Assembly: GCA_017428025.1 (NCBI GenBank)
Contig: JAFRRO010000091.1
Location: 8,152 to 72,151 of the forward strand
DNA from: Clostridia bacterium
Lineage (GTDB): Bacteria; Bacillota; Clostridia; Christensenellales; CAG-138
DNA length: 64,000 nt
Reading direction: 5' to 3'
How positions within the stretch are numbered: the stretch's first letter is position 1; every line of letters begins with the position of its first letter. Positions 1 to 64,000 of this stretch are shown piece by piece. A program made the translations under genes and the position numbers. Under the pieces are notes generated by a model. That model made no database searches. It was given only the letters and a program-made list of their open reading frames with translations, and was not told where the DNA came from.

Positions 1-182
1 TGCTCGCCATGGTCGGCGCGGGGCGGTATCCGGACGTTGTGAACTGCGCAAAGGAACTCGTGCACGTTAAGGAGACGCTGCTGCCCGATCCGGCGCTTGC
101 GGCGAAGTATGAAGAAAAATATCAGATCTTCCGTAGAATCTATCCCAGTCTCAAAGTGTTTTATAAGGAGTGCAAGGCATGA
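1..182 (+). CDS. FGGY-family carbohydrate kinase (xylulokinase-like), C-terminal fragment running off the window edge
   Basis: Frame 3 reads LAMVGAGRYPDVVNCAKELVHVKETLLPDPALAAKYEEKYQIFRRIYPSLK, typical of an FGGY C-terminus. TGA 180-182 overlaps the next ATG. Confidence 0.7.
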   Translation, partial: LAMVGAGRYPDVVNCAKELVHVKETLLPDPALAAKYEEKYQIFRRIYPSLKVFYKECKA

Positions 183-808
183 ACATTCTTTCGATCACCG
201 ATCCGGAATTTATCCCCTACGGCAAGGCGTTGGAGGGCTACGATACGGCTGAACTGCTTTCGGCCATGAACCGCATCGCGCTGCCGAAAGACGGCGTTGC
301 GTACGAACCGGGCATCGATTCGCTCGAAGCGTGCGCGATCTTTGAAGAACTGCGCGACCGCGCATACGGCGGCATGCCGATCGAGCTCGGCATGTGCTGG
401 GGACACAACACCAGACTGAACTGCCTCGAATACCATCGCGACAGCGAGATCAACATCGGCGCGGAGGACTTCATTCTGCTGCTCGCAAAGCAGGACGAGA
501 TCGAAAACGGCGTGCTGGACACGAAAACCGTCAAGGCGTTTCGCGTTCCGAAAGGCGTACCCGTCGAGGTGTATGCCACGACGCTGCACTATGCGCCGTG
601 CCATACGGATGCCCAAGATGGCTTTCGCGTGGCGGTCGCGCTGCCGAAAGGCACCAATACCGCAAAGCCGGTGTTTACGGCAAAGTGCGAGGAGGATTCC
701 TGGATGACCGCACGCAACAAGTGGCTGCTTGCCCATCCGGAATCCAGCGAAGCAAAAAACGGCGCGCACATCGGTCTGCGCGGCGAGAATATCGACATTT
801 CAGAATAA
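179..808 (+). CDS. DUF4867 family protein (cupin-like, sugar-catabolism operons)
   Basis: Motifs GMCWGHNTRLNCLEYHRDSEINIG, VEVYATTLHYAPC and NKWLLAHPES. ATGA overlap with the upstream kinase. Confidence 0.75.
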   Translation: MNILSITDPEFIPYGKALEGYDTAELLSAMNRIALPKDGVAYEPGIDSLEACAIFEELRDRAYGGMPIELGMCWGHNTRLNCLEYHRDSEINIGAEDFILLLAKQDEIENGVLDTKTVKAFRVPKGVPVEVYATTLHYAPCHTDAQDGFRVAVALPKGTNTAKPVFTAKCEEDSWMTARNKWLLAHPESSEAKNGAHIGLRGENIDISE

Positions 809-820
809 AGGAGAACAAGT

Positions 821-1339
821 ATGCAGAACATCCCGGAAGTCAAATTGGGCATCATTGCCGTCAGCCGCGACTGTTTCCCGATCGCGCTGTCCGAACAGAG
901 AAGAAAGAATATCCTGAACGCGTACGCGGGCGAACTCTAAGAATGTCTCGTCACGGTAGAAAATGAAACCGACATGCAGAAGGCGGTCAGGGACGTCAAG
1001 GAACAGGGCTGCAACGCTCTGGTCGTATTCCTGGGCAACTTCGGTCCCGAAACGCCGGAAACGCTGATTGCGAAGCACTTCGACGGACCGTGCATGTTCG
1101 TCGCGGCGGGCAGGAGCTACATCACGGTCGACCTCGTCTATCAGTCGGTCGATCAGCTGCGCGGCATGCCGCTTCTGGACTTAGCGCATCCGCCGGTGGT
1201 GTATCCGCTCGCCTTTATGGGGCTTCTCTATGACGCGGACGGGCTCTGTCCCGCGGAGAAGATGGAGGAGCGGCTGAAGAGCGCGATCGACCGCTACGAC
1301 GAGCTGCTTGAACAATACGGGCTTTCCGAAGCCGCATAA
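821..1339 (+). pseudogene. L-fucose/L-arabinose isomerase family pseudogene (in-frame stop, truncated, fused to an unrelated tail)
   Basis: SD AAGGAG and ATG 821. Reads MQNIPEVKLGIIAVSRDCFP...AGEL*(TAA 938-940)ECLVTVENE...VVFLGNFGPETPETLIAKHFDGPCMFVAA, then unrelated sequence from about 1110. Confidence 0.75.
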
Positions 1340-1390
1340 GAAACGATAAGCCGGAACGGGATCACCGCTCCGGCCCGTTTTTTGTTTGAA

Positions 1391-1549
1391 GTCGGACAGA
1401 CCGAGCTGCTCGTCAAAGGTCTTGCATCAGGGGAATACGAGGTCCGCGTGCGCGCGTTTGTCGATACGACCGGCGCGGAGAAAAGCTTCCTGATCATGGA
1501 TATCAACTACGGCGAGTACAGCGACGTGATGACGGCAGCGGTGAATTAG
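1391..1549 (+). pseudogene. Fibronectin type III-like C-terminal remnant without a start codon
   Basis: VGQTELLVKGLASGEYEVRVRAFVD...YGEYSDV resembles the FN3 L-x-x-G-x-Y-x-V-x-V-x-A pattern. It begins right after a terminator-like hairpin. Confidence 0.5.
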
Positions 1550-1919
1550 CGCCTATCCCGATACGAAAGAATACAGGCGTTCGGCACGCGGACTTCAACC
1601 GTCCGGAAACGGTACGATCGCCCGATCCCATAACCCAAAACAACCCGAGGCGAAGCCACAGGCTCCGCCTCTTTTCATACGGACCAAGGATTCGGACGCT
1701 GCGGTTTGAAACGGAAACATGCCGCATATCCGTGCCTGCCGAAGGAAGGGAACGCAAAGAAAATCGACCGCTCGAAGTTTGCATGTTTATGCAGCGCGAT
1801 ATTGCTTCTTTGTCAAATTATGGTAAAATATTTAGATGTGAATACGCTGCATACAGACTGAATTCAGGGGGGGCATATCGGTATGCGGCGATCCGAAAAC
1901 GAGGATGGAGGTCGATTTC

Positions 1920-3956
1920 ATGAGACGAAAACTGCTTGCCCTATTTCTGGTCCTATGCCTTGTGCTCCCGCTCATCCCGGCGGTGACACTCGACGTTGCT
2001 TCGGCTGAAACGACAAAGACTTATAGACTCGTCACTTCTGTAGAAGAACTGCAGGATGGTTGCATTTATCTGCTTGTCAATACAGATGAAGCCGGCGTTG
2101 GAAAAGCGCTTTCCAAGCAAAACACCATTAATCGTTCGGCTGTCGATGTTACGATTACAACGGATAGGACGATTGTTTTGACGGAATATCAAATTGCTTT
2201 AAATAATAGCGATGACAAGGTGTTCCAGCTGACGCTCGGCGGCAGTACAGGCGAATGGTCGTTTTATATCGAGTCTGCTGGCTATCTATTTAATCCTCCA
2301 TCGAATAATCAATTGAAAACACAGGGGACAAACAATGACAATTCCAAGTTTACTATCAGTTTTGAAAACACTGATGTCAACATAATAAGCTCCAGTGGTA
2401 GGTATCTTTGCTACGATGAGGATAGTAACGTCTATTCATGCTATGCTGAAGACGATATTGGTGATAAGGATAGTTTTCTCTGCCTTTATCGGTATGATGC
2501 CGATGCGGGGATTGACGATCCGCCCGTAACACCGTCACCGACTGCGGAACCAACCGCCACTCCGGAGCCGTCACCGACTGCGGAACCGAATGATTCAAAG
2601 ACTTATGTGCTTGTTACGGAAGAAAAAGAATTGGCGAGCGGAAGCACATATTTAATTGCCAGTTCCGGCGAGAGCGGAAAAGCTTATGTAATGTCTAAGC
2701 AGGATGCGAACACACGTTCGGCATATGAAGTTACAGTCAGCGATGATTCAACAATTGTATTGAACACAAGCGAAATTGCGTCCTCAAATAACGACTCAAC
2801 CGCATTCGAATTGAAACTGGAAGGCAGTACGGATGCTTGGGCGTTGTTTGATCCTATCAACGGGTATTTATATTCCGCATACAACGGTGACTATTTGATA
2901 TCGAGTCCGGAACAGACTTGCACCTTTACAATCAGATATAACAGCGGTTCTGTCGCAGCCATGATCTCTTCAATGAATGGCACAGATCATGATGATTTAC
3001 AGTTTAACGACAATAACAAGGTATTTTCCTGCTATGAAAGAGGAAAGCAGCCTATCTACCTCTACAAACTTGTCGATGGCACCGAACCGCCGGCGGATAA
3101 ACCCGAAATCGAGAGTTGGTCGGTCGTGCTTTCCGGACAGATCGGCATGAACTTCTATATGACGATTCCGGAAGGGTATCAACCTGATACTATGAAAATC
3201 ACAATCGGCAGCAGAGAAGTAACGGCGAAAGGCGTGAAGCAGGATGACGGACGCTATAAGTTTACCTGTTATCTGACATCGGTCGAAATGGCGGAGCAGA
3301 TCACGGCTGTATACACCTACGAGGTTGACGGCACAGAAGCGAGGGAGAGCAAAACCACAAGTATTCAGGGGTATCTGAACGAAATCATTGAGAACATAGA
3401 CCACAAAGAGGAATACGAGAAGGCTAAAGCACTTGCAAAAGCACTCCTGAATTACGGTTATTATGCGCAGAAAGCGGTAGCTGATGGTGTGAATCACCCG
3501 GAGACGGACGGAACTTATATCGGAGAAGCGAATCTGCCGACGGAGATAACCGGATATGTTACCGAACCGACTTTGGACAGTTCTATCATTACGGGCGTCA
3601 CATATTCTCTGAGCCTTGACACGGAAACCGCGTTGAACATCTATCTGACAACGGCGGACGGATGTGTGCTGTCGAAGGACAACGTCGTCATTTCGGCAAC
3701 CGGTGCAGATGTTGAATACTCGGTCGACAAGGTAGGAAGCCGTTACCGCGTGAAGATCACCGGGATCGGCGCGCACGAACTCGGGACGGTCATTACCGTC
3801 ACAACCGGCAACAGCACAATTCAGGCGTCGGCGCTTACATACGTGCAGAAGTGTCTTGTGAACGACAAAGTAAAGCAGGCAACCAAGAACGCGGCAGCAG
3901 CGCTGTATCGATACTATCAAGAGGCGATCATTTATGCAGGAGGGGCAGAAGGATGA
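1920..3956 (+). CDS. Secreted/cell-surface protein with two repeated beta-rich domains, a PT linker and a C-terminal Ig-like region
   Basis: SD GGAGG and signal peptide MRRKLLALFLVLCLVLP. Repeats YRLVTSVEELQDGCIYLLV and YVLVTEEKELASGSTYLIA; PTAEPT linker; SVVLSGQIGMNFY and SLSLDTETALNIY modules. DNA is AT-richer than the flanks. Confidence 0.7.
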   Translation: MRRKLLALFLVLCLVLPLIPAVTLDVASAETTKTYRLVTSVEELQDGCIYLLVNTDEAGVGKALSKQNTINRSAVDVTITTDRTIVLTEYQIALNNSDDKVFQLTLGGSTGEWSFYIESAGYLFNPPSNNQLKTQGTNNDNSKFTISFENTDVNIISSSGRYLCYDEDSNVYSCYAEDDIGDKDSFLCLYRYDADAGIDDPPVTPSPTAEPTATPEPSPTAEPNDSKTYVLVTEEKELASGSTYLIASSGESGKAYVMSKQDANTRSAYEVTVSDDSTIVLNTSEIASSNNDSTAFELKLEGSTDAWALFDPINGYLYSAYNGDYLISSPEQTCTFTIRYNSGSVAAMISSMNGTDHDDLQFNDNNKVFSCYERGKQPIYLYKLVDGTEPPADKPEIESWSVVLSGQIGMNFYMTIPEGYQPDTMKITIGSREVTAKGVKQDDGRYKFTCYLTSVEMAEQITAVYTYEVDGTEARESKTTSIQGYLNEIIENIDHKEEYEKAKALAKALLNYGYYAQKAVADGVNHPETDGTYIGEANLPTEITGYVTEPTLDSSIITGVTYSLSLDTETALNIYLTTADGCVLSKDNVVISATGADVEYSVDKVGSRYRVKITGIGAHELGTVITVTTGNSTIQASALTYVQKCLVNDKVKQATKNAAAALYRYYQEAIIYAGGAEG

Positions 3957-4048
3957 AAGAGTACGAACGTTTGGAAATGGAAGTTGTCATTCTGGAGTCG
4001 GAAGACGTTATTACCGAAAGCGAGCTTGATTTGGAAGAGATATCGTGA
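3953..4048 (+). CDS. 31-aa acidic peptide MKEYERLEMEVVILESEDVITESELDLEEIS
   Basis: SD GGAGG upstream, ATGA overlap with the stop of the surface protein, terminator immediately after. Confidence 0.65.
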   Translation: MKEYERLEMEVVILESEDVITESELDLEEIS

Positions 4049-4058
4049 CGCAAGCAGC

Positions 4059-4086
4059 AAGGCGGGGGCAAGCGCTCCCGCCTTTT
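4059..4086 (+). terminator. Rho-independent terminator
   Basis: AAGGCGGG...CCCGCCTT stem followed by Ts. Confidence 0.6.
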
Positions 4087-4248
4087 GCGTTGACAAGCGA
4101 CGATTTGCGTCTGCAACCCGCCGGAAATAGACCGGCGGTTGGGAAAAAAACGGGGTAAATCAACCGCAGGGTGATAGCCAAAGCGGTTCGGATATGGTAT
4201 ACTGACGAAAACGGCGCGAGCGCCGAAGCAAGGAAAGGAAGTGTACGG

Positions 4249-5634
4249 ATGATTCAGGATCTTTTGACGGACAAGCGGCATCTGTTTGCCGCGGACGTCA
4301 ACACGGAACTCAGAGCCCAGCGCAACACGAGCCGTCGGGCGGTGCTGCTGAACGGCAATCTGGTCAACAACGCGCAGACGGAGCAATTCGGCGTCTCGGC
4401 GCGCGTATATCGGGACGGCGTCTACGGGTTCTCCTCCACGGCGGAGTATACCGACGAGACGGTGAAGGAGGTATTGAAGGCGGCGAGCGAGAACGCGGCG
4501 TTCCTTGCGCGGCATGCAGGCAAGGGCAAGGGACCGCACAAGCCGATGGCGGGCGGACGCATTCTGCGGGCGTACGACCTTGCGGACATCGAGCAGCGCC
4601 GGTACATCGAGTTTGCGACGGCGATCGACGACTATATCGCAAAGAAGTACCCCGATCTATTAAGCCGCACCGTCGTGGCGATGTCGGATTCGATGGAAAA
4701 GCTTTTGTGCGTCAGCAACGGCTGCGACGGACACAGCGTGCTGCCGAGAAGCTACCTCTTCGCGATTCTGACGTATCCGACGCCGGACGGCAAGCCGGTG
4801 GAGCTGTTTACGGCGATCGGCGGCGGCGACACGTTCGACCGCAATTTCCAAAACCCCGAGGACTGCTATGCCGAGATCGACAAAGCCTATGACAAGGTGC
4901 GTCAGAAGGCGGAGGGCGTCTATCCCGAGGCGGGCAATAAGACCGTCATCTTGGGCGGAGAGCTTGCGGGCATGCTCGCGCACGAGGCGGTGGGACACAC
5001 CGTCGAGGCCGATCTGGTGCTCGGCGGATCGGTTGCGGGCCCGAATCTCCATAAGCGTGTCGGCTCGGAGCTCGTCAACCTGACGGACTTTGCGCACACC
5101 GCGTTCGGCAAGCCCGCGCCGCTGCCGATCTATGTCGACGACGAGGGCACCGAGGCGACCGACGCCGTGCTGATCAAGGACGGCATCCTGGTCGGCTACA
5201 TGAACAGCCGCGAAACCGCCGAGCGCTTCGGCATGGTTCCGACCGGCAACGCGCGCGCGTATCTGTTCTCTGACGAACCGCTGATCCGCATGCGCAACAC
5301 GGCGGTGCTGCCCGGCACGTCGAAGCTCGAGGACATGATCGCGTCGATCGACGACGGCTATTATCTCATCCATTCGAACAACGGTCAGGCGGACACGACC
5401 GGCGAATTCATGTACGGCGTGACGTTCGGCTACGAGATCAAAAACGGCAGGCTTGCGCGGCCGCTGCTCGATACGACGATCTCGGGCGTGGCGTTCGACA
5501 TGCTCAAAACGGTCGACATGATTTCGGACGATATCACATGGGTATCCGCGGGCATGTGCGGCAAAAAGCAACCGATGCCCGTGAGCATGGGCGGACCGGC
5601 AATCCGTTGCCGCGTCACCATCGGCGGACGGTAA
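4249..5634 (+). CDS. tldD: TldD metalloprotease subunit
   Basis: HEAVGH zinc motif, DDEG, GNARA, PLIRMRNT and C-terminal CGKKQPMPVSMGGP. Confidence 0.9.
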   Translation: MIQDLLTDKRHLFAADVNTELRAQRNTSRRAVLLNGNLVNNAQTEQFGVSARVYRDGVYGFSSTAEYTDETVKEVLKAASENAAFLARHAGKGKGPHKPMAGGRILRAYDLADIEQRRYIEFATAIDDYIAKKYPDLLSRTVVAMSDSMEKLLCVSNGCDGHSVLPRSYLFAILTYPTPDGKPVELFTAIGGGDTFDRNFQNPEDCYAEIDKAYDKVRQKAEGVYPEAGNKTVILGGELAGMLAHEAVGHTVEADLVLGGSVAGPNLHKRVGSELVNLTDFAHTAFGKPAPLPIYVDDEGTEATDAVLIKDGILVGYMNSRETAERFGMVPTGNARAYLFSDEPLIRMRNTAVLPGTSKLEDMIASIDDGYYLIHSNNGQADTTGEFMYGVTFGYEIKNGRLARPLLDTTISGVAFDMLKTVDMISDDITWVSAGMCGKKQPMPVSMGGPAIRCRVTIGGR

Positions 5635-5646
5635 GGAGGGAAAACC

Positions 5647-6948
5647 ATGATCGAAACCTTGAAACTGACGGCGAAAGAAGCCGTGAAAGCCCTGAGAAAC
5701 GCGGGCGCCGAAAAGGCGCAGAGCACCGTGACCTATACCGTCACGCACGAATTCAACGTGGACGGCGGCGAATTCAGCCTGTTCCGCACGCTGTTCGACA
5801 AATCCCTGCGGATGAGCGCGATCACCGGCGGCAGGCGCGGCGTTGTCTCGCGGAACCGCTACGACGATGCGACGATTCGCGAAAGCGCCGGGGCATGCCT
5901 GGAGGCGGCGGCGTCCGCTGCGCCCGACGAGGCATGGGATATCGCGCCGCTGACAAAGAACGAGGACTTTACGCTCGGTGAGATCAAGCCCGATCTGGAC
6001 AAGCTGTTCGACCGCTGCAAAGAGCTGATGGAGGGCGTGAAGACGCGCTTTCCGAAGATCATCATGGAGCAGATGATCGTCGATCACCGCGAGATCATCG
6101 AGGTCAACGCCAATTCGAACGGCGTGCTGTTCTCGACGCACAAGGGCAATTATTTCATCGAACTGATGTTCAGCGGGCACGAGGGCGAGAAATCGTCGTC
6201 GTTCTATGTGAGCGTGCTGACGACGGACACTCTCGAAAAGCCGTTCCTCGAATGCGGCTCGCTTGCGACGGACCTCGGCAACGTCGAAAAACAGATCGAG
6301 ACCGAGAGCGTCGAGGGCAAGTTCGAGGGCACGATGGTGCTGATGCCGCTGTGCAGCATGGAACTGCTCGGTGGGCTTCTGACGACGTTCGCGGGCGAAG
6401 ACGGTCTTTTGACCGACACGAGCCCGTGGAAGGACAAGCTCGGCGAACAGGTTGCCGACGAACGGCTCACCGTCTCGCTCGCGCCGCTCGACGAACGGAT
6501 CGTCTGCGGCGAACGCATCACGGCGGAGGGCTTCCCGGCGGAGAACTACGACCTGATCAAGAACGGCCGTCTGAACGCGTTTGCGTTGAGCCTGTACTCC
6601 GCAAACAAGCTCAATCTTCCGCGCGCAAAGAACGACAGCGAGAGCATCGTCATCGAAGCGGGCGACAAGCCGCTTTCCGAGATCATCGCGTCGATCGACA
6701 GGGGCATCCTCGTCGGACGCTTCTCGGGCGGCAACCCCGCTCCGAACGGCGACTTCTCGGGCGTTGCGAAAAATAGCTTTTTGATCGAAAACGGCAAGAT
6801 CGGCCGCGCGCTGTCCGAGACCATGATCGGCGGCAACTTCGCCGAGATGCTGTTCAAGCTCCGCGACATCTCGAAGGAGCAGATCAACGCGGGCCTGTTC
6901 GTCCTGCCGTATCTCGCCTTCGACGGCATCACGATCTCCGGAAAATAA
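5647..6948 (+). CDS. pmbA: TldE/PmbA protein
   Basis: Follows tldD, lacks HExxH, has GGNPAPNGDFSG and FLIENGKI..ALSETMIGGN. Confidence 0.85.
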   Translation: MIETLKLTAKEAVKALRNAGAEKAQSTVTYTVTHEFNVDGGEFSLFRTLFDKSLRMSAITGGRRGVVSRNRYDDATIRESAGACLEAAASAAPDEAWDIAPLTKNEDFTLGEIKPDLDKLFDRCKELMEGVKTRFPKIIMEQMIVDHREIIEVNANSNGVLFSTHKGNYFIELMFSGHEGEKSSSFYVSVLTTDTLEKPFLECGSLATDLGNVEKQIETESVEGKFEGTMVLMPLCSMELLGGLLTTFAGEDGLLTDTSPWKDKLGEQVADERLTVSLAPLDERIVCGERITAEGFPAENYDLIKNGRLNAFALSLYSANKLNLPRAKNDSESIVIEAGDKPLSEIIASIDRGILVGRFSGGNPAPNGDFSGVAKNSFLIENGKIGRALSETMIGGNFAEMLFKLRDISKEQINAGLFVLPYLAFDGITISGK

Positions 6949-6976
6949 CCGAAAACCGAAAAAGCAGGGGCTGTTA

Positions 6977-7102
6977 ACAACCCTCCCGTCTTTTGCTTCG
7001 CAAAATCCACCCTCCCTTACACAGGGAGGGCTTTTTCTTGCGTAAAAAAGAGGCTCCCCTGTGTAAGGGGAGCTGGATCGCGAAGCGAGACTGAGGGGTT
7101 GT
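6977..7102. repeat. REPIN-like inverted dimer of double-hairpin repeats
   Basis: Left arm ACAACCCTCCCGTC..GCTTCGC..ATCCACCCTCCCTTACACAGGGAGGGC is an imperfect reverse complement of right arm GGCTCCCCTGTGTAAGGGGAGCTGGATCGCGAAGCGAGACTGAGGGGTTGT. Confidence 0.8.
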
Positions 7103-7152
7103 ATTTGAAAACGCTCTTGACGAACCTCCTGTCAGCCCCCCTTTTCATTTTG

Positions 7153-8646
7153 TTATTTGAGATTGTAGAGCGCGGTGAACTTCTCCGTGAGATAGTCCGT
7201 ATAGTAGGTCGGATCGAACGGCGCGCCGAACGCTTCCTCCATCAGCGCGGTCGGCTCCTTCATGCAGCCGAAGCGGTAGATATGCTCGGTCAGCCATTCG
7301 ACGATCGGCTTGAGATTGCCTGCGCGGACGTTGTTCCACACGTCGATCTCGCGCTCCATGCGCTTGATCAGCTGCGCGCCGTATGCGCTGCCCAGCGCGT
7401 AGGACGGGAAGTACCCGAACAGCGCGCTTGCCCAGTGCGAATCCTGCAGCACGCCGCGGCGGTCGTCCGGCACGTCGATGCCGAGGTACTCCTTGTACAT
7501 GCGGTTCCACTCCATGGGCAGGTCCTTTGCTTTGAGATCGCCGTCGAACAGCCGCTTTTCAAGCTCGTAGCGCACCATGACGTGCAGCGCGTAGGTCAGC
7601 TCGTCGGCTTCGGTGCGGACCAGAGACGGTTCCGCCTTGTTGACCGCGACGTAGAACTGATGCGCGGTCACGCCCTTGAGCTGTTCGGGGAAGATCTCCT
7701 GCATCTTCGGGAAGATCGCCTCGCAAAACGGCTCGCTCCGGCCGATGATGTTCTCAAAGAAGCGCGACTGGCATTCGTGCACGCTCATCGATACGCCGCA
7801 GCCGATCGGCAGCCTTGCGATCTCGTCGGCGACGTTGCGTTCGTAAGTCGCGTGACCGCCCTCGTGAATCACGCTGTACATCGACGCCTCGACCATGTCC
7901 TCATGGTAGTGCGTGGTGATGCGCACGTCGTATTTCGTGAACTCCGTGGTGAACGGATGCTCGGTCTCGCCGATGATGCAGTGGTTCCTGTCGAGCCCCA
8001 GCACGTCCATCAGATAGTCCGAAAAGATGCGCTGGTCGGCAATCGGATAGTGCGTGTGCAGGAACGAGACGTCCGGCTGCTCCTTGATCTTTGCAATCAC
8101 GGGCACGAGCCGCTCGCGCACGGTCGCGAAGAACCGGTCGAGCGTCGCGGTGTTGAGTCCCTTTTCGTACGTGTCCAGCAGCGTGTCGTAGACCGGCGCG
8201 TCGGGCCGATAGTAGCGCGCAAAGCGCTTGACGCTTTCGATCAGCTTTTCGAGGTGCGGCAGGAACATCCGGAAATCGCTCTTCAGCTTCGCTTCGTGCC
8301 AGACCTGATCGGCGATCGTCTGGTCGATCGTGAACTGCACGTATTCCTCCTTCGGAATACAGGCGATGCGTTCGCGCTCCTCCATCGCAAGCTCCGCAGT
8401 GCGCACGATGACCGGATCCACCTCGTCGCGGTGCGCGAGGATCTCCTTCTGCATCGCTTCGACCTCGGGCGAGGTTTCCATCTCATAGTCGACCTCGGAG
8501 AGCACGCCCAGCGTGTCGCCGACGATGGCGCCCGCGCCTTTGGGCATGATCGTGTTCATGTCGTAGGACATCAGTCCCATCGCGTGATGATAGGCGCGAA
8601 GCTTTTCGAGATACGCGCGATAACGCGCAACGGTTTCTTGTATCAT
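7153..8646 (-). CDS. Carboxypeptidase M32 (Taq family)
   Basis: HPF, DVRITT, HEGGH, HECQSRFFEN, QDSHW and YFPSYALG motifs. Start MIQETVARY with SD GGAG. Confidence 0.92.
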   Translation of the reverse strand: MIQETVARYRAYLEKLRAYHHAMGLMSYDMNTIMPKGAGAIVGDTLGVLSEVDYEMETSPEVEAMQKEILAHRDEVDPVIVRTAELAMEERERIACIPKEEYVQFTIDQTIADQVWHEAKLKSDFRMFLPHLEKLIESVKRFARYYRPDAPVYDTLLDTYEKGLNTATLDRFFATVRERLVPVIAKIKEQPDVSFLHTHYPIADQRIFSDYLMDVLGLDRNHCIIGETEHPFTTEFTKYDVRITTHYHEDMVEASMYSVIHEGGHATYERNVADEIARLPIGCGVSMSVHECQSRFFENIIGRSEPFCEAIFPKMQEIFPEQLKGVTAHQFYVAVNKAEPSLVRTEADELTYALHVMVRYELEKRLFDGDLKAKDLPMEWNRMYKEYLGIDVPDDRRGVLQDSHWASALFGYFPSYALGSAYGAQLIKRMEREIDVWNNVRAGNLKPIVEWLTEHIYRFGCMKEPTALMEEAFGAPFDPTYYTDYLTEKFTALYNLK

Positions 8647-8666
8647 GTCAGAACTCCTTTCAGGTT

Positions 8667-8828
8667 TTAATTTGCATCGGGTTTTTTCGGCTTGCCGAAC
8701 AGGATCAGCAGCACGACGGAGATCACGCCCGCGGCGATCAGAATCACGCTGCGCAGCGTGCCGGCGTTCGCTTCGCCCGCGCAGGCGAGCGGCGTAAGCA
8801 GCGGAAGCAGGGAGAACAGTCGTTTCAT
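8667..8828 (-). CDS. 53-aa membrane protein (signal-like segment, TM helix, basic tail)
   Basis: SD AAAGGAG; MKRLFSLLPLLTPLACAGEANAGTLRSVILIAAGVISVVLLILFGKPKKPDAN fills the gap within the operon. Confidence 0.55.
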   Translation of the reverse strand: MKRLFSLLPLLTPLACAGEANAGTLRSVILIAAGVISVVLLILFGKPKKPDAN

Positions 8829-8842
8829 CGGCGGCTCCTTTC

Positions 8843-10534
8843 TCAGTTGCCGAAGAACCACGAGAACCAGTCGTCGTTTGCCCACGGATCGTCGTCGGTC
8901 TCGTCGTCATAGAACCAGGTGCTCCAGTCGAAGCCGCTGTTCGTGTCGTTCCAGCCGTTCCATAGATCGGACCAGCCGCCGAAATCGAAGTAGTTGTCGG
9001 AGGACGTCTCCACCGCGGTGAACCGTTCGAGCCACGCCACGTACTCGACGTCGAACCCGGCGTTGTGGAACACGCGCTTGAGATCGTTGTAGAACGACGC
9101 GTCGCCGTAGGGCAGCGTGACCGAAAGACCGGTCAGCGTCGGCTTGTCCGAGGTCGCGCCGAAATACACGATCGCCTGCTTGAGCGCGGCGACCAGCGCG
9201 GCGGACTCGCCGGAATCGATGTTCTGCGCCACGGACAGGATATCGGTGACGTTATAATCCTCAAGCGACGCGCTGTTGCCGGAGAACCAGTCACCGATGT
9301 TGCCGAGGATCGGATGCGCGCGGCCGGTGGACAGTCTGAGTTGGCTGTAGTTTGCGTTCAGCAGCGCGTCCTCGTTCGCGTAGGCGAATTCCACCCACGC
9401 GGTATAGAGCAGCTTCATGTACGACTGATCCATCAGCGCGAGCGTGACGCCGTCGTCCTCGGCAAGATGCTGTTCGCAGTAGCGCACGGTGTCGTTGATC
9501 GCAATTTTGCAGAGCTCCGGCGTCGAAAGCGCGGGGTTGCGGTAGAGCGCGTCGATCCAGCCGGTGTAGGACCAGCCGCAGCCGGGCTCAAAGTCCTCGC
9601 TCAACAGCGTGTAGTCGCAGTATTCATAGAGCGCACAGCAGACCTCGAGCGACGACATCAGGCAGCTGTCCATGCCGATCAGGTCGAAGTACACGCCTCC
9701 TTCGCGCAGTGCAAACTGGATCTCGTCGATCGTCAGCGTCGAGGAATAGGGCTGATATTCGTCGAATCCGAACCCGTAGACCGGGCCGCCGCCGTGGTCC
9801 CAGAGGATCAGGATGTACCGGTCCGCCGGATAGTTCTCGGCGCCCCAGCGGATGAAGTCGGAGAGCGTTTCCGGCACGGTCGTATCGAGCTGCGCAAGCG
9901 AGTTGTCGACGAGCGAAAGCCCGTTGTTCCGCACAAGCCAGCGCTGCGCGTGGTGCGCCGAAATGCCGAAGCGCGGCGACCACTTCTTGGTGCCGACCGT
10001 TTCGAGCAGGATGTTGACGCGCTCGGTCTTGACGGGACGCACCATCTCCGCGATGTCCGCCGTCGCCTCCTGGTATTCGGATTCGAGATCGCTGCCGTTC
10101 ATCAGGATCAGCACCGTCACGGTGTCCGTGCCGTCGCCCCGAAGCTTCACGCGCGGCTGCCGCACGCCCGAAATGACCGCGGGCTTCTGACCGTCGAGCG
10201 AAACCGACGGATCCGGCGTTGTGACCGGCAGCGCTTCCGCGGTCGGTTCCTCCGTCGCGGGGGCGGGCGTCGCAGTCGGTTCCGGCGTCGACTTGATCGA
10301 GCCGGGACCGTCCCACATCGGTTCGACCGTGGGCAGAAAGCTGCTCAGCGATTCATTGAGCGACGACTGGCAGGCGTCGACCGCGTTGCTGCACGCCGCT
10401 GTGCAGGCGCTGCAGGCACAGCCGCAGCCGAGCGGCGCGATGCAGGCGGAGCCGATCGCGGCAAACACGCCGGCAAGCAGAACGACCGCCAGCGTCATGG
10501 CAAGCAAAACTGTTTTTCCGTGGGTACGCGTCAT
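8843..10534 (-). CDS. Clostripain-related cysteine peptidase (C11), exported
   Basis: NGSDLES, YPADRYILILWDHGGG (catalytic His), GMDSCLMS (catalytic Cys), SEDFEPG. N-terminal hydrophobic anchor. Confidence 0.85.
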   Translation of the reverse strand: MTRTHGKTVLLAMTLAVVLLAGVFAAIGSACIAPLGCGCACSACTAACSNAVDACQSSLNESLSSFLPTVEPMWDGPGSIKSTPEPTATPAPATEEPTAEALPVTTPDPSVSLDGQKPAVISGVRQPRVKLRGDGTDTVTVLILMNGSDLESEYQEATADIAEMVRPVKTERVNILLETVGTKKWSPRFGISAHHAQRWLVRNNGLSLVDNSLAQLDTTVPETLSDFIRWGAENYPADRYILILWDHGGGPVYGFGFDEYQPYSSTLTIDEIQFALREGGVYFDLIGMDSCLMSSLEVCCALYEYCDYTLLSEDFEPGCGWSYTGWIDALYRNPALSTPELCKIAINDTVRYCEQHLAEDDGVTLALMDQSYMKLLYTAWVEFAYANEDALLNANYSQLRLSTGRAHPILGNIGDWFSGNSASLEDYNVTDILSVAQNIDSGESAALVAALKQAIVYFGATSDKPTLTGLSVTLPYGDASFYNDLKRVFHNAGFDVEYVAWLERFTAVETSSDNYFDFGGWSDLWNGWNDTNSGFDWSTWFYDDETDDDPWANDDWFSWFFGN

Positions 10535-11061
10535 ACGGCGCTCCTTTCAGAATCGGAATGTGTGTTCGGAACGTAAAACGGGATCCGCAGATACCGACCG
10601 CGGCGAAGCGCCGCATACGGATCGCGCGCGGTGCGCCGATAGCCTTTGCGAATGCCGAAGAAGTACCGGAACAGCAGCCGCTGGCTCCAGCGGTAGACGT
10701 CGTTCCGGTCGATCTCGATCGAACGGCAGGTGCGCTCGATGCGGGCGGGCTTGAGGATCAGCGTCGTCACGTGCCGCATTTTGCGAAAGCCCTTCACGCA
10801 GAGATAGGCGTTGAGATGATAGCGGAACTCAAACGCCATGCACGGCACCGAGAAGAGAAACGGCTCGTGGAACGTCCGTTCGTACGCGCGCTCGAGCGTC
10901 TTTGCGCAGACGACGGACAGGGCTTTCGATCCGAGCGCGCGGGAAAGCGCGTTCCACCGCTCCGGCTCCGCCGTCAGATCGATGCGAAAGCCTTCCGGCA
11001 GGACCTCCGTGCAGCGCAGCAGGGTGTTTGCCGCGTCTTTTGTCCGGTCGATGCGTTCCAT
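10531..11061 (-). CDS. Hypothetical basic protein
   Basis: Fills the gap between two minus-strand genes, with a 4-nt overlap at one end and a 1-nt gap at the other. Confidence 0.55.
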   Translation of the reverse strand: MERIDRTKDAANTLLRCTEVLPEGFRIDLTAEPERWNALSRALGSKALSVVCAKTLERAYERTFHEPFLFSVPCMAFEFRYHLNAYLCVKGFRKMRHVTTLILKPARIERTCRSIEIDRNDVYRWSQRLLFRYFFGIRKGYRRTARDPYAALRRGRYLRIPFYVPNTHSDSERSAV

Positions 11062-11062
11062 A

Positions 11063-12439
11063 TCAATTCGCCTGCGCGATCTCGCGGGCGACAAAGACGC
11101 CGCTCGCCGAAGCGTGCGAGAGCGAATGCGTGATGCCGCTGCCGTCGCCGATCACATACAGCCCTTCGTGGGTTTCGCTCATCAGGTGATCGTTGATCGC
11201 GACCTCCATATTGTAGAACTTGACTTCGACGCCGTACAGCAGCGTATCGTCGTTCGCCGTGCCCGGCGCGATCTTGTCGAGCGCGTAGATCATTTCGATG
11301 ATGCCGTCGAGGATCCGCTTCGGCAGAACGAGCGACAGATCGCCGGGCGTCGCCGCAAGCGTCGGACGCACCAGCCCCTCCTCGATGCGTTTCGGCGTGC
11401 TGCGCCGTCCGCGCACGAGGTCGCCGAACCGCTGCACGATCACGCCGCCGCCGAGCATGTTCGAAAGCCGCGCGATGCTCTCGCCGTAGAGATTCGAATC
11501 GTTGAACGGCTCCGTAAAGTGCTTCGAAACGAGCAGCGCGAAGTTCGTGTTGTCGGTGTGCAGGTCCTCGCTCTCGTAGCTGTGCCCGTTGACCGTCACG
11601 ATGCCGTTCGTGTTTTCGTTGACGACGATGCCGTTCGGGTTCATGCAGAACGTGCGCACCGGATCCTCATAGCCCTCGGTGCGGTAGACGATCTTGCTTT
11701 CATAGAGCTCGTCGGTCAGGTGCGAGAACACGACGGCGGGCAGCTCCACGCGCACGCCGAGATCGACGCGGTTAGAGTGCGTCGGGATGCCGAGACGCTT
11801 CGAAAGCCCCTCCATCCATGCGCTGCCGCTTCTGCCGACCGAGATGATCAGCTTGTCGCAGGAGAACGTTTCGTCCTTGGTGTGCACCAGATAGCCGTCC
11901 CGAACCTCCACGTCCTCCACCGGCGTGTCGAACAGGAAATCGACGGAATCCTTGAGATGCGCAAACAGGTTTTTCAGCACGACATAGTTGAGATCGGTGC
12001 CGAGATGGCGCACCGAAGCATCGAGCAGCGTCAGCTTGTTCTGGATGCAGAGCTTTTTGAACCGCGTGCCCGCCGTGGAGAAGATGCGCGCGCCTTCGCC
12101 GCCGTACGCCATATTGACGGAATCGACGTATTTCATCAGCTCCAGCGCCTTGTCCCTGCCGATCTTCTCGTAGAGTGTGCCGCCGAAATCGTTGGTGATG
12201 TTGTACTTGCCGTCGGAGAACGCGCCCGCGCCGCCGAAGCCCGACATGATCGAGCAGGTCTTGCATTTGACGCAGGTTTTGATTTTGTCGCCGTCGATCG
12301 GGCAGCGCCGCTGTTCGAGCGCGTGTCCCTGTTCGATCACCGCAACCTTCAGCTGCGGCGCAAGCTTTTGCAGTTCATATGCGGAATAGATGCCGCCGGG
12401 ACCGGCGCCGACGATGATGACGTCATAGTGCTGATGCAT
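11063..12439 (-). CDS. FAD-dependent oxidoreductase (COG2509-like)
   Basis: VIIVGAGPGG, GFGGAGAFSDGK, VRTFCMNP, VNGHS, GLYVIGDGSGIT. Confidence 0.85.
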   Translation of the reverse strand: MHQHYDVIIVGAGPGGIYSAYELQKLAPQLKVAVIEQGHALEQRRCPIDGDKIKTCVKCKTCSIMSGFGGAGAFSDGKYNITNDFGGTLYEKIGRDKALELMKYVDSVNMAYGGEGARIFSTAGTRFKKLCIQNKLTLLDASVRHLGTDLNYVVLKNLFAHLKDSVDFLFDTPVEDVEVRDGYLVHTKDETFSCDKLIISVGRSGSAWMEGLSKRLGIPTHSNRVDLGVRVELPAVVFSHLTDELYESKIVYRTEGYEDPVRTFCMNPNGIVVNENTNGIVTVNGHSYESEDLHTDNTNFALLVSKHFTEPFNDSNLYGESIARLSNMLGGGVIVQRFGDLVRGRRSTPKRIEEGLVRPTLAATPGDLSLVLPKRILDGIIEMIYALDKIAPGTANDDTLLYGVEVKFYNMEVAINDHLMSETHEGLYVIGDGSGITHSLSHASASGVFVAREIAQAN

Positions 12440-12460
12440 GTTCCTTCCTCATTTCTTCTT

Positions 12461-12940
12461 TTACTTGTGGTACGCTTCGTTGCGCCGGATCTTGAACCCG
12501 CGATAGAGCTGCTCAAGAAACAGCAGCCGCGCGATGCGGTGCGGGAACGTCATTTTGGAAAACGATAGCCGCATATCCGCGCGCGCATAAACCTCGTTTG
12601 AAAGTCCCAGCGAGCCGCCGATCACAAACGTCAGCGGACGCGCTTCGATCTCCTTTTCCTCCAGGAACGCGGCGAACGCTTCGGAGGTCATCTGCCTGCC
12701 GTCGATCGCAAGCGCAACGACAAAATCCTTCTCGCCGATCGCCCGCATCAGCCGCTTGCCCTCTTTGTCGAGCACCAGCAGCTCGTCCTTCGGATGCAGG
12801 GATTCCGGCGCTTTCTCGTCCGGCACCTCGACGATCTCAAAATTGCAGAAGCGGCCGAGCCGCTTTTGAAACTCCGCGCAGGCGTCCTCAAAATAGCGCT
12901 CCTTGAGTTTTCCGACGCACAGGATCCGCACGGTCATCAC
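12461..12940 (-). CDS. rlmH: 23S rRNA pseudouridine-1915 N3-methyltransferase
   Basis: VGKLKE, FVIGGSLGL, SFSKMTFPH, EQLYRGFKI..NEAYHK. Confidence 0.95.
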   Translation of the reverse strand: MMTVRILCVGKLKERYFEDACAEFQKRLGRFCNFEIVEVPDEKAPESLHPKDELLVLDKEGKRLMRAIGEKDFVVALAIDGRQMTSEAFAAFLEEKEIEARPLTFVIGGSLGLSNEVYARADMRLSFSKMTFPHRIARLLFLEQLYRGFKIRRNEAYHK

Positions 12941-13719
12941 AGCTCAAACACCCCCGTCGGTTCCTCGCGCGCGGCGACGGCGATCTGCACCCTGTCCGCG
13001 ATGCCCGCGTCCTCGAGCGCGGCGCGCACCGTGATCATCGCAAGCTCCGGATAGTTGTTCTCCTTGCTCAGATGCCCGAGGATCACGTTTCGGACGCCGC
13101 TTTCGCAGAGCTTGACGATCGCTTTGCCGCAGTCCTCGTTGTTCATGTGTCCGCTGCCGGACAGGATGCGCTTTTTGAGCAGATACGGATAGCTTCCCGC
13201 CATCAGCATATCGACGTCGTGGTTCGCCTCAAAGAGCAGCAGCTCGCAGCCGGAGAGGATCGAGAGAATGCGCGCGTCGGCGTGTCCGAGGTCCGTGCAG
13301 ACGCCGACCTTGTGTCCGCCGAAGGCGATCGTGTAGCCGACGCAGTGGATCGCGTCGTGCGGGACCGAGAACGGCAGCACGCGCACGCCGCCGAGATAGA
13401 AATCGCGGTCGGATTCGAACACGCAGATGTTCTTCGGCGCGACGTCGCGGAGCGGTTCGCGCAGCATCGACCAGGTTTCGGCGTTCGCATAGACCGGCAG
13501 ATCGTATTTTTTGGACAGTATATTGACGCCGCGCACATGATCGACATGCTCGTGCGTGATCAGGATCGCCGAAAGATTCGCAGGCGTCACGCCGATCTTC
13601 GCCAAAAGCTCCGTGATGCGTTTGCACGAAAGCCCCGCGTCGATCAGCAATCGCGCGTTGCCCGCTTCGATATAGGTTGCGTTCCCGGAGGAACCGCTGC
13701 ACAAAGGACAGAATCGCAT
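12937..13719 (-). CDS. yycJ: MBL-fold metallo-hydrolase (YycJ/WalJ family)
   Basis: SGSSGN, THEHVDH, EANHD, GHLSKENN. Conserved adjacency to rlmH. Confidence 0.85.
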   Translation of the reverse strand: MRFCPLCSGSSGNATYIEAGNARLLIDAGLSCKRITELLAKIGVTPANLSAILITHEHVDHVRGVNILSKKYDLPVYANAETWSMLREPLRDVAPKNICVFESDRDFYLGGVRVLPFSVPHDAIHCVGYTIAFGGHKVGVCTDLGHADARILSILSGCELLLFEANHDVDMLMAGSYPYLLKKRILSGSGHMNNEDCGKAIVKLCESGVRNVILGHLSKENNYPELAMITVRAALEDAGIADRVQIAVAAREEPTGVFEL

Positions 13720-13775
13720 ATAGCCTCCCAAAACATAATTATACCATACGATTCCGCGGAGGAAAAGCATTTTTG

Positions 13776-13804
13776 TTGCATCTGCGCAAAAGAAGTGTTA
13801 TACT
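13776..13804 (+). promoter_or_regulatory. Sigma-A promoter of ispE (predicted leaderless transcript)
   Basis: TTGCAT-17 bp-TATACT with extended TG; ATG follows after 6 nt; no SD. Confidence 0.6.
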
Positions 13805-13810
13805 TTTTGC

Positions 13811-14632
13811 ATGATCATTGAAGAACTGGCGCTTGCCAAACTGAATCTGACGCTCGGCGTGCTGTATAAGCGCGAGGACGGCTATCACGCGCTCGACACC
13901 GTGATGCAGACGGTGTCCCTGTTCGACCGCGTCCTGATCGAGAAATCGCGCACCGTCGAGGTGCACGTCACCGGCATGACGCTGCCCGTCGAAAACACGA
14001 TGGTCAAGGCGGCGACGCTCTACCGCGAAGCGACCGGCTGCGGCGCAAAGATCCGGTGCGAAAAGCGGATTCCCGCGGAAGCCGGCATGGGCGGCGGCAG
14101 CGCGGATGCGGCTGCGGTTTTGCGCGGCCTGCAGCGGCTGCACCGGATGGCGGACGACCGCACCTTGAGGCAGATCGCGCTGTCGGTCGGCGCGGACGTT
14201 CCGTTCTGCCTTGTCGGCGGCACCTGCCGCTGCGAGGGCGTGGGCGAAATTCTGACGCCGTTCCGTCTGGGCAGGCGGCTCTGGTTTGTGATCGCAAAGC
14301 CCGAAAAGGGCGTTTCCACGCGCGAGCTCTTTCAGAGGCTTCCGCTCCCGCGGCCGCGAGTGCAGACGCTTTCGTGCATGGCGGCGCTCGGAAAGGGCGA
14401 TCTAAATGCGCTTGCGCCGCTGCTGAAAAACGTTCTGGAGCCCGCCGCGATCGAGCTGGTGCCCGAGATCGGCGCGCTGAAGCAAAAGCTTCTGGACGCG
14501 GGCGCGATCGCCGCGCAGATGACCGGCAGCGGTTCGGCGGTGTTCGGTCTGTTCGAGACCGAGGAAGCCGCAAAAGCCGCGCTGCCCGCCGTGTCGGACG
14601 CCGCGTTTTCGACCGTCTGTTATTCGCTGTAG
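13811..14632 (+). CDS. ispE: 4-diphosphocytidyl-2-C-methyl-D-erythritol kinase
   Basis: AKLNLTL, DGYH, KRIPAEAGMGGGSADAA, GADVPFC, MTGSGSAVFG. Confidence 0.93.
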   Translation: MIIEELALAKLNLTLGVLYKREDGYHALDTVMQTVSLFDRVLIEKSRTVEVHVTGMTLPVENTMVKAATLYREATGCGAKIRCEKRIPAEAGMGGGSADAAAVLRGLQRLHRMADDRTLRQIALSVGADVPFCLVGGTCRCEGVGEILTPFRLGRRLWFVIAKPEKGVSTRELFQRLPLPRPRVQTLSCMAALGKGDLNALAPLLKNVLEPAAIELVPEIGALKQKLLDAGAIAAQMTGSGSAVFGLFETEEAAKAALPAVSDAAFSTVCYSL

Positions 14633-14641
14633 GAGGAATCT

Positions 14642-15115
14642 ATGAATGACCGTGCCATCCGCCGTCTTGCGGCGGCAGGCGTGCTGTGCGCCGTCACGTT
14701 TGTGTTGACCGCATTTATGCGGATCCCGCTGCCCGCGGGGTATCTGAATCTCGGCGATTTCGGGGTGTTCTTTGCCGCGCTGACGCTGCCGACGGGCTAT
14801 GCTGTCTGCGTCGCGGGGGTCGGCTCGATGCTCGCGGACCTCTATTCGTTTCCGGTCTACGCGCCTGCGACGCTGCTGATCAAGGGGCTTGCGGCGCTGC
14901 TCTGCTCGCTGCTCTGGCGGCGTCTGCCGCAAAAACTCCGGTATCTCGCGCTGCTTTCCGCGCTGCTGATCCCGGTCGGCTACGGGATTTTCGAGTGGTT
15001 CTTTTTCCGCGCGTATGCGGCGGCGGATTTTCTGCCGAATCTGCTGCAGGCGACCGTCGGCGCCGGGCTTGCGATCGCGGTCCGAAAACTGACCAAGGAT
15101 CGCTTTACCGTTTGA
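14642..15115 (+). CDS. ECF transporter S component
   Basis: IPLPAGYLNLGD, GSMLADL, APATLLIKG; multiple TM helices. Confidence 0.8.
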   Translation: MNDRAIRRLAAAGVLCAVTFVLTAFMRIPLPAGYLNLGDFGVFFAALTLPTGYAVCVAGVGSMLADLYSFPVYAPATLLIKGLAALLCSLLWRRLPQKLRYLALLSALLIPVGYGIFEWFFFRAYAAADFLPNLLQATVGAGLAIAVRKLTKDRFTV

Positions 15116-15260
15116 GCGAACGACAACACACGGCGGATTCTACCGAGAGTAGAGCGCGATTCTCCTTTCGGTGGATATTTATGCACAAACGGTAGAGTGC
15201 ATTTGACAGAAAACCGTGTTACGATTAACCTGATGAAGTATAGGAAAAGGAGATTGTTCC

Positions 15261-16106
15261 ATGCGCATTCGTATTTCCGCTGACAGCACCTGCGACCTGA
15301 GTCCGGAACTGATCGAGCAGTACGACGTGGCGATCACGCCGCTGTACGTCCGTCTCGGCGAGAAGGACCTCAAAGATTCGATCGAGGTCACGCCGCCCGA
15401 TATCTACAAATACGTCGAAGAAACCAAGCAGATTCCGAAGACCGCGGCGGTCAACGTGGGCGACTACGCGGAGTTCTTCACCAAGGTCCGGGAAGAGGGC
15501 TACGACGGCGTCGTGCACTTCACGATCTCGGCGGACATGTCCTCCTGCTATCAGAACGCCTGCCTTGCGGCGGAGGGCTTCGAAAACGTCTACATCATCG
15601 ATTCGAGAAATCTTTCGACCGGCATCGGACACCTCGTGCTCGACGCGTGCATCATGCGCGACGAGGGCAAAACGGCGAAGGAGATCTTCGACATTCTGGA
15701 GGAGCGCAAGCAGAAGCTCGACGTCAGCTTCGTGCTCGACACGCTGCGCTATCTCGCGCTCGGCGGCCGCTGCAACGCGCTGCTTGCGTTCGGCGCAAAC
15801 CTTCTGAACATCAAGCCGTCGATCCAGGTCAAGGACGGCAGGATGGGCGTCGACAGGAAATACCGCTGCTCGTTCGAGCGCGCGGTCGTGCGCTACGTCA
15901 ACGACAAGCTGGCGGACAAGGATTCCCTCGACCTGCGCCGCATCTTCATCACGGACTCCGGCTGCACGGACGAGGTGCGCGCCGCCGCCGAGGAAGCGGT
16001 CAGAAAGAACGCGCCGTTCGCCGAGATCATCCACACACGCGCGGGCTGCACGGTCAGCTCCCACTGCGGACCGAACTGCATCGGCATCCTGTTCTACCGC
16101 AAATAA
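15261..16106 (+). CDS. DegV family fatty-acid-binding protein (FakB-like)
   Basis: DSTCDL, PKTAA, IDSRNLSTG, LALGGR, LNIKP, SHCGP. Confidence 0.9.
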   Translation: MRIRISADSTCDLSPELIEQYDVAITPLYVRLGEKDLKDSIEVTPPDIYKYVEETKQIPKTAAVNVGDYAEFFTKVREEGYDGVVHFTISADMSSCYQNACLAAEGFENVYIIDSRNLSTGIGHLVLDACIMRDEGKTAKEIFDILEERKQKLDVSFVLDTLRYLALGGRCNALLAFGANLLNIKPSIQVKDGRMGVDRKYRCSFERAVVRYVNDKLADKDSLDLRRIFITDSGCTDEVRAAAEEAVRKNAPFAEIIHTRAGCTVSSHCGPNCIGILFYRK

Positions 16107-16112
16107 ATGCAG

Positions 16113-16140
16113 AAAGCGCTTCCCGCGGGAAGCGCTTTTT
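16113..16140. terminator. Bidirectional terminator
   Basis: Perfect palindrome AAAGCGCTTCCCGCGGGAAGCGCTTT between convergent genes. Confidence 0.7.
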
Positions 16141-16149
16141 GCGTTGGCT

Positions 16150-17367
16150 TCATTCGTCCTTGGACATCAGATACGCCACGGAGAACCCGAGCGCGAGGCA
16201 CAGAACGGCGACGGGGATGAACCACCAGTTCGTCAGACTGCCCATAAAGCCCGCAAGCTCCGAGCCGAAGCACTTCGCCTTCAGGAAGATCGCGTAGGGC
16301 GAGGCGAGCATCAGCGCAAGGATACCGTAATAGGTGGGCGTCGGATGCCTGTCGAGGAGCCAGCGGATCGCCTTGGACACGATCAGCAGTCCCAGAATGA
16401 CGCCGATGCCGAACGGCACGAGCACCAGAAGATGCGGACCCATGCCGGAGAAGTTCAGCGTCAGCGCGCAGACAATAAAGCTCTTGAGGTGCATCATGAC
16501 GCTGTTGTAGTAGCCGAGGACCAGCAGCACCATCGAGCCGGAGATGCCCGGCACGATCATCGTGCCCGCGGCGATAAAGCCGAGCAGCAGCGCAAGAAGC
16601 GCGCTCCAGACGCCGTTGTTCAGCGCGTCGACGGCGCGGTAGACGGACGTATGCAGCGTTTCGCCGCTGTTCCTTGCGGTCAGCGTCAGAAGACCGTCCT
16701 GCTCGATCGTAAGATCAAAGACGTCCTCCGTGCCGAGCGTATAGTACGAATTCTTGTCGAGACTGCTCCGCAGCTTATAGCCGTCCTCGGGTTTGCCGAA
16801 GGTTCCGCCCGCGCTTTTGATTTCCCAGATGGCAAGGGACGGGTCGCCGTTTTGCACGACGAGCTCGAACTGCTGTTCGTCTTTCAGAATGATGCGTTCG
16901 CCGACGGACAGCGTGTCGGTCTCATTCAGGATGCGGAACCGCTCGCTCGTGTTGTCGTTGAGATACGGCAGCAGCACCATCAGCGCGATCATGACGAGTG
17001 CGACGAGGATGTAGCCGGGCTTGACCTTGCTTCCCCTGATCTTTTTGAACAGCATCGGCAGCGAGCCGAGGATCAGACCGGAGAACAGCAGGATCGTGAA
17101 GAACTCGAAGTTCGCAAGCAGCCACGTGATTACAAACGACAGCGCCGCCACGCCGAGCACGATGCCGACGGTGTACGGGATCAGCTTGACGATCGCCGCG
17201 CGTCTGCGCGTCTTATCCTTTGAAGTGATCGAAACCGCGTCCTCATAGACGCCGATCGTCAGCAGCATCGAGCCGCCGGAAACGCCGGGGATGACGATGG
17301 CAAGCCCGACGAGCGTGCCTTTGAGCACGGCAAGGAACAGATTCCAGATTTTCTTTGACATATTCAT
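16150..17367 (-). CDS. DUF368 family membrane protein (putative undecaprenyl-phosphate translocase) with an inserted soluble domain
   Basis: Twin motifs IPGVSGGS and IVPGISGS(MVLLVLGYY) separated by a long hydrophilic insertion. Confidence 0.8.
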   Translation of the reverse strand: MNMSKKIWNLFLAVLKGTLVGLAIVIPGVSGGSMLLTIGVYEDAVSITSKDKTRRRAAIVKLIPYTVGIVLGVAALSFVITWLLANFEFFTILLFSGLILGSLPMLFKKIRGSKVKPGYILVALVMIALMVLLPYLNDNTSERFRILNETDTLSVGERIILKDEQQFELVVQNGDPSLAIWEIKSAGGTFGKPEDGYKLRSSLDKNSYYTLGTEDVFDLTIEQDGLLTLTARNSGETLHTSVYRAVDALNNGVWSALLALLLGFIAAGTMIVPGISGSMVLLVLGYYNSVMMHLKSFIVCALTLNFSGMGPHLLVLVPFGIGVILGLLIVSKAIRWLLDRHPTPTYYGILALMLASPYAIFLKAKCFGSELAGFMGSLTNWWFIPVAVLCLALGFSVAYLMSKDE

Positions 17368-17429
17368 GCTCCTATTGTAAGACCGCGCGCGTGTTTCGTC
17401 AACTGCGGCGGCGGAAATCTTACAGCTTA

Positions 17430-17509
17430 TTCACAATCGGGATTTCAAATTTTGTTCAAATTCGTTTCTGAAAATGCCTTATTTTTGCCATCTTGATTTC
17501 ATAATCGGG
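17430..17509 (+). promoter_or_regulatory. Direct-repeat operator candidate upstream of htrA
   Basis: TTCACAATCGGG (17430-17441) and TTCATAATCGGG (17498-17509). Confidence 0.4.
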
Positions 17510-17558
17510 CGGTACAATACAAACAATCAAAGAGATGACAGCCAAAGGAGGCAGTTTT

Positions 17559-18794
17559 ATGGAATACAACGGTTATCAATACGGATATGAACAGCCGAAA
17601 AAGACAAAGCGTTCGGTCGGCATGGCAATTTTGCTTGCCTGCACGGCGATGGCGGTCGTCATCGGACTGTTTGCGGGCGTGCTGATCGTCAACCGCACGA
17701 TCGATTCGCGCACGAAGACCGCGGAACAGCCGGCGATCTCGGCGTCCGTCACGGCGACGCCCGCATCCGAAGCGACCGGCACGGCGCTGAACGTCACGCA
17801 TGCCGAAAACGCGCAGACGTCGACCGGCTTTGCCTATGACGGACAGTATACCCGCGCACAGGTCGTGGAGATCTGCGCGCCGAGCGTCGTCGGCATCGAC
17901 TGCATCTTCAAACAGACGGTTTCCTACTGGGGACGCGCGCAGACATATGAGGTGCCCGGCAGCGGCAGCGGCGTCGTCCTGACGGCGGACGGCTATATCG
18001 CCACCTGCGCGCACGTCGTCGAAGGCGCAAAGTCGATCAAGGTGACGCTGAACGACGACACGAGCTACGACGCTTCGATCGTCGGCACCGACACGCGCAA
18101 CGACATTGCGATCATCAAGATCGACGCGCAGAACCTGACGCCCGCCGCACTCGGCGACAGCGAAATGCTGACCGTCGGCGAGGACGTGATCGCGATCGGC
18201 AATCCTCTGGGCGAGCTGCGCGGCACGGCGACCAGCGGCATCATCTCCGCGGTGCGCCGCACGGTCGCGGTTGAAGGCAACGAGATGGAGCTGGTGCAGA
18301 CCGACGCCGCCATCAGCCCGGGCAATTCGGGCGGCGGACTGTTCAATGCGTCCGGCAAGCTGATCGGCATTGTCAACGCCAAGGTTTCCGACTCGGACGC
18401 CGAAGGGCTCGGCTTTGCGATTCCGGTAAACAATGTGCTCAAAGAGATCAACGACCTTCTGAGCTACGGCTACGTGACCGGCCGCGCGTACCTCGGCGTA
18501 TACACGCAGAACGTGACGCTGCGCAGCGATTACGGCTACTTCTTCTCGAGCGGCACGCCCTGCGTCCAGATTGCGGACGTCGTCAAGGACAGCGCCGCGG
18601 ATCAGGCGGGACTCAAAACGGGCGATCTGATTCTGGCGGTCGACGATCACGAGATCACCTCGAACAGCGACCTGACCGACGCCATCGCGCGCTACAACGC
18701 GGGCGACACCGCGACGTTTACGATCCAGCGTGACGGCAGCAAGCAGAGCGTCAGCGTCACCTTCGGCGAATACGCGCCGGGCCGGACCGACTGA
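17559..18794 (+). CDS. htrA: HtrA/DegP-type serine protease with PDZ domain
   Basis: N-terminal TM; GSGSGV, TCAHVV, DIAIIK, AIGNPLG, QTDAAISPGNSGG; C-terminal PDZ. SD AGGAGG. Confidence 0.9.
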   Translation: MEYNGYQYGYEQPKKTKRSVGMAILLACTAMAVVIGLFAGVLIVNRTIDSRTKTAEQPAISASVTATPASEATGTALNVTHAENAQTSTGFAYDGQYTRAQVVEICAPSVVGIDCIFKQTVSYWGRAQTYEVPGSGSGVVLTADGYIATCAHVVEGAKSIKVTLNDDTSYDASIVGTDTRNDIAIIKIDAQNLTPAALGDSEMLTVGEDVIAIGNPLGELRGTATSGIISAVRRTVAVEGNEMELVQTDAAISPGNSGGGLFNASGKLIGIVNAKVSDSDAEGLGFAIPVNNVLKEINDLLSYGYVTGRAYLGVYTQNVTLRSDYGYFFSSGTPCVQIADVVKDSAADQAGLKTGDLILAVDDHEITSNSDLTDAIARYNAGDTATFTIQRDGSKQSVSVTFGEYAPGRTD

Positions 18795-18805
18795 ACGCCG
18801 GACAC

Positions 18806-18832
18806 AAGGGGGCTTTGAAAGCCCCTTTTTTT
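18806..18832. terminator. Terminator between convergent genes
   Basis: GGGGCTTT-G-AAAGCCCC stem followed by a T run. Confidence 0.6.
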
Positions 18833-19604
18833 ATTCGGTTTTGATCCAGTATCCGTTGCCGTCCGCGCCGCGCAGAAAGCGGGAGAAGCCGAAAAGCGCG
18901 CGCGGCGGACGCGGGGCGGCGTGTCCGCGGACGGCAAGGATGCGCGTACGCAGTCCGTTCGGACCGGTCCAGAACCCCTCGTAGTGCGGCAGAATGTCCG
19001 CGCCGTCGACATAGCGCCACTTCGCGCGCGGAAAGACCTGCGGAAACAGATCGATCCCGGCGCCTTCGTCCGAATCCATATCCCCTTTTTGCACCATGCT
19101 ATCCGCAGGGACAACCGGCGCGTCGCATTGCGCATAGAACGCATCGGCGCGCGTCAACAGCAGCGAGAACTGCGCGGCGCGTTCCGCACTCTCGTCCACC
19201 GTGTCGACCGGCACGGAATCTGCAGACGGTTCGGGCATTTTCGGCATCGGCTCCGGCTCGGGTTCCGGCAACGCTTCGTCCGGTTCCGGCACAGGCGCTG
19301 TGGCGGGCGGCTCGGTTGTTATGGTGCAAATTTGGGACAAGCGGGACCGGCAGCAGGCGAGCGACGGCGCGCCGGGGGCAGCGGCAAAGGCAACGGGCTG
19401 TCCTTCGCGCATGCCGAGCACGGCGAAAGCATCGGCAAGGAACGCTTCGCCGTCCGCATCAAAGGGCAGCGCGTCCGCATCGGAAAGCAGCGTCCAGTCC
19501 GCCTGCAGCGGCGCGTTCAGCTGCAGCGAAACGCGCCCGTCGTCGCATCGCGCAAGCCCGATCGGGCATTCATTCCGGTCGCGCACGATCCAGTAAGAAA
19601 GCAT
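18831..19604 (-). CDS. Hypothetical protein with a PE-rich linker
   Basis: SD GAGGTG before MLSYWIVR; C-terminal LFPQVFPRAKWRYV...GYWI domain. Confidence 0.55.
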   Translation of the reverse strand: MLSYWIVRDRNECPIGLARCDDGRVSLQLNAPLQADWTLLSDADALPFDADGEAFLADAFAVLGMREGQPVAFAAAPGAPSLACCRSRLSQICTITTEPPATAPVPEPDEALPEPEPEPMPKMPEPSADSVPVDTVDESAERAAQFSLLLTRADAFYAQCDAPVVPADSMVQKGDMDSDEGAGIDLFPQVFPRAKWRYVDGADILPHYEGFWTGPNGLRTRILAVRGHAAPRPPRALFGFSRFLRGADGNGYWIKTE

Positions 19605-19678
19605 GAAATCACCTCGGACTATTGTATTTTCGGACATTTCATAGTATGATACAATTAGAGAATTATCGGAGGTTCATC

Positions 19679-20530
19679 ATGGTATTTCTGATTGCATTGC
19701 TGTTGGGGCTCGTGCAGGGGCTCTGTGAGTTCCTGCCGGTGTCGAGCTCCGGGCATTTGTTTCTCGTTGCAAAGCTCACACAGGGCGCGGTCAATGAGGA
19801 TTATTTCGGTTCGTTCTTCACGGTCATGCTGCATGTGGCGACGCTGATCGCGGTCATTTTCGTCTATCGCGAACAGGTCCTGTCGATCCTGAGACGCCCG
19901 CTGCAGAAGCTGACGCTGCACCTGATCATTGCGACGCTGCCGACGGTCGTGTTCGCGCTGATCCTCAAAAAGTGGGATGCGCTCGACGCGTGGCTCGAAG
20001 CGGGGAATTTCCTCGGCTTCAGCTTCCTGCTGACGACCGTTTTTCTGACGGTGAGCGAGCTGCTTTCGCGCCGCCGCAAGCCGAGAAAGTCGCTCGCCAC
20101 GATGCGCTGGACCGACGCGCTGGCGATCGGCGGGATGCAGGCGATCGGCGTTCTGCCGGGCGTTTCGCGTTCCGGCTCCACGATCGCGGGCGCGCTGACC
20201 TGCGGGCTCGACCGTAAGAGCGCGGCGGACTTCTCGTTTTTGATGTCGATTCCGGCGATCCTCGGCGGACTCGTTCTGGAGGTTCTGAAGCTCGTCAAAA
20301 ACCCGCAGGCGCTCGAAAGCATCATGACGCTTCCGTACTGGGGCGCAATGCTCATCGCCATGCTGGCGGCGGCGATCTCCGGCTACTTCGCGGTGCGCTT
20401 CATGATCCGGCTCGTCACCAAGAAGGGACTTCTGGGCTTTGCGATCTACACCGGCGTGCTCGGCGTCGTCGTGATCCTGCTGCAGGTGTTCCGGCTCATG
20501 GGATTCGGCTTTACGCCGTTCGGAGGTTAA
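19679..20530 (+). CDS. uppP: Undecaprenyl-diphosphate phosphatase
   Basis: VQGLCEFLPVSSSGHL, PGVSRSGSTI, FSFLMSIPAI. Confidence 0.93.
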   Translation: MVFLIALLLGLVQGLCEFLPVSSSGHLFLVAKLTQGAVNEDYFGSFFTVMLHVATLIAVIFVYREQVLSILRRPLQKLTLHLIIATLPTVVFALILKKWDALDAWLEAGNFLGFSFLLTTVFLTVSELLSRRRKPRKSLATMRWTDALAIGGMQAIGVLPGVSRSGSTIAGALTCGLDRKSAADFSFLMSIPAILGGLVLEVLKLVKNPQALESIMTLPYWGAMLIAMLAAAISGYFAVRFMIRLVTKKGLLGFAIYTGVLGVVVILLQVFRLMGFGFTPFGG

Positions 20531-20531
20531 G

Positions 20532-20783
20532 ATGCGGCTCGATAAGTGGTTAAAGGTTTCGCGCATCATCAAGCGCCGTACCGTCGCAAACGAGGCGGCG
20601 GGCGCGGGGCGCGTCTCGATCAACGGCATGGTGGCAAAGCCCGCAAGCGAAGTCAAGCCGGGCGATACGGTCGATATCCTGCTCGGCGGCAAGCACATGC
20701 TCTGCCGCGTCGAAAAGACGCCGGAGGTCGTCCGCAAGGAGGACGCCGATTCCCTGTACACCGTTCTTTCGGGGGAAGCATGA
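20532..20783 (+). CDS. yabO: S4-domain RNA-binding protein (YabO/RqcP, Hsp15-like)
   Basis: MRLDKWLKVSRIIKRRTVANEA...AKPASEVKPGD. Confidence 0.88.
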   Translation: MRLDKWLKVSRIIKRRTVANEAAGAGRVSINGMVAKPASEVKPGDTVDILLGGKHMLCRVEKTPEVVRKEDADSLYTVLSGEA

Positions 20784-21886
20784 GCGCTGTCGGGATTCTG
20801 CTCTGCGCCGGCACGTCCGCGCGCATGGGCTTCGATAAACTGAATACGCCGCTGTACGGCAAGACCGCGATCGAGCGCTCGATGGACGCGCTCGTGGCGG
20901 GCGGCTGCGATTCGCTCGTATTCGTGGTCGGCGGCGCAAGCGAACGGACCGTTAAGAGCCTTTCCGTGCCCGTGCCGTTTTCCGTCGTACCGGGCGGCGA
21001 ACAGCGTACCGACTCGGTGCGAAACGGTCTTTCCGCCGCGTCCGGCGACGTCGCGGTCATCCACGACGCGGCGCGCTGCTTCGTCAGCCCCGCGACCGTC
21101 ATGGCAAGCATCGAATCGGCGACGGCGTTCGGCTCGGGCGTCACGGCGATCCCCGTGACCGATACGGTCATGCAGGTGAGGAACGGCACGGTCGAAACGC
21201 TCGACCGCGATACGCTTTTCCGCATGCAGACGCCGCAGTCGTTCCGTCTTACGGAGATCCGCGCGGCGTACGGGACCGGCGCATATGCCACCGACGACGC
21301 GACGCTGTACGCAAGGACGTTCGGTTCGGTGCGGTTCGTCCCCGGCAGCGAGGACAACCGCAAGCTGACCGCGGCTTCGGACTGGGCGTGGGCGCTTTCT
21401 CGGCTGTGTCCGCCGACGTACGGGATCGGATTCGACACGCACCGGCTCGTCGAAGGGCGCAAGCTCATCCTGGGCGGCGTGGAGATTCCGTTCGAAAAGG
21501 GACTTTTGGGGCACTCCGACGCCGACGTGCTGCTGCACGCGATCATGGACGCGATCCTGGGATCGCTGAAGCTCGGGGACATCGGCAAGCTTTTCCCGGA
21601 CACGGATCCGCAGTATGCCGGGATCTCAAGCCGCGTTCTGCTCCGCAAGGTCAACGAGTTGGTGCAAAAACGGGACATGGTCGTCGGACACGTCGACGCG
21701 ACGGTCATCTGCGAGCGTCCGAAACTTGCGCCGTACCGGGACGCGATCGCGCGTACAATTGCGGAGGATCTCGGCATTTCGCCGGACGCGGTCTCGGTCA
21801 AGGCAACGACGACGGAAGGAATGAACGACGAGGGGAAGGGCCTGTGCATCTCGGCGCAGGCGATCGTCTCGGTCTGTCGCAGATAA
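20780..21886 (+). CDS. ispDF: Bifunctional IspD/IspF
   Basis: IspD motifs [24 protein letters not shown] and QTPQSF fused to IspF motifs [29 protein letters not shown] and KATTTE. Confidence 0.9.
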
Positions 21887-21887
21887 T

Positions 21888-24722
21888 ATGGAACGAAAAG
21901 ATCAGGACCTTTGCATCTACGGCGCAAGGGAACACAACCTCAAAAACATCGATCTCGTGATCCCGCGCAACAAGCTCGTGGTGATGACGGGCGTTTCCGG
22001 TTCCGGCAAGTCGAGCCTCGCGTTTGACACGATCTACGCGGAGGGACAGCGGCGCTATGTCGAGAGCCTTTCTTCGTATGCGCGCATGTTCATCGGACAG
22101 ATGGACAAGCCGGACGTGGATCGCATCGACGGACTTTCGCCCGCAATCTCGATCGACCAAAAGAGCACGGGGCACAACCCGCGTTCGACGGTCGGCACGG
22201 TCACGGAGATCTACGACTATCTGCGCCTTCTGTACGCGCGCTGCGGCATTCCGCACTGTCCGAACTGCGGCCGCGTGATCGAACGCCAGTCGATCGACAC
22301 GATCGTGGATCAGATCACGGCGCTGCCGAAGGGAACGCGGATGCAGATCATCGCGCCGTGCGTGCGCGGCAGAAAGGGCGAGCATCAGAAGGTCCTCGAA
22401 CGCCTGCAGCGCGAGGGCTATGTGCGCGTGCGCATCGACGGCGAGGTGTATCCGATCGAGGAAGCGCCCGCTCTGGACAAGCAGAAAAAGCATACGATCG
22501 AGGCGGTCATCGATCGCATCGTTTTGAAGGATGGCGTCGAAAGCCGTCTCACCGAATCGCTGGAACACGCGTTCAAGCTCGGACAGAACCTTGCGATCGT
22601 CGCGGTGCAGGACGGCGAGGAGATGCTCTTCTCGCAGAACTACGCCTGTCCGGACTGCGGCATCGCGCTGGAGGAGCTTGCGCCGCGCGCGTTCTCGTTC
22701 AACAATCCGTTCGGCGCCTGCCCGACGTGTCTGGGCCTCGGCGAACAGCTGAAGATCGATCCGACGCTCGTGGTGCCGGACGAAACGCTGTCGCTCAACG
22801 ACGGCGCGATCAAGGCGCCCGGCTGGAAAAGCGGCAACAACAACGTTTTCTCCGACATGTATTACGAAGCGATCGCGCGGCACTTCGGCTTTACGATGGA
22901 TACGCCGTTCTGCGACATGCCGAAGGCGGGACGCGACGCGCTTCTGTACGGCACGAAGGAAAAGATGGAGGTGCAGTACGAGCGCAGCTACGGCGGCGGA
23001 CACTTCCTGTCGACGTTCGAGGGCATCGTGCCGAACATGGAACGGCGCTACCGCGAATCGCAGAGCGACTGGGCGAAGGCGGACATCGAAAGCTATATGG
23101 CGCACATCCCGTGCCCCGACTGCAAGGGCAAGCGCTTAAAGCCCACGTCGCTGGCGGTCACCGTCGGCGGGAAGAACATCTCCGAGCTTTGCGAAATGAA
23201 CGTGAAGCAGTCGCGGGAATTTTTGCGCAGCCTCGTTCTGACGCCGATGCAGCGGACGATCGCCGCGGCGATCCTCAAGGAGCTTGACGCGCGGCTCGGC
23301 TTTCTCGTCAACGTCGGTCTCAACTACCTGACGCTCTCCCGCGCGGCGGCGACGCTGTCCGGCGGCGAGAGCCAGCGCATCCGGCTTGCAACGCAGATCG
23401 GCAGCGGGCTCGTCGGCGTGCTCTATATCCTGGATGAACCGTCGATCGGTCTGCATCAGCGCGACAACGCAAAGCTGCTCGAAACGCTCAAGGGGCTGCG
23501 CGATCTCGGCAACACGCTGATCGTCGTCGAGCACGACGAGGAGACGATGCGCAACGCCGATTTCATCGTGGACATCGGTCCCAGAGCCGGTGTGCACGGC
23601 GGCGAAGTCATCGTCGCGGGAACGCCGGATGAGGTCATGGCGTGCGAAACCTCCCTGACCGGTCAGTACCTGAGTCAAAAACGCACCATCCCCGTCCCCG
23701 AACGGCGGCGGGCGGGCAGCGGACAGAAGCTTGTCGTGCGCGGCGCGCGGGCGAACAACCTCAAGAATATCACGGTCGAGTTTCCGCTCGGCAAGTTCAT
23801 CTGCGTAACCGGCGTGTCCGGCTCGGGCAAATCGTCGCTTGTCAACGAGATCCTGAAAAAGCGCCTGCTGCACGATCTGAACCGCGCGAAGGTCCGTCCG
23901 AAGGACCATGACGGCATCGACGGCATCGAATATCTCAACAAGATCATCGACATCGACCAAAGCCCGATCGGACGCACACCGCGCTCGAATCCCGCAACCT
24001 ACACGGGGCTCTTCGATCTCATCCGCGCGCTGTACGCGACCACGCCGGACGCGAAGCTTCGCGGCTATACAAGCGGGCGGTTCAGCTTCAACGTCAAGGG
24101 CGGACGGTGCGAGGCGTGCAAGGGCGACGGCATCGTCAAGATCGAAATGCACTTTCTGCCGGACGTCTACGTGCCGTGCGAGGTCTGCCACGGACGGCGC
24201 TACAACCGCGAGACCTTGGAGGTGCGCTACAAGGGCAAGAACATCTACGACGTGCTCGAAATGACGGTCGAGGAGGCGCTGCCGTTCTTCGCGCAGCACA
24301 GCAAGATCAAAAACATCCTGCAAACGCTCGACGACGTGGGCCTCGGCTACATCAAGCTCGGACAGCCTTCCACCACGCTCTCCGGCGGCGAAGCGCAGCG
24401 CATCAAGCTCGCGACGGAGCTTTCGAGACGCGACACCGGCCGCACGCTCTACGTGCTCGACGAGCCGACGACGGGGCTGCACACGCACGACGTGAAGCGG
24501 CTTCTGGAGATTCTGAACCGCCTCGCCGACTCCGGCAGCACGGTCATCGTGATCGAACATAACCTCGACGTCATCAAGACCGCGGATTGGATCATCGACC
24601 TCGGTCCCGAGGGCGGCGACGAGGGCGGCACCGTACTCGCGACCGGCACGCCGGAAGAGATCGCCGCGTGCGAGCAGAGCTACACCGGACAGTTCCTAAA
24701 GCGCGAACTCGGATTGAAATAA
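21888..24722 (+). CDS. uvrA: Excinuclease ABC subunit A
   Basis: Two [10 protein letters not shown] Walker A motifs, LSGGE signatures and zinc fingers. Confidence 0.97.
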
Positions 24723-25066
24723 TGGACAGGTTAACCGGTGTTTCAAAGATTCTGCGAAAGAACATGACCAGAGAGGAACGGCATCTTTGGTATGATTTTC
24801 TGAAGGATCTTCCGCTGACGGTCAACCGGTAAAAAGTGCTTGGCAGGTATATCGTCGATTTCTTTATCGCGTCGAAAAAGACGGTGATTGAGCTGGACGG
24901 TACGCAGCATTTTCAGGGCGAAGGACCCGAGCGCGACCGGGTGCGTGATCAATGGTTTCAAGCGAACGGGATTACCGTTCTGCGGTACACCAATCTGCAG
25001 ATCAACAGGGAATTTGACGCTGTTTGTCTGGATATTCTGAGACATCTCGGATTGTCGCAGCCGTGA
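24722..25066 (+). pseudogene. DUF559 (Vsr-like) endonuclease with an in-frame TAA
   Basis: LRKNMTREERHLWYDFL...VNR*(TAA 24830-24832)KVLGRYIVDFFIASKKTVIELDGTQH..DRVRDQWF..GITVLRYTN. Confidence 0.85.
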
Positions 25067-25069
25067 CCT

Positions 25070-25193
25070 CCTCATCAGTCACCTGACGGTGACAGCTTCT
25101 CCACCCTCTTCGAGGGGGCGAAGCCTCCGGATAAGCGAACCCAAAAGCCTTCCCCTTGATGGGGAAGGGGGACCGCTTGCGGTGGATGAGGTG
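25070..25193. repeat. REPIN-like inverted dimer directly after the DUF559 gene
   Basis: CCTCATCAGTCACC-TGAC-GGTGACAGCTTC... and AAGCCTTCCCC-TTGAT-GGGGAAGGGGGACCGC-TT-GCGGTGGATGAGGTG. Confidence 0.8.
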
Positions 25194-25296
25194 TGAACAT
25201 CCGTTACGCATGTAAACATGCAGGGAAAGTTTACCGTTCTGACGCATTCCGGTCACAACCGCATGATATGCTGACCTTGTCCGAAAGGAGGAGAAC

Positions 25297-26049
25297 ATGA
25301 AAGTGATCCGCATCATCTGTATCCTGCTTGGTGCGTTTTTGGTACTGGATACGATTCTCGTATCGTTTTTGTCGAATTATAACCTCGGTGTGATCCTTCC
25401 GGCAATCATCGGCTTGCCGCTTCTGCTGCTTGGTGCGTTTATGCACCATATGGACGCCGGTTTTGGGGCGTTTCTCAAATGGTTTCTGCTCTGCTGCTAC
25501 GCGCTCGGCGCGGTGTTCCTGCTCGTCATGGGCATCCTGATGGGCACGGCGAGCAAGCGCGCGGACAAGGTGGACGCGGACGCGCTGATCGTACTCGGCG
25601 CCGCGGTGCACGGCGACCGCGTGACGTGGGTTCTTTCGAACCGTCTCGACACCGCCGCGGACTGGCTCGAATCGCATCCCGACGCGCTCTGCGTCGTTTC
25701 CGGCGGGCAGGGCAGCGGCGAGACCGTCTCCGAGGCGTCGGCGATGCAAAAATATCTTGTCGGGCAGAAGGGCGTCGAACCCTCGCGCATCCTCGTCGAG
25801 GACAAAGCCGAAAGCACCAAGGAGAATTTCGAATTCAGCAAGGCCCTGATCGAACAGACGCTCGGCAAAGACGCGAAGATCGCCTTTGTCACCACGGATT
25901 TCCACGTCTTCCGCGCGCGCCGCGTGGCGCTCAAAACCGGCATCGACGCCGAGGGCATCGCCGCGCCGGACGTCTGGTACATCCGCATCAACAACTTTTT
26001 GCGCGAGTGCGTCGGCATCACGGTCTACGCGCTCCGGGGAAATATCTGA
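25297..26049 (+). CDS. YdcF/DUF218 (ElyC/SanA-like) membrane protein
   Basis: LIVLGAAV, RLDTA, VSGGQG, SEASAM, EDKAESTKEN, VTTDFHVFRA, LRE. Confidence 0.88.
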   Translation: MKVIRIICILLGAFLVLDTILVSFLSNYNLGVILPAIIGLPLLLLGAFMHHMDAGFGAFLKWFLLCCYALGAVFLLVMGILMGTASKRADKVDADALIVLGAAVHGDRVTWVLSNRLDTAADWLESHPDALCVVSGGQGSGETVSEASAMQKYLVGQKGVEPSRILVEDKAESTKENFEFSKALIEQTLGKDAKIAFVTTDFHVFRARRVALKTGIDAEGIAAPDVWYIRINNFLRECVGITVYALRGNI

Positions 26050-26063
26050 AAAGGAGAACGAAC

Positions 26064-26315
26064 ATGTTGGAATTCAAGTATGACACACAGCTTCTGATCG
26101 ACGGACACGACCTCGACGAGGACGCGATCCGCGCGTATTTTCTGAACAACTTCGAGGGCGACTGCCTGCTGGCGGTCGGCACCGAGGAGACGATCAAGAT
26201 TCACTTCCACACCAACGAGCCGTGGAAGGTGCTCGCATACTGCTCCACGCTCGGCGAGATCTACGACATCGTCGTGGAGGATATGGATCGCCAGTCCCGC
26301 GGGCTGAAAGGCTGA
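26064..26315 (+). CDS. Small protein resembling the middle domain of FakA/DAK2 fatty-acid kinase
   Basis: SD AAGGAG; KYDTQLLI...GDCLLAVGTEETIKIHFHTNEPWKVL...GEIYDIVVEDM. Confidence 0.75.
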   Translation: MLEFKYDTQLLIDGHDLDEDAIRAYFLNNFEGDCLLAVGTEETIKIHFHTNEPWKVLAYCSTLGEIYDIVVEDMDRQSRGLKG

Positions 26316-26334
26316 TTGACGCCGGTTCACAAAA

Positions 26335-26367
26335 AGAGCCTTGTCCCGAAAACAGGACAAGGCTTTT
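26335..26367. terminator. Bidirectional terminator that contains one 20-bp motif copy
   Basis: AGCCTTGTCC...GGACAAGGCT stem flanked by A and T runs. Confidence 0.6.
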
Positions 26368-26405
26368 GTTTTGCACGCATATGTCCCGAAAATGGGACAG
26401 GGCTG

Positions 26406-27197
26406 TTATACAAAGTCAAATCCGATCAAGCGCCCCGCTTCGGCAAAGCCGACGGCGCGGTACAGCGCGTTCGAGGCGGGATAGCTTGTGTCGGCATAGA
26501 GCATGGTGCGTTTGCCGCGTTCGTATACGTCTTGAACGACCGAACCGACCAGCGCTTTTCCGTAGCCGTGCCCGCGGTGCTTCGCGTCCGTCACCACGTT
26601 GTTGATGTAGGCAAGGCCGTCCTCCTGCTCGGTCATCCGCAGCAGCGCAACAGTTGTCCCGTTTATGCACCAACCGTACGCAAGCGGGCTTTCGCAGAAC
26701 CGTTGACCGGCGGCAAGGCGCTCGCTTTCGGGGATCGGTTCGCGCGCCTGTTCGCCGAGCTCGGCAAGGAGCTCGCCGCAGACGGCGGGATTGAGCTGCG
26801 ACGCATGCACGCGTTCGCCCTCGGCGGCAAAAACGTTCGGCTTTTCGCACAGATACGCGGTCAGCGGCAGGCGGCGCTGCGTCGGAAACGGCAGCGCAAG
26901 CTCCAGATACCGGACAAGGCTTGCCCTTCCGATCACACCCGCAAGGTTCCTGGCTTCCCTGAGCACGCAAAGCGAGACGGCAAGCTCACAGAGCGTCTCG
27001 TCCGAAATGCCTTTTCGCGTATAGATCCACGCGGGCCGGTCCGGTCCGGTGCGCGCAAACAGCAGGTCCTTCCCGTCGGACAGGCACAGAACCTCCGGCG
27101 CGTCAAGGAGCTGCCGCAGCTTTTTGAAGGTGATCTCCTCGGCGTCGTTCGAAAACGGAAACGCCTTGGCTTCCTCCGCCGAAATGCACCGGATCAT
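26406..27197 (-). CDS. GNAT family N-acetyltransferase
   Basis: INNVVTDAKHRGHGYGKALV, MLYADTSYPASNALYRAVGF. Confidence 0.85.
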   Translation of the reverse strand: MIRCISAEEAKAFPFSNDAEEITFKKLRQLLDAPEVLCLSDGKDLLFARTGPDRPAWIYTRKGISDETLCELAVSLCVLREARNLAGVIGRASLVRYLELALPFPTQRRLPLTAYLCEKPNVFAAEGERVHASQLNPAVCGELLAELGEQAREPIPESERLAAGQRFCESPLAYGWCINGTTVALLRMTEQEDGLAYINNVVTDAKHRGHGYGKALVGSVVQDVYERGKRTMLYADTSYPASNALYRAVGFAEAGRLIGFDFV

Positions 27198-27244
27198 CCG
27201 TCCGCCTCCCTTCTCCGCATCGGGACAATCGTGATTTGCACGGC

Positions 27245-27739
27245 TTATTCCTTCTTCGCGATCGAAAAATACCGCGTCGGGATGTGGCAGTAGCCGCCCG
27301 GGTTCTTGTCGAGATACTTCTGGTGATACTCCTCCGCGGAGAAGAAGTTTTGAATCGGCAGCTTTTCCACCGCAAGCGGCGCGCCGACCTTTTCGGAAAC
27401 CTCCCTAAAGATTGCGTCGATCACCGGAAGCTGCGTTTCGTCCGTATAATAGACGCCGGTGCGGTACTGCACGCCCGCGTCCATGCCCTGCCGGTTGACC
27501 GAAAGCGGATCGATCACCATGAAATAGTACTGCAGCAGCTCCGAAAGCGGCAGCTCGTTTTCGTCGTAGTCGATGCGCACCGTCTCCGCATGACCGGAAT
27601 TGCCGCACACGTCGCGATAGCTCGGCGCCTTGTCCGGACCGTTTGCGTAGCCGACTTCGGTTTTCAGAACGCCGGGGAACTGGTCCAGAAACTTCTGCAT
27701 TCCCCAGAAGCATCCGCCGGCAAGATAGATCGTTTTCAT
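27245..27739 (-). CDS. msrA: Peptide-methionine (S)-S-oxide reductase
   Basis: AGGCFWG, GHAETV, QYRTGVY, AEEYHQKYL. Confidence 0.95.
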   Translation of the reverse strand: MKTIYLAGGCFWGMQKFLDQFPGVLKTEVGYANGPDKAPSYRDVCGNSGHAETVRIDYDENELPLSELLQYYFMVIDPLSVNRQGMDAGVQYRTGVYYTDETQLPVIDAIFREVSEKVGAPLAVEKLPIQNFFSAEEYHQKYLDKNPGGYCHIPTRYFSIAKKE

Positions 27740-28323
27740 GCTTCATTCCTCCATCTGCAGGTTGCTTTCGGGCATTTCTCCCGCATCAGCGCGCGAAAGC
27801 CCGCAGGATCGACGACCGACAGCCCCTGCTTTGCGACCGCAAACACCTGCTTTTCCTTCGTCCACAAAAGAAAGAGACCGTCCGTTTCCGCAATCCGTCT
27901 GAACACGGAATAGCGGAGATGCAGTCCGTTCCGCTCGCCCTCGCTGCGGATCACGACCTCGTCCTCATAAAACGTCGTCACGACCGAAGGGACCGTCGGA
28001 TGCGTCTCCAGAAGCTGCCGGATTCTGCGCTTCGCGTTGCGTCGCGGCGCGGTCAGCACCGTGACAAAGAGATACACGAACAGGATCAGCAGCACCGCCG
28101 ACACCCACATCGAGATTGCGGCGTAGACCGGCACATGAAAGGCGAAGATCTTCACCAGCTGGATCCCGATCCGGACCAGCAGATAGGTGAACAGCGCGCC
28201 GTACAGAATGCACAGCAGAACGATCCGCCGGTAGGACCGCATGGCGCGGAACCGCTGCCGCTCCGTCTCAAAGGTCGGGGTATAGGTGCTTTGCGCAAGC
28301 ACGGTGCGTTCTTCGGTCTCCAT
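27736..28323 (-). CDS. YcxB family membrane protein
   Basis: Two TM helices, then FYEDEV..YSVFRRIAETDGLFLL. Confidence 0.65.
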   Translation of the reverse strand: METEERTVLAQSTYTPTFETERQRFRAMRSYRRIVLLCILYGALFTYLLVRIGIQLVKIFAFHVPVYAAISMWVSAVLLILFVYLFVTVLTAPRRNAKRRIRQLLETHPTVPSVVTTFYEDEVVIRSEGERNGLHLRYSVFRRIAETDGLFLLWTKEKQVFAVAKQGLSVVDPAGFRALMREKCPKATCRWRNEA

Positions 28324-28334
28324 TTCGGCTCCTT

Positions 28335-29582
28335 TCACGCCTCATCCTGCGCAAACAGAGCGCACAGATGCAGCAGGATCTCCACATTCTTCTCCATCGA
28401 CGGGATCGGCACGTACTCGAACCGTCCGTGCGCGTTCTCATAGCCCGCCGAGAGATTCGGACACGGCAGCCCGCGCCACGAGAGCGCCGAGCCGTCGGTG
28501 CCGCCGCGGAACGCGAGCGACTGCGGTTCTAAACCCGCCTTTCGGATCGCCGCGCAGAGATGCTCGATGAGATACGGATGTTGATCCACGACCTCCTTCA
28601 TGCTGCGATAGGTCTCGTCGATCGAAAGCGAGGCGTGTTCGCCGTATTGCGCGTTGATCGCGTCGGTGCATTTTTTGAGGTACGCTTCGCGGATCTCGAA
28701 CTGCGTGCGGTCGTGATCGCGGATGATGAGCTCGGCCTCCGCATGCTCGCACGCGCCGCGCACCGACAGCACATGGAAGAAGCCTTCGCGCCCGTCGGTG
28801 TACTGCGGTTTTTCGAAGCGCGGCAGCAGATTGAGCCACTCGGTCAGCAGATCGCAGGCGTTGATCATGATGCCCTTCGCGGTGCCGGTGTGGACGCTTC
28901 TGCCGGTAAACGTGACCTTCGCGTGCGACGCGTGGAACGTCTCGTCCTCATAGAAGCCGAGCCAGTCGCCGTCGAGCGTATAGGCGACCTTCGCGCCGAA
29001 GCGGGCAAGGTCGAGGTCCTTCGCAAGCCCGCCGACCTCCTCATCGGGCGTAAACGCGAGCGCGACCGGTCCGTGCAAAATCTCCGGATGCCGGAGAAGA
29101 TGCTCCGCAAAGGTCATCACCGAAGCGATCGCCGCCTTGTCGTCGCCGCCCAGCAGCGTCGTGCCGTCGGTCAGGATCAGATCCTGCCCGATGTAGTTTA
29201 AAAGGTTCGGGAAATCCTTCGGCGACATGACGATGCCCCGCTCCGCGTTCAGCAGGATATCGCCGCCGTCGTAGGCTTCGAGCACCCACGGTCTGACGTT
29301 CGCGCCCGGCGCGTCCGGCGCGGTGTCCATATGCGTCACCAGCCCGAAGGCGCGTCCGCCCCGCTGATTGGCGGGGATTTTTGCGTAGACGACGCAGTTG
29401 TGCTCGTCAAGCCAGACGTCGTCCGCGCCGATCAAACGCAGCTCGTCGACCAGTACGCGCGCAAGGTCGAACTGCTTCTGCGTGGTCGGCGTCGCCGTGC
29501 TCTTCGCGTCGGACTGCGTATCGATCTTTGCGTAGCGAATCAGGCGTTCCTTGACCTGTTCATAAAAGGGTGTCCGTTCCAT
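28335..29582 (-). CDS. pepT: Peptidase T (tripeptidase)
   Basis: IDTQSD, HMDTAPD, TDGTTLLGGDDKA, FTPDEEVG, RGGTDG. Confidence 0.93.
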   Translation of the reverse strand: MERTPFYEQVKERLIRYAKIDTQSDAKSTATPTTQKQFDLARVLVDELRLIGADDVWLDEHNCVVYAKIPANQRGGRAFGLVTHMDTAPDAPGANVRPWVLEAYDGGDILLNAERGIVMSPKDFPNLLNYIGQDLILTDGTTLLGGDDKAAIASVMTFAEHLLRHPEILHGPVALAFTPDEEVGGLAKDLDLARFGAKVAYTLDGDWLGFYEDETFHASHAKVTFTGRSVHTGTAKGIMINACDLLTEWLNLLPRFEKPQYTDGREGFFHVLSVRGACEHAEAELIIRDHDRTQFEIREAYLKKCTDAINAQYGEHASLSIDETYRSMKEVVDQHPYLIEHLCAAIRKAGLEPQSLAFRGGTDGSALSWRGLPCPNLSAGYENAHGRFEYVPIPSMEKNVEILLHLCALFAQDEA

Positions 29583-29716
29583 TCCGATGCCTCCCGAATC
29601 TCTTTGATTCTATCATACACGCGCGCCGCCCGCGTTGCAAGCGGGTTTTTTGAAACTTGCCCTTTCTTTTTTGCGCATGCTGTGGTATCATAAAAAAGTT
29701 AAGGAGAGTTTGAACC

Positions 29717-31405
<1,689 letters not shown>

Positions 31406-31406
31406 T

Positions 31407-32687
31407 ATGCTGGATATCAGGCTTGTCCGGTCGAATCCGGACCTCGTAAAGGAAAACATCAAAAAGAAGTTTCAGGATGAAAAGCTCGTCCTCGTCGACG
31501 AAGTGCTTGCGTTCGACAAGGAATACCGCGAAGCGCATGTGCGCGGCGATTATCTCAGAAATCAGCGCAACGTCATCAGTAAGTCCATCGGCATGATGAT
31601 GGCGCACGGCGAGCGCGAAAAGGCGGAGGAAGCCAAGAAGCAGGTCGGCGCGATGGCGAAGGAGATGGCGGACCTCGAAGTGCGCGAGACGGAGCTCGAA
31701 GCCGAGATCCGCAAGCGCATGCTGGTGATTCCGAACATCATCGACGAAACGGTGCCGATCGGCAAAGACGACTCCGAAAACGTCGAGATCGAACGCTTCG
31801 GCGAGCCGAAGGTGCCGGACTTCGAGATCCCGTACCATGTGGACATCATGGAGCGCATGAACGGCATCGATCTCGATTCCGCGCGCAAGACGAGCGGCAA
31901 CGGCTTCTACTATCTCATGGGCGACATCGCGCGCTTACACAGCGCGGTGCTGAGCTACGCGCGCGACTTTATGATCGACCGCGGCTACACCTACGTCGTG
32001 CCGCCGTTCATGATCCGTTCCGCGGTCGTCGACGGCGTCATGAGCTTTGCCGAGATGGAGAACATGATGTACAAGATCGAGGGCGAGGACCTCTATCTCA
32101 TCGGCACCTCCGAGCACAGCATGATCGGCCGCTTTATGAACACCTTCAACGACGAAGACAAGCTCCCGATCCGGCTCACGAGCTATTCGCCCTGCTTCCG
32201 CAAGGAGGTCGGCGCGCACGGCATCGAGGAGCGCGGCGTCTACCGCATCCACCAGTTCGAGAAGCAGGAGATGATCATCGTCTGCAAGCCCGAGGACAGC
32301 AAAAAGCTGTACAACGAGCTCTGGCAGAACACGGTCGACTTCTTCCGCTCGCTCGACATTCCGGTGCGCACGCTCGAGTGCTGCTCCGGCGATCTTGCGG
32401 ACCTCAAGGTCAAGAGCTGCGACGTCGAGGCGTGGTCGCCGCGGCAGCAGAAGTATTTCGAGGTCGGCAGCTGCTCGAATCTCGGCGACGCGCAGGCGCG
32501 CCGTCTCGGCATCCGCATCAAGAACAAGGAGAAGGGCAACTACTTCGCGCATACGCTGAACAACACGGTCGTCGCGCCGCCGCGCATGCTGATCGCCTTC
32601 CTCGAGAACAACCTGCAGGCGGACGGCACGATCCGCATCCCCGAGGTGCTCCGCCCCTACATGGGCTTCAAGGAAACCATCAGATAA
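31407..32687 (+). CDS. serS: Serine--tRNA ligase
   Basis: MLDIRLVR, GTSEH, CFRKEVG, YRIHQFEKQE, EVGSCSN, HTLNNT. Confidence 0.96.
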   Translation: MLDIRLVRSNPDLVKENIKKKFQDEKLVLVDEVLAFDKEYREAHVRGDYLRNQRNVISKSIGMMMAHGEREKAEEAKKQVGAMAKEMADLEVRETELEAEIRKRMLVIPNIIDETVPIGKDDSENVEIERFGEPKVPDFEIPYHVDIMERMNGIDLDSARKTSGNGFYYLMGDIARLHSAVLSYARDFMIDRGYTYVVPPFMIRSAVVDGVMSFAEMENMMYKIEGEDLYLIGTSEHSMIGRFMNTFNDEDKLPIRLTSYSPCFRKEVGAHGIEERGVYRIHQFEKQEMIIVCKPEDSKKLYNELWQNTVDFFRSLDIPVRTLECCSGDLADLKVKSCDVEAWSPRQQKYFEVGSCSNLGDAQARRLGIRIKNKEKGNYFAHTLNNTVVAPPRMLIAFLENNLQADGTIRIPEVLRPYMGFKETIR

Positions 32688-32696
32688 AAACCGCAG

Positions 32697-32726
32697 AAAA
32701 AGGACTGCCGCGGCAGTCCTTTTTTT
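32697..32726. terminator. Bidirectional terminator
   Basis: AAAAAGGACTGCCGCGGCAGTCCTTTTT palindrome between serS and sigH. Confidence 0.7.
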
Positions 32727-32737
32727 CGTTCGGATGT

Positions 32738-33331
32738 TCATTTCCGGAAGCCTTCCAGCTTGCGCTTGACGCGCTGCATGGCGTTGTCGATCGATTTGCT
32801 CGGCTTTTCGAGCTTCGCCGCGATCTGCGGATAGGAATAGCCGCAAAGGTAAAGGTTCAGTACGCGCTGTTCCATCGGCGAGAGCACCTTCGAAAGATGC
32901 TGCACGAGCTGTTCGAAGTTTTCGCGCCCGATCACCACGTCCTCGGGATCCGCCACGCTCAGCGAACGCACCGTATCGAGCAGCGTCAGATCGCCGTCGG
33001 TCGTTTCGGACCGGTTCAGCGAGACGTAGTTGTTCAGTGGTCCGTGCTTTTTGCGCGTCGCCTGCTTGATCGCGGACAGGATCTGCCGCGTCACGCACAG
33101 TTCCGCAAAGCTCTTGAACGACGCCGCCTTGCTCCCGTCGTATTCGCACACCGCCTTGTACAGCCCGATCATGCCCTCCTGCACGAGGTCCTCGTGGTCC
33201 GCGCCGATCAGAAAATACGAATGTGCGCGCGAACGCACCAGCTGCTTGTACCGGTTGTACAGCAGCCGTTCGGCTTCCTCGTCGCCCTGCCGGATGCGGG
33301 CAAGCAGCGTTTCGTCGGTCGGCGCGCTCAT
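32738..33331 (-). CDS. sigH: RNA polymerase sigma-H factor
   Basis: YFLIGADHEDLVQEGMIGLYKA, FAELCVTRQI, KHGPLNNYVSL, KSIDNAMQRVKRKL. Confidence 0.93.
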   Translation of the reverse strand: MSAPTDETLLARIRQGDEEAERLLYNRYKQLVRSRAHSYFLIGADHEDLVQEGMIGLYKAVCEYDGSKAASFKSFAELCVTRQILSAIKQATRKKHGPLNNYVSLNRSETTDGDLTLLDTVRSLSVADPEDVVIGRENFEQLVQHLSKVLSPMEQRVLNLYLCGYSYPQIAAKLEKPSKSIDNAMQRVKRKLEGFRK

Positions 33332-34389
33332 GCTTCCGCGTCCTGCCGCTTCTTTTCAAACATCAGGATCGCCGCCGCAACGCCTGCGTTCAGCGAATCG
33401 ATGTGCCCCTGCATCGGGATCGACACGAGAAAATCGCAGTTGTCGCGCACGAGCTTCGAAAGCCCTTCGCCCTCGTTGCCGATGACGAGCGCCAGCGGTC
33501 CCTTGAGCACCTGCGTACGCATGTTTTCGCCCTTCATATCGGCGCCGGCAACCCAGAGCCCCGCGCTTTTGAGCTGCGCAAGCGCCGCGTTGATGTTGAC
33601 GACGCGCGCGATCTTGACGTATTCGGTCGCGCCCGCGCTCGCCTTGACCGCCGCCGCCGTAACGGAAGCGCTTCTGCGTTTGCCGATGACGACGCCGTGC
33701 GCGCCCGCGCAGTCCGCGCTGCGGATGATCGAGCCGAGGTTGTGCGGATCCTCGATCTCGTCGAGCACGACCACAAACGGCGCTTCGCCGCGCTCCTCCG
33801 CAACCGCCAGAATATCCGCGATCTCGCAGTAGGTCACGCCCGCCGCATAGGCGACGATGCCCTGATGGTTGGCGGTCTTGCCGCCGTGTCCGAACGGCAT
33901 GCACAGCTCGTCCAGCTTTTTGCGGTCAACCTCCCGCACGACCAGCTTCTGCTCGCGCGCAAGCATCACGATCTCGCCGAGCGAGCCGTCGCGCTCGTTC
34001 GTGACCAGGATGCGGTCGATGCTCCGACCGCTCTTGATCGCTTCGCGCACCGCGTTGCGTCCGATCAGCAGATACGGCTGTTCGTCGGTCTCGTTCTGCT
34101 GCTCGCGCGGCTTGCGTTCGTCAAAGTCCCGCTTGCGGTCATAAGGCTTTTGATTCTCGTCCCTGCGGAACGGCTTTTTGCCGTAGGGCTTGTCGTCGTT
34201 TTGCCGGTTGAACGGCTTTTTGCCGTAGGGCTTGTCGTCGTTCTGCCGGTTGAACGGCTTTTTGCCGTAGGACTTGTCGTCGTCATAGCGCTTGCCGCCG
34301 TTCTTCGCGCCGTAACCGCGGTTCTCGCCGCGCACGCCCGTGTCCTTCGAGGAGGGACGCTTCGGGAAATCATTCTTTTGATACGTCAT
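33328..34389 (-). CDS. rlmB: 23S rRNA Gm2251 methyltransferase with an N-terminal low-complexity extension
   Basis: GRNAVREA, HQGIVA, DPHNLGSIIRSA, GNEGEGL, SLNAGVAA. Confidence 0.92.
   Translation of the reverse strand: MTYQKNDFPKRPSSKDTGVRGENRGYGAKNGGKRYDDDKSYGKKPFNRQNDDKPYGKKPFNRQNDDKPYGKKPFRRDENQKPYDRKRDFDERKPREQQNETDEQPYLLIGRNAVREAIKSGRSIDRILVTNERDGSLGEIVMLAREQKLVVREVDRKKLDELCMPFGHGGKTANHQGIVAYAAGVTYCEIADILAVAEERGEAPFVVVLDEIEDPHNLGSIIRSADCAGAHGVVIGKRRSASVTAAAVKASAGATEYVKIARVVNINAALAQLKSAGLWVAGADMKGENMRTQVLKGPLALVIGNEGEGLSKLVRDNCDFLVSIPMQGHIDSLNAGVAAAILMFEKKRQDAEA
34168..34283. repeat. 42-bp coding tandem repeat, about 2.8 copies, in the rlmB 5' region
   Basis: GAACGGCTTTTTGCCGTAGGGCTTGTCGTCGTT.TGCCGGTT units at 34168, 34210 and 34252, encoding DDKPYGKKPFNRQN. 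Confidence 0.9.
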
Positions 34390-34831
34390 AGTCGCTTTCC
34401 TTTCCGGAAGATTCCGAGTGTTCCAAAATGAGCTGCATCAGTTCGCCTATGCGCGCGTCCGCGCCCTTGAGATACAGATGCCCGAGCATCGATTCGAGCC
34501 CCGTCGCCACGCGGTAGTCGCGCACGTTCGCGTGCTTGGGCACGGTGCCGCTGTGCGCGTTGCGGCCGCGGCGAAACGCCGCCTGCTCCTCCTCGTTCAG
34601 CCGGTCCGCGATGCAGCGGTATGCTTCCGCCTGCCCTTTCGCGCAGACGCGCTTGGCGGCTTCGAGGTGCAGCGCGTGCACCTGCATGCGAAGCGTCTCC
34701 GCAAGATAGGTGCGCACATAGAGATCGAAGATCGTGTCGCCGAGATACGCCAGCGTCAGCGCGGGCAGCGACAGCGGATCGGCGGGACGCTCGATCCGAA
34801 GCGTGTTCAGAATGTCGGAGTGAATGCTCAT
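34370..34831 (-). CDS. mrnC: Mini-ribonuclease III
   Basis: LTLAYLGDTIFDLYVR, VCAKGQA, RRGRNA, YRVATGLESMLGHLYL. Synteny with rlmB-sigH. Confidence 0.9.
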   Translation of the reverse strand: MSIHSDILNTLRIERPADPLSLPALTLAYLGDTIFDLYVRTYLAETLRMQVHALHLEAAKRVCAKGQAEAYRCIADRLNEEEQAAFRRGRNAHSGTVPKHANVRDYRVATGLESMLGHLYLKGADARIGELMQLILEHSESSGKESDYDVSKE

Positions 34832-35018
34832 ACACAATTATGATACCTTTTTTTGCGGGGAAAGGCAACAGAAATCTTTCGTCCGGCGCAGAAAATCCGC
34901 CGTTTTTGTGCGGTTGCGTTTCGTTCCGGTCTGTGATATACTCATATACGTGGAAGTTTCCGCATACCCCTCCCCCAAAGCGGGCGTGGGGAATTCGACG
35001 GTTCGGAAAGGAACGGGT

Positions 35019-35624
35019 ATGTATCTGATCACAGGGCTCGGCAATCCCGGGCTGAGTTACGCAAAAACACGGCACAACGCAGGGTTCCAGGCGTTGGACG
35101 TCCTCGCGAAGCGCCTCAACGTGCGCGTCAAGACGAAGGGCTTTTCGGCGCTGTACGGCGAGGGGCGCATCGACGGCGAGCGCGTGATCCTGATGAAGCC
35201 GCAAACCTATATGAACAATTCCGGCGAGGCGGTGCAGAGCCTGCTGCACTTCTATAAGCTCGAACCGGACCGCATGATCGTGCTCTGCGACGACATCGAT
35301 CTGCCGCTCGGCAGCCTTCGCATCCGCGCGAACGGCTCGGCGGGCACGCACAACGGGATGCGCTCGATCATCGCCTGCGTCCATTCCGAGAACTTTGCGC
35401 GCATCCGCATCGGCGTCGGCAAGGACGAAAGCCTGCTGCTGCGCGATTTCGTGCTGAAGCGCCCGTCAAAGGCGGAGCAGGCGGCGCTTTGCGAGGTCTT
35501 CGAGCATGCCGCCGACGCCGCGATCCTGATCGTGCAGGGGAACCTCAACGAGGCGCAGATGAAGTACAACAAGAAGCATGAGAAGAATCGTTCCGTCTCG
35601 ATCGACGGACACAAGGAGGAATAA
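35019..35624 (+). CDS. pth: Peptidyl-tRNA hydrolase
   Basis: GLGNPG..Y..TRHNAGF, KPQTYMNNSG, GSAGTHNG, RIRIGVG. Confidence 0.95.
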   Translation: MYLITGLGNPGLSYAKTRHNAGFQALDVLAKRLNVRVKTKGFSALYGEGRIDGERVILMKPQTYMNNSGEAVQSLLHFYKLEPDRMIVLCDDIDLPLGSLRIRANGSAGTHNGMRSIIACVHSENFARIRIGVGKDESLLLRDFVLKRPSKAEQAALCEVFEHAADAAILIVQGNLNEAQMKYNKKHEKNRSVSIDGHKEE

Positions 35625-35654
35625 TATGGTGCAAATTTGCACCATGTAAATGCG

Positions 35655-39074
<3,420 letters not shown>

Positions 39075-39133
39075 CGCCCGCAAAACAGGGTATAATGAGA
39101 CGATCTTTCGGAAAGGACACTTTACATACGAAT

Positions 39134-40573
39134 ATGAAGCAAACAACCAAACTGATTGCGCTGCTGCTGGCCGCAGCGATGGCGCTGTCCTTCGCGGGCT
39201 GCCTGGTCCCGGATAAGGACAAGGAAGCGGACGCAACCGTTGCGCCGAAAACCGACGGTCCGGCCGTCGACACCTCGAACTACGATCGCGACGCCGTTGC
39301 GATCGAGCTCGGCAGCGTCAAGATCACCGCTGGCGAGATCGAGGATTCCTACAACTATTACGTCAGCATGCTCGAGAGCTACTACGGCGTGCAGATCACG
39401 GACGACGAATCGATCAAGGAATACCGCGACATGGCGATCAACGACCTGATCCGCTACTATCTGCCGCAGTGGAAGGCGGAGACGCTCGGCGTCAAGCTGT
39501 CGGCGGAGGAAGAAGCCGCGATCGAACAGGACGTCAATCAGCAGATTGAGGATCTGCGCACCAGCCTGATCTGCGAGTACGCATACTATTACGGCGGCGC
39601 GGCGGAGATCGCGGACGACATCGCAAAGCTCTCCGAAGAGGAGCTGGACCTCGCGATGGAACAGATCAACGCGGAGCTGACCGAGTATTTCTACGAGGGC
39701 TATACGCTCGAGCAGTATCTTGCCGAGCAGCAGAAGAGCATGATGGGCGACCGCAGCGCTTCGGCTCTGACCGACAAGCTGCGCGAAGAACAGATCAAGG
39801 AACTCACCGTGACCGACGAACAGGTGGATGCGTGGTACGCGTCCGCGCTCGCGTCGCAGCAGGAGGAGATTGAAAAGGATCCGCTCGCGTATCGCGATTA
39901 TGCGGAATCGTTCCGCGACGGCGATTCTGCGGTTCCGGCGCTGGTCGTGCCGGAAGGCGTGCTGCGCGTGCAGCTGATCGAGATCGCGCCGGAAGCGGAA
40001 CGCGACCTCAAGATCGAAACGAACCGCGCCGAGATGGCGGAGCTGGAAGCGGAGTACGGCAGGCTCGCGCTCAACGGCGAAAAGACGGAGCGTCAGGAGG
40101 AGATCCTTGCGCGCTATCTGGAGCTCAAGACGGAAAACGACGTGCTCGAAGAGGCGTTCATCGGCGATGCGCGCATGCGGATCAACCGCGCGTATGAAGC
40201 GCTCGAGGAGGAAACGCCGTTTGAGGACGTCATGAAGCAGTACAACGTCGACGGCTTCACCGGCGAAACCCTGCTGTACACGGAAGGCGACGAGCGCTAC
40301 GGCGAACTGTGCGACTATGCGGCGGAACTGCTTGTCGGCACGTATTCCGAGCCGATCCTGATCGACGATGTGTACTATATCGTCATGCTGATCGAGAAAC
40401 CGCAGGCGGGCGTGGTCGACCGCGCGACGATTGCCGATGCAATCCGGGCGGCCGCCGCGGCGAACGCGCAGGACGAAGCATGGACGGCGCTCTATGCGGA
40501 ATGGGAAAAGGAAGCCGCAACGGCCGCGATCCGTCACGAGGACGCGTACGCCGCAATCGGTTATCTGAACTGA
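39134..40573 (+). CDS. PrsA/SurA-like lipoprotein foldase
   Basis: Lipobox SFAGC; SurA-N-like helices; degenerate parvulin segments FEDVMKQY and GTYSEPILIDDVYYIV. Position after mfd is typical. Confidence 0.6.
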   Translation: MKQTTKLIALLLAAAMALSFAGCLVPDKDKEADATVAPKTDGPAVDTSNYDRDAVAIELGSVKITAGEIEDSYNYYVSMLESYYGVQITDDESIKEYRDMAINDLIRYYLPQWKAETLGVKLSAEEEAAIEQDVNQQIEDLRTSLICEYAYYYGGAAEIADDIAKLSEEELDLAMEQINAELTEYFYEGYTLEQYLAEQQKSMMGDRSASALTDKLREEQIKELTVTDEQVDAWYASALASQQEEIEKDPLAYRDYAESFRDGDSAVPALVVPEGVLRVQLIEIAPEAERDLKIETNRAEMAELEAEYGRLALNGEKTERQEEILARYLELKTENDVLEEAFIGDARMRINRAYEALEEETPFEDVMKQYNVDGFTGETLLYTEGDERYGELCDYAAELLVGTYSEPILIDDVYYIVMLIEKPQAGVVDRATIADAIRAAAAANAQDEAWTALYAEWEKEAATAAIRHEDAYAAIGYLN

Positions 40574-40623
40574 GCATTGGGGGAGACGGCGTCTCCCCTT
40601 CATCAATAAAGGAGGAAATGACG

Positions 40624-41049
40624 ATGTATTGTACCAAGTGCGGCAAACAGCTTCCCGACGACGCCGCGTTCTGCGACGCCTGCGGCGCGCGCTTCGCGCC
40701 CGAACCCTCTGAACCCGAACTGCAGTTTGATCCGCCGAAGACCAAGGCGGAGCCGAAACAGCCCGAAGTGTCGAACGCCTTCCGTAAGTGGGTGAAGGAA
40801 CAGGGCCTGTTCTGCCTGATCGCAAAGGCGGTCGCCGTCACCGTGATGACGTTCTATCTGCTGGTCGCGATCGTGCATATGATCTCGCTGGCCGTCGCCG
40901 GCTATCCGGGCGGCACGATCTTCGCGCAGTTCTTTGCGGAGCTGCTGCAGGGACTTTCCTACGGCGTCATCATCTGGCTGCTCAGCGACGCCGTCCTGTA
41001 TCTCCAGAACCTTCTCAAGATCAAAAAGCAGGAACTCAAGAACAAATAA
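40624..41049 (+). CDS. Zinc-ribbon domain membrane protein
   Basis: MYCTKCGKQLPDDAAFCDACG plus two TM helices; SD GGAGG. Confidence 0.8.
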   Translation: MYCTKCGKQLPDDAAFCDACGARFAPEPSEPELQFDPPKTKAEPKQPEVSNAFRKWVKEQGLFCLIAKAVAVTVMTFYLLVAIVHMISLAVAGYPGGTIFAQFFAELLQGLSYGVIIWLLSDAVLYLQNLLKIKKQELKNK

Positions 41050-41060
41050 AAAACCGCAAA

Positions 41061-41088
41061 AAAAGAGGGCTGCGCACAGCCCTCTTTT
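41061..41088. terminator. Bidirectional terminator
   Basis: AAAAGAGGGCTG-CGCA-CAGCCCTCTTTT. Confidence 0.75.
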
Positions 41089-41097
41089 GTCGTTGTC

Positions 41098-42309
41098 TTA
41101 TGCGAGCTTCTTTTCGAGACGCGCGCGGATGGCGCGGATGAAGTCGATCGTGTTGACCGCGGTGGGGGTGATGCCCTCGACGAGGTTCACGAGGTCCTTC
41201 GTCATGATGCCGTCCTTGAGCGTGTCGATGCAGGATTCCTCCAGCTTCTGACCGAACGCCACGAGCTCGGGCAGGTTGTCGAGCTCGCCGCGCTTTTTGA
41301 GCGCGCCGCTCCAGGCATAGATCGTCGCCATCGGGTTGGTGGAGGTCTCCTCGCCCTTGAGGTACTTATAGTAGTGCCGCGTGACGGTGCCGTGCGCCGC
41401 TTCGAACTCGAAGTTGCCGTCCGGGCTGCACAGCACGGAGGTCATCATCGCGAGCGAACCGAACGCCGTGGAAACCATGTCGCTCATGACGTCGCCGTCG
41501 TAGTTCTTGAGTGCCCAGATGAAGCCGCCCTTACTGCGGATGACGCGCGCAACGGCGTCGTCGATCAGGGTGTAGAAGTAGGTCAGACCGAGCTTTTCGA
41601 ACGTCTCTTTGTAGTCCTTCTCGTAGACTTCCTGGAAGATGTTGCGGAAGTTCATGTCGTACTTCTTACTGATCGTATCCTTTGCGGAGAACCACAGATC
41701 CTGCTTCGTTTCGATCGCGTACTTGAAGCAAGAATGGGCGAACGAGGTGATCGAGGTGTCCTTGTTGTAGATGCTCTGCAGCACGCCGGGGCATTCAAAG
41801 TCGTAGACCGTCTCGCGGAAGCTTGCGCCGTTTTCGCCGGTGAAGACGAGCTCCGCCTTGCCCTTTTCGGGGACGCGGTATTCGGTGCCCTTGTAGAGAT
41901 CGCCGTACGCGTGACGGGCGATCGTGATCGGCAGCTCCCAGTTCTTGACGACCGGCTTGATGTTGTCGATGATGATCGGCGCGCGGAACACGGTGCCGTC
42001 GAGGATCGCACGAATCGTGCCGTTCGGGCTCTTCCACATCTCGTGCAGGTTGTACTCGGTCATGCGCTGCGCGTTCGGCGTGATCGTGGCGCACTTGACG
42101 CCGACGCCGTACTTCTTGATCGCGTTGCCCGCGTCCTTGGTGATCTGATCCTTCGTCTCGTCGCGCTTCGGAAGGCCGAGGTCATAGTATTCGGTCTTGA
42201 GGTCGACAAACGGCAGAAGCAGTTCGTCCTTGATCATCTTCCAGATGATTCTGGTCATTTCGTCGCCGTCCATCTCGACGAGCGGCGTGGTCATTTTGAT
42301 CTTTTCCAT
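41098..42309 (-). CDS. icd: NADP-dependent isocitrate dehydrogenase (type II)
   Basis: [47 protein letters not shown]. Confidence 0.96.
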
Positions 42310-42377
42310 ACGTTCCTCCTGTGAATATTTGCACATGTAAACGCCGGCGGAGCGTCCGCCCCGCCGACGGTTTCGGC

Positions 42378-44621
42378 TTATTTGTTCTGCGCCGCGTAGT
42401 AGTTCATCAGGCACCCTTCGAGGATGATCGTCTTTTCGTCCTCGGTCAGCCCCTTGACATACAGCATCAGGTCTTCGACCGTGCCGTCCTTTCTGATCGC
42501 CTTTGCGGGGATCTCCTCGATGCCGTTTTCGATCGCCGCGCGGATGCCGGGCACGAACACGAAGTCGCCTTCCTCGTACGGGAACGCGTCGCCTTCCCTG
42601 AGCGTGAACGGCACGATGCCCCAGTTGATGCAGTTGCTGCGATAGCGCTTGGTCGCGTACTCATAGCAGATGTTCGCAAAGCCGCCGAGCACCTTCTGGC
42701 AGGACGCCGCCTGTTCGCGCGCGGAGCCGTCGCCCGGCTTGTTCGCAAACACGCAGGAGCCGAACTGGGTGTTCTGCAAAAGCTCGTCCGCATTGCCGAC
42801 CGCGGAGAGCGCCTTCACGAGCTTTTCGGGCTTCTCGCCTGCACGGCGCGCCGCCTCGTCCTTCGAGACCGCCTTGGAGCGTCCGACGTATTCCGGCACT
42901 CTGCGGGAGAGCGCAAACTCGGAAAGGCGGAGCGGGTTGGAGCGATAGGAGGACGTTTCGCCGGACGGAATCAGCTCGTCGGTCGTGGTGACCGGATCGC
43001 GGATGACCGCATCCAGCTCCACAAGCAGGTTCTCGGTCAGCGGATACATCTTCGGCCAGTCGGTGATGTTGGGCCCGAGGATGAGCTCCTCTTCGGGATG
43101 CGCGTGCGCAAAGCCGTTGTAGCAGCGCTTTGCATACACGGCGTCGTCGAACACGTACGGGATACGCTCGGTCTCGTACTCGACGTCGGTCGCGGCGGTG
43201 ATGTAGCCGCCGTTCTTCGCAGTCGCCGCAATGGAGCGGGAATCCATCAGCGCAACGACGGAAATCTGTCCCTCGCCGGGCTTGCTGCCTTCGCGGTTCG
43301 GGAAGTTGCGCGTGGTGTGACGCAGCGACAGCCCGTTGTTCGCAGGCACGTCGCCCGCGCCGAAGCACGGTCCGCAGAACGACGGCTTGATGATCGCGCC
43401 TGCTTCGAGCAGGGCTTCGGTCTTGCCGTTTCTCGTCAGCGCAAGGCTCGTCGGAACGCTCGTCGGGTACACCGAGAAGGAGAAGTAGCCGTTGCCGGTG
43501 CTGCCGCCCTTCAGGATGTCCGCAGCTTCCACGATGTTGTCGAACAGACCGCCGGAGCAGCCCGCGATCACGCCCTGATCCGCAAGGACGCCCTTTTCGC
43601 TGATCTTGCTCTGCAGATCGAGATGCGCCTTCGGGAACTTCTTCTTCGCTTCCTCCTCGACCTTTGCAAGGATCTCTTTCGGATTCTTGAGGAACTCGTG
43701 GATCGTGTACGCATTGGAGGGATGGAACGGCAGCGCGATCATGGATTCGACCTTGTCGAGCTCGATCGTGATGATCGCGTCGTAGTATGCGCCTTCCGCG
43801 GGTTCGAGCTTCTCGTACGCATACGGGCGCTTGTGGATCTCATAATACTTCTTGATCTCGTCGTCGGTCGCCCAGATCGAGGAGAGGCAGGTCGTTTCGG
43901 TCGTCATGACGTCGACGCCGCTGCGGAAATCGTAGGGCAGGTTCTTGAGACCGGGGCCGGCAAATTCGAGGACCTTGTTCTTCACAAGACCGTCGGCAAA
44001 CGTCGCCTTGACGAGCGCGAGCGCGACGTCGTGCGGACCGACGCCCTTCTTGGGCGCGCCGGTGAGATAGCACAGCACGACTTCCGGGGGCTTGACGTCG
44101 TAGGTGTTCTTCAGAAGCTGCTTGACGAGCTCCGGACCGCCTTCGCCGACGCCCATCGTGCCGAGCGCGCCGTAACGCGTGTGGCTGTCCGAGCCGAGGA
44201 TCATGTTGCCGCAGGTGGCAAGCTCTTCACGCGCGTAGGAATGGATGACGCTCTGGTTTGCCGGAACGTAGATGCCGCCGTACTTCTTCGCCGCCGAGAG
44301 ACCGAACACATGGTCGTCCTCGTTGATCGTACCGCCGACCGCGCAAAGGCTGTTGTGGCAGTTTGTCATGGCGTACGGAATCGGGAATTCCTTGAGCCCG
44401 CTGGCGCGCGCCGTCTGGATGATGCCGACATAGGTGATGTCGTGCGAAACCAGCGCGTCAAAACGGATGTGCATGACGCCGCCTTCGTTCGATTCGCTGT
44501 GTGCTTCAAGGATCCGGTACGCAATCGTGCCCTCGCGTCCCTCCGCCTTGTTGATGCCTTCCGGCGCGGGCGTCGGTGCGCCGTCCTTCCACAGCATGCC
44601 CTGTGCATGATACTGGATCAT
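42378..44621 (-). CDS. Aconitase-family hydratase (YbhJ-like)
   Basis: [60 protein letters not shown]. Confidence 0.9.
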
Positions 44622-44730
44622 TTCTTCTTAGCCCTCCGATTCAAATTTCGGCAACGGTGAAAGCACCGTTTCTTCCACATACAATTATAAGAGCATCGCT
44701 GTATATTTTCAAATAGTATTTTTATAAATT

Positions 44731-44751
44731 ATCATAGAGAATCTCTATGAT
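44731..44751. promoter_or_regulatory. LysR-type operator in the hydratase/citC divergent region
   Basis: Perfect inverted repeat ATCATAGAGA-A-TCTCTATGAT containing T-N11-A (44735-44747). Confidence 0.65.
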
Positions 44752-44895
44752 TGTGCAAATGGGGCTTGCGAAAGGCGGCGGACATCTGCTATACTGTTTT
44801 TGCAGGGCAGTGCGGGAAAAAACGCCGGTTTCGCGTTGTTTCCGACAGATTATGACGGTCCTGCGCGAGATTTTGAACCGACAGGGGAGGCAAAC

Positions 44896-45876
44896 ATGGA
44901 TCTTTCGCTGCTTCCGGCGCCGCTGAAAGGCAGAATGGCGGCGCGTTATAAAGATTTTCTATCCACATGCGGGCTGAGGGACGAAGCGGATGCAGACGTG
45001 ATCGCGCTGATGACGGACGACGATCTGAACGTCGTCGCCTGCGGCGCGCGCGCGGGACACACGCTGAAGCAGTTCGCCGTTTCTCCGGATTTCGAGGGCG
45101 GCGGCGCGTGCGCTTCGGTGCTGTCCGCGCTGATCAACGACGCGGTGCGCGCGGGAATTACGCGCCTGTTTCTCTGCACAAAGCCGAAGAACGTCCAGAT
45201 GTTCGCCTCGATGGGCTTCTATCCGATCGTCGAAACGAAGGACGCCGTGTTGATGGAGGACCGCAAAAACGGCTTCACCGACTACCTTGCCTCGCTGCCG
45301 CGGTACGAGGGCACGTGCGGCGCGATCGTCATGAACGGCGATCCCTTCACGAAGGGGCATCTGCATCTTTGCGAATACGCCGCGCGGCACTGCGACCATC
45401 TGTACGTCTTTTCCGTCTCCGAGACGGGATCGATGTTCCCGCCCGAACAGCGCTTCGACATGCTCAAGGCCGGAACGGCGCATCTCGAAAACTGTCACGT
45501 CGTGCGCACCGATCAGTACCTCGTCTCGCGCGAGACGTTTCCCGCCTATTTCATCCGCGACGAGGAGCATGCCGACAAGGTCAAAGCCGATCTCGACGTC
45601 GAGCTGTTCCGCAAACGCATCGCGCCCGCGCTGCATATCACAAAGCGTTTCGTCGGCGAGGAGCCGTTTTCGCCGACCACCTTTGCCTACAACCGCCGCA
45701 TGCAGGAGCTTTTGCCCGAATGCGGCATCGAATTCTGCGAGATTCCGCGGCTCGATTCCATCAGCGCAAGCCGTGTGCGCCGTCTGATCCGCGAAGGCAG
45801 GATCGAAGAAACCCGCGAACTCGTTCCGGAGACCACCTATGAAGCCATTCTCCGTCACATTGGAACAGATGCTTGA
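44896..45876 (+). CDS. citC: [Citrate (pro-3S)-lyase] ligase
   Basis: N-terminal GNAT-like region; GAIVMNGDPFTKGH, YLVSRETFPAYF, RFVGEEPFS, ISASRVR. Confidence 0.85.
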   Translation: MDLSLLPAPLKGRMAARYKDFLSTCGLRDEADADVIALMTDDDLNVVACGARAGHTLKQFAVSPDFEGGGACASVLSALINDAVRAGITRLFLCTKPKNVQMFASMGFYPIVETKDAVLMEDRKNGFTDYLASLPRYEGTCGAIVMNGDPFTKGHLHLCEYAARHCDHLYVFSVSETGSMFPPEQRFDMLKAGTAHLENCHVVRTDQYLVSRETFPAYFIRDEEHADKVKADLDVELFRKRIAPALHITKRFVGEEPFSPTTFAYNRRMQELLPECGIEFCEIPRLDSISASRVRRLIREGRIEETRELVPETTYEAILRHIGTDA

Positions 45877-47137
45877 CGCGCGCGAACGCCGCGCGCGGGC
45901 ACAGGCGGAACTGCTGCGGGAAGCGCCTCCTTCGCGCTGCCTTGTTTCGCTGTCGCTGAATATCGCGGGCGACGTCAAGCGCACGCCCAAAACGCGTCTG
46001 CTGTTTTTGCAGGGACTCAAGGCGTTCGACGCGCTCGGCTTTCCGGAGATTGCGCGCCGCGTCACCGACGAAGTCACCGGCACGGAAGCGCTGATTCTGC
46101 TCGAAGCGCCTGCGGACGCGGTCAAGGCGGCGACGGAGCGCATCGAGGAAGCGTCTGCGGCGGCAAGGCTCTACGACTTCGACGTGCTCGATCATACCGG
46201 CGAAAAGCTTTCGCGCAAGGAACCGCGGCGCTGCCTCGTCTGCGGCGGTCCGGTCTCCGTCTGCGCCCGTTCGCGCGCGCACGGACTGGATGCGGTCAAA
46301 GCGGCGACCGACGCGCTGCTCGACGCGTTCTGTTCCGACACGCTGGCGTATACGGCGCACTTTGCGCTGGAACGCGAGCTCTTTACGACGCCGAAACCGG
46401 GGCTTGTGGACCGGAACAACAACGGCGCGCATACGGATATGGATGTGCCGCTGTTCCGCAGGAGCGCGGCGTCGCTCGTGCCGTATTTTCAATCCGCCGT
46501 GCGGCTCGGGCTTGCCGGAGCGGGCATGGCGCCGCTGAAGGAAGCCGGACTCGAAGCCGAACGCGCGATGTTTTCCGCGACGAACGGCGTCAACACGCAC
46601 AAGGGCATGATCTATTCGATGGGGCTGCTGCTGTACGGCATGGGAGAATCGCTGAGCTTCGGCGGCGACGCGATCGAACACGCGGCGCAGCTTGCGCGGA
46701 CTGACGCCGAAGCCCGCCTTGCGCATGCGATGGAATGCCGCGATACCAACGGCGGCGCGGTTTATGCCGCAACGGGCGCAACAGGCGCGGTCGGCGAGGC
46801 GGCGAAGGGCTTTCCGCACGCCGTGTTCTGCCAGGATCGGCTCGCGCGGTATAGGAGCGCGGGCGAACAGAATCCGGGCGTGCTTGCGCTTTGCGATACG
46901 ATGGCGATTCTCGAGGATACGAACCTGCTGCACCGCGGCGGCGCGGACGGGCTTGCGTTTGTGCAGAGCGAGGCAAAGCGCATCGCCTCATTGCCGGAAA
47001 ACGAGCGCGAAGGTGCGCTGCTTGCGCTCGATGCGGAACTGATCCGCCGCAATCTCTCGCCCGGCGGCAGCGCGGACATGCTTGCGCTCGCGTATCTCAT
47101 CGACGCATGGCGCAGTCTTCGGGAGGCGGAGCTATGA
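45839..47137 (+). CDS. citXG: Fused CitX/CitG (holo-ACP synthase and triphosphoribosyl-dephospho-CoA synthase)
   Basis: CitX motifs LEQMLDARERR, RLYDFDV and RRCLVCG..CARSRAH; CitG motifs PKPGLVD, GAHTDMD, NTHKG, DTNLLHRGG and SPGGSADML. Confidence 0.88.
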   Translation: MKPFSVTLEQMLDARERRARAQAELLREAPPSRCLVSLSLNIAGDVKRTPKTRLLFLQGLKAFDALGFPEIARRVTDEVTGTEALILLEAPADAVKAATERIEEASAAARLYDFDVLDHTGEKLSRKEPRRCLVCGGPVSVCARSRAHGLDAVKAATDALLDAFCSDTLAYTAHFALERELFTTPKPGLVDRNNNGAHTDMDVPLFRRSAASLVPYFQSAVRLGLAGAGMAPLKEAGLEAERAMFSATNGVNTHKGMIYSMGLLLYGMGESLSFGGDAIEHAAQLARTDAEARLAHAMECRDTNGGAVYAATGATGAVGEAAKGFPHAVFCQDRLARYRSAGEQNPGVLALCDTMAILEDTNLLHRGGADGLAFVQSEAKRIASLPENEREGALLALDAELIRRNLSPGGSADMLALAYLIDAWRSLREAEL

Positions 47138-48030
47138 CGTTGCAGCAGCTTCGGTATTTCTGTGTGACCGCGGAGGTTTTGCACTACACGCGCGCCGCGG
47201 ATCTTCTGTACATTTCGCAGCCGAGCCTGTCCTATGCGCTCTCCAAGCTCGAAAAGGAACTCAACATGCCGCTGTTCGAGAAGCGCGGCAAGCAGATCGC
47301 GCTGACCACCTACGGCGCGGAGTTTCTGCCCTATGCAAAGCGCGCGCTTTCGGAGCTTTCGAAGGGGCAGGAGCGATTGAAGGAGCTGCGCGCGCCGAGC
47401 GCGGGCATCATCAACCTCGGTTATATCTACAGCGTCAGCTTCTCGGTGCTGCCGACGTTCGTCGACCGGTTCTACGCGCATTACGGCAGCCGCCAGACCG
47501 CGTTCCGCTTCCATCAGGGCATGGCGGGCGTGCTGATCGAACAGCTGCTGAACGGTTCGCTGGACCTGTTGATCGCCGGAAAGCCCGACATCGATTCGAT
47601 CGACTACCTGCCGATCGCAAGTCAGGAGCTGTTTCTGGCGGTCCCCGCGTCGCACCGGCTCGCCTCGCGCGAGGCGGTCACGCTTTCGGAGATACGCGAC
47701 GAGCAGTTCATCTCGATCACGCACGACGCGATCATCTACCGGCAGCTTGCCGACCGGTTCAAGCAGGCGGATTTCGTGCCGAACATCGTCTTTGAAGCGG
47801 ACGAATACAGCTCGATCGCCGCGTCGGTCACGATCGGCGCGGGCGTCGCCATCGTGCCAAAGCTGCCCGTGCTTGACAATTTCAATCTCAGGCTGATCCC
47901 GTTCGCCGACACCGACATGAAGCGCGACGTGTGCATGCTGCGCTACCGGATGCATACCCTTTCGCCCGCGGCGGAAAGCGTCTGGTCGTTTGCAAGGCAG
48001 GTGTCCGAGGAGTTTTCCTCACGGCGGTAA
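47134..48030 (+). CDS. LysR family transcriptional regulator
   Basis: MTLQQLRYF..AEVLHYTRAADLLYISQPSLSYALSKLEKEL HTH plus substrate-binding domain. Confidence 0.93.
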   Translation: MTLQQLRYFCVTAEVLHYTRAADLLYISQPSLSYALSKLEKELNMPLFEKRGKQIALTTYGAEFLPYAKRALSELSKGQERLKELRAPSAGIINLGYIYSVSFSVLPTFVDRFYAHYGSRQTAFRFHQGMAGVLIEQLLNGSLDLLIAGKPDIDSIDYLPIASQELFLAVPASHRLASREAVTLSEIRDEQFISITHDAIIYRQLADRFKQADFVPNIVFEADEYSSIAASVTIGAGVAIVPKLPVLDNFNLRLIPFADTDMKRDVCMLRYRMHTLSPAAESVWSFARQVSEEFSSRR

Positions 48031-48032
48031 AC

Positions 48033-48061
48033 AAAAAGATCCCCGGTCCGGGGATCTTTTT
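48033..48061. terminator. Bidirectional terminator
   Basis: AAAAAGATCCCCGG-T-CCGGGGATCTTTTT. Confidence 0.7.
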
Positions 48062-48072
48062 CCATGCTTTGA

Positions 48073-48480
48073 TCAGTCCTGCGGCATCGTCGAGGGATCG
48101 ACGCGTTCGAGCAGGAAGGTGTTCTGGATAAAGCCCATCTTCATATGCACCTTCATGCACACATGCGGATCCTCGGGCGTGAGGTTCACGACCGGATCGT
48201 TGCATTTGCGGTTCATGCCGCAGACGACGTGCAGCTTATAGCTGCCGTACGGAAGCGGAAAGATCAGCGATTCGCGGTTCGCGATCGCGCCGAACGGGAC
48301 ATCGTTGACATAGATGCCGAAGCCGGTTGCCGCACCCATCATATTGCCCATGCGGTACAGGGAAATCGAGGCGGGCGCATCGACGCCGATCGGCGTCCCG
48401 CATTTCGGGCAGGGACCGCTGCCGGACAGATTGATGATTTCTCCGCATTTCGGACATTTGACGCGATATCGTTTTGCCAT
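48073..48480 (-). CDS. Zinc-ribbon hypothetical protein
   Basis: CPKCG..CPKCG followed by a beta-rich domain; SD GGAGG; own promoter. Confidence 0.7.
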   Translation of the reverse strand: MAKRYRVKCPKCGEIINLSGSGPCPKCGTPIGVDAPASISLYRMGNMMGAATGFGIYVNDVPFGAIANRESLIFPLPYGSYKLHVVCGMNRKCNDPVVNLTPEDPHVCMKVHMKMGFIQNTFLLERVDPSTMPQD

Positions 48481-48511
48481 AGAAAATACCTCCGTTGATT
48501 ATTTCATATAT

Positions 48512-48540
48512 ATTATAGAATGCGGGAGCGCGAAAGTCAA
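48512..48540 (-). promoter_or_regulatory. Near-consensus sigma-A promoter
   Basis: TTGACT-17 bp-TATAAT on the minus strand. Confidence 0.7.
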
Positions 48541-48654
48541 TGCGCGTGCGCTCATTCCGTAAATGTAACTTTTTTTCGATCGGCTTGCAACGTGCGCGCA
48601 TATCCGTTACAATAGGAACAGCGTCAAATCGCCAATCCGAATACGGAGGCTTTT

Positions 48655-49764
48655 ATGAAAACCGGATTTCGCATACTGAGTCTGATCTGCATCATACTGT
48701 TCTCTTTTGCGGCGTGTACCGAAACGGCGCAGCCCGCCGAACCGACGCCCGTCGCCGAAGCGCCGACGCCGGAATCGAACGATCCGGACACCGTCCTGAT
48801 CGTCACCACGGAACCGCCGACGCCGGAACCCACGCCGGAACCGACGCCGGAACCGACGGCAACGCCGACGCCGGAGCCCACGGCAACGCCGGCACCGACG
48901 CGCGCTCCGAAAGCGGGCGACATCGCCGTAAACTTTCCGGATTTTGACACCGGCGCGGATGCGGATTACAGCTATCAGAGCGACGAGCTGCGCATCGCGA
49001 TCAAGGTGGTCGTCGACAGCGAAGCGAAGCAAACCTATTATATCGCCGACATCTGGATGCGCAACATCAGCTCGTTCCGCACGGGGTTCGGCAAGGGACA
49101 GTTCAAGAAGGGCGTGGAGGACGGCGACAAGCTTGCCCGCCGCGAAAACGCGATCCTTGCGGTCAACGGCAGCTACAATCAGGGCCTTGTGATCCGGTCC
49201 GGCGAGCTGTTGCAGCGGCTGCGCGCCAACAAAGGCTGGAACTCGGACTCCGCCTGCATCATCTACAAAAACGGCACGATGAAGACCTTCCGGCTCAAAA
49301 AGGAGCCGCTGAATCCCAAGGAGGAGATCAAAAACGGCGCGTGGTTCGGCTGGCAGTTCGGACCGATCCTGATTCGTGATTATGAACCGTTTGCGGGCGC
49401 GACCGCGCACGGCGAGCTCGGCTACAAGGCGCGCAACATGCTCGGCTATTACGAGCCGGGACACTATGTGATCGTCAACTGCGACGCCTACCGCGACGAC
49501 GCCAAGGGCATGACGGCGCAGATGATGGTGGACCTGATGAAGTCGCTCGGCGTCAAGGACGCATTCAACCTCGACGGCGGTACGAGCGCGGTCATGGTCT
49601 TTATGGGCGAGGTCATCAACCGCCCGACGCCGCGCATCGAGAACGGCAAAAAGGTCCCCGGCCGTCCGCTTCTGGACATGCTGCTCTTTGCCGAATACGA
49701 TGAAAACGGCGTCGCGCCGGACCTGTCCACGCTGCAGGCGGACAAGTTCATGAACAAAAACTGA
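48655..49764 (+). CDS. Phosphodiester glycosidase (NAGPA/DUF2233) family lipoprotein
   Basis: Lipobox FAAC, PTPE linker, NAILAVNG, WQFGPIL, ARNMLGY, AFNLDGGTS. Confidence 0.8.
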   Translation: MKTGFRILSLICIILFSFAACTETAQPAEPTPVAEAPTPESNDPDTVLIVTTEPPTPEPTPEPTPEPTATPTPEPTATPAPTRAPKAGDIAVNFPDFDTGADADYSYQSDELRIAIKVVVDSEAKQTYYIADIWMRNISSFRTGFGKGQFKKGVEDGDKLARRENAILAVNGSYNQGLVIRSGELLQRLRANKGWNSDSACIIYKNGTMKTFRLKKEPLNPKEEIKNGAWFGWQFGPILIRDYEPFAGATAHGELGYKARNMLGYYEPGHYVIVNCDAYRDDAKGMTAQMMVDLMKSLGVKDAFNLDGGTSAVMVFMGEVINRPTPRIENGKKVPGRPLLDMLLFAEYDENGVAPDLSTLQADKFMNKN

Positions 49765-49895
49765 CAAACGCACCCGGGCGCCCGCAAAGGCGCCCCTTAT
49801 TTGCCCTTTCGCCGCGTATGTGAACTACGTTCAAATCTTGCATGCTGCGCATGCAAAAGAAATCGACCCCGCCTAACGGCGAAGTCGATTTCTTG

Positions 49896-49972
49896 TGGCG
49901 TGCCCGACACGATTTGAACGTGCGGCCTTCAGAGTCGGAGTCTGACGCTCTATCCAGCTGAGCTACGGGCAC
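49896..49972 (-). tRNA. tRNA-Arg(CCG)
   Basis: GTGCCCGTAGCTCAGCTGGATAGAGCG-TCAGA-CTCCGAC-TCTGA-AGGCCGCACGTTCAAATCGTGTCGGGCACGCCA forms a cloverleaf with encoded CCA. Confidence 0.95.
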
Positions 49973-49989
49973 AGGTTTTTTGCCTGCCT

Positions 49990-50018
49990 ATTATAACACA
50001 GCTTTCTGTTCGTTGCAA
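49990..50018 (-). promoter_or_regulatory. Sigma-A promoter of tRNA-Arg
   Basis: TTGCAA-17 bp-TATAAT with extended TG on the minus strand. Confidence 0.7.
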
Positions 50019-50135
50019 GCAGAAAAAACGGGAATCGCCGTTCGCGTTCGCATGCGCTTTTTGGCTTGCAAAAGCCGCGGATATCCCGTATAATGATAAT
50101 TGTACAAAAATGCAATTTGCAAAGGAGATCGAAAC

Positions 50136-51452
50136 ATGTACGAAAACAAAATCGGTGTTCTGGTACCCAATGTGATGCTTCCCCCGAAGGGGACGGACTT
50201 TTCGAAGTGGGCGGTCGTCGCGTGCGACCAGTTCACCTCGCAGCCCGAATACTGGGAGGCGGCGCGCGCCTACATCGGCGACGCTCCGACGACGCTCGAC
50301 CTGTTCCTGCCGGAAGCGTTCTTGGGCAAGGACGGCGAAGCGGAGCGCATCGCAACGATCCGCAGCAACATGCGCGAGTATATGGCGAAGGGCATCCTGG
50401 AAACCAAGCCGCAGGGCTTTGTGCTGGTCAGACGTTCCGTGGCGGGCAACACGCGCTGGGGACTTGTCATGGCGCTCGATCTCGAATGCTATGATTATAA
50501 CAAGGGCGCAACGACGCTGATCCGCGCCACCGAGGGCACGATCGTCGAGCGCATTCCGCCGCGTCTCAGAATCCGCGAGGGCGCGCCGCTGGAGCTGCCG
50601 CACATCCTCGTTCTGATCGACGATCCGAAGCGCACCGTCATCGAGCCGCTCGCCCAAAAGACCGACGCGCTCGAAACGGTCTACGACACCGATCTCATGC
50701 TTGACGGCGGTCACATCACCGGCTGGCTCGTCGACGGCAAGGCCGACGTGCAGGGCGCGATCGACGCGATGACCGCGCTGACCGACGCCGACGCGTTCCG
50801 CGCGAAGTACGGCGATCACGCGCCGCTGCTGTTCGCGATGGGCGACGGCAACCACAGCTTCGCAACCGCAAAGGCGAACTGGGAAAAGGTCAAGGCGACG
50901 CTGAGCCCCGAGGAGCAGAAGGACCATCCGGCGCGCTACGCGCTGGTCGAGGTCGAGAACGTGCACGACGACGGCATCGTCTTTGAGCCGATCCACCGCG
51001 TGCTGTTCGGCATCGGCGGCATGGAGGGCGCGGAGAAGCTGCTTCAAAAACTGAAGGCGCAAAACGGCGACGCCAGAATCGAGCTTTCCGACGACATGCC
51101 GAAAGCCTCCGGCGGCGAAGTGCACACCATCCCGTTCTGCACCGGCAGCATCTTCGGCGCGTTCGTCGTCGAGAAGCCCGCGGCGCAGCTTGCGGTCGGC
51201 ACGCTCCAGAACGCGATCGACGCGCTCCTCAAGGAGACCGAGGGCGCGGAGGTCGACTACATCCACGGCGAAGCGGTCGTGCGCGACCTCGCATCCAAGC
51301 CGGACACGATGGGCTTCCTGCTCCCCGCGATGCAAAAGTCCGAGCTGTTCCCGACCGTCGTCTACGACGGCGCGCTGCCGCGCAAGACCTTCTCGATGGG
51401 CGAAGCGAACGAAAAGCGCTACTACCTCGAGTGCCGTAAGATCGAGAAATAA
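50136..51452 (+). CDS. DUF1015 family protein
   Basis: WAVVACDQFTS, IRATEGT, ELPHIL, AMGDGNHS, LPRKTFSMG. Confidence 0.85.
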   Translation: MYENKIGVLVPNVMLPPKGTDFSKWAVVACDQFTSQPEYWEAARAYIGDAPTTLDLFLPEAFLGKDGEAERIATIRSNMREYMAKGILETKPQGFVLVRRSVAGNTRWGLVMALDLECYDYNKGATTLIRATEGTIVERIPPRLRIREGAPLELPHILVLIDDPKRTVIEPLAQKTDALETVYDTDLMLDGGHITGWLVDGKADVQGAIDAMTALTDADAFRAKYGDHAPLLFAMGDGNHSFATAKANWEKVKATLSPEEQKDHPARYALVEVENVHDDGIVFEPIHRVLFGIGGMEGAEKLLQKLKAQNGDARIELSDDMPKASGGEVHTIPFCTGSIFGAFVVEKPAAQLAVGTLQNAIDALLKETEGAEVDYIHGEAVVRDLASKPDTMGFLLPAMQKSELFPTVVYDGALPRKTFSMGEANEKRYYLECRKIEK

Positions 51453-51458
51453 GGATTG

Positions 51459-51509
51459 AAAGCCTTCCCCTTTGAGGGGAAGGCGGCGCCGAAGGCGTCG
51501 GATGAGGTG
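51459..51509 (+). repeat. REP-like double-hairpin repeat (single arm)
   Basis: AAAGCCTTCCCC-TTTGA-GGGGAAGGCGGCGCC-GAA-GGCGTCGGATGAGGTG, same family as 25145-25193. Confidence 0.8.
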
Positions 51510-51563
51510 GAAAACCGCTTTTTCGGTTATTTCTTAACAGCCCGCCCGAAATACGAGGTACGC

Positions 51564-52877
51564 ATGGTAAAGACCGTCAAGTTCGGCGGAAGCTCGCTGG
51601 CCTCCGCCGAACAGTTCCGAAAAGTCAAAGCGATCATCGAGCGTGACGCCGCAAGGCGGTACGTCGTGGTCAGCGCACCCGGAAAACGGTTTTCGGGCGA
51701 CGAGAAGATCACCGATCTTCTCTATCGCTGTCAGGCGCTTGCCGCGTCCGGTCGGCCGTTCGACGCCGATTTTTCGAAGATCGCGGACCGCTTTACGGGC
51801 ATTCGCGACGGGCTGGGGCTCGATCTTTGCATCGAAGCGGAGATCGACGAGATCCGCTCCCGCATCGAGGCGGGCACTTCGCCGGATTACGCGGCAAGCC
51901 GCGGCGAATACCTGAACGGTAAGCTATTGGCGGCATACCTCGGCGTGCCGTTTCTGGACGCGACGGAGTTTGTGCGCTTCCGCGACGACGGCACGTTCGA
52001 CGACGACGCGACGCAGCGGCGCAGCGAAGTGCTGAAAACCTATGACCGCGTGGTGATTCCGGGCTTTTACGGACGTCGGCGCGACGGTTCGATCCGCACG
52101 TTCTCGCGCGGCGGCAGCGACATCACCGGCGCGATCGTAGCGCGCGGCACGGAGAGCGACGTCTATGAGAACTGGACCGACGTTTCGGGCTTTCTGATGA
52201 CCGATCCGCGCATCGTGCCGGAGGCGCAGACGATCGAAACGGTCACGTACTCGGAACTGCGCGAGCTCAGCTACATGGGCGCGTCCGTGCTGCACGAGGA
52301 TTCGATCTTTCCGGTGCGGCGCGCGCGCATCCCGATCCACGTCCTGAACACCAACGATCCAGAGGCAAAGGGCACGATGATCGTGCCGGACAGCATGGCG
52401 GGCGACAAGGAGCACGCAAGACCGCTGACCGGCATCGCGGGACGCCGCGGCTACACGGTCATCACGCTCACCAAGGACAACCTGCACAACGAACTCGGCT
52501 TTGCCTACCGGCTCATGGGCATTCTGGCGCGCAACGGCATCTCCGCCGAGCGCATGCCCTCCGGCATCGACACGATCTCGCTCGTCATCGACGACAAGCG
52601 GCTTTCCGGCAAGATGGATCAGCTCTATCACGACATCATGATCGAGTGTTCGCCGGACACGGTCGAGATCGCCAGCTGCATCGCGCTGATCGCCTCGGTC
52701 GGCATCGGCATGGTGCGCAACCCGGGCGTGGCGGCAAAGCTCTTTACGGCGCTGTCCGAAGCCGAGGTCAACGCGCGTCTCATCGATCAGGACAGCAACG
52801 AAATGAACATCATCGTCGGCGTCGAGCAGCGCGACTTCGAGCGCGCGATCGAAGCGATCTACCGGGCGTTTGCGTAA
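51564..52877 (+). CDS. Aspartate kinase
   Basis: KFGGSSLA, VVVSAPGKR, TFSRGGSDITG, WTDVSG, ELSYMGASVLH, two ACT domains. Confidence 0.93.
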   Translation: MVKTVKFGGSSLASAEQFRKVKAIIERDAARRYVVVSAPGKRFSGDEKITDLLYRCQALAASGRPFDADFSKIADRFTGIRDGLGLDLCIEAEIDEIRSRIEAGTSPDYAASRGEYLNGKLLAAYLGVPFLDATEFVRFRDDGTFDDDATQRRSEVLKTYDRVVIPGFYGRRRDGSIRTFSRGGSDITGAIVARGTESDVYENWTDVSGFLMTDPRIVPEAQTIETVTYSELRELSYMGASVLHEDSIFPVRRARIPIHVLNTNDPEAKGTMIVPDSMAGDKEHARPLTGIAGRRGYTVITLTKDNLHNELGFAYRLMGILARNGISAERMPSGIDTISLVIDDKRLSGKMDQLYHDIMIECSPDTVEIASCIALIASVGIGMVRNPGVAAKLFTALSEAEVNARLIDQDSNEMNIIVGVEQRDFERAIEAIYRAFA

Positions 52878-52881
52878 GTTT

Positions 52882-52919
52882 CGGGCGGTTGAAAGCAATC
52901 TTTCAACCGCCCGTTTTTT
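52882..52919 (+). terminator. Rho-independent terminator
   Basis: CGGGCGGTTGAAAG-CAAT-CTTTCAACCGCCCG followed by T6. Confidence 0.75.
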
Positions 52920-52968
52920 CAGTCCCCGCCGGCGATCCCTCACAAGGGAGCCAAGAACCTGCATCCAA

Positions 52969-53022
52969 AAGGCCTTCCCCTGGAGGGAAAGGTGGCGCGA
53001 CGAAGGAGCGACGGATGAGGTG
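52969..53022 (+). repeat. REP-like double-hairpin repeat
   Basis: AAGGCCTTCCCC-TGGA-GGGAAAGGTGGCGCGACGAAGGAGCGACGGATGAGGTG; a degenerate opposite arm lies at about 52919-52952. Confidence 0.75.
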
Positions 53023-53053
53023 TTGATACATTGACGTCTGCGGCGGCGCGAGA

Positions 53054-53785
53054 CTACCGGTATAATTTCACCCGGTCGCCGAACACCTTGAGAATCGCCT
53101 CGGTGAGGCGGTTTTTTTCTTCGCCCGAAAGGTCGTAGACCGTGAGCGTCTTCGGCGACATATTGACCAGCAGCTGCAGAATCCCGTCGGGCGCGCAGTC
53201 GACGTATTCGATGCGCACGTCGCCGTCGTCGCAGAGCGTGATCGTGCCGTCGGGATGGATGCAGACCGAAAGCGACAGGACGCGGCTACGACGACTTTCC
53301 GCAAAGCGGCGGAGCGTTTCCATCAGCTCCCCGTATTCCTTCTGCATCAGCACGTTTGCCGCCGCCTGCTCGACCGCGATCTCCCACAGCATCAGAAATT
53401 CCTGCATCCGAAACCGCAGAAACCCCTCGAGACAGACGGTGCGGTGTTCGTTGAGATAGTCCGTCAGCTTTGCGATCAGCACGGCGGGTTCCTCGCGCTT
53501 CTGCGCCGTTTCCAGCGCGCCGGAGAGCACCGCCTGCTTTTCCGAAAGCGAAAGCGGCAGCGCGTCCGTGAACTCCGCGAGCGCGAAATACCGCAGATCG
53601 CGTCCGAGTACGCGCGACAGCGCATGCGCGACCGCGCGCTCGGGCGATTCGCCGCGCACCTTCAGAAGCACGCCGTCCGGAACGGCTTCCAGAGAAAACG
53701 CGTTGTCGAGATCGCGCATCCGGCGATCCAAGAGTTTCGACAACGGCAGATCATATTCAAACGTCAGGACTTGATAGACGACCAT
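53054..53785 (-). CDS. ytxC: YtxC-like putative sporulation protein
   Basis: LEGFLRFRMQEF, KEYGELMETLRRF, LLVNMSPK, ILKVFGDRV. Confidence 0.75.
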   Translation of the reverse strand: MVVYQVLTFEYDLPLSKLLDRRMRDLDNAFSLEAVPDGVLLKVRGESPERAVAHALSRVLGRDLRYFALAEFTDALPLSLSEKQAVLSGALETAQKREEPAVLIAKLTDYLNEHRTVCLEGFLRFRMQEFLMLWEIAVEQAAANVLMQKEYGELMETLRRFAESRRSRVLSLSVCIHPDGTITLCDDGDVRIEYVDCAPDGILQLLVNMSPKTLTVYDLSGEEKNRLTEAILKVFGDRVKLYR

Positions 53786-53901
53786 GCAGCGCTCCTTTTC
53801 TGTATCCTATGCCCGCACGGCGTTAGTTTGTGCCGCATTGCGCGCAGAAAATACGCGCAAAAAAAGCGCCGTCGTTTGACGGCGCATGCGTTGTCTGTCG
53901 G

Positions 53902-54612
53902 TTAATTGTCGTCGAGACGCTCTTTTGCCTCGAACACGCTGGAGATCACCTGAAAATTGCCGAACACGGTCAGCTTGTCGTCGATCCGGAACACAGTCTG
54001 CGCGGTTGCGGGCTCCGGCTTTTCGCCCCTGTGCTCCACGAGCATCACAAGGATGTTGTGCACCGGCTTCAAACCCGTTTCGGACAGAGGCAGATCGCGG
54101 AACGCTTCGGGGACCTGATGCACGATGACCTGCGCGATCACGTCCTCGCCGAGATAATCGAGCAGCAGAACGGTGTTGATGCTGCCGCGCCTCGTCACAC
54201 GCCGCGCCAGCCGTTCGATGATCCGGTCGCCCCATGCGCGCACATTGGGCACGCGCATGAACGTGATGATGATCGCCGCCGCAAAGATCGGGATCAGGAT
54301 ACTGAAATAGTTTTTGAAATCGGTCAGCTTCAGCGACAGGAAGACGTTGATGAACACGGATACGATCGTGATGTTGAACACGTATCCGAACAGCATCGTG
54401 ATGCGCGCCAGCCGTCTTCTGGATTTGCTGGTGAGTAGCAGTTCGCTTTCGTGCGTGGTGAAGCCGCAGCCGGTCAGCAGCGAGATGACCTGAAACCGCG
54501 CTTTTTCGTCCGGCAGTCCCGTGAAGCGGAACAGCATGGCGAACAGCTCGGAGATCACCCAATAGACCAGAATGATGATGGAAAACAGCGTAAGCGCGAG
54601 GTAAATATTCAT
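53902..54612 (-). CDS. Membrane protein with a channel-pore-like segment and TrkA-C (RCK-C) domain
   Basis: TGLPDEKARFQVISLLTGCGFTTHESE; C-terminal NILVMLVEHRG..DDKLTVFG. Confidence 0.75.
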   Translation of the reverse strand: MNIYLALTLFSIIILVYWVISELFAMLFRFTGLPDEKARFQVISLLTGCGFTTHESELLLTSKSRRRLARITMLFGYVFNITIVSVFINVFLSLKLTDFKNYFSILIPIFAAAIIITFMRVPNVRAWGDRIIERLARRVTRRGSINTVLLLDYLGEDVIAQVIVHQVPEAFRDLPLSETGLKPVHNILVMLVEHRGEKPEPATAQTVFRIDDKLTVFGNFQVISSVFEAKERLDDN

Positions 54613-54657
54613 AACATACCGCCTTTCTGTCGCCGTCGCGGAAGCGTTCCGCAAAAA

Positions 54658-55401
54658 TCAGTCGGCTTTTTGTTCGTCTTTCTGCGCATCCGGCGCTTTT
54701 TCGGGTTCCTCTTCGGCGTCATCGCTTTGCAGCAGCTTAAGACCTGCGGTGTCGCTTACGGGAAGCGAGAAGGCGATCGCCTTTGCGCCCGTTTCAAGCC
54801 CCGCTTTTTTCATGACGTTCTGCATGATCGCATTTTTTTGTTTCGTTGCGGTCACGATCAGGATCAGCTCCTTTTCCGAGGACAGCGAGATTCCGAAAAA
54901 CTGCTCCGCGCGCTTCATGCCTGTGCCGTTCGCATGGATCACCGTGCCGCCGCCGGCGCCCGCTTCGCGCGCCGCGTCCATGATCTGTTCGCTGTATCCG
55001 CGATCGCCGATAATCATCAGCAGCTCCTGTTTTGTATGCTTCAATTCGCTTTCCTCCCCGTCATGCGCATAGTCCAGTCCGTCCGTGAAAAACGCAAGCT
55101 CGCGTCTGCCGCCGATGCTCGACATCGGCACGAGAAACGCGATGCCCGTGCCGGGAACGTCGATGCGAATCCTGCGTTCCAGCCCTTTTTTGACCGATTT
55201 CCAGACCGAATCGTTGATCACGGTCAGACACACCGCTTTTTCGGCGTTTTCAAGACCGAAGATGTTCAGGACCTGGCTCGTCGCCGTGCCGTGCGCGAGC
55301 ATGATCAGGTTTCGGTCCAGTCCTTCCTGCCGGTACAGCGATAAAAATTCCGGAAGCTGCGCACGGTTCATGATCGTGCACATCAGATACAATTTGCTCA
55401 T
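54658..55401 (-). CDS. Tandem two-domain P-II family regulator
   Basis: AHGTA..PGTGIAFLVP, then MDAAREAGAGGGTVIHANGTG..EKELILIV..AIAFSLPV. Confidence 0.82.
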   Translation of the reverse strand: MSKLYLMCTIMNRAQLPEFLSLYRQEGLDRNLIMLAHGTATSQVLNIFGLENAEKAVCLTVINDSVWKSVKKGLERRIRIDVPGTGIAFLVPMSSIGGRRELAFFTDGLDYAHDGEESELKHTKQELLMIIGDRGYSEQIMDAAREAGAGGGTVIHANGTGMKRAEQFFGISLSSEKELILIVTATKQKNAIMQNVMKKAGLETGAKAIAFSLPVSDTAGLKLLQSDDAEEEPEKAPDAQKDEQKAD

Positions 55402-55412
55402 GCGCGCACCTC

Positions 55413-56942
55413 CTACAGCTCGATGATCGCGTAGTTCTCATCCGGCGTCTCCGCAGCAGGCGCTTTGACGCGCTGCTTCGAGCGAAGCACGGAAACGAGA
55501 CCGAGGATCTGGATCGTGATGAGCGGCGTCATCGCAACCATTGCGACCACGCCGAATGCGTCGGTCACCACATTGCCGCCGACCGTCACGCAGGAACCCA
55601 TCGCGAACGGCAGCAGAAACGTCGCCGTCATCGGACCGGATACGACGCCGCCGGAGTCGAACGCGATCGCCGTAAACAGCTTCGGAACGAAGATCGACAG
55701 CACCAGCGCGATGCCGTAGCCCGGCAGCAGCATCCAGACGATCGGGATCCCGGTCAGCACGCGCAGCATCGCAAGTCCGACGGACAGCGAAACGCCGACG
55801 GAGAGCGAGGTCTTCAGCGCCTTGCCGGAGATCGCGCCGCCGGTCAGTTCCTCGACCTGTTTCATCAGAACGTACACGGCGGGCTCCGCCGCGACAATGA
55901 AGTAACCGATGATCATGCCGATCGGGATGATGATCCATCGGTACGGCAGCGCGGCAAGCGTCTGTCCGAGATATGCGCCCGCGGGCATGAACCCGACGTT
56001 GCTGCCGGTCAGAAACAGCACGAGCCCGATATAGGCATAGATCAGTCCGACCAGGATGCGCTTTGCGGAATGCGTGTTTTTCTGCTTGCGGCTGACGAGC
56101 AGGTGGATGAGCCGGAAGACAAAGTAGAACGTCACGATCGGCAGGATCGAGATCGCGATCTCCTTAAAATACGAAGGAAACGCCTCGGTAAACAGCGCGG
56201 CAAGCGTGATCGAGCTGTCGATCACGGGGATCGCCGTCGTCGTGTACAGCGCATCCTCCGGACGGAAGATCAGCGACAGGATCAGCACGATCAGGATCGG
56301 TCCGATCGAGCATAGCGCGATGAGACCGAAGCTGTCCTCCGCCGCCTTTTTGTCGCTTCGGATCGAGCCGATACCGATGCCGAACGCCATGATGAACGGG
56401 ACCGTCATCGGTCCGGTCGTGACGCCGCCGGCGTCGAACGCGACCGCAAGAAAATCCTTCGGCGCAAAGATCATCAGCAAAAACGTGATGCTGTAGCAAA
56501 TGAGCAGCAGCGTGTGCAGCGAGATGCCGAACAGCATACGGATCAGCGCGAGCACCAGAAAGAGCCCGACGCCGCCCGCAACGCAGAAGATCAGCACGCG
56601 CGACGGGATCGAAAGCACCTGATCCGCCAGCACCTGCAGGTCCGGCTCGGAGATCGTGATCAGAAAGCCGAGCAGAAATCCGACGGGCAGCAGCAGCCAG
56701 ATCTTGCGCGTTTTCGTCAGTCCCGCGCCGAGCTGTTCGCCCATCGGCTCCATCGCAAGCTCCGCGCCGAGCGTGAAGAACATTACGCCGAGGATCAGCA
56801 GCAGCGCGCCGAACAGATATGCGAGCAGGATGCTGGTCGGCAGCGGCGCGACCGTAAAGGACAGCAGCAAAACGATGCAGACGATTGGCAGGATCGCCTT
56901 CAGCGCTTCATTCAGTTTTTCGTGCAGCCGCTTTCGGTACAT
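55413..56942 (-). CDS. DUF1538 domain membrane protein (internally duplicated)
   Basis: Two copies of the motifs: SEPDL/AEPAV and AFDAGGVTTGPMT/AFDSGGVVSGPMT. Confidence 0.88.
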   Translation of the reverse strand: MYRKRLHEKLNEALKAILPIVCIVLLLSFTVAPLPTSILLAYLFGALLLILGVMFFTLGAELAMEPMGEQLGAGLTKTRKIWLLLPVGFLLGFLITISEPDLQVLADQVLSIPSRVLIFCVAGGVGLFLVLALIRMLFGISLHTLLLICYSITFLLMIFAPKDFLAVAFDAGGVTTGPMTVPFIMAFGIGIGSIRSDKKAAEDSFGLIALCSIGPILIVLILSLIFRPEDALYTTTAIPVIDSSITLAALFTEAFPSYFKEIAISILPIVTFYFVFRLIHLLVSRKQKNTHSAKRILVGLIYAYIGLVLFLTGSNVGFMPAGAYLGQTLAALPYRWIIIPIGMIIGYFIVAAEPAVYVLMKQVEELTGGAISGKALKTSLSVGVSLSVGLAMLRVLTGIPIVWMLLPGYGIALVLSIFVPKLFTAIAFDSGGVVSGPMTATFLLPFAMGSCVTVGGNVVTDAFGVVAMVAMTPLITIQILGLVSVLRSKQRVKAPAAETPDENYAIIEL

Positions 56943-57017
56943 CGCGTTCTCCGTTTCTCAAAGGATCGAAAAAACCGGACCGCTCCCAATGAAACCGCGA
57001 ACAGCCCGGATGCTGTT

Positions 57018-58136
57018 TTATTTCTCGAACGAGAAGTGATAGTCGAGGTGCTTCTCGTCGCGCACGGCGATCATTTCCTTCTGCACCGCCTCGTTGACCG
57101 GAACGCCCTTATCCTTGCGGTCCTGCCACACGAGCCATTCCTTTTCGCCCGCGGTGTAGATGCGCTCCTCGCCGGGCGCCTTCTCGGAATTGCGCAGCTT
57201 GCGCAGGATGTCGCCCGCGATCTTCTTGAACGTGTCGAGCCCCATGAACGCTTCGGGATCGATTGCGATGAAGAAGTGACCGAGGTGATACGGACGCTTG
57301 TTGCCTTCTTCGTCCATGCCGGTCAGCATCTTCATATAGCTGCCCGCCTGCAGCGCCGCGGAGAGGATCTCCACGACCGTCGCATAGCCGTAGCCCTTGT
57401 AGCCCGCAAGCTCGTCGCCGATGCCGCCGAGCGGAGCAAGCGCCGCCGCGCCCTTGGTGAGGTCGACAAGGATCTGCTTACTGTCGGTCAGCGCGCTGCC
57501 GTCTCTGCCGATGACCATGCCCGCAGGCGTCGGCTTGTCGTTTCTCGCGTAGTATTCGATCTTGCCGCGCTGCGTGATCGAGGTTGCGCAGTCGATGCAG
57601 AACGGGAATTCCTCGTCGGTCGGCAGCGCGATCGTCAGCGGATTCGTGCCGAGCATGTTCTCGACGCCGAAGGTCGGCGCGATCGACGGACGCGCGTTCG
57701 TGCCCGTGATGCCGATGAGTCCCTGCTTGGTCGCCATCGTGGTCCAGTAGCCCGCAATGCCGTAGTGCGACGAATTGCGCACCGCCACCATGCCCATGCC
57801 GAAGTTCTTCGCCTTGTCGATCGCGGTCTGCATCGCGCGCTTACTGATGACCATGCCCATGCCGTCGTGACCGTCGACCACCATGGTCGTCGGCGTTTCG
57901 CGCAGCACTTCATATTCGGTCACCGGATTCAGGATGCCCGCCTTGATCCGGTCGAGGTAGATCGGCTTAAAGCGGTTGACGCCGTGGCTCTCGATGCCGC
58001 GGCGGTCGCTTTCCATCAGCACGTCCGCGCAGATCTCCGCATCCTCGCGCGGTACGCCGTAGGCGACGAACGCGTCGACGATGAAGTTCCCGATCGTTTC
58101 CCAGTCCACATAAGGTCTTGTTTCTTTGATTTCCAT
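57018..58136 (-). CDS. Ldh_2 family (type-2 malate/L-lactate dehydrogenase-like) oxidoreductase
   Basis: DRRGIESHG, VDGHDGMG, NSSHYGIAGY, GTNPL, GYKGYG, GHFFIAID. Confidence 0.88.
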   Translation of the reverse strand: MEIKETRPYVDWETIGNFIVDAFVAYGVPREDAEICADVLMESDRRGIESHGVNRFKPIYLDRIKAGILNPVTEYEVLRETPTTMVVDGHDGMGMVISKRAMQTAIDKAKNFGMGMVAVRNSSHYGIAGYWTTMATKQGLIGITGTNARPSIAPTFGVENMLGTNPLTIALPTDEEFPFCIDCATSITQRGKIEYYARNDKPTPAGMVIGRDGSALTDSKQILVDLTKGAAALAPLGGIGDELAGYKGYGYATVVEILSAALQAGSYMKMLTGMDEEGNKRPYHLGHFFIAIDPEAFMGLDTFKKIAGDILRKLRNSEKAPGEERIYTAGEKEWLVWQDRKDKGVPVNEAVQKEMIAVRDEKHLDYHFSFEK

Positions 58137-58156
58137 ATTGTTATTCTCCCTTCGGA

Positions 58157-59653
58157 TCAATCTTCCCAGTTCTTTGCCTTTTCGACGGCCTTCGTCCAGC
58201 CGCGCTGACGGCGGCCGCGCTCCACCTCGCTCATCTGCGGGCGGAAAATCTTCTCGCTCTCCCAGTAGTGCATGACCTCGGCTTCGTCCCTGTAGAGACC
58301 GGCGCCGATCGCCGCCAGATACGCCGCGCCGAGCGCCGTGGATTCGACGCAGCGCGGACGGTTCACCGGCACGTCGAGCATATCCGCCTGGAACTGCATC
58401 ATCACGTCGGACACGGACGCGCCGCCGTCGACCTTGAGCTCGCCGAGCTTTCTGCCGCTGTCGAATTCCATCGTGCGGGCAAGATCGCCGACCTGATAGA
58501 CGATGCCTTCGAGCACCGCGCGCGCAATGTGGGCGCGGTTCGTGGCGCGGGTGACGCCGACCAGCGCGCCGCGCGCGTACATATCCCAATGCGGTGCGCC
58601 GAGGCCCGTAAACGCCGAAACGAAGTACGCGCCGCCCGCGTCGGGCACGGATTCGGCAAGCACGTCGATCTCATGCGCCGAGGAGATCAGTCCGACCTCG
58701 TCCCGGAGCCACTTGATCGAGCTGCCCGCGTTGAAGATGCTGCCCTCGAGCGCATAGCGGACCTTGCCGTTGACGCCCCAGGCGATCGTCGTCAAAAGCC
58801 GGTTCTTGCTCGCCACCGGCGTTTCGCCGGTCTGCATCATCAGAAAGCCGCCGGTGCCGTAGGTGCATTTCGCCTGTCCCGGTTCAAAGCACGCCTGTCC
58901 GAACAGCGCCGCCTGCTGATCGCCCGCGTCCCCGGAGATCGGCACGCCCGCAAGCGCTTCGAGCCCCTCGATGCCGTCTTTCACATAGCCGTAGACCGCG
59001 GCGGAAGGCTTCACCTCGGGCAGGATGCAGGCGGGGATGTTGAGCCGGTGCATGATGACCGGATCGTAACTGAGCGTATGGATGTTGTAGAGCATCGTGC
59101 GCGACGCGTTGCTGTAGTCGGTCACGTGCGCGCCGCAGAGGTTCCAGATGAGCCATGTATCGACGGTGCCGAACAAAAGATCGCCGTGCTCGGCAAGCAT
59201 CTGTCCGTTCGGAACGGCATCGAGGATGTAGCGGAGCTTCGTCGCGGAGAAATACGCGTCGATCAAAAGACCGGTCGACTTCTGGATATAGTCCTTCATG
59301 CCTTCGCGGATCAGCTGTTCGCACAGCGGCGCGGTGCGGCGGCACTGCCAGACGATGGCGGGATGCACGGGCTTGCCCGTCGCCTTCTCCCAGACGATCG
59401 TCGTTTCGCGCTGATTCGTGACGCCGATGCAGGCGACTTCGCCCCGCTTGACGTCCGCTTTCTGCAGGACGGTGCGCACGGCGTCCAGCTCGGTCGAAAG
59501 GATCTCGTTCGCGTCATGCTCGACATAGCCGGGCATCGGGTAGTGCTGCGCAAACTCGTATTGCGCGGAGGTGATGATCTCGCCCTTGAGATCGAAGAGG
59601 ATCGCGCGCGAGCTCGTCGTGCCCTGATCCAGCGACAAAAGGTATTTCTGCAT
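58157..59653 (-). CDS. glpK: Glycerol kinase
   Basis: LDQGTTSSRA, TNQRETT, WQCRRT, TDYSNASRT, GDQQAALFG, KVDGGA. Confidence 0.95.
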   Translation of the reverse strand: MQKYLLSLDQGTTSSRAILFDLKGEIITSAQYEFAQHYPMPGYVEHDANEILSTELDAVRTVLQKADVKRGEVACIGVTNQRETTIVWEKATGKPVHPAIVWQCRRTAPLCEQLIREGMKDYIQKSTGLLIDAYFSATKLRYILDAVPNGQMLAEHGDLLFGTVDTWLIWNLCGAHVTDYSNASRTMLYNIHTLSYDPVIMHRLNIPACILPEVKPSAAVYGYVKDGIEGLEALAGVPISGDAGDQQAALFGQACFEPGQAKCTYGTGGFLMMQTGETPVASKNRLLTTIAWGVNGKVRYALEGSIFNAGSSIKWLRDEVGLISSAHEIDVLAESVPDAGGAYFVSAFTGLGAPHWDMYARGALVGVTRATNRAHIARAVLEGIVYQVGDLARTMEFDSGRKLGELKVDGGASVSDVMMQFQADMLDVPVNRPRCVESTALGAAYLAAIGAGLYRDEAEVMHYWESEKIFRPQMSEVERGRRQRGWTKAVEKAKNWED

Positions 59654-59734
59654 GGTCGTTACCGCCTTTCCAAAATAACAGTATAGCATAGATTTCCTCT
59701 TGTGAAAATGTTTTTTTGCTGTTATACTGCAAAT

Positions 59735-60319
59735 ATGGAACAGATGGAAGAAGAACTGTCGTTCGACGGCGATTTTCAGAAGGAAAAGATCGGACCGCAG
59801 AAGCGGTTCTGGATCCTGGTGCTCGCGCTCGCGCTGCTGACTGCGGGCATCCTTGTGCTTGTCTGGCTTGTGCCGAAGCAGCGGACGCAGCCGGTGTTTT
59901 CGGAGATCATGACCTCGAACCACGCCGCGTTCGAGCATCCGGCGTACGGCACGGTCGACTGGGTGGAGATCTACAATCCGAACGACGAGGACATCGATCT
60001 GTCCGGCTACGGCTTCACCGACGAGATCAAGCGCACGTTCCGCTATCGCTTTCCGGAGGGTACGATTCTGAAAAGCGGCGAATACCTGCTGCTGTACTGC
60101 ACCGGCGGCACGGAGGCGAGCGACGCCGATCCGTACTGTACCGGCTTCAATTTGTCCGCCAACGGCGAGGATCTGTATCTCGTGAACCCGCATAACGTCG
60201 AGGTGGACGAAGCGCACGTGCCCGCGCTGGAGCCCGACACCAGCTGGGCGAGGGCGGAGGACGGAACGTTTCTCATCAGCACGGTCCCGACGCCCGGCGA
60301 AGCAAACCGGTTCGAATAA
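59735..60319 (+). CDS. Lamin-tail-domain (LTD) membrane-anchored protein
   Basis: TM helix, then FSEIMTSN, DWVEIYNP..DIDLSGY, FNLSANGE and PTPGEAN. Confidence 0.82.
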   Translation: MEQMEEELSFDGDFQKEKIGPQKRFWILVLALALLTAGILVLVWLVPKQRTQPVFSEIMTSNHAAFEHPAYGTVDWVEIYNPNDEDIDLSGYGFTDEIKRTFRYRFPEGTILKSGEYLLLYCTGGTEASDADPYCTGFNLSANGEDLYLVNPHNVEVDEAHVPALEPDTSWARAEDGTFLISTVPTPGEANRFE

Positions 60320-60431
60320 GCCTGTGCCCGGATTCCCGGGCTTTTCTTTTTTTCGTTGCATTTTCGCGCAGTTCTTGCTATACTGATAATGGTATATAAT
60401 CGGCAGTTATGCCGAGAGAAGGAGGGGCAAT

Positions 60432-61223
60432 ATGAAACGAACCATATGGAGAAGCATATCTGTACTGACGCTCTGCGCGCTGCTCGTGCTGACCGGCTGT
60501 ACCGGCTTCCTGAAGCCTGCCGAAAACAACGATAACGAGCAGATTCTCGCGGAGCTGAACGCGATGAAGCAGCAGCTGGAAGCGACGAAGAGCGAGATCG
60601 AAACCATCAAGAACAGCGAGAAACAGGACAACACGGCGACGTCGGTCACGCCGACCGTCACGCCGGAGCCCGTGACCGTCGAGGTGGAGGTGCCGGTGGA
60701 TTCCGTGTTCGGCATCGACTGCACGGTCAACGGCGGCGACAGCGTCAAGCTGGACGGTCAGACGCAGGTGCACGCCGTTGCGAACAGGAAGGACGGCTAT
60801 GAATTCGATCATTGGGAGTTCGGCACCGAAACGGATTACGAATCCGGTCCGGACGCGATGTTCTTCTTCTCCGAAGCGACCGTTCTCGTTGCGGTCTATC
60901 ATGTGCATAAGGTCGTGACCTTCAAGAACTGCCACATGAACTTCATGAACAGCAACGGCAAAGCGGGCGGCAAGGACCTGACCGAGTTCGACTTTGAAGA
61001 GGATTATGTCAATCCGGAGACCAAGGAGAACTGCAAGGGCGGCGAGATCGACTTCTTCGTTACCGCGGACGTACCGCAGGGCAGGGAAGTGGATTACTGG
61101 CTGATCAACGGCGTCAAGTATCAGGCGCCGAACAACGCCAGCAAGTTCCGTGTCAGAGGACAGACGCAGGCAACGGTCTATGAGGTCGTGCTGAGGAAAA
61201 AGGGAAGAACGCCGCTCGGCTGA
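60432..61223 (+). CDS. Lipoprotein with coiled coil and divergent InlB-B-like repeats (paralog 1)
   Basis: Lipobox LTGC; GYEFDHW and EVDYWLING repeats; SD GGAGG. Confidence 0.7.
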   Translation: MKRTIWRSISVLTLCALLVLTGCTGFLKPAENNDNEQILAELNAMKQQLEATKSEIETIKNSEKQDNTATSVTPTVTPEPVTVEVEVPVDSVFGIDCTVNGGDSVKLDGQTQVHAVANRKDGYEFDHWEFGTETDYESGPDAMFFFSEATVLVAVYHVHKVVTFKNCHMNFMNSNGKAGGKDLTEFDFEEDYVNPETKENCKGGEIDFFVTADVPQGREVDYWLINGVKYQAPNNASKFRVRGQTQATVYEVVLRKKGRTPLG

Positions 61224-61248
61224 CGGGACGAAGAAAGGAGAATGCATT

Positions 61249-62328
61249 ATGAAACGGTTCGGTTTTAGATACATATGGATTCCGGTGCTCTGCATGCTGC
61301 TTTTGCTGACCGGCTGCAGCCTGCTGCCGCATAAACCGGCGGAGAACGACGACGCCGAGCAGATCCTGGCGGAGCTCAACGCGATGAAGGAACAGCTCAA
61401 CGCTGCGAACAACGAGCTCGAAGCCCTGAAGGAGGCGGAAAAGCAGAACAACACCGCAACGGTGTCGGTCGACACGTCGACGCCGGAACCCGTCGTCACC
61501 GAGGTGCAGATTCCGGTCGAATCGATCGTCGGCAAAAACTGCACGCTGAACGGCAGGGACAGCGTGCGCATCGAAGGGGAGACGGAGGTCCATGCCGTTG
61601 CGAACGAGATCGAAGGCTATGTGTTCGATCACTGGGTGGTTGACGGCGAAGAGGATTACGAGTCCGGTCCGGATGCGTACTTCACCTTCTCCTATCCGGT
61701 CGCGGTCTGCGCGGTTTACCATGAGCGCCGCATCGTGACCTTCAAGAACTGCCACATGACGCTGCTCGACAAGAAGGGCAATTCGGTCGGCAAGTCCTAC
61801 ACCGAGTTCGACTTCGAAGAGGATTACACGAATCCGGAGACCAAGCAAAAGATCAAAGGCGGCACGATCGAGTTTTACGTGTTCGCGGACGTGCCGAAGG
61901 GCATGGAGGTGGATTACTGGCTGATCAACAACGTCGTCTACGAGATGCCGTATAACAACATCGTGAAGTTCCGCGTAGAGGATCAGACCGAGGCGACGCT
62001 CTACGAGGTCGTGTTCCGCAAGGAAACCACCAAGAAGCAATGCACCGTCTTGACGGAGAACTGCTGGTTTACCGGCGGAAGCTACACCAGCGGCACCACG
62101 TACGGCACCGTTCCGGAGGGCACGAAGATCACCGTCACCGGCAAAGTCTCCATGCGCAGCGCGGCAGCCGGATACTTCGAAGGCAATCCGTCCGGCGCGG
62201 GCAAAGGCTCGCCGAGCAGCCCGCTGAATTATTCGTGGCATGACGATACCTACTACTACTTCTCTTACAGCTACACCGTCAAGAGCGACACGATGATCAC
62301 CTTCCACCCGATCTTCGGTGCCGGTTAA
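61249..62328 (+). CDS. Lipoprotein paralog 2 with an extra C-terminal domain
   Basis: Lipobox LTGC; shares EQILAELNAMK, EDYESGPDA, VTFKNCHM and TEFDFEEDY with paralog 1. Confidence 0.7.
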   Translation: MKRFGFRYIWIPVLCMLLLLTGCSLLPHKPAENDDAEQILAELNAMKEQLNAANNELEALKEAEKQNNTATVSVDTSTPEPVVTEVQIPVESIVGKNCTLNGRDSVRIEGETEVHAVANEIEGYVFDHWVVDGEEDYESGPDAYFTFSYPVAVCAVYHERRIVTFKNCHMTLLDKKGNSVGKSYTEFDFEEDYTNPETKQKIKGGTIEFYVFADVPKGMEVDYWLINNVVYEMPYNNIVKFRVEDQTEATLYEVVFRKETTKKQCTVLTENCWFTGGSYTSGTTYGTVPEGTKITVTGKVSMRSAAAGYFEGNPSGAGKGSPSSPLNYSWHDDTYYYFSYSYTVKSDTMITFHPIFGAG

Positions 62329-62366
62329 GAAACCAAAAACAAAAACGCTCCCGCCCGGGAGCGTTT

Positions 62367-62589
62367 CAGACCGTCGAAAAAGGTGCCAGACCGTTTGCGG
62401 CGGGGATGGAAAAGAAACACTTGTTGGAGGAAAGGGCTCGAAAGCCCTTTCTTTATTTGATATTTCGCCGCAAACGATCCGCGTTTCCACTCGGTCGCAT
62501 ACGTTAGTATGGCTCCGTCGTGAAAACGCGAATTCTGCCTACCTTTACGGCAGTCTGATCAGCGTGTCAAAAGGTTTTTTGACACGCTG
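62367..62589. mobile_element. MITE-like non-autonomous insertion with a 24-bp target duplication
   Basis: Flanked by identical AAACGCTCCCGCCCGGGAGCGTTT (62343-62366 and 62590-62613). Imperfect TIRs CAGACCGTCGAAAAA and TTTTTTGACACGCTG. Confidence 0.75.
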
Positions 62590-62628
62590 AAACGCTCCCG
62601 CCCGGGAGCGTTTTTTTGCGGTCCGAAA

Positions 62629-63423
62629 TCAGGGAAGCAGCATGCCGTACAGCCGCAGGATCGTTTCGGGCGGCAGCGTTTCGGCGCGAACCTCCGGCGC
62701 GATGTTCAGCGCGGACAGCACTTCGTCCGCGTTTGCATAGGGCTTCAGATTGTTTTTGATCGTCTTGCGGCGCATCGAAAGCAGCTCCGTCGCAAAGGTA
62801 TAGAGGACTTTCGGCGAAACGTCCGGCGTGTCCGGACGTTTTTTCATGCCGACGAACACGGACGCGACCTTCGGATTCGGGAAAAAGCACTCCTCCGGAA
62901 ACGCCTCCAGCACCGCCGCGTCGTAGTACAGCGCCGTCACGATCGACAGCGGACCGTAGTTCGCGTCCTTCGGCCGGGCAAAGAAGCGGTCCGCCGCCTC
63001 CTTCTGCACCATCGCGTAGAACGATTCGGGCAGCGCTTTCAGAACCGCGGCGCACAGCGGCGTCGTGATGTAATAGGGCAGATTCCCGACGACCGAGAAC
63101 GGCGCGGGAACGCGCTCGTAGCGGAACTTCAGCGCGTCGCCGCAGATCACGGCAAGGTCCGGATGCGGCAGCGTTTCGTTGAGAAACCGCACCATCGATT
63201 CGTCCTTTTCGACGGCGGTCACCGAAACGCCGCGTTCGAGCAGCAGTTCGGTCAGCGCGCCGAATCCGGGACCGATCTCGATCACGTTCCGTTCGAGCGT
63301 CATGTGTTCGACGCAGGCGCGAAGCCGCGCCCCGTCGATGCAGAAATTCTGTCCGAGCGCCTTGTTCGGCCTTGCGCCGATGCGCTCCAGTGCGGATTTC
63401 GTAAATGCAATATCGGCTCTCAT
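62629..63423 (-). CDS. rsmA: 16S rRNA m6,2A1518/1519 dimethyltransferase
   Basis: KALGQNF, IEIGPGFGALT, VGNLPYYITTP, MVQKE, RRKTIKNNL, RAETL. Confidence 0.93.
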   Translation of the reverse strand: MRADIAFTKSALERIGARPNKALGQNFCIDGARLRACVEHMTLERNVIEIGPGFGALTELLLERGVSVTAVEKDESMVRFLNETLPHPDLAVICGDALKFRYERVPAPFSVVGNLPYYITTPLCAAVLKALPESFYAMVQKEAADRFFARPKDANYGPLSIVTALYYDAAVLEAFPEECFFPNPKVASVFVGMKKRPDTPDVSPKVLYTFATELLSMRRKTIKNNLKPYANADEVLSALNIAPEVRAETLPPETILRLYGMLLP

Positions 63424-63436
63424 GCGAGCCCTCCTT

Positions 63437-64000
63437 TCACTTCAAAAGGCGCAGTCCCTTCGGATAATGGTTTTTCAGCATGCCGTCCGACGCCTTGTAC
63501 AGTCCGAGCGCAAACCCCCGGAATGTCGCCGCGCCGTAGCCCTTTTCGGCATCGCGCGCGATCGTTTCGCCCCGGAGATAGCGCATCGCCTCATCGAACG
63601 AAAGATCGACCGTGCGGCGCAGCGGCGTTTTGCGCCCCGCCAAAGCAAGCGCGTGCGCCGGTTCGAAGCGGCTGCCTTTGCATTCGCCGAGCAGCAGTCC
63701 CGCCCGCACGATGCGCATACCGTCCAACGCCAGCGGCAGCGGCGGCAGCAGCAGCACGCGCCCGTCCTTTAAGAGCCGGATCGCGCCGGATTGCGGGTTC
63801 AGCTGTTCCGAAAACGCGTCCCAGGCGGGAACGCGGTCGCTTTTCGGCAGCATCAGCGCCGACGGTTCGCGTACGCCTTCGCGCGTAAGCAGCGCAAAGA
63901 ACTGCCCTTCGCCCGCGCTCGTGTGCGGATAGAGCCGCCGCATCGTTTCGCAGGAAAAGTCCGGATGCCGCTCCAAAAACCGCTCGACCGTCTGCTCGTT
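63437..64000 (-). CDS. RsmF/RsmB-NOP family m5C methyltransferase, C-terminal part running off the window edge
   Basis: RRLYPH..GEGQFFALL, RAGLLLG, RFEPAHALAL, LKNHYPKGLR. Confidence 0.85.
   Translation of the reverse strand, partial: NEQTVERFLERHPDFSCETMRRLYPHTSAGEGQFFALLTREGVREPSALMLPKSDRVPAWDAFSEQLNPQSGAIRLLKDGRVLLLPPLPLALDGMRIVRAGLLLGECKGSRFEPAHALALAGRKTPLRRTVDLSFDEAMRYLRGETIARDAEKGYGAATFRGFALGLYKASDGMLKNHYPKGLRLLK

Follow-up and report, generated by a model that had tools for sequence, protein, structure and literature searches.

Clustered inverted-repeat sites with two half-site classes, conserved across a Clostridia genus, as putative origin-side binding sites of a DNA-binding protein

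The stretch of DNA analysed (the window, 64,000 nucleotides) carries a block of genes whose order is kept in the genus loci and which, together with hyp268 on its left, contains seven of eight 20-bp inverted repeats, the eighth being located at the pth–mfd junction. Each repeat consists of two 7-bp half-sites in inverted orientation, of class A (TGGTGCR) or class B (TGTCCCR), with four A/T bases between them, and all three pairings (A-A, A-B, and B-B) claimed for them in an initial annotation occurred among the eight sites. All eight 20-mers were recovered exactly where that annotation had placed them (8/8), and their placement relative to genes was likewise reproduced with two refinements, the terminator stem enclosing site 5 and the start of mfd. 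The features are as follows:

18831..19604, minus strand: hyp268, a fast-evolving 257-aa protein hosting sites 1 and 2
19078..19097: site 1, B-A with a weak B half (TATCCCC), inside hyp268; exact string, relaxed pattern
19321..19340: site 2, A-B, inside hyp268, encoding LSQICTI on the minus strand; strict match
19680..27197: syntenic block uppP, ispDF, uvrA, ydcF, small FakA-like_M gene, GNAT (minus strand); Pfam matches
21659..21678: site 3, A-B, in the IspF-coding part of ispDF, 229 bp upstream of the start of uvrA; strict match
25328..25347: weak A-B-like copy, TTGGTGCGTTTTTGGTACTG, at the start of ydcF; position-weight scan, 16.7 bits
25430..25449: site 4, A-A, in the membrane-helix region of DUF218/ydcF, encoding LGAFMHH; strict match
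26337..26364: bidirectional intrinsic terminator, a 12-pair stem including site 5, then a T run
26341-26360: site 5, B-B, between convergent genes, in the terminator stem; exact string
26381..26400: site 6, B-B, between convergent genes, just past the GNAT stop codon; strict match
26654..26673: site 7, B-A, in the GNAT acetyltransferase domain; strict match
35626..35645: site 8, A-A, perfectly palindromic, flanked by the stop of pth (35624) and the ATG of mfd (35655); strict match

The strict pattern, (TGGTGCR or TGTCCCR)-N4-(inverted half), matched six times in the 2,360,509-base genome of this rumen bacterium (G000), and all six matches were on contig C86, at window positions 19322-35644. 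When up to two mismatches were allowed (relaxed pattern), 41 places were detected genome-wide, nine of them with a 4/4 A/T spacer, which corresponded to the eight reported sites and one weak site on contig C32. Half-sites joined to four A/T bases, counted on both strands of the whole genome, numbered 21 for type A and 22 for type B, of which 10 and 6, respectively, lay in the cluster. Based on the half-site background counts, about 0.01 full sites would be expected per genome by chance; the sites are non-random and far beyond this expectation. A position-weight scan gave 13 matches of at least 18 bits versus none in the reversed genome, and besides the eight sites these comprised one inside rsmG (C71:31448, 25.2 bits), C52:6802 (24.5), C93:3628 (23.1), and two weak, apparently unrelated ones; for the genus sites the matrix is circular because it was built from them. 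The total number of copies was put at about 9–12, mostly within one 16.5-kb stretch, which held all six strict and eight of the nine relaxed A/T-spacer matches and bore out the regional clustering noticed initially. The sites are confined to this region and a few other places (pth–mfd, rsmG). No description of the motif was found in the literature searched.

The initial annotation had also described the sites as indifferent to gene boundaries, which agreed with the placement of five in coding sequence, two between convergent genes, and one at the pth–mfd junction. They occurred on both strands relative to transcription, and their host genes (hyp268, ispDF, ydcF, GNAT, pth/mfd, and rsmG) have no function in common. 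The hyp268 protein consists of two beta domains and a Pro/Glu-rich linker, and its C-terminal domain was present in 39 of 50 genera of the family; neither a Pfam family nor a fold match at E ≤ 0.001 was found for it. Sites 1–7 span 7.6 kb.

The degenerate pattern was matched in 21 of 24 other genomes of the genus versus none of 16 genomes belonging to different families within the order, and a backwards control pattern gave 0–1 matches per genome. Three genomes of the genus (G006, G009, and G023) had no strict match; a check of G009 and G023 for degenerate copies revealed these in the same genes in both. Across the genus, the sites recur at matching positions in the same genes, and at orthologous sites the half-site types were fixed, while the spacer and the R/Y letters varied. 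Sites 1 and 2 formed conservation islands in the otherwise diverged linker of hyp268 in 11 of 11 aligned genus loci, and other species had one or two further A-B copies in the same linker. Site 4 was retained in eight of nine ydcF orthologues, being lost in G021, and an A-A site was found at the pth–mfd junction in all six genus genomes examined. An extra conserved site was present in rsmG in both G000 and G021.

Selection on the sites at the DNA level is supported by rare codons at the in-gene copies, by the conservation islands, and by the genus-wide constancy of position. Since the reading frames differ across the in-gene sites, these do not encode a shared peptide (sites 1 and 7, for example, read ATG GTG CAA AAA GGG GAT ATG and TGG TGC ATA AAC GGG ACA on the coding strand). 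At site 2, Ser was TCC and Thr was ACC in 11 of 11 loci, and the codons GTG CAA AAA GAC of site 3 were identical in 11 of 11 ispDF orthologues of the genus; in G000, CAA accounts for 12% of the Gln codons and AAA for 22% of the Lys codons. The rare codons ATA, ACA, and GGG of site 7 were kept in GNAT of nine of nine genomes (ATA is 1.5% of Ile and ACA 3.2% of Thr codons), and in all nine the site ranked 3rd to 12th rarest among about 257 GNAT windows, that is, in the rarest 5%. Loss of the site in ydcF of G021, where CTC GGC ATC TTC CTG CCG CAG replaces CTT GGT GCG TTT ATG CAC CAT, was accompanied by reversion to preferred, C-ending codons. The composite codon-rarity rank of the ispDF site was unremarkable (70th to 275th of about 440 windows). 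The synonymous-site comparison suggested in the initial annotation did not single out the sites in its window-based form: the windows equalling or exceeding the site in conservation numbered 64 of 405 for ispDF (two rows of which were misaligned), 12 of 243 for ydcF, and 65 of 247 for GNAT.

The distance of the cluster from dnaA could be read in the two genomes that have both on one contig: for G008 it was 155 kb, for G108 66 kb. G000 and three further genomes have the two on different contigs. The distances in G008 and G108 agree with the origin-side position surmised initially. The initial reading of the sites as centromere-like or nucleoid-organizing elements held as far as clustering, conservation, and the location relative to dnaA in these two genomes are concerned, but neither the likeness to parS nor a Noc-like reader did. 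The A half bears a weak resemblance (five of seven bases) to a half of parS, a 16-bp palindrome (TGTTNCACGTGNAACA type) whose halves directly adjoin each other, and the spacer geometry differs. Similarly to the ParB-parS system, the dyads are short, form a cluster of tens of kb, which is on the origin side in the two genomes measured, and are often inside genes at orthologous places, but their sequence is different, their halves stand 4 bp apart, and there are two half-site classes; consequently, the 7-4-7 dyads were rejected as canonical parS. The suggestion that canonical parS might be missing also failed, as copies were found on contigs C20, C21, and C41, with one 8 kb from dnaA and a ParA-ParB operon beside this gene. 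Because canonical parS and ParA-ParB are present separately, the dyad motif does not replace parS and would belong to an additional system.

The genome also encodes a paralog of ParB that is Noc-like, including at its N-terminus, and that scores 237 bits with TIGR04285, whose cut-off is 315 bits. It is disfavoured as the reader, as its recognition helix varies among 14 orthologues of the genus while the motif is constant, and the divergence of ParB/Noc specificity residues thought of initially does not follow the motif: two other genera (g46 and g48) have the G000-type helix, and g46 is without the motif. NBS, the Noc site, is a palindrome present in tens of copies dispersed over the chromosome. 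Half-site B matches six of eight letters of the NBS half, but the dyad sites are clustered, and no NBS copy was found in the genome at up to one mismatch.

Precedents exist in lineage-specific origin-side motifs with their own readers (RicO, RefZ), which are used by Firmicutes. RefZ, a TetR-family reader connected with sporulation, recognizes five RBMs, near-palindromes that occupy conserved positions throughout the genus Bacillus (PMC6657595), and the present sites resemble them in being few near-palindromes of about 20 bp at genus-conserved positions; the five RBMs are distributed over both chromosome arms, in contrast to seven sites in 7.6 kb here. According to a recent preprint (bioRxiv 10.64898/2026.03.06.710092), RicO binds nine 18-bp ricS sites, ricS is not palindromic, the ram and ricS sets span about 600–700 kb, and the anchoring family RacA-ram/RicO-ricS/RocS is reported in Clostridia too. 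With this family the sites share the character of a lineage-specific origin-side motif set, although their cluster is denser and narrower than the ram, ricS, and RBM sets; the family's readers are small MerR/MarR-like HTH proteins with a coiled coil. In the literature surveyed, neither RacA nor RefZ was described for Clostridia. Only two TetR_N proteins were found in the genome, both beside oxidoreductase-type genes and neither linked to the sites; they resemble local repressors of the usual kind. The single MerR_1 match is a regulator of TipAS type, and HTH_17 had no match in the genome; a RacA-like protein could escape both Pfam models. Thus, no reader was found among the candidates examined (the Noc-like ParB paralog, the MerR_1 protein, and the two TetR proteins).

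Of the eight sites, treated initially as one kind, the B-B copies look like ordinary intrinsic terminators and may be nothing else. Among the 16 B-B copies listed for the genus, 13 lie between genes, and most of these, as well as site 5 with its 12-pair stem, had the characters of intrinsic terminators, which the A-B sites had not. As in Rho-independent terminators, the stems of B-B copies are GC-clamped, the loops are short and of A/T, and T runs flank them (in 11 of the 13, C/G flanks lengthened the stem, and most were bordered by A and T runs), while A-A and A-B copies lie in coding sequence without T runs. It is conceivable, though we consider it rather unlikely, that two things have been merged, with the B-B copies being plain bidirectional terminators and only A-A and A-B copies protein sites. 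The flanking letter follows the class (mostly C/G for B-B, A/T for A-B and A-A), and B-B copies border a variable gene slot between ydcF and GNAT and were perhaps duplicated along with inserted genes. Yet TGTCCCR is likewise conserved as one half of the A-B sites, which form no hairpin, and stands there at an identical 4-bp A/T spacing; strict B-B copies are nearly absent elsewhere (the single one of G000 is in the cluster), and some B-B copies lie inside ispDF (G023, G157, and G017), where a terminator would make no sense. Action at the RNA level, by hairpins or long-range pairing of complementary copies, or a role in recombination is very improbable. A-A and B-B copies are foldable (site 8 has a perfect 8-bp stem), site 1 is nearly the reverse complement of site 2, which lies 243 bp away on the same mRNA, and copies flank variable genes, but the A-B sites are not self-complementary and cannot fold alone, hence a hairpin does not explain them. 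The same letters recur at every site without compensatory drift and on both strands relative to transcription, the block synteny is kept, and DNA contigs from two public runs were collinear across sites 1–3, 5–7, and 8. Moreover, no joint ended in a site among the 15 joints listed (94 more exist), and a duplication in G020 covers 186 bp, more than the site alone.

The main rival of an architectural role is a local transcription factor with the sites as operators or roadblocks and with a regulon of hyp268/uppP, uvrA, ydcF, GNAT, mfd, and rsmG, in which the copies inside genes would serve as roadblocks or take part in looping. We regard this as unlikely, but not negligible. Dyads of 7-4-7 geometry are typically bound by helix-turn-helix dimers, several neighbouring genes (DUF368, uppP, and ispDF) relate to undecaprenyl phosphate, and, against the architectural reading, sites 3 and 8 lie just upstream of the repair genes uvrA and mfd (229 bp before uvrA and 10–29 bp before the mfd ATG), in front of which no Cheo-type LexA box was found. 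In G008, G021, and G002, the pth–mfd pair is on another contig than the main block and its site travels with it, an arrangement equally compatible with a gene-linked and with a regional role. On the other hand, six of the eight sites are off promoter positions, the host genes share no pathway, the conserved promoter-like block of uppP/hyp268 (19605-19679) is without a site, and no regulator gene lies in the block or the window, where SigH is the sole protein with a DNA-binding domain. The initial view that these are not ordinary promoter operators was upheld by a promoter scan that was consensus-only and by the gene context: only site 8 adjoins a gene start, five sites are coding, and two lie where convergent genes terminate. 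A developmental regulator, or a marker, made of two Spo0A-type paralogs, one reading A and the other B as homo- or heterodimers, seems quite improbable. Four Spo0A_C matches exist in the genome, two of them in adjacent genes with an ATGA stop/start overlap at the old spoIVB–spo0A position (C42:52432-53624). The recognition helices of these two differ, ..EHA(I/M)R(H/Q/T)AI.. is conserved in paralog a across the 12 sequences of the genus with a paralog-a match (the G023 match is a b-like sequence outside this count), and the fast evolution of the pair (38–65% identity) fits a clade-limited motif. The 7-bp Spo0A box, TGTCGAA, has the length and the TGTC start of half-site B, but it occurs in promoters, often as direct repeats, and the half-sites differ from it at three or more of seven letters and are inverted. 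In addition, the pair has no direct link to the sites, none of the 12 loci aligned from the genus has an A/B site upstream of its operon, helix positions of paralog b differ among genus members against a constant motif, and the pair also occurs in another genus (g44), whose single sampled genome (72% complete) showed no motif.

Considering these results, the motif most likely marks the binding sites of a putative DNA-binding protein, since mixed A/B sites cannot fold into hairpins, and their sequence is best interpreted as recognized in DNA form by a protein. The sites would be cis-acting elements for a dimeric factor; the half-site centres are about 11 bp apart, which places both halves on the same helix face. 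We infer from these patterns not only protein binding but also a subunit model, in which either two related subunits pair as A-A, A-B, and B-B, or one reader has two binding modes, and an architectural role. That the sites are architectural or anchoring elements of the origin domain is the reading we prefer, tentatively and with considerable reserve: the lineage-specific cluster would mark or anchor a chromosome domain, like parS, ram, ricS, and RBM and unlike promoter operators. A fuller version, which is doubtful, would be a second, ParB-independent centromere-like or anchoring system of uncultured rumen and gut Clostridia, in which a dense origin-side dyad array in a two-letter half-site code and a heterodimer-capable reader pair, possibly of Spo0A type, organize or tether the domain in growth or sporulation. 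Origin marking and anchoring in Firmicutes beyond Bacillus, Staphylococcus, and Streptococcus is largely undescribed, and the A/B code fixed at each site, which is uncommon among architectural sites of bacteria, might disclose a combinatorial recognition by subunits that are paralogs; as operators, the sites would instead define an uncommon regulon acting from inside genes. As the site set is clean, conserved, and statistically unambiguous and the DNA-binding repertoire is small, the reader should be findable by DNA pull-down or DAP-seq.

The true start of mfd is the ATG at 35655, which corrects the initial annotation. Site 8 in front of it can also be read as a 7-codon mini-ORF behind AAGGAGG.

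The eight 20-bp sequences reported by the initial annotation at positions 19078, 19321, 21659, 25430, 26341, 26381, 26654 and 35626 of the window (sites 1–8) were all found in place, and their assignment to genes and gaps agreed with the gene map below. Each consists of two inverted half-sites, A (TGGTGCR) or B (TGTCCCR), around a 4-bp spacer, which gives A-A, A-B/B-A and B-B types.

Genes surrounding sites 1–8 (window coordinates, strand, product)
18831–19604, minus, hyp268, a fast-evolving hypothetical gene without family
19680–20530, plus, uppP
20546–21886, plus, ispDF
21888–24722, plus, uvrA
about 24722–25075, plus, DUF559-like ORF with an in-frame stop
25297–26049, plus, ydcF/DUF218
26064–26315, plus, 83-aa FakA-like_M gene
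26406–27197, minus, GNAT
27245–29582, minus, msrA, YcxB-like gene and M20 peptidase
29717–32687, plus, argS and serS
32738–34837, minus, sigH-like gene, rlmB and mrnC
34824–35624, plus, pth
35655–39074, plus, mfd

Sites 1 and 2 lie inside hyp268, site 3 in ispDF, site 4 in ydcF and site 7 in GNAT, while sites 5 and 6 occupy the gap between the convergent small FakA-like_M gene and GNAT, and site 8 separates pth from mfd. The window corresponds to C86:8152-72151 of the source genome (2.36 Mb in 95 contigs, 58.7% G+C). The strict pattern, either half-site followed by N4 and an inverted half, matched six times in the whole genome, and all six matches were in this stretch. Allowing up to two mismatches raised the number to 41 places, nine of which had four A/T bases as spacer, namely sites 1–8 plus a weak one on contig C32. 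Half-sites adjoining four A/T bases are so scarce in the genome (21 for A and 22 for B, with 10 and 6 of them, respectively, in the cluster) that complete sites are not expected by chance. A scan with a position-weight matrix, which was derived from the genus sites and is therefore circular for those same sites, gave 13 hits of at least 18 bits compared with none in the reversed genome. Hits other than sites 1–8 were located at C71:31448 (inside rsmG), C52:6802 and C93:3628 (upstream of rsmD); two further ones were weak and look unrelated.

The degenerate pattern TGKYSCRWWWWYGSRMCA matched 21 of the 24 other genomes of the genus and none of 16 genomes representing 16 other families of the order, and its backwards control gave 0–1 matches per genome. 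Of the genus genomes lacking a strict match (G006, G009 and G023), the two inspected, G009 and G023, hold degenerate copies in the same genes. A sample of 201 genomes covering the family included 15 from the genus, of which 13 matched; sites combining these A and B halves were otherwise confined to five genomes belonging to three genera (g40, g48 and g53). In G108, a member of g48, the hyp268–uppP–ispDF–uvrA–ydcF block is also present and hyp268 carries a site. More distantly related genera (g65 and others) gave mostly isolated hits in conserved genes, with other half-site letters, and these were not accepted as the same system. In the fetched loci, both the position and the type of each site were kept (ispDF A-B, ydcF A-A, convergent gap B-B, GNAT B-A, pth–mfd A-A), while the spacers and the R/Y letters varied. 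The pth–mfd site was found in all six genomes examined and the rsmG site in both (the source genome and G021).

Several observations argue for selection on the DNA itself. In the hyp268 alignment, the sites form islands of identity within an otherwise unalignable linker, where other species have one or two additional A-B copies. Compared with ispDF, the sites in ydcF and GNAT use the two remaining reading frames, therefore the motif is not explained by a shared peptide. Codon usage of the source genome strongly prefers G/C endings (CAA makes up 12% of Gln, AAA 22% of Lys, ATA 1.5% of Ile, ACA 3.2% of Thr and GGT 6.7% of Gly codons), and the ispDF site reads GTG CAA AAA GAC in 11/11 genomes, while the GNAT site has ATA in 9/9 and ACA in 8/9. 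Among about 257 windows ranked by codon rarity, the GNAT site came 3rd to 12th rarest in all nine genomes; the composite rank of the ispDF site was ordinary. In G021, where the ydcF site is lost, CTC GGC ATC TTC CTG CCG CAG replaces CTT GGT GCG TTT ATG CAC CAT. On the other hand, the sites were not outliers in a window-based test of synonymous identity: windows at least as conserved numbered 64/405 in ispDF (two rows of which were misaligned), 12/243 in ydcF and 65/247 in GNAT. Part of the site identity could be maintained at the protein level, since the encoded peptides VQKRD, WCINGT and GAFMHH are conserved too.

Considering these results, the best-supported reading is that the sites constitute a putative protein-binding set, selected as DNA, located on the origin side and placed regardless of genes. 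Only in two genomes does one contig carry both dnaA and the block, and the distance between them is 155 kb in G008 (2.4 Mb) and 66 kb in G108 (1.8 Mb); GC skew showed no inflection within the window. By analogy, the set would function in the manner of parS, ram, ricS and RBM, architectural sets that are specific to other Firmicutes lineages (bioRxiv 10.64898/2026.03.06.710092; PMC6657595). It belongs to none of these, however, differing in sequence, in the 4-bp spacer, in having two half-site classes and in array density, and a full-text literature search by motif letters found no description of the motif among the papers listed. It does not replace parS either, as C41 has canonical parS sites ahead of parA-parB at 8 kb from dnaA. 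The assembly contains the glgA-parS-parA-parB locus in two copies (C41:28774-32066 and C21:30-3229, also C20) with about 90% protein identity between them, and the doubling probably reflects two merged strains rather than a true duplication.

The main rival is a local transcription factor, for which the sites would act as roadblocks. In its favour, two sites precede uvrA and mfd, neither of which has a LexA box nearby, and the pth–mfd site stays with its own genes; in G008, G021 and G002 this pair, with its site, and the main block are on separate contigs. Hairpin formation alone does not account for the motif, as A-B sites are not self-complementary and the same letters recur at every site with no compensating changes. 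The sites are not homogeneous, however, and B-B copies form a special subset. Site 5 is the stem of a 12-pair bidirectional terminator, and 13 of the 16 B-B copies listed in the genus lie between genes, where most of them combine a GC-clamped stem with A and T runs and they border a variable gene slot; the three inside ispDF (G023, G157 and G017) are not terminators. The evidence so far also speaks against recombination sites: synteny of the block is maintained, sites 1–3, 5–7 and 8 are crossed without a break by collinear DNA contigs of two public runs, and none of the 15 contig joints listed (94 further joints exist) ends in a site.

The variable slot lies between ydcF and GNAT (L026:6670-8150, L027:2555-4264, L029:10179-12262); it is vacant in the source genome, whereas a gene of 343 or 446 aa occupies it in other species, with B-B terminator hairpins at the borders. 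In G020 (L024:7343-9795), a second copy of a 186-bp stretch from the ydcF 5′-end, A-A site included, borders a 448-aa gene.

No candidate for the protein recognizing the sites is established. The hyp268 product was rejected, as its AlphaFold model (pLDDT 80.9) predicts two beta domains and no helix-turn-helix, and its C-terminal domain occurs in 39/50 genera, far more widely than the motif. Foldseek against PDB gave the model no match with E ≤ 0.001, Atlas returned only hypothetical clusters and a 14% DUF6128 lead, and NCBIfam nothing useful. A ParB paralog with a Noc-like N-terminus (C74:14925-15743, locus L014), which adjoins ssb-rpsR and occurs in 50/50 sampled genera of the family, scored 237 bits with TIGR04285, below the cut-off. 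It is disfavoured as the reader: among genus members its recognition helix differs to an unusual degree, yet the motif remains constant. No NBS-type palindrome was present in the source genome, where a de novo search for an abundant palindrome returned only the CTCCCCT-N5-AGGGGAG hairpin repeat. Searches for MerR, HTH_17 and TetR proteins there yielded no anchoring-type candidate (one TipAS-type MerR_1 protein, zero HTH_17 hits and two ordinary-looking TetR proteins), nor was a regulator found in the variable slot beside ydcF, the FakA-like_M, 343-aa and 446-aa genes having no DNA-binding look.

A lead is offered by Spo0A_C domains, four of which are encoded in the source genome. Two belong to genes that overlap each other at the ancestral spoIVB-spo0A position (C42:52432-53624; L084:1433-2625), the others are at C80:4054-4437 and C41:7930-8895; a regular Spo0A is near dnaA. 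The overlapping genes encode a protein of 236 aa whose receiver is degenerate and one of 161 aa comprising only the DNA-binding domain, and their distinct recognition helices would match a motif with two classes of half-site. Throughout the genus the pair is retained (38–65% identity), and it also occurs in g44 and g53. Against it, no autoregulatory site was found upstream of its operon, the helix of one paralog varies within the genus, and the pair is also present in a genus where the motif was not seen.

Some features of the window are worthy of mention. Within 35613–35657, site 8 lies behind AAGGAGG and can be read as a seven-codon mini-ORF (MVQICTM plus stop), which finishes 6 bases ahead of the mfd ATG; the latter has no ribosome-binding site of its own, which suggests possible translational coupling. 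At 24722–25200, an in-frame TAA breaks the DUF559-like frame, behind which lies a hairpin repeat, CCTTCCCC..GGGGAAGG; the genome has 30 related CTCCCCT-N5-AGGGGAG palindromes. The highly conserved 83-aa gene (26064–26315) represents the FakA-like middle domain alone and always adjoins ydcF within the genus. The first 4,000 bp have low G+C (51.5%) and include a 683-aa reading frame (1905–3956) without a Pfam family. Genes of undecaprenyl-phosphate supply and recycling, encoding a DUF368/VCA0040-like translocase, uppP and ispDF, are grouped at 16150–21886, adjoined by an HtrA-type protease.
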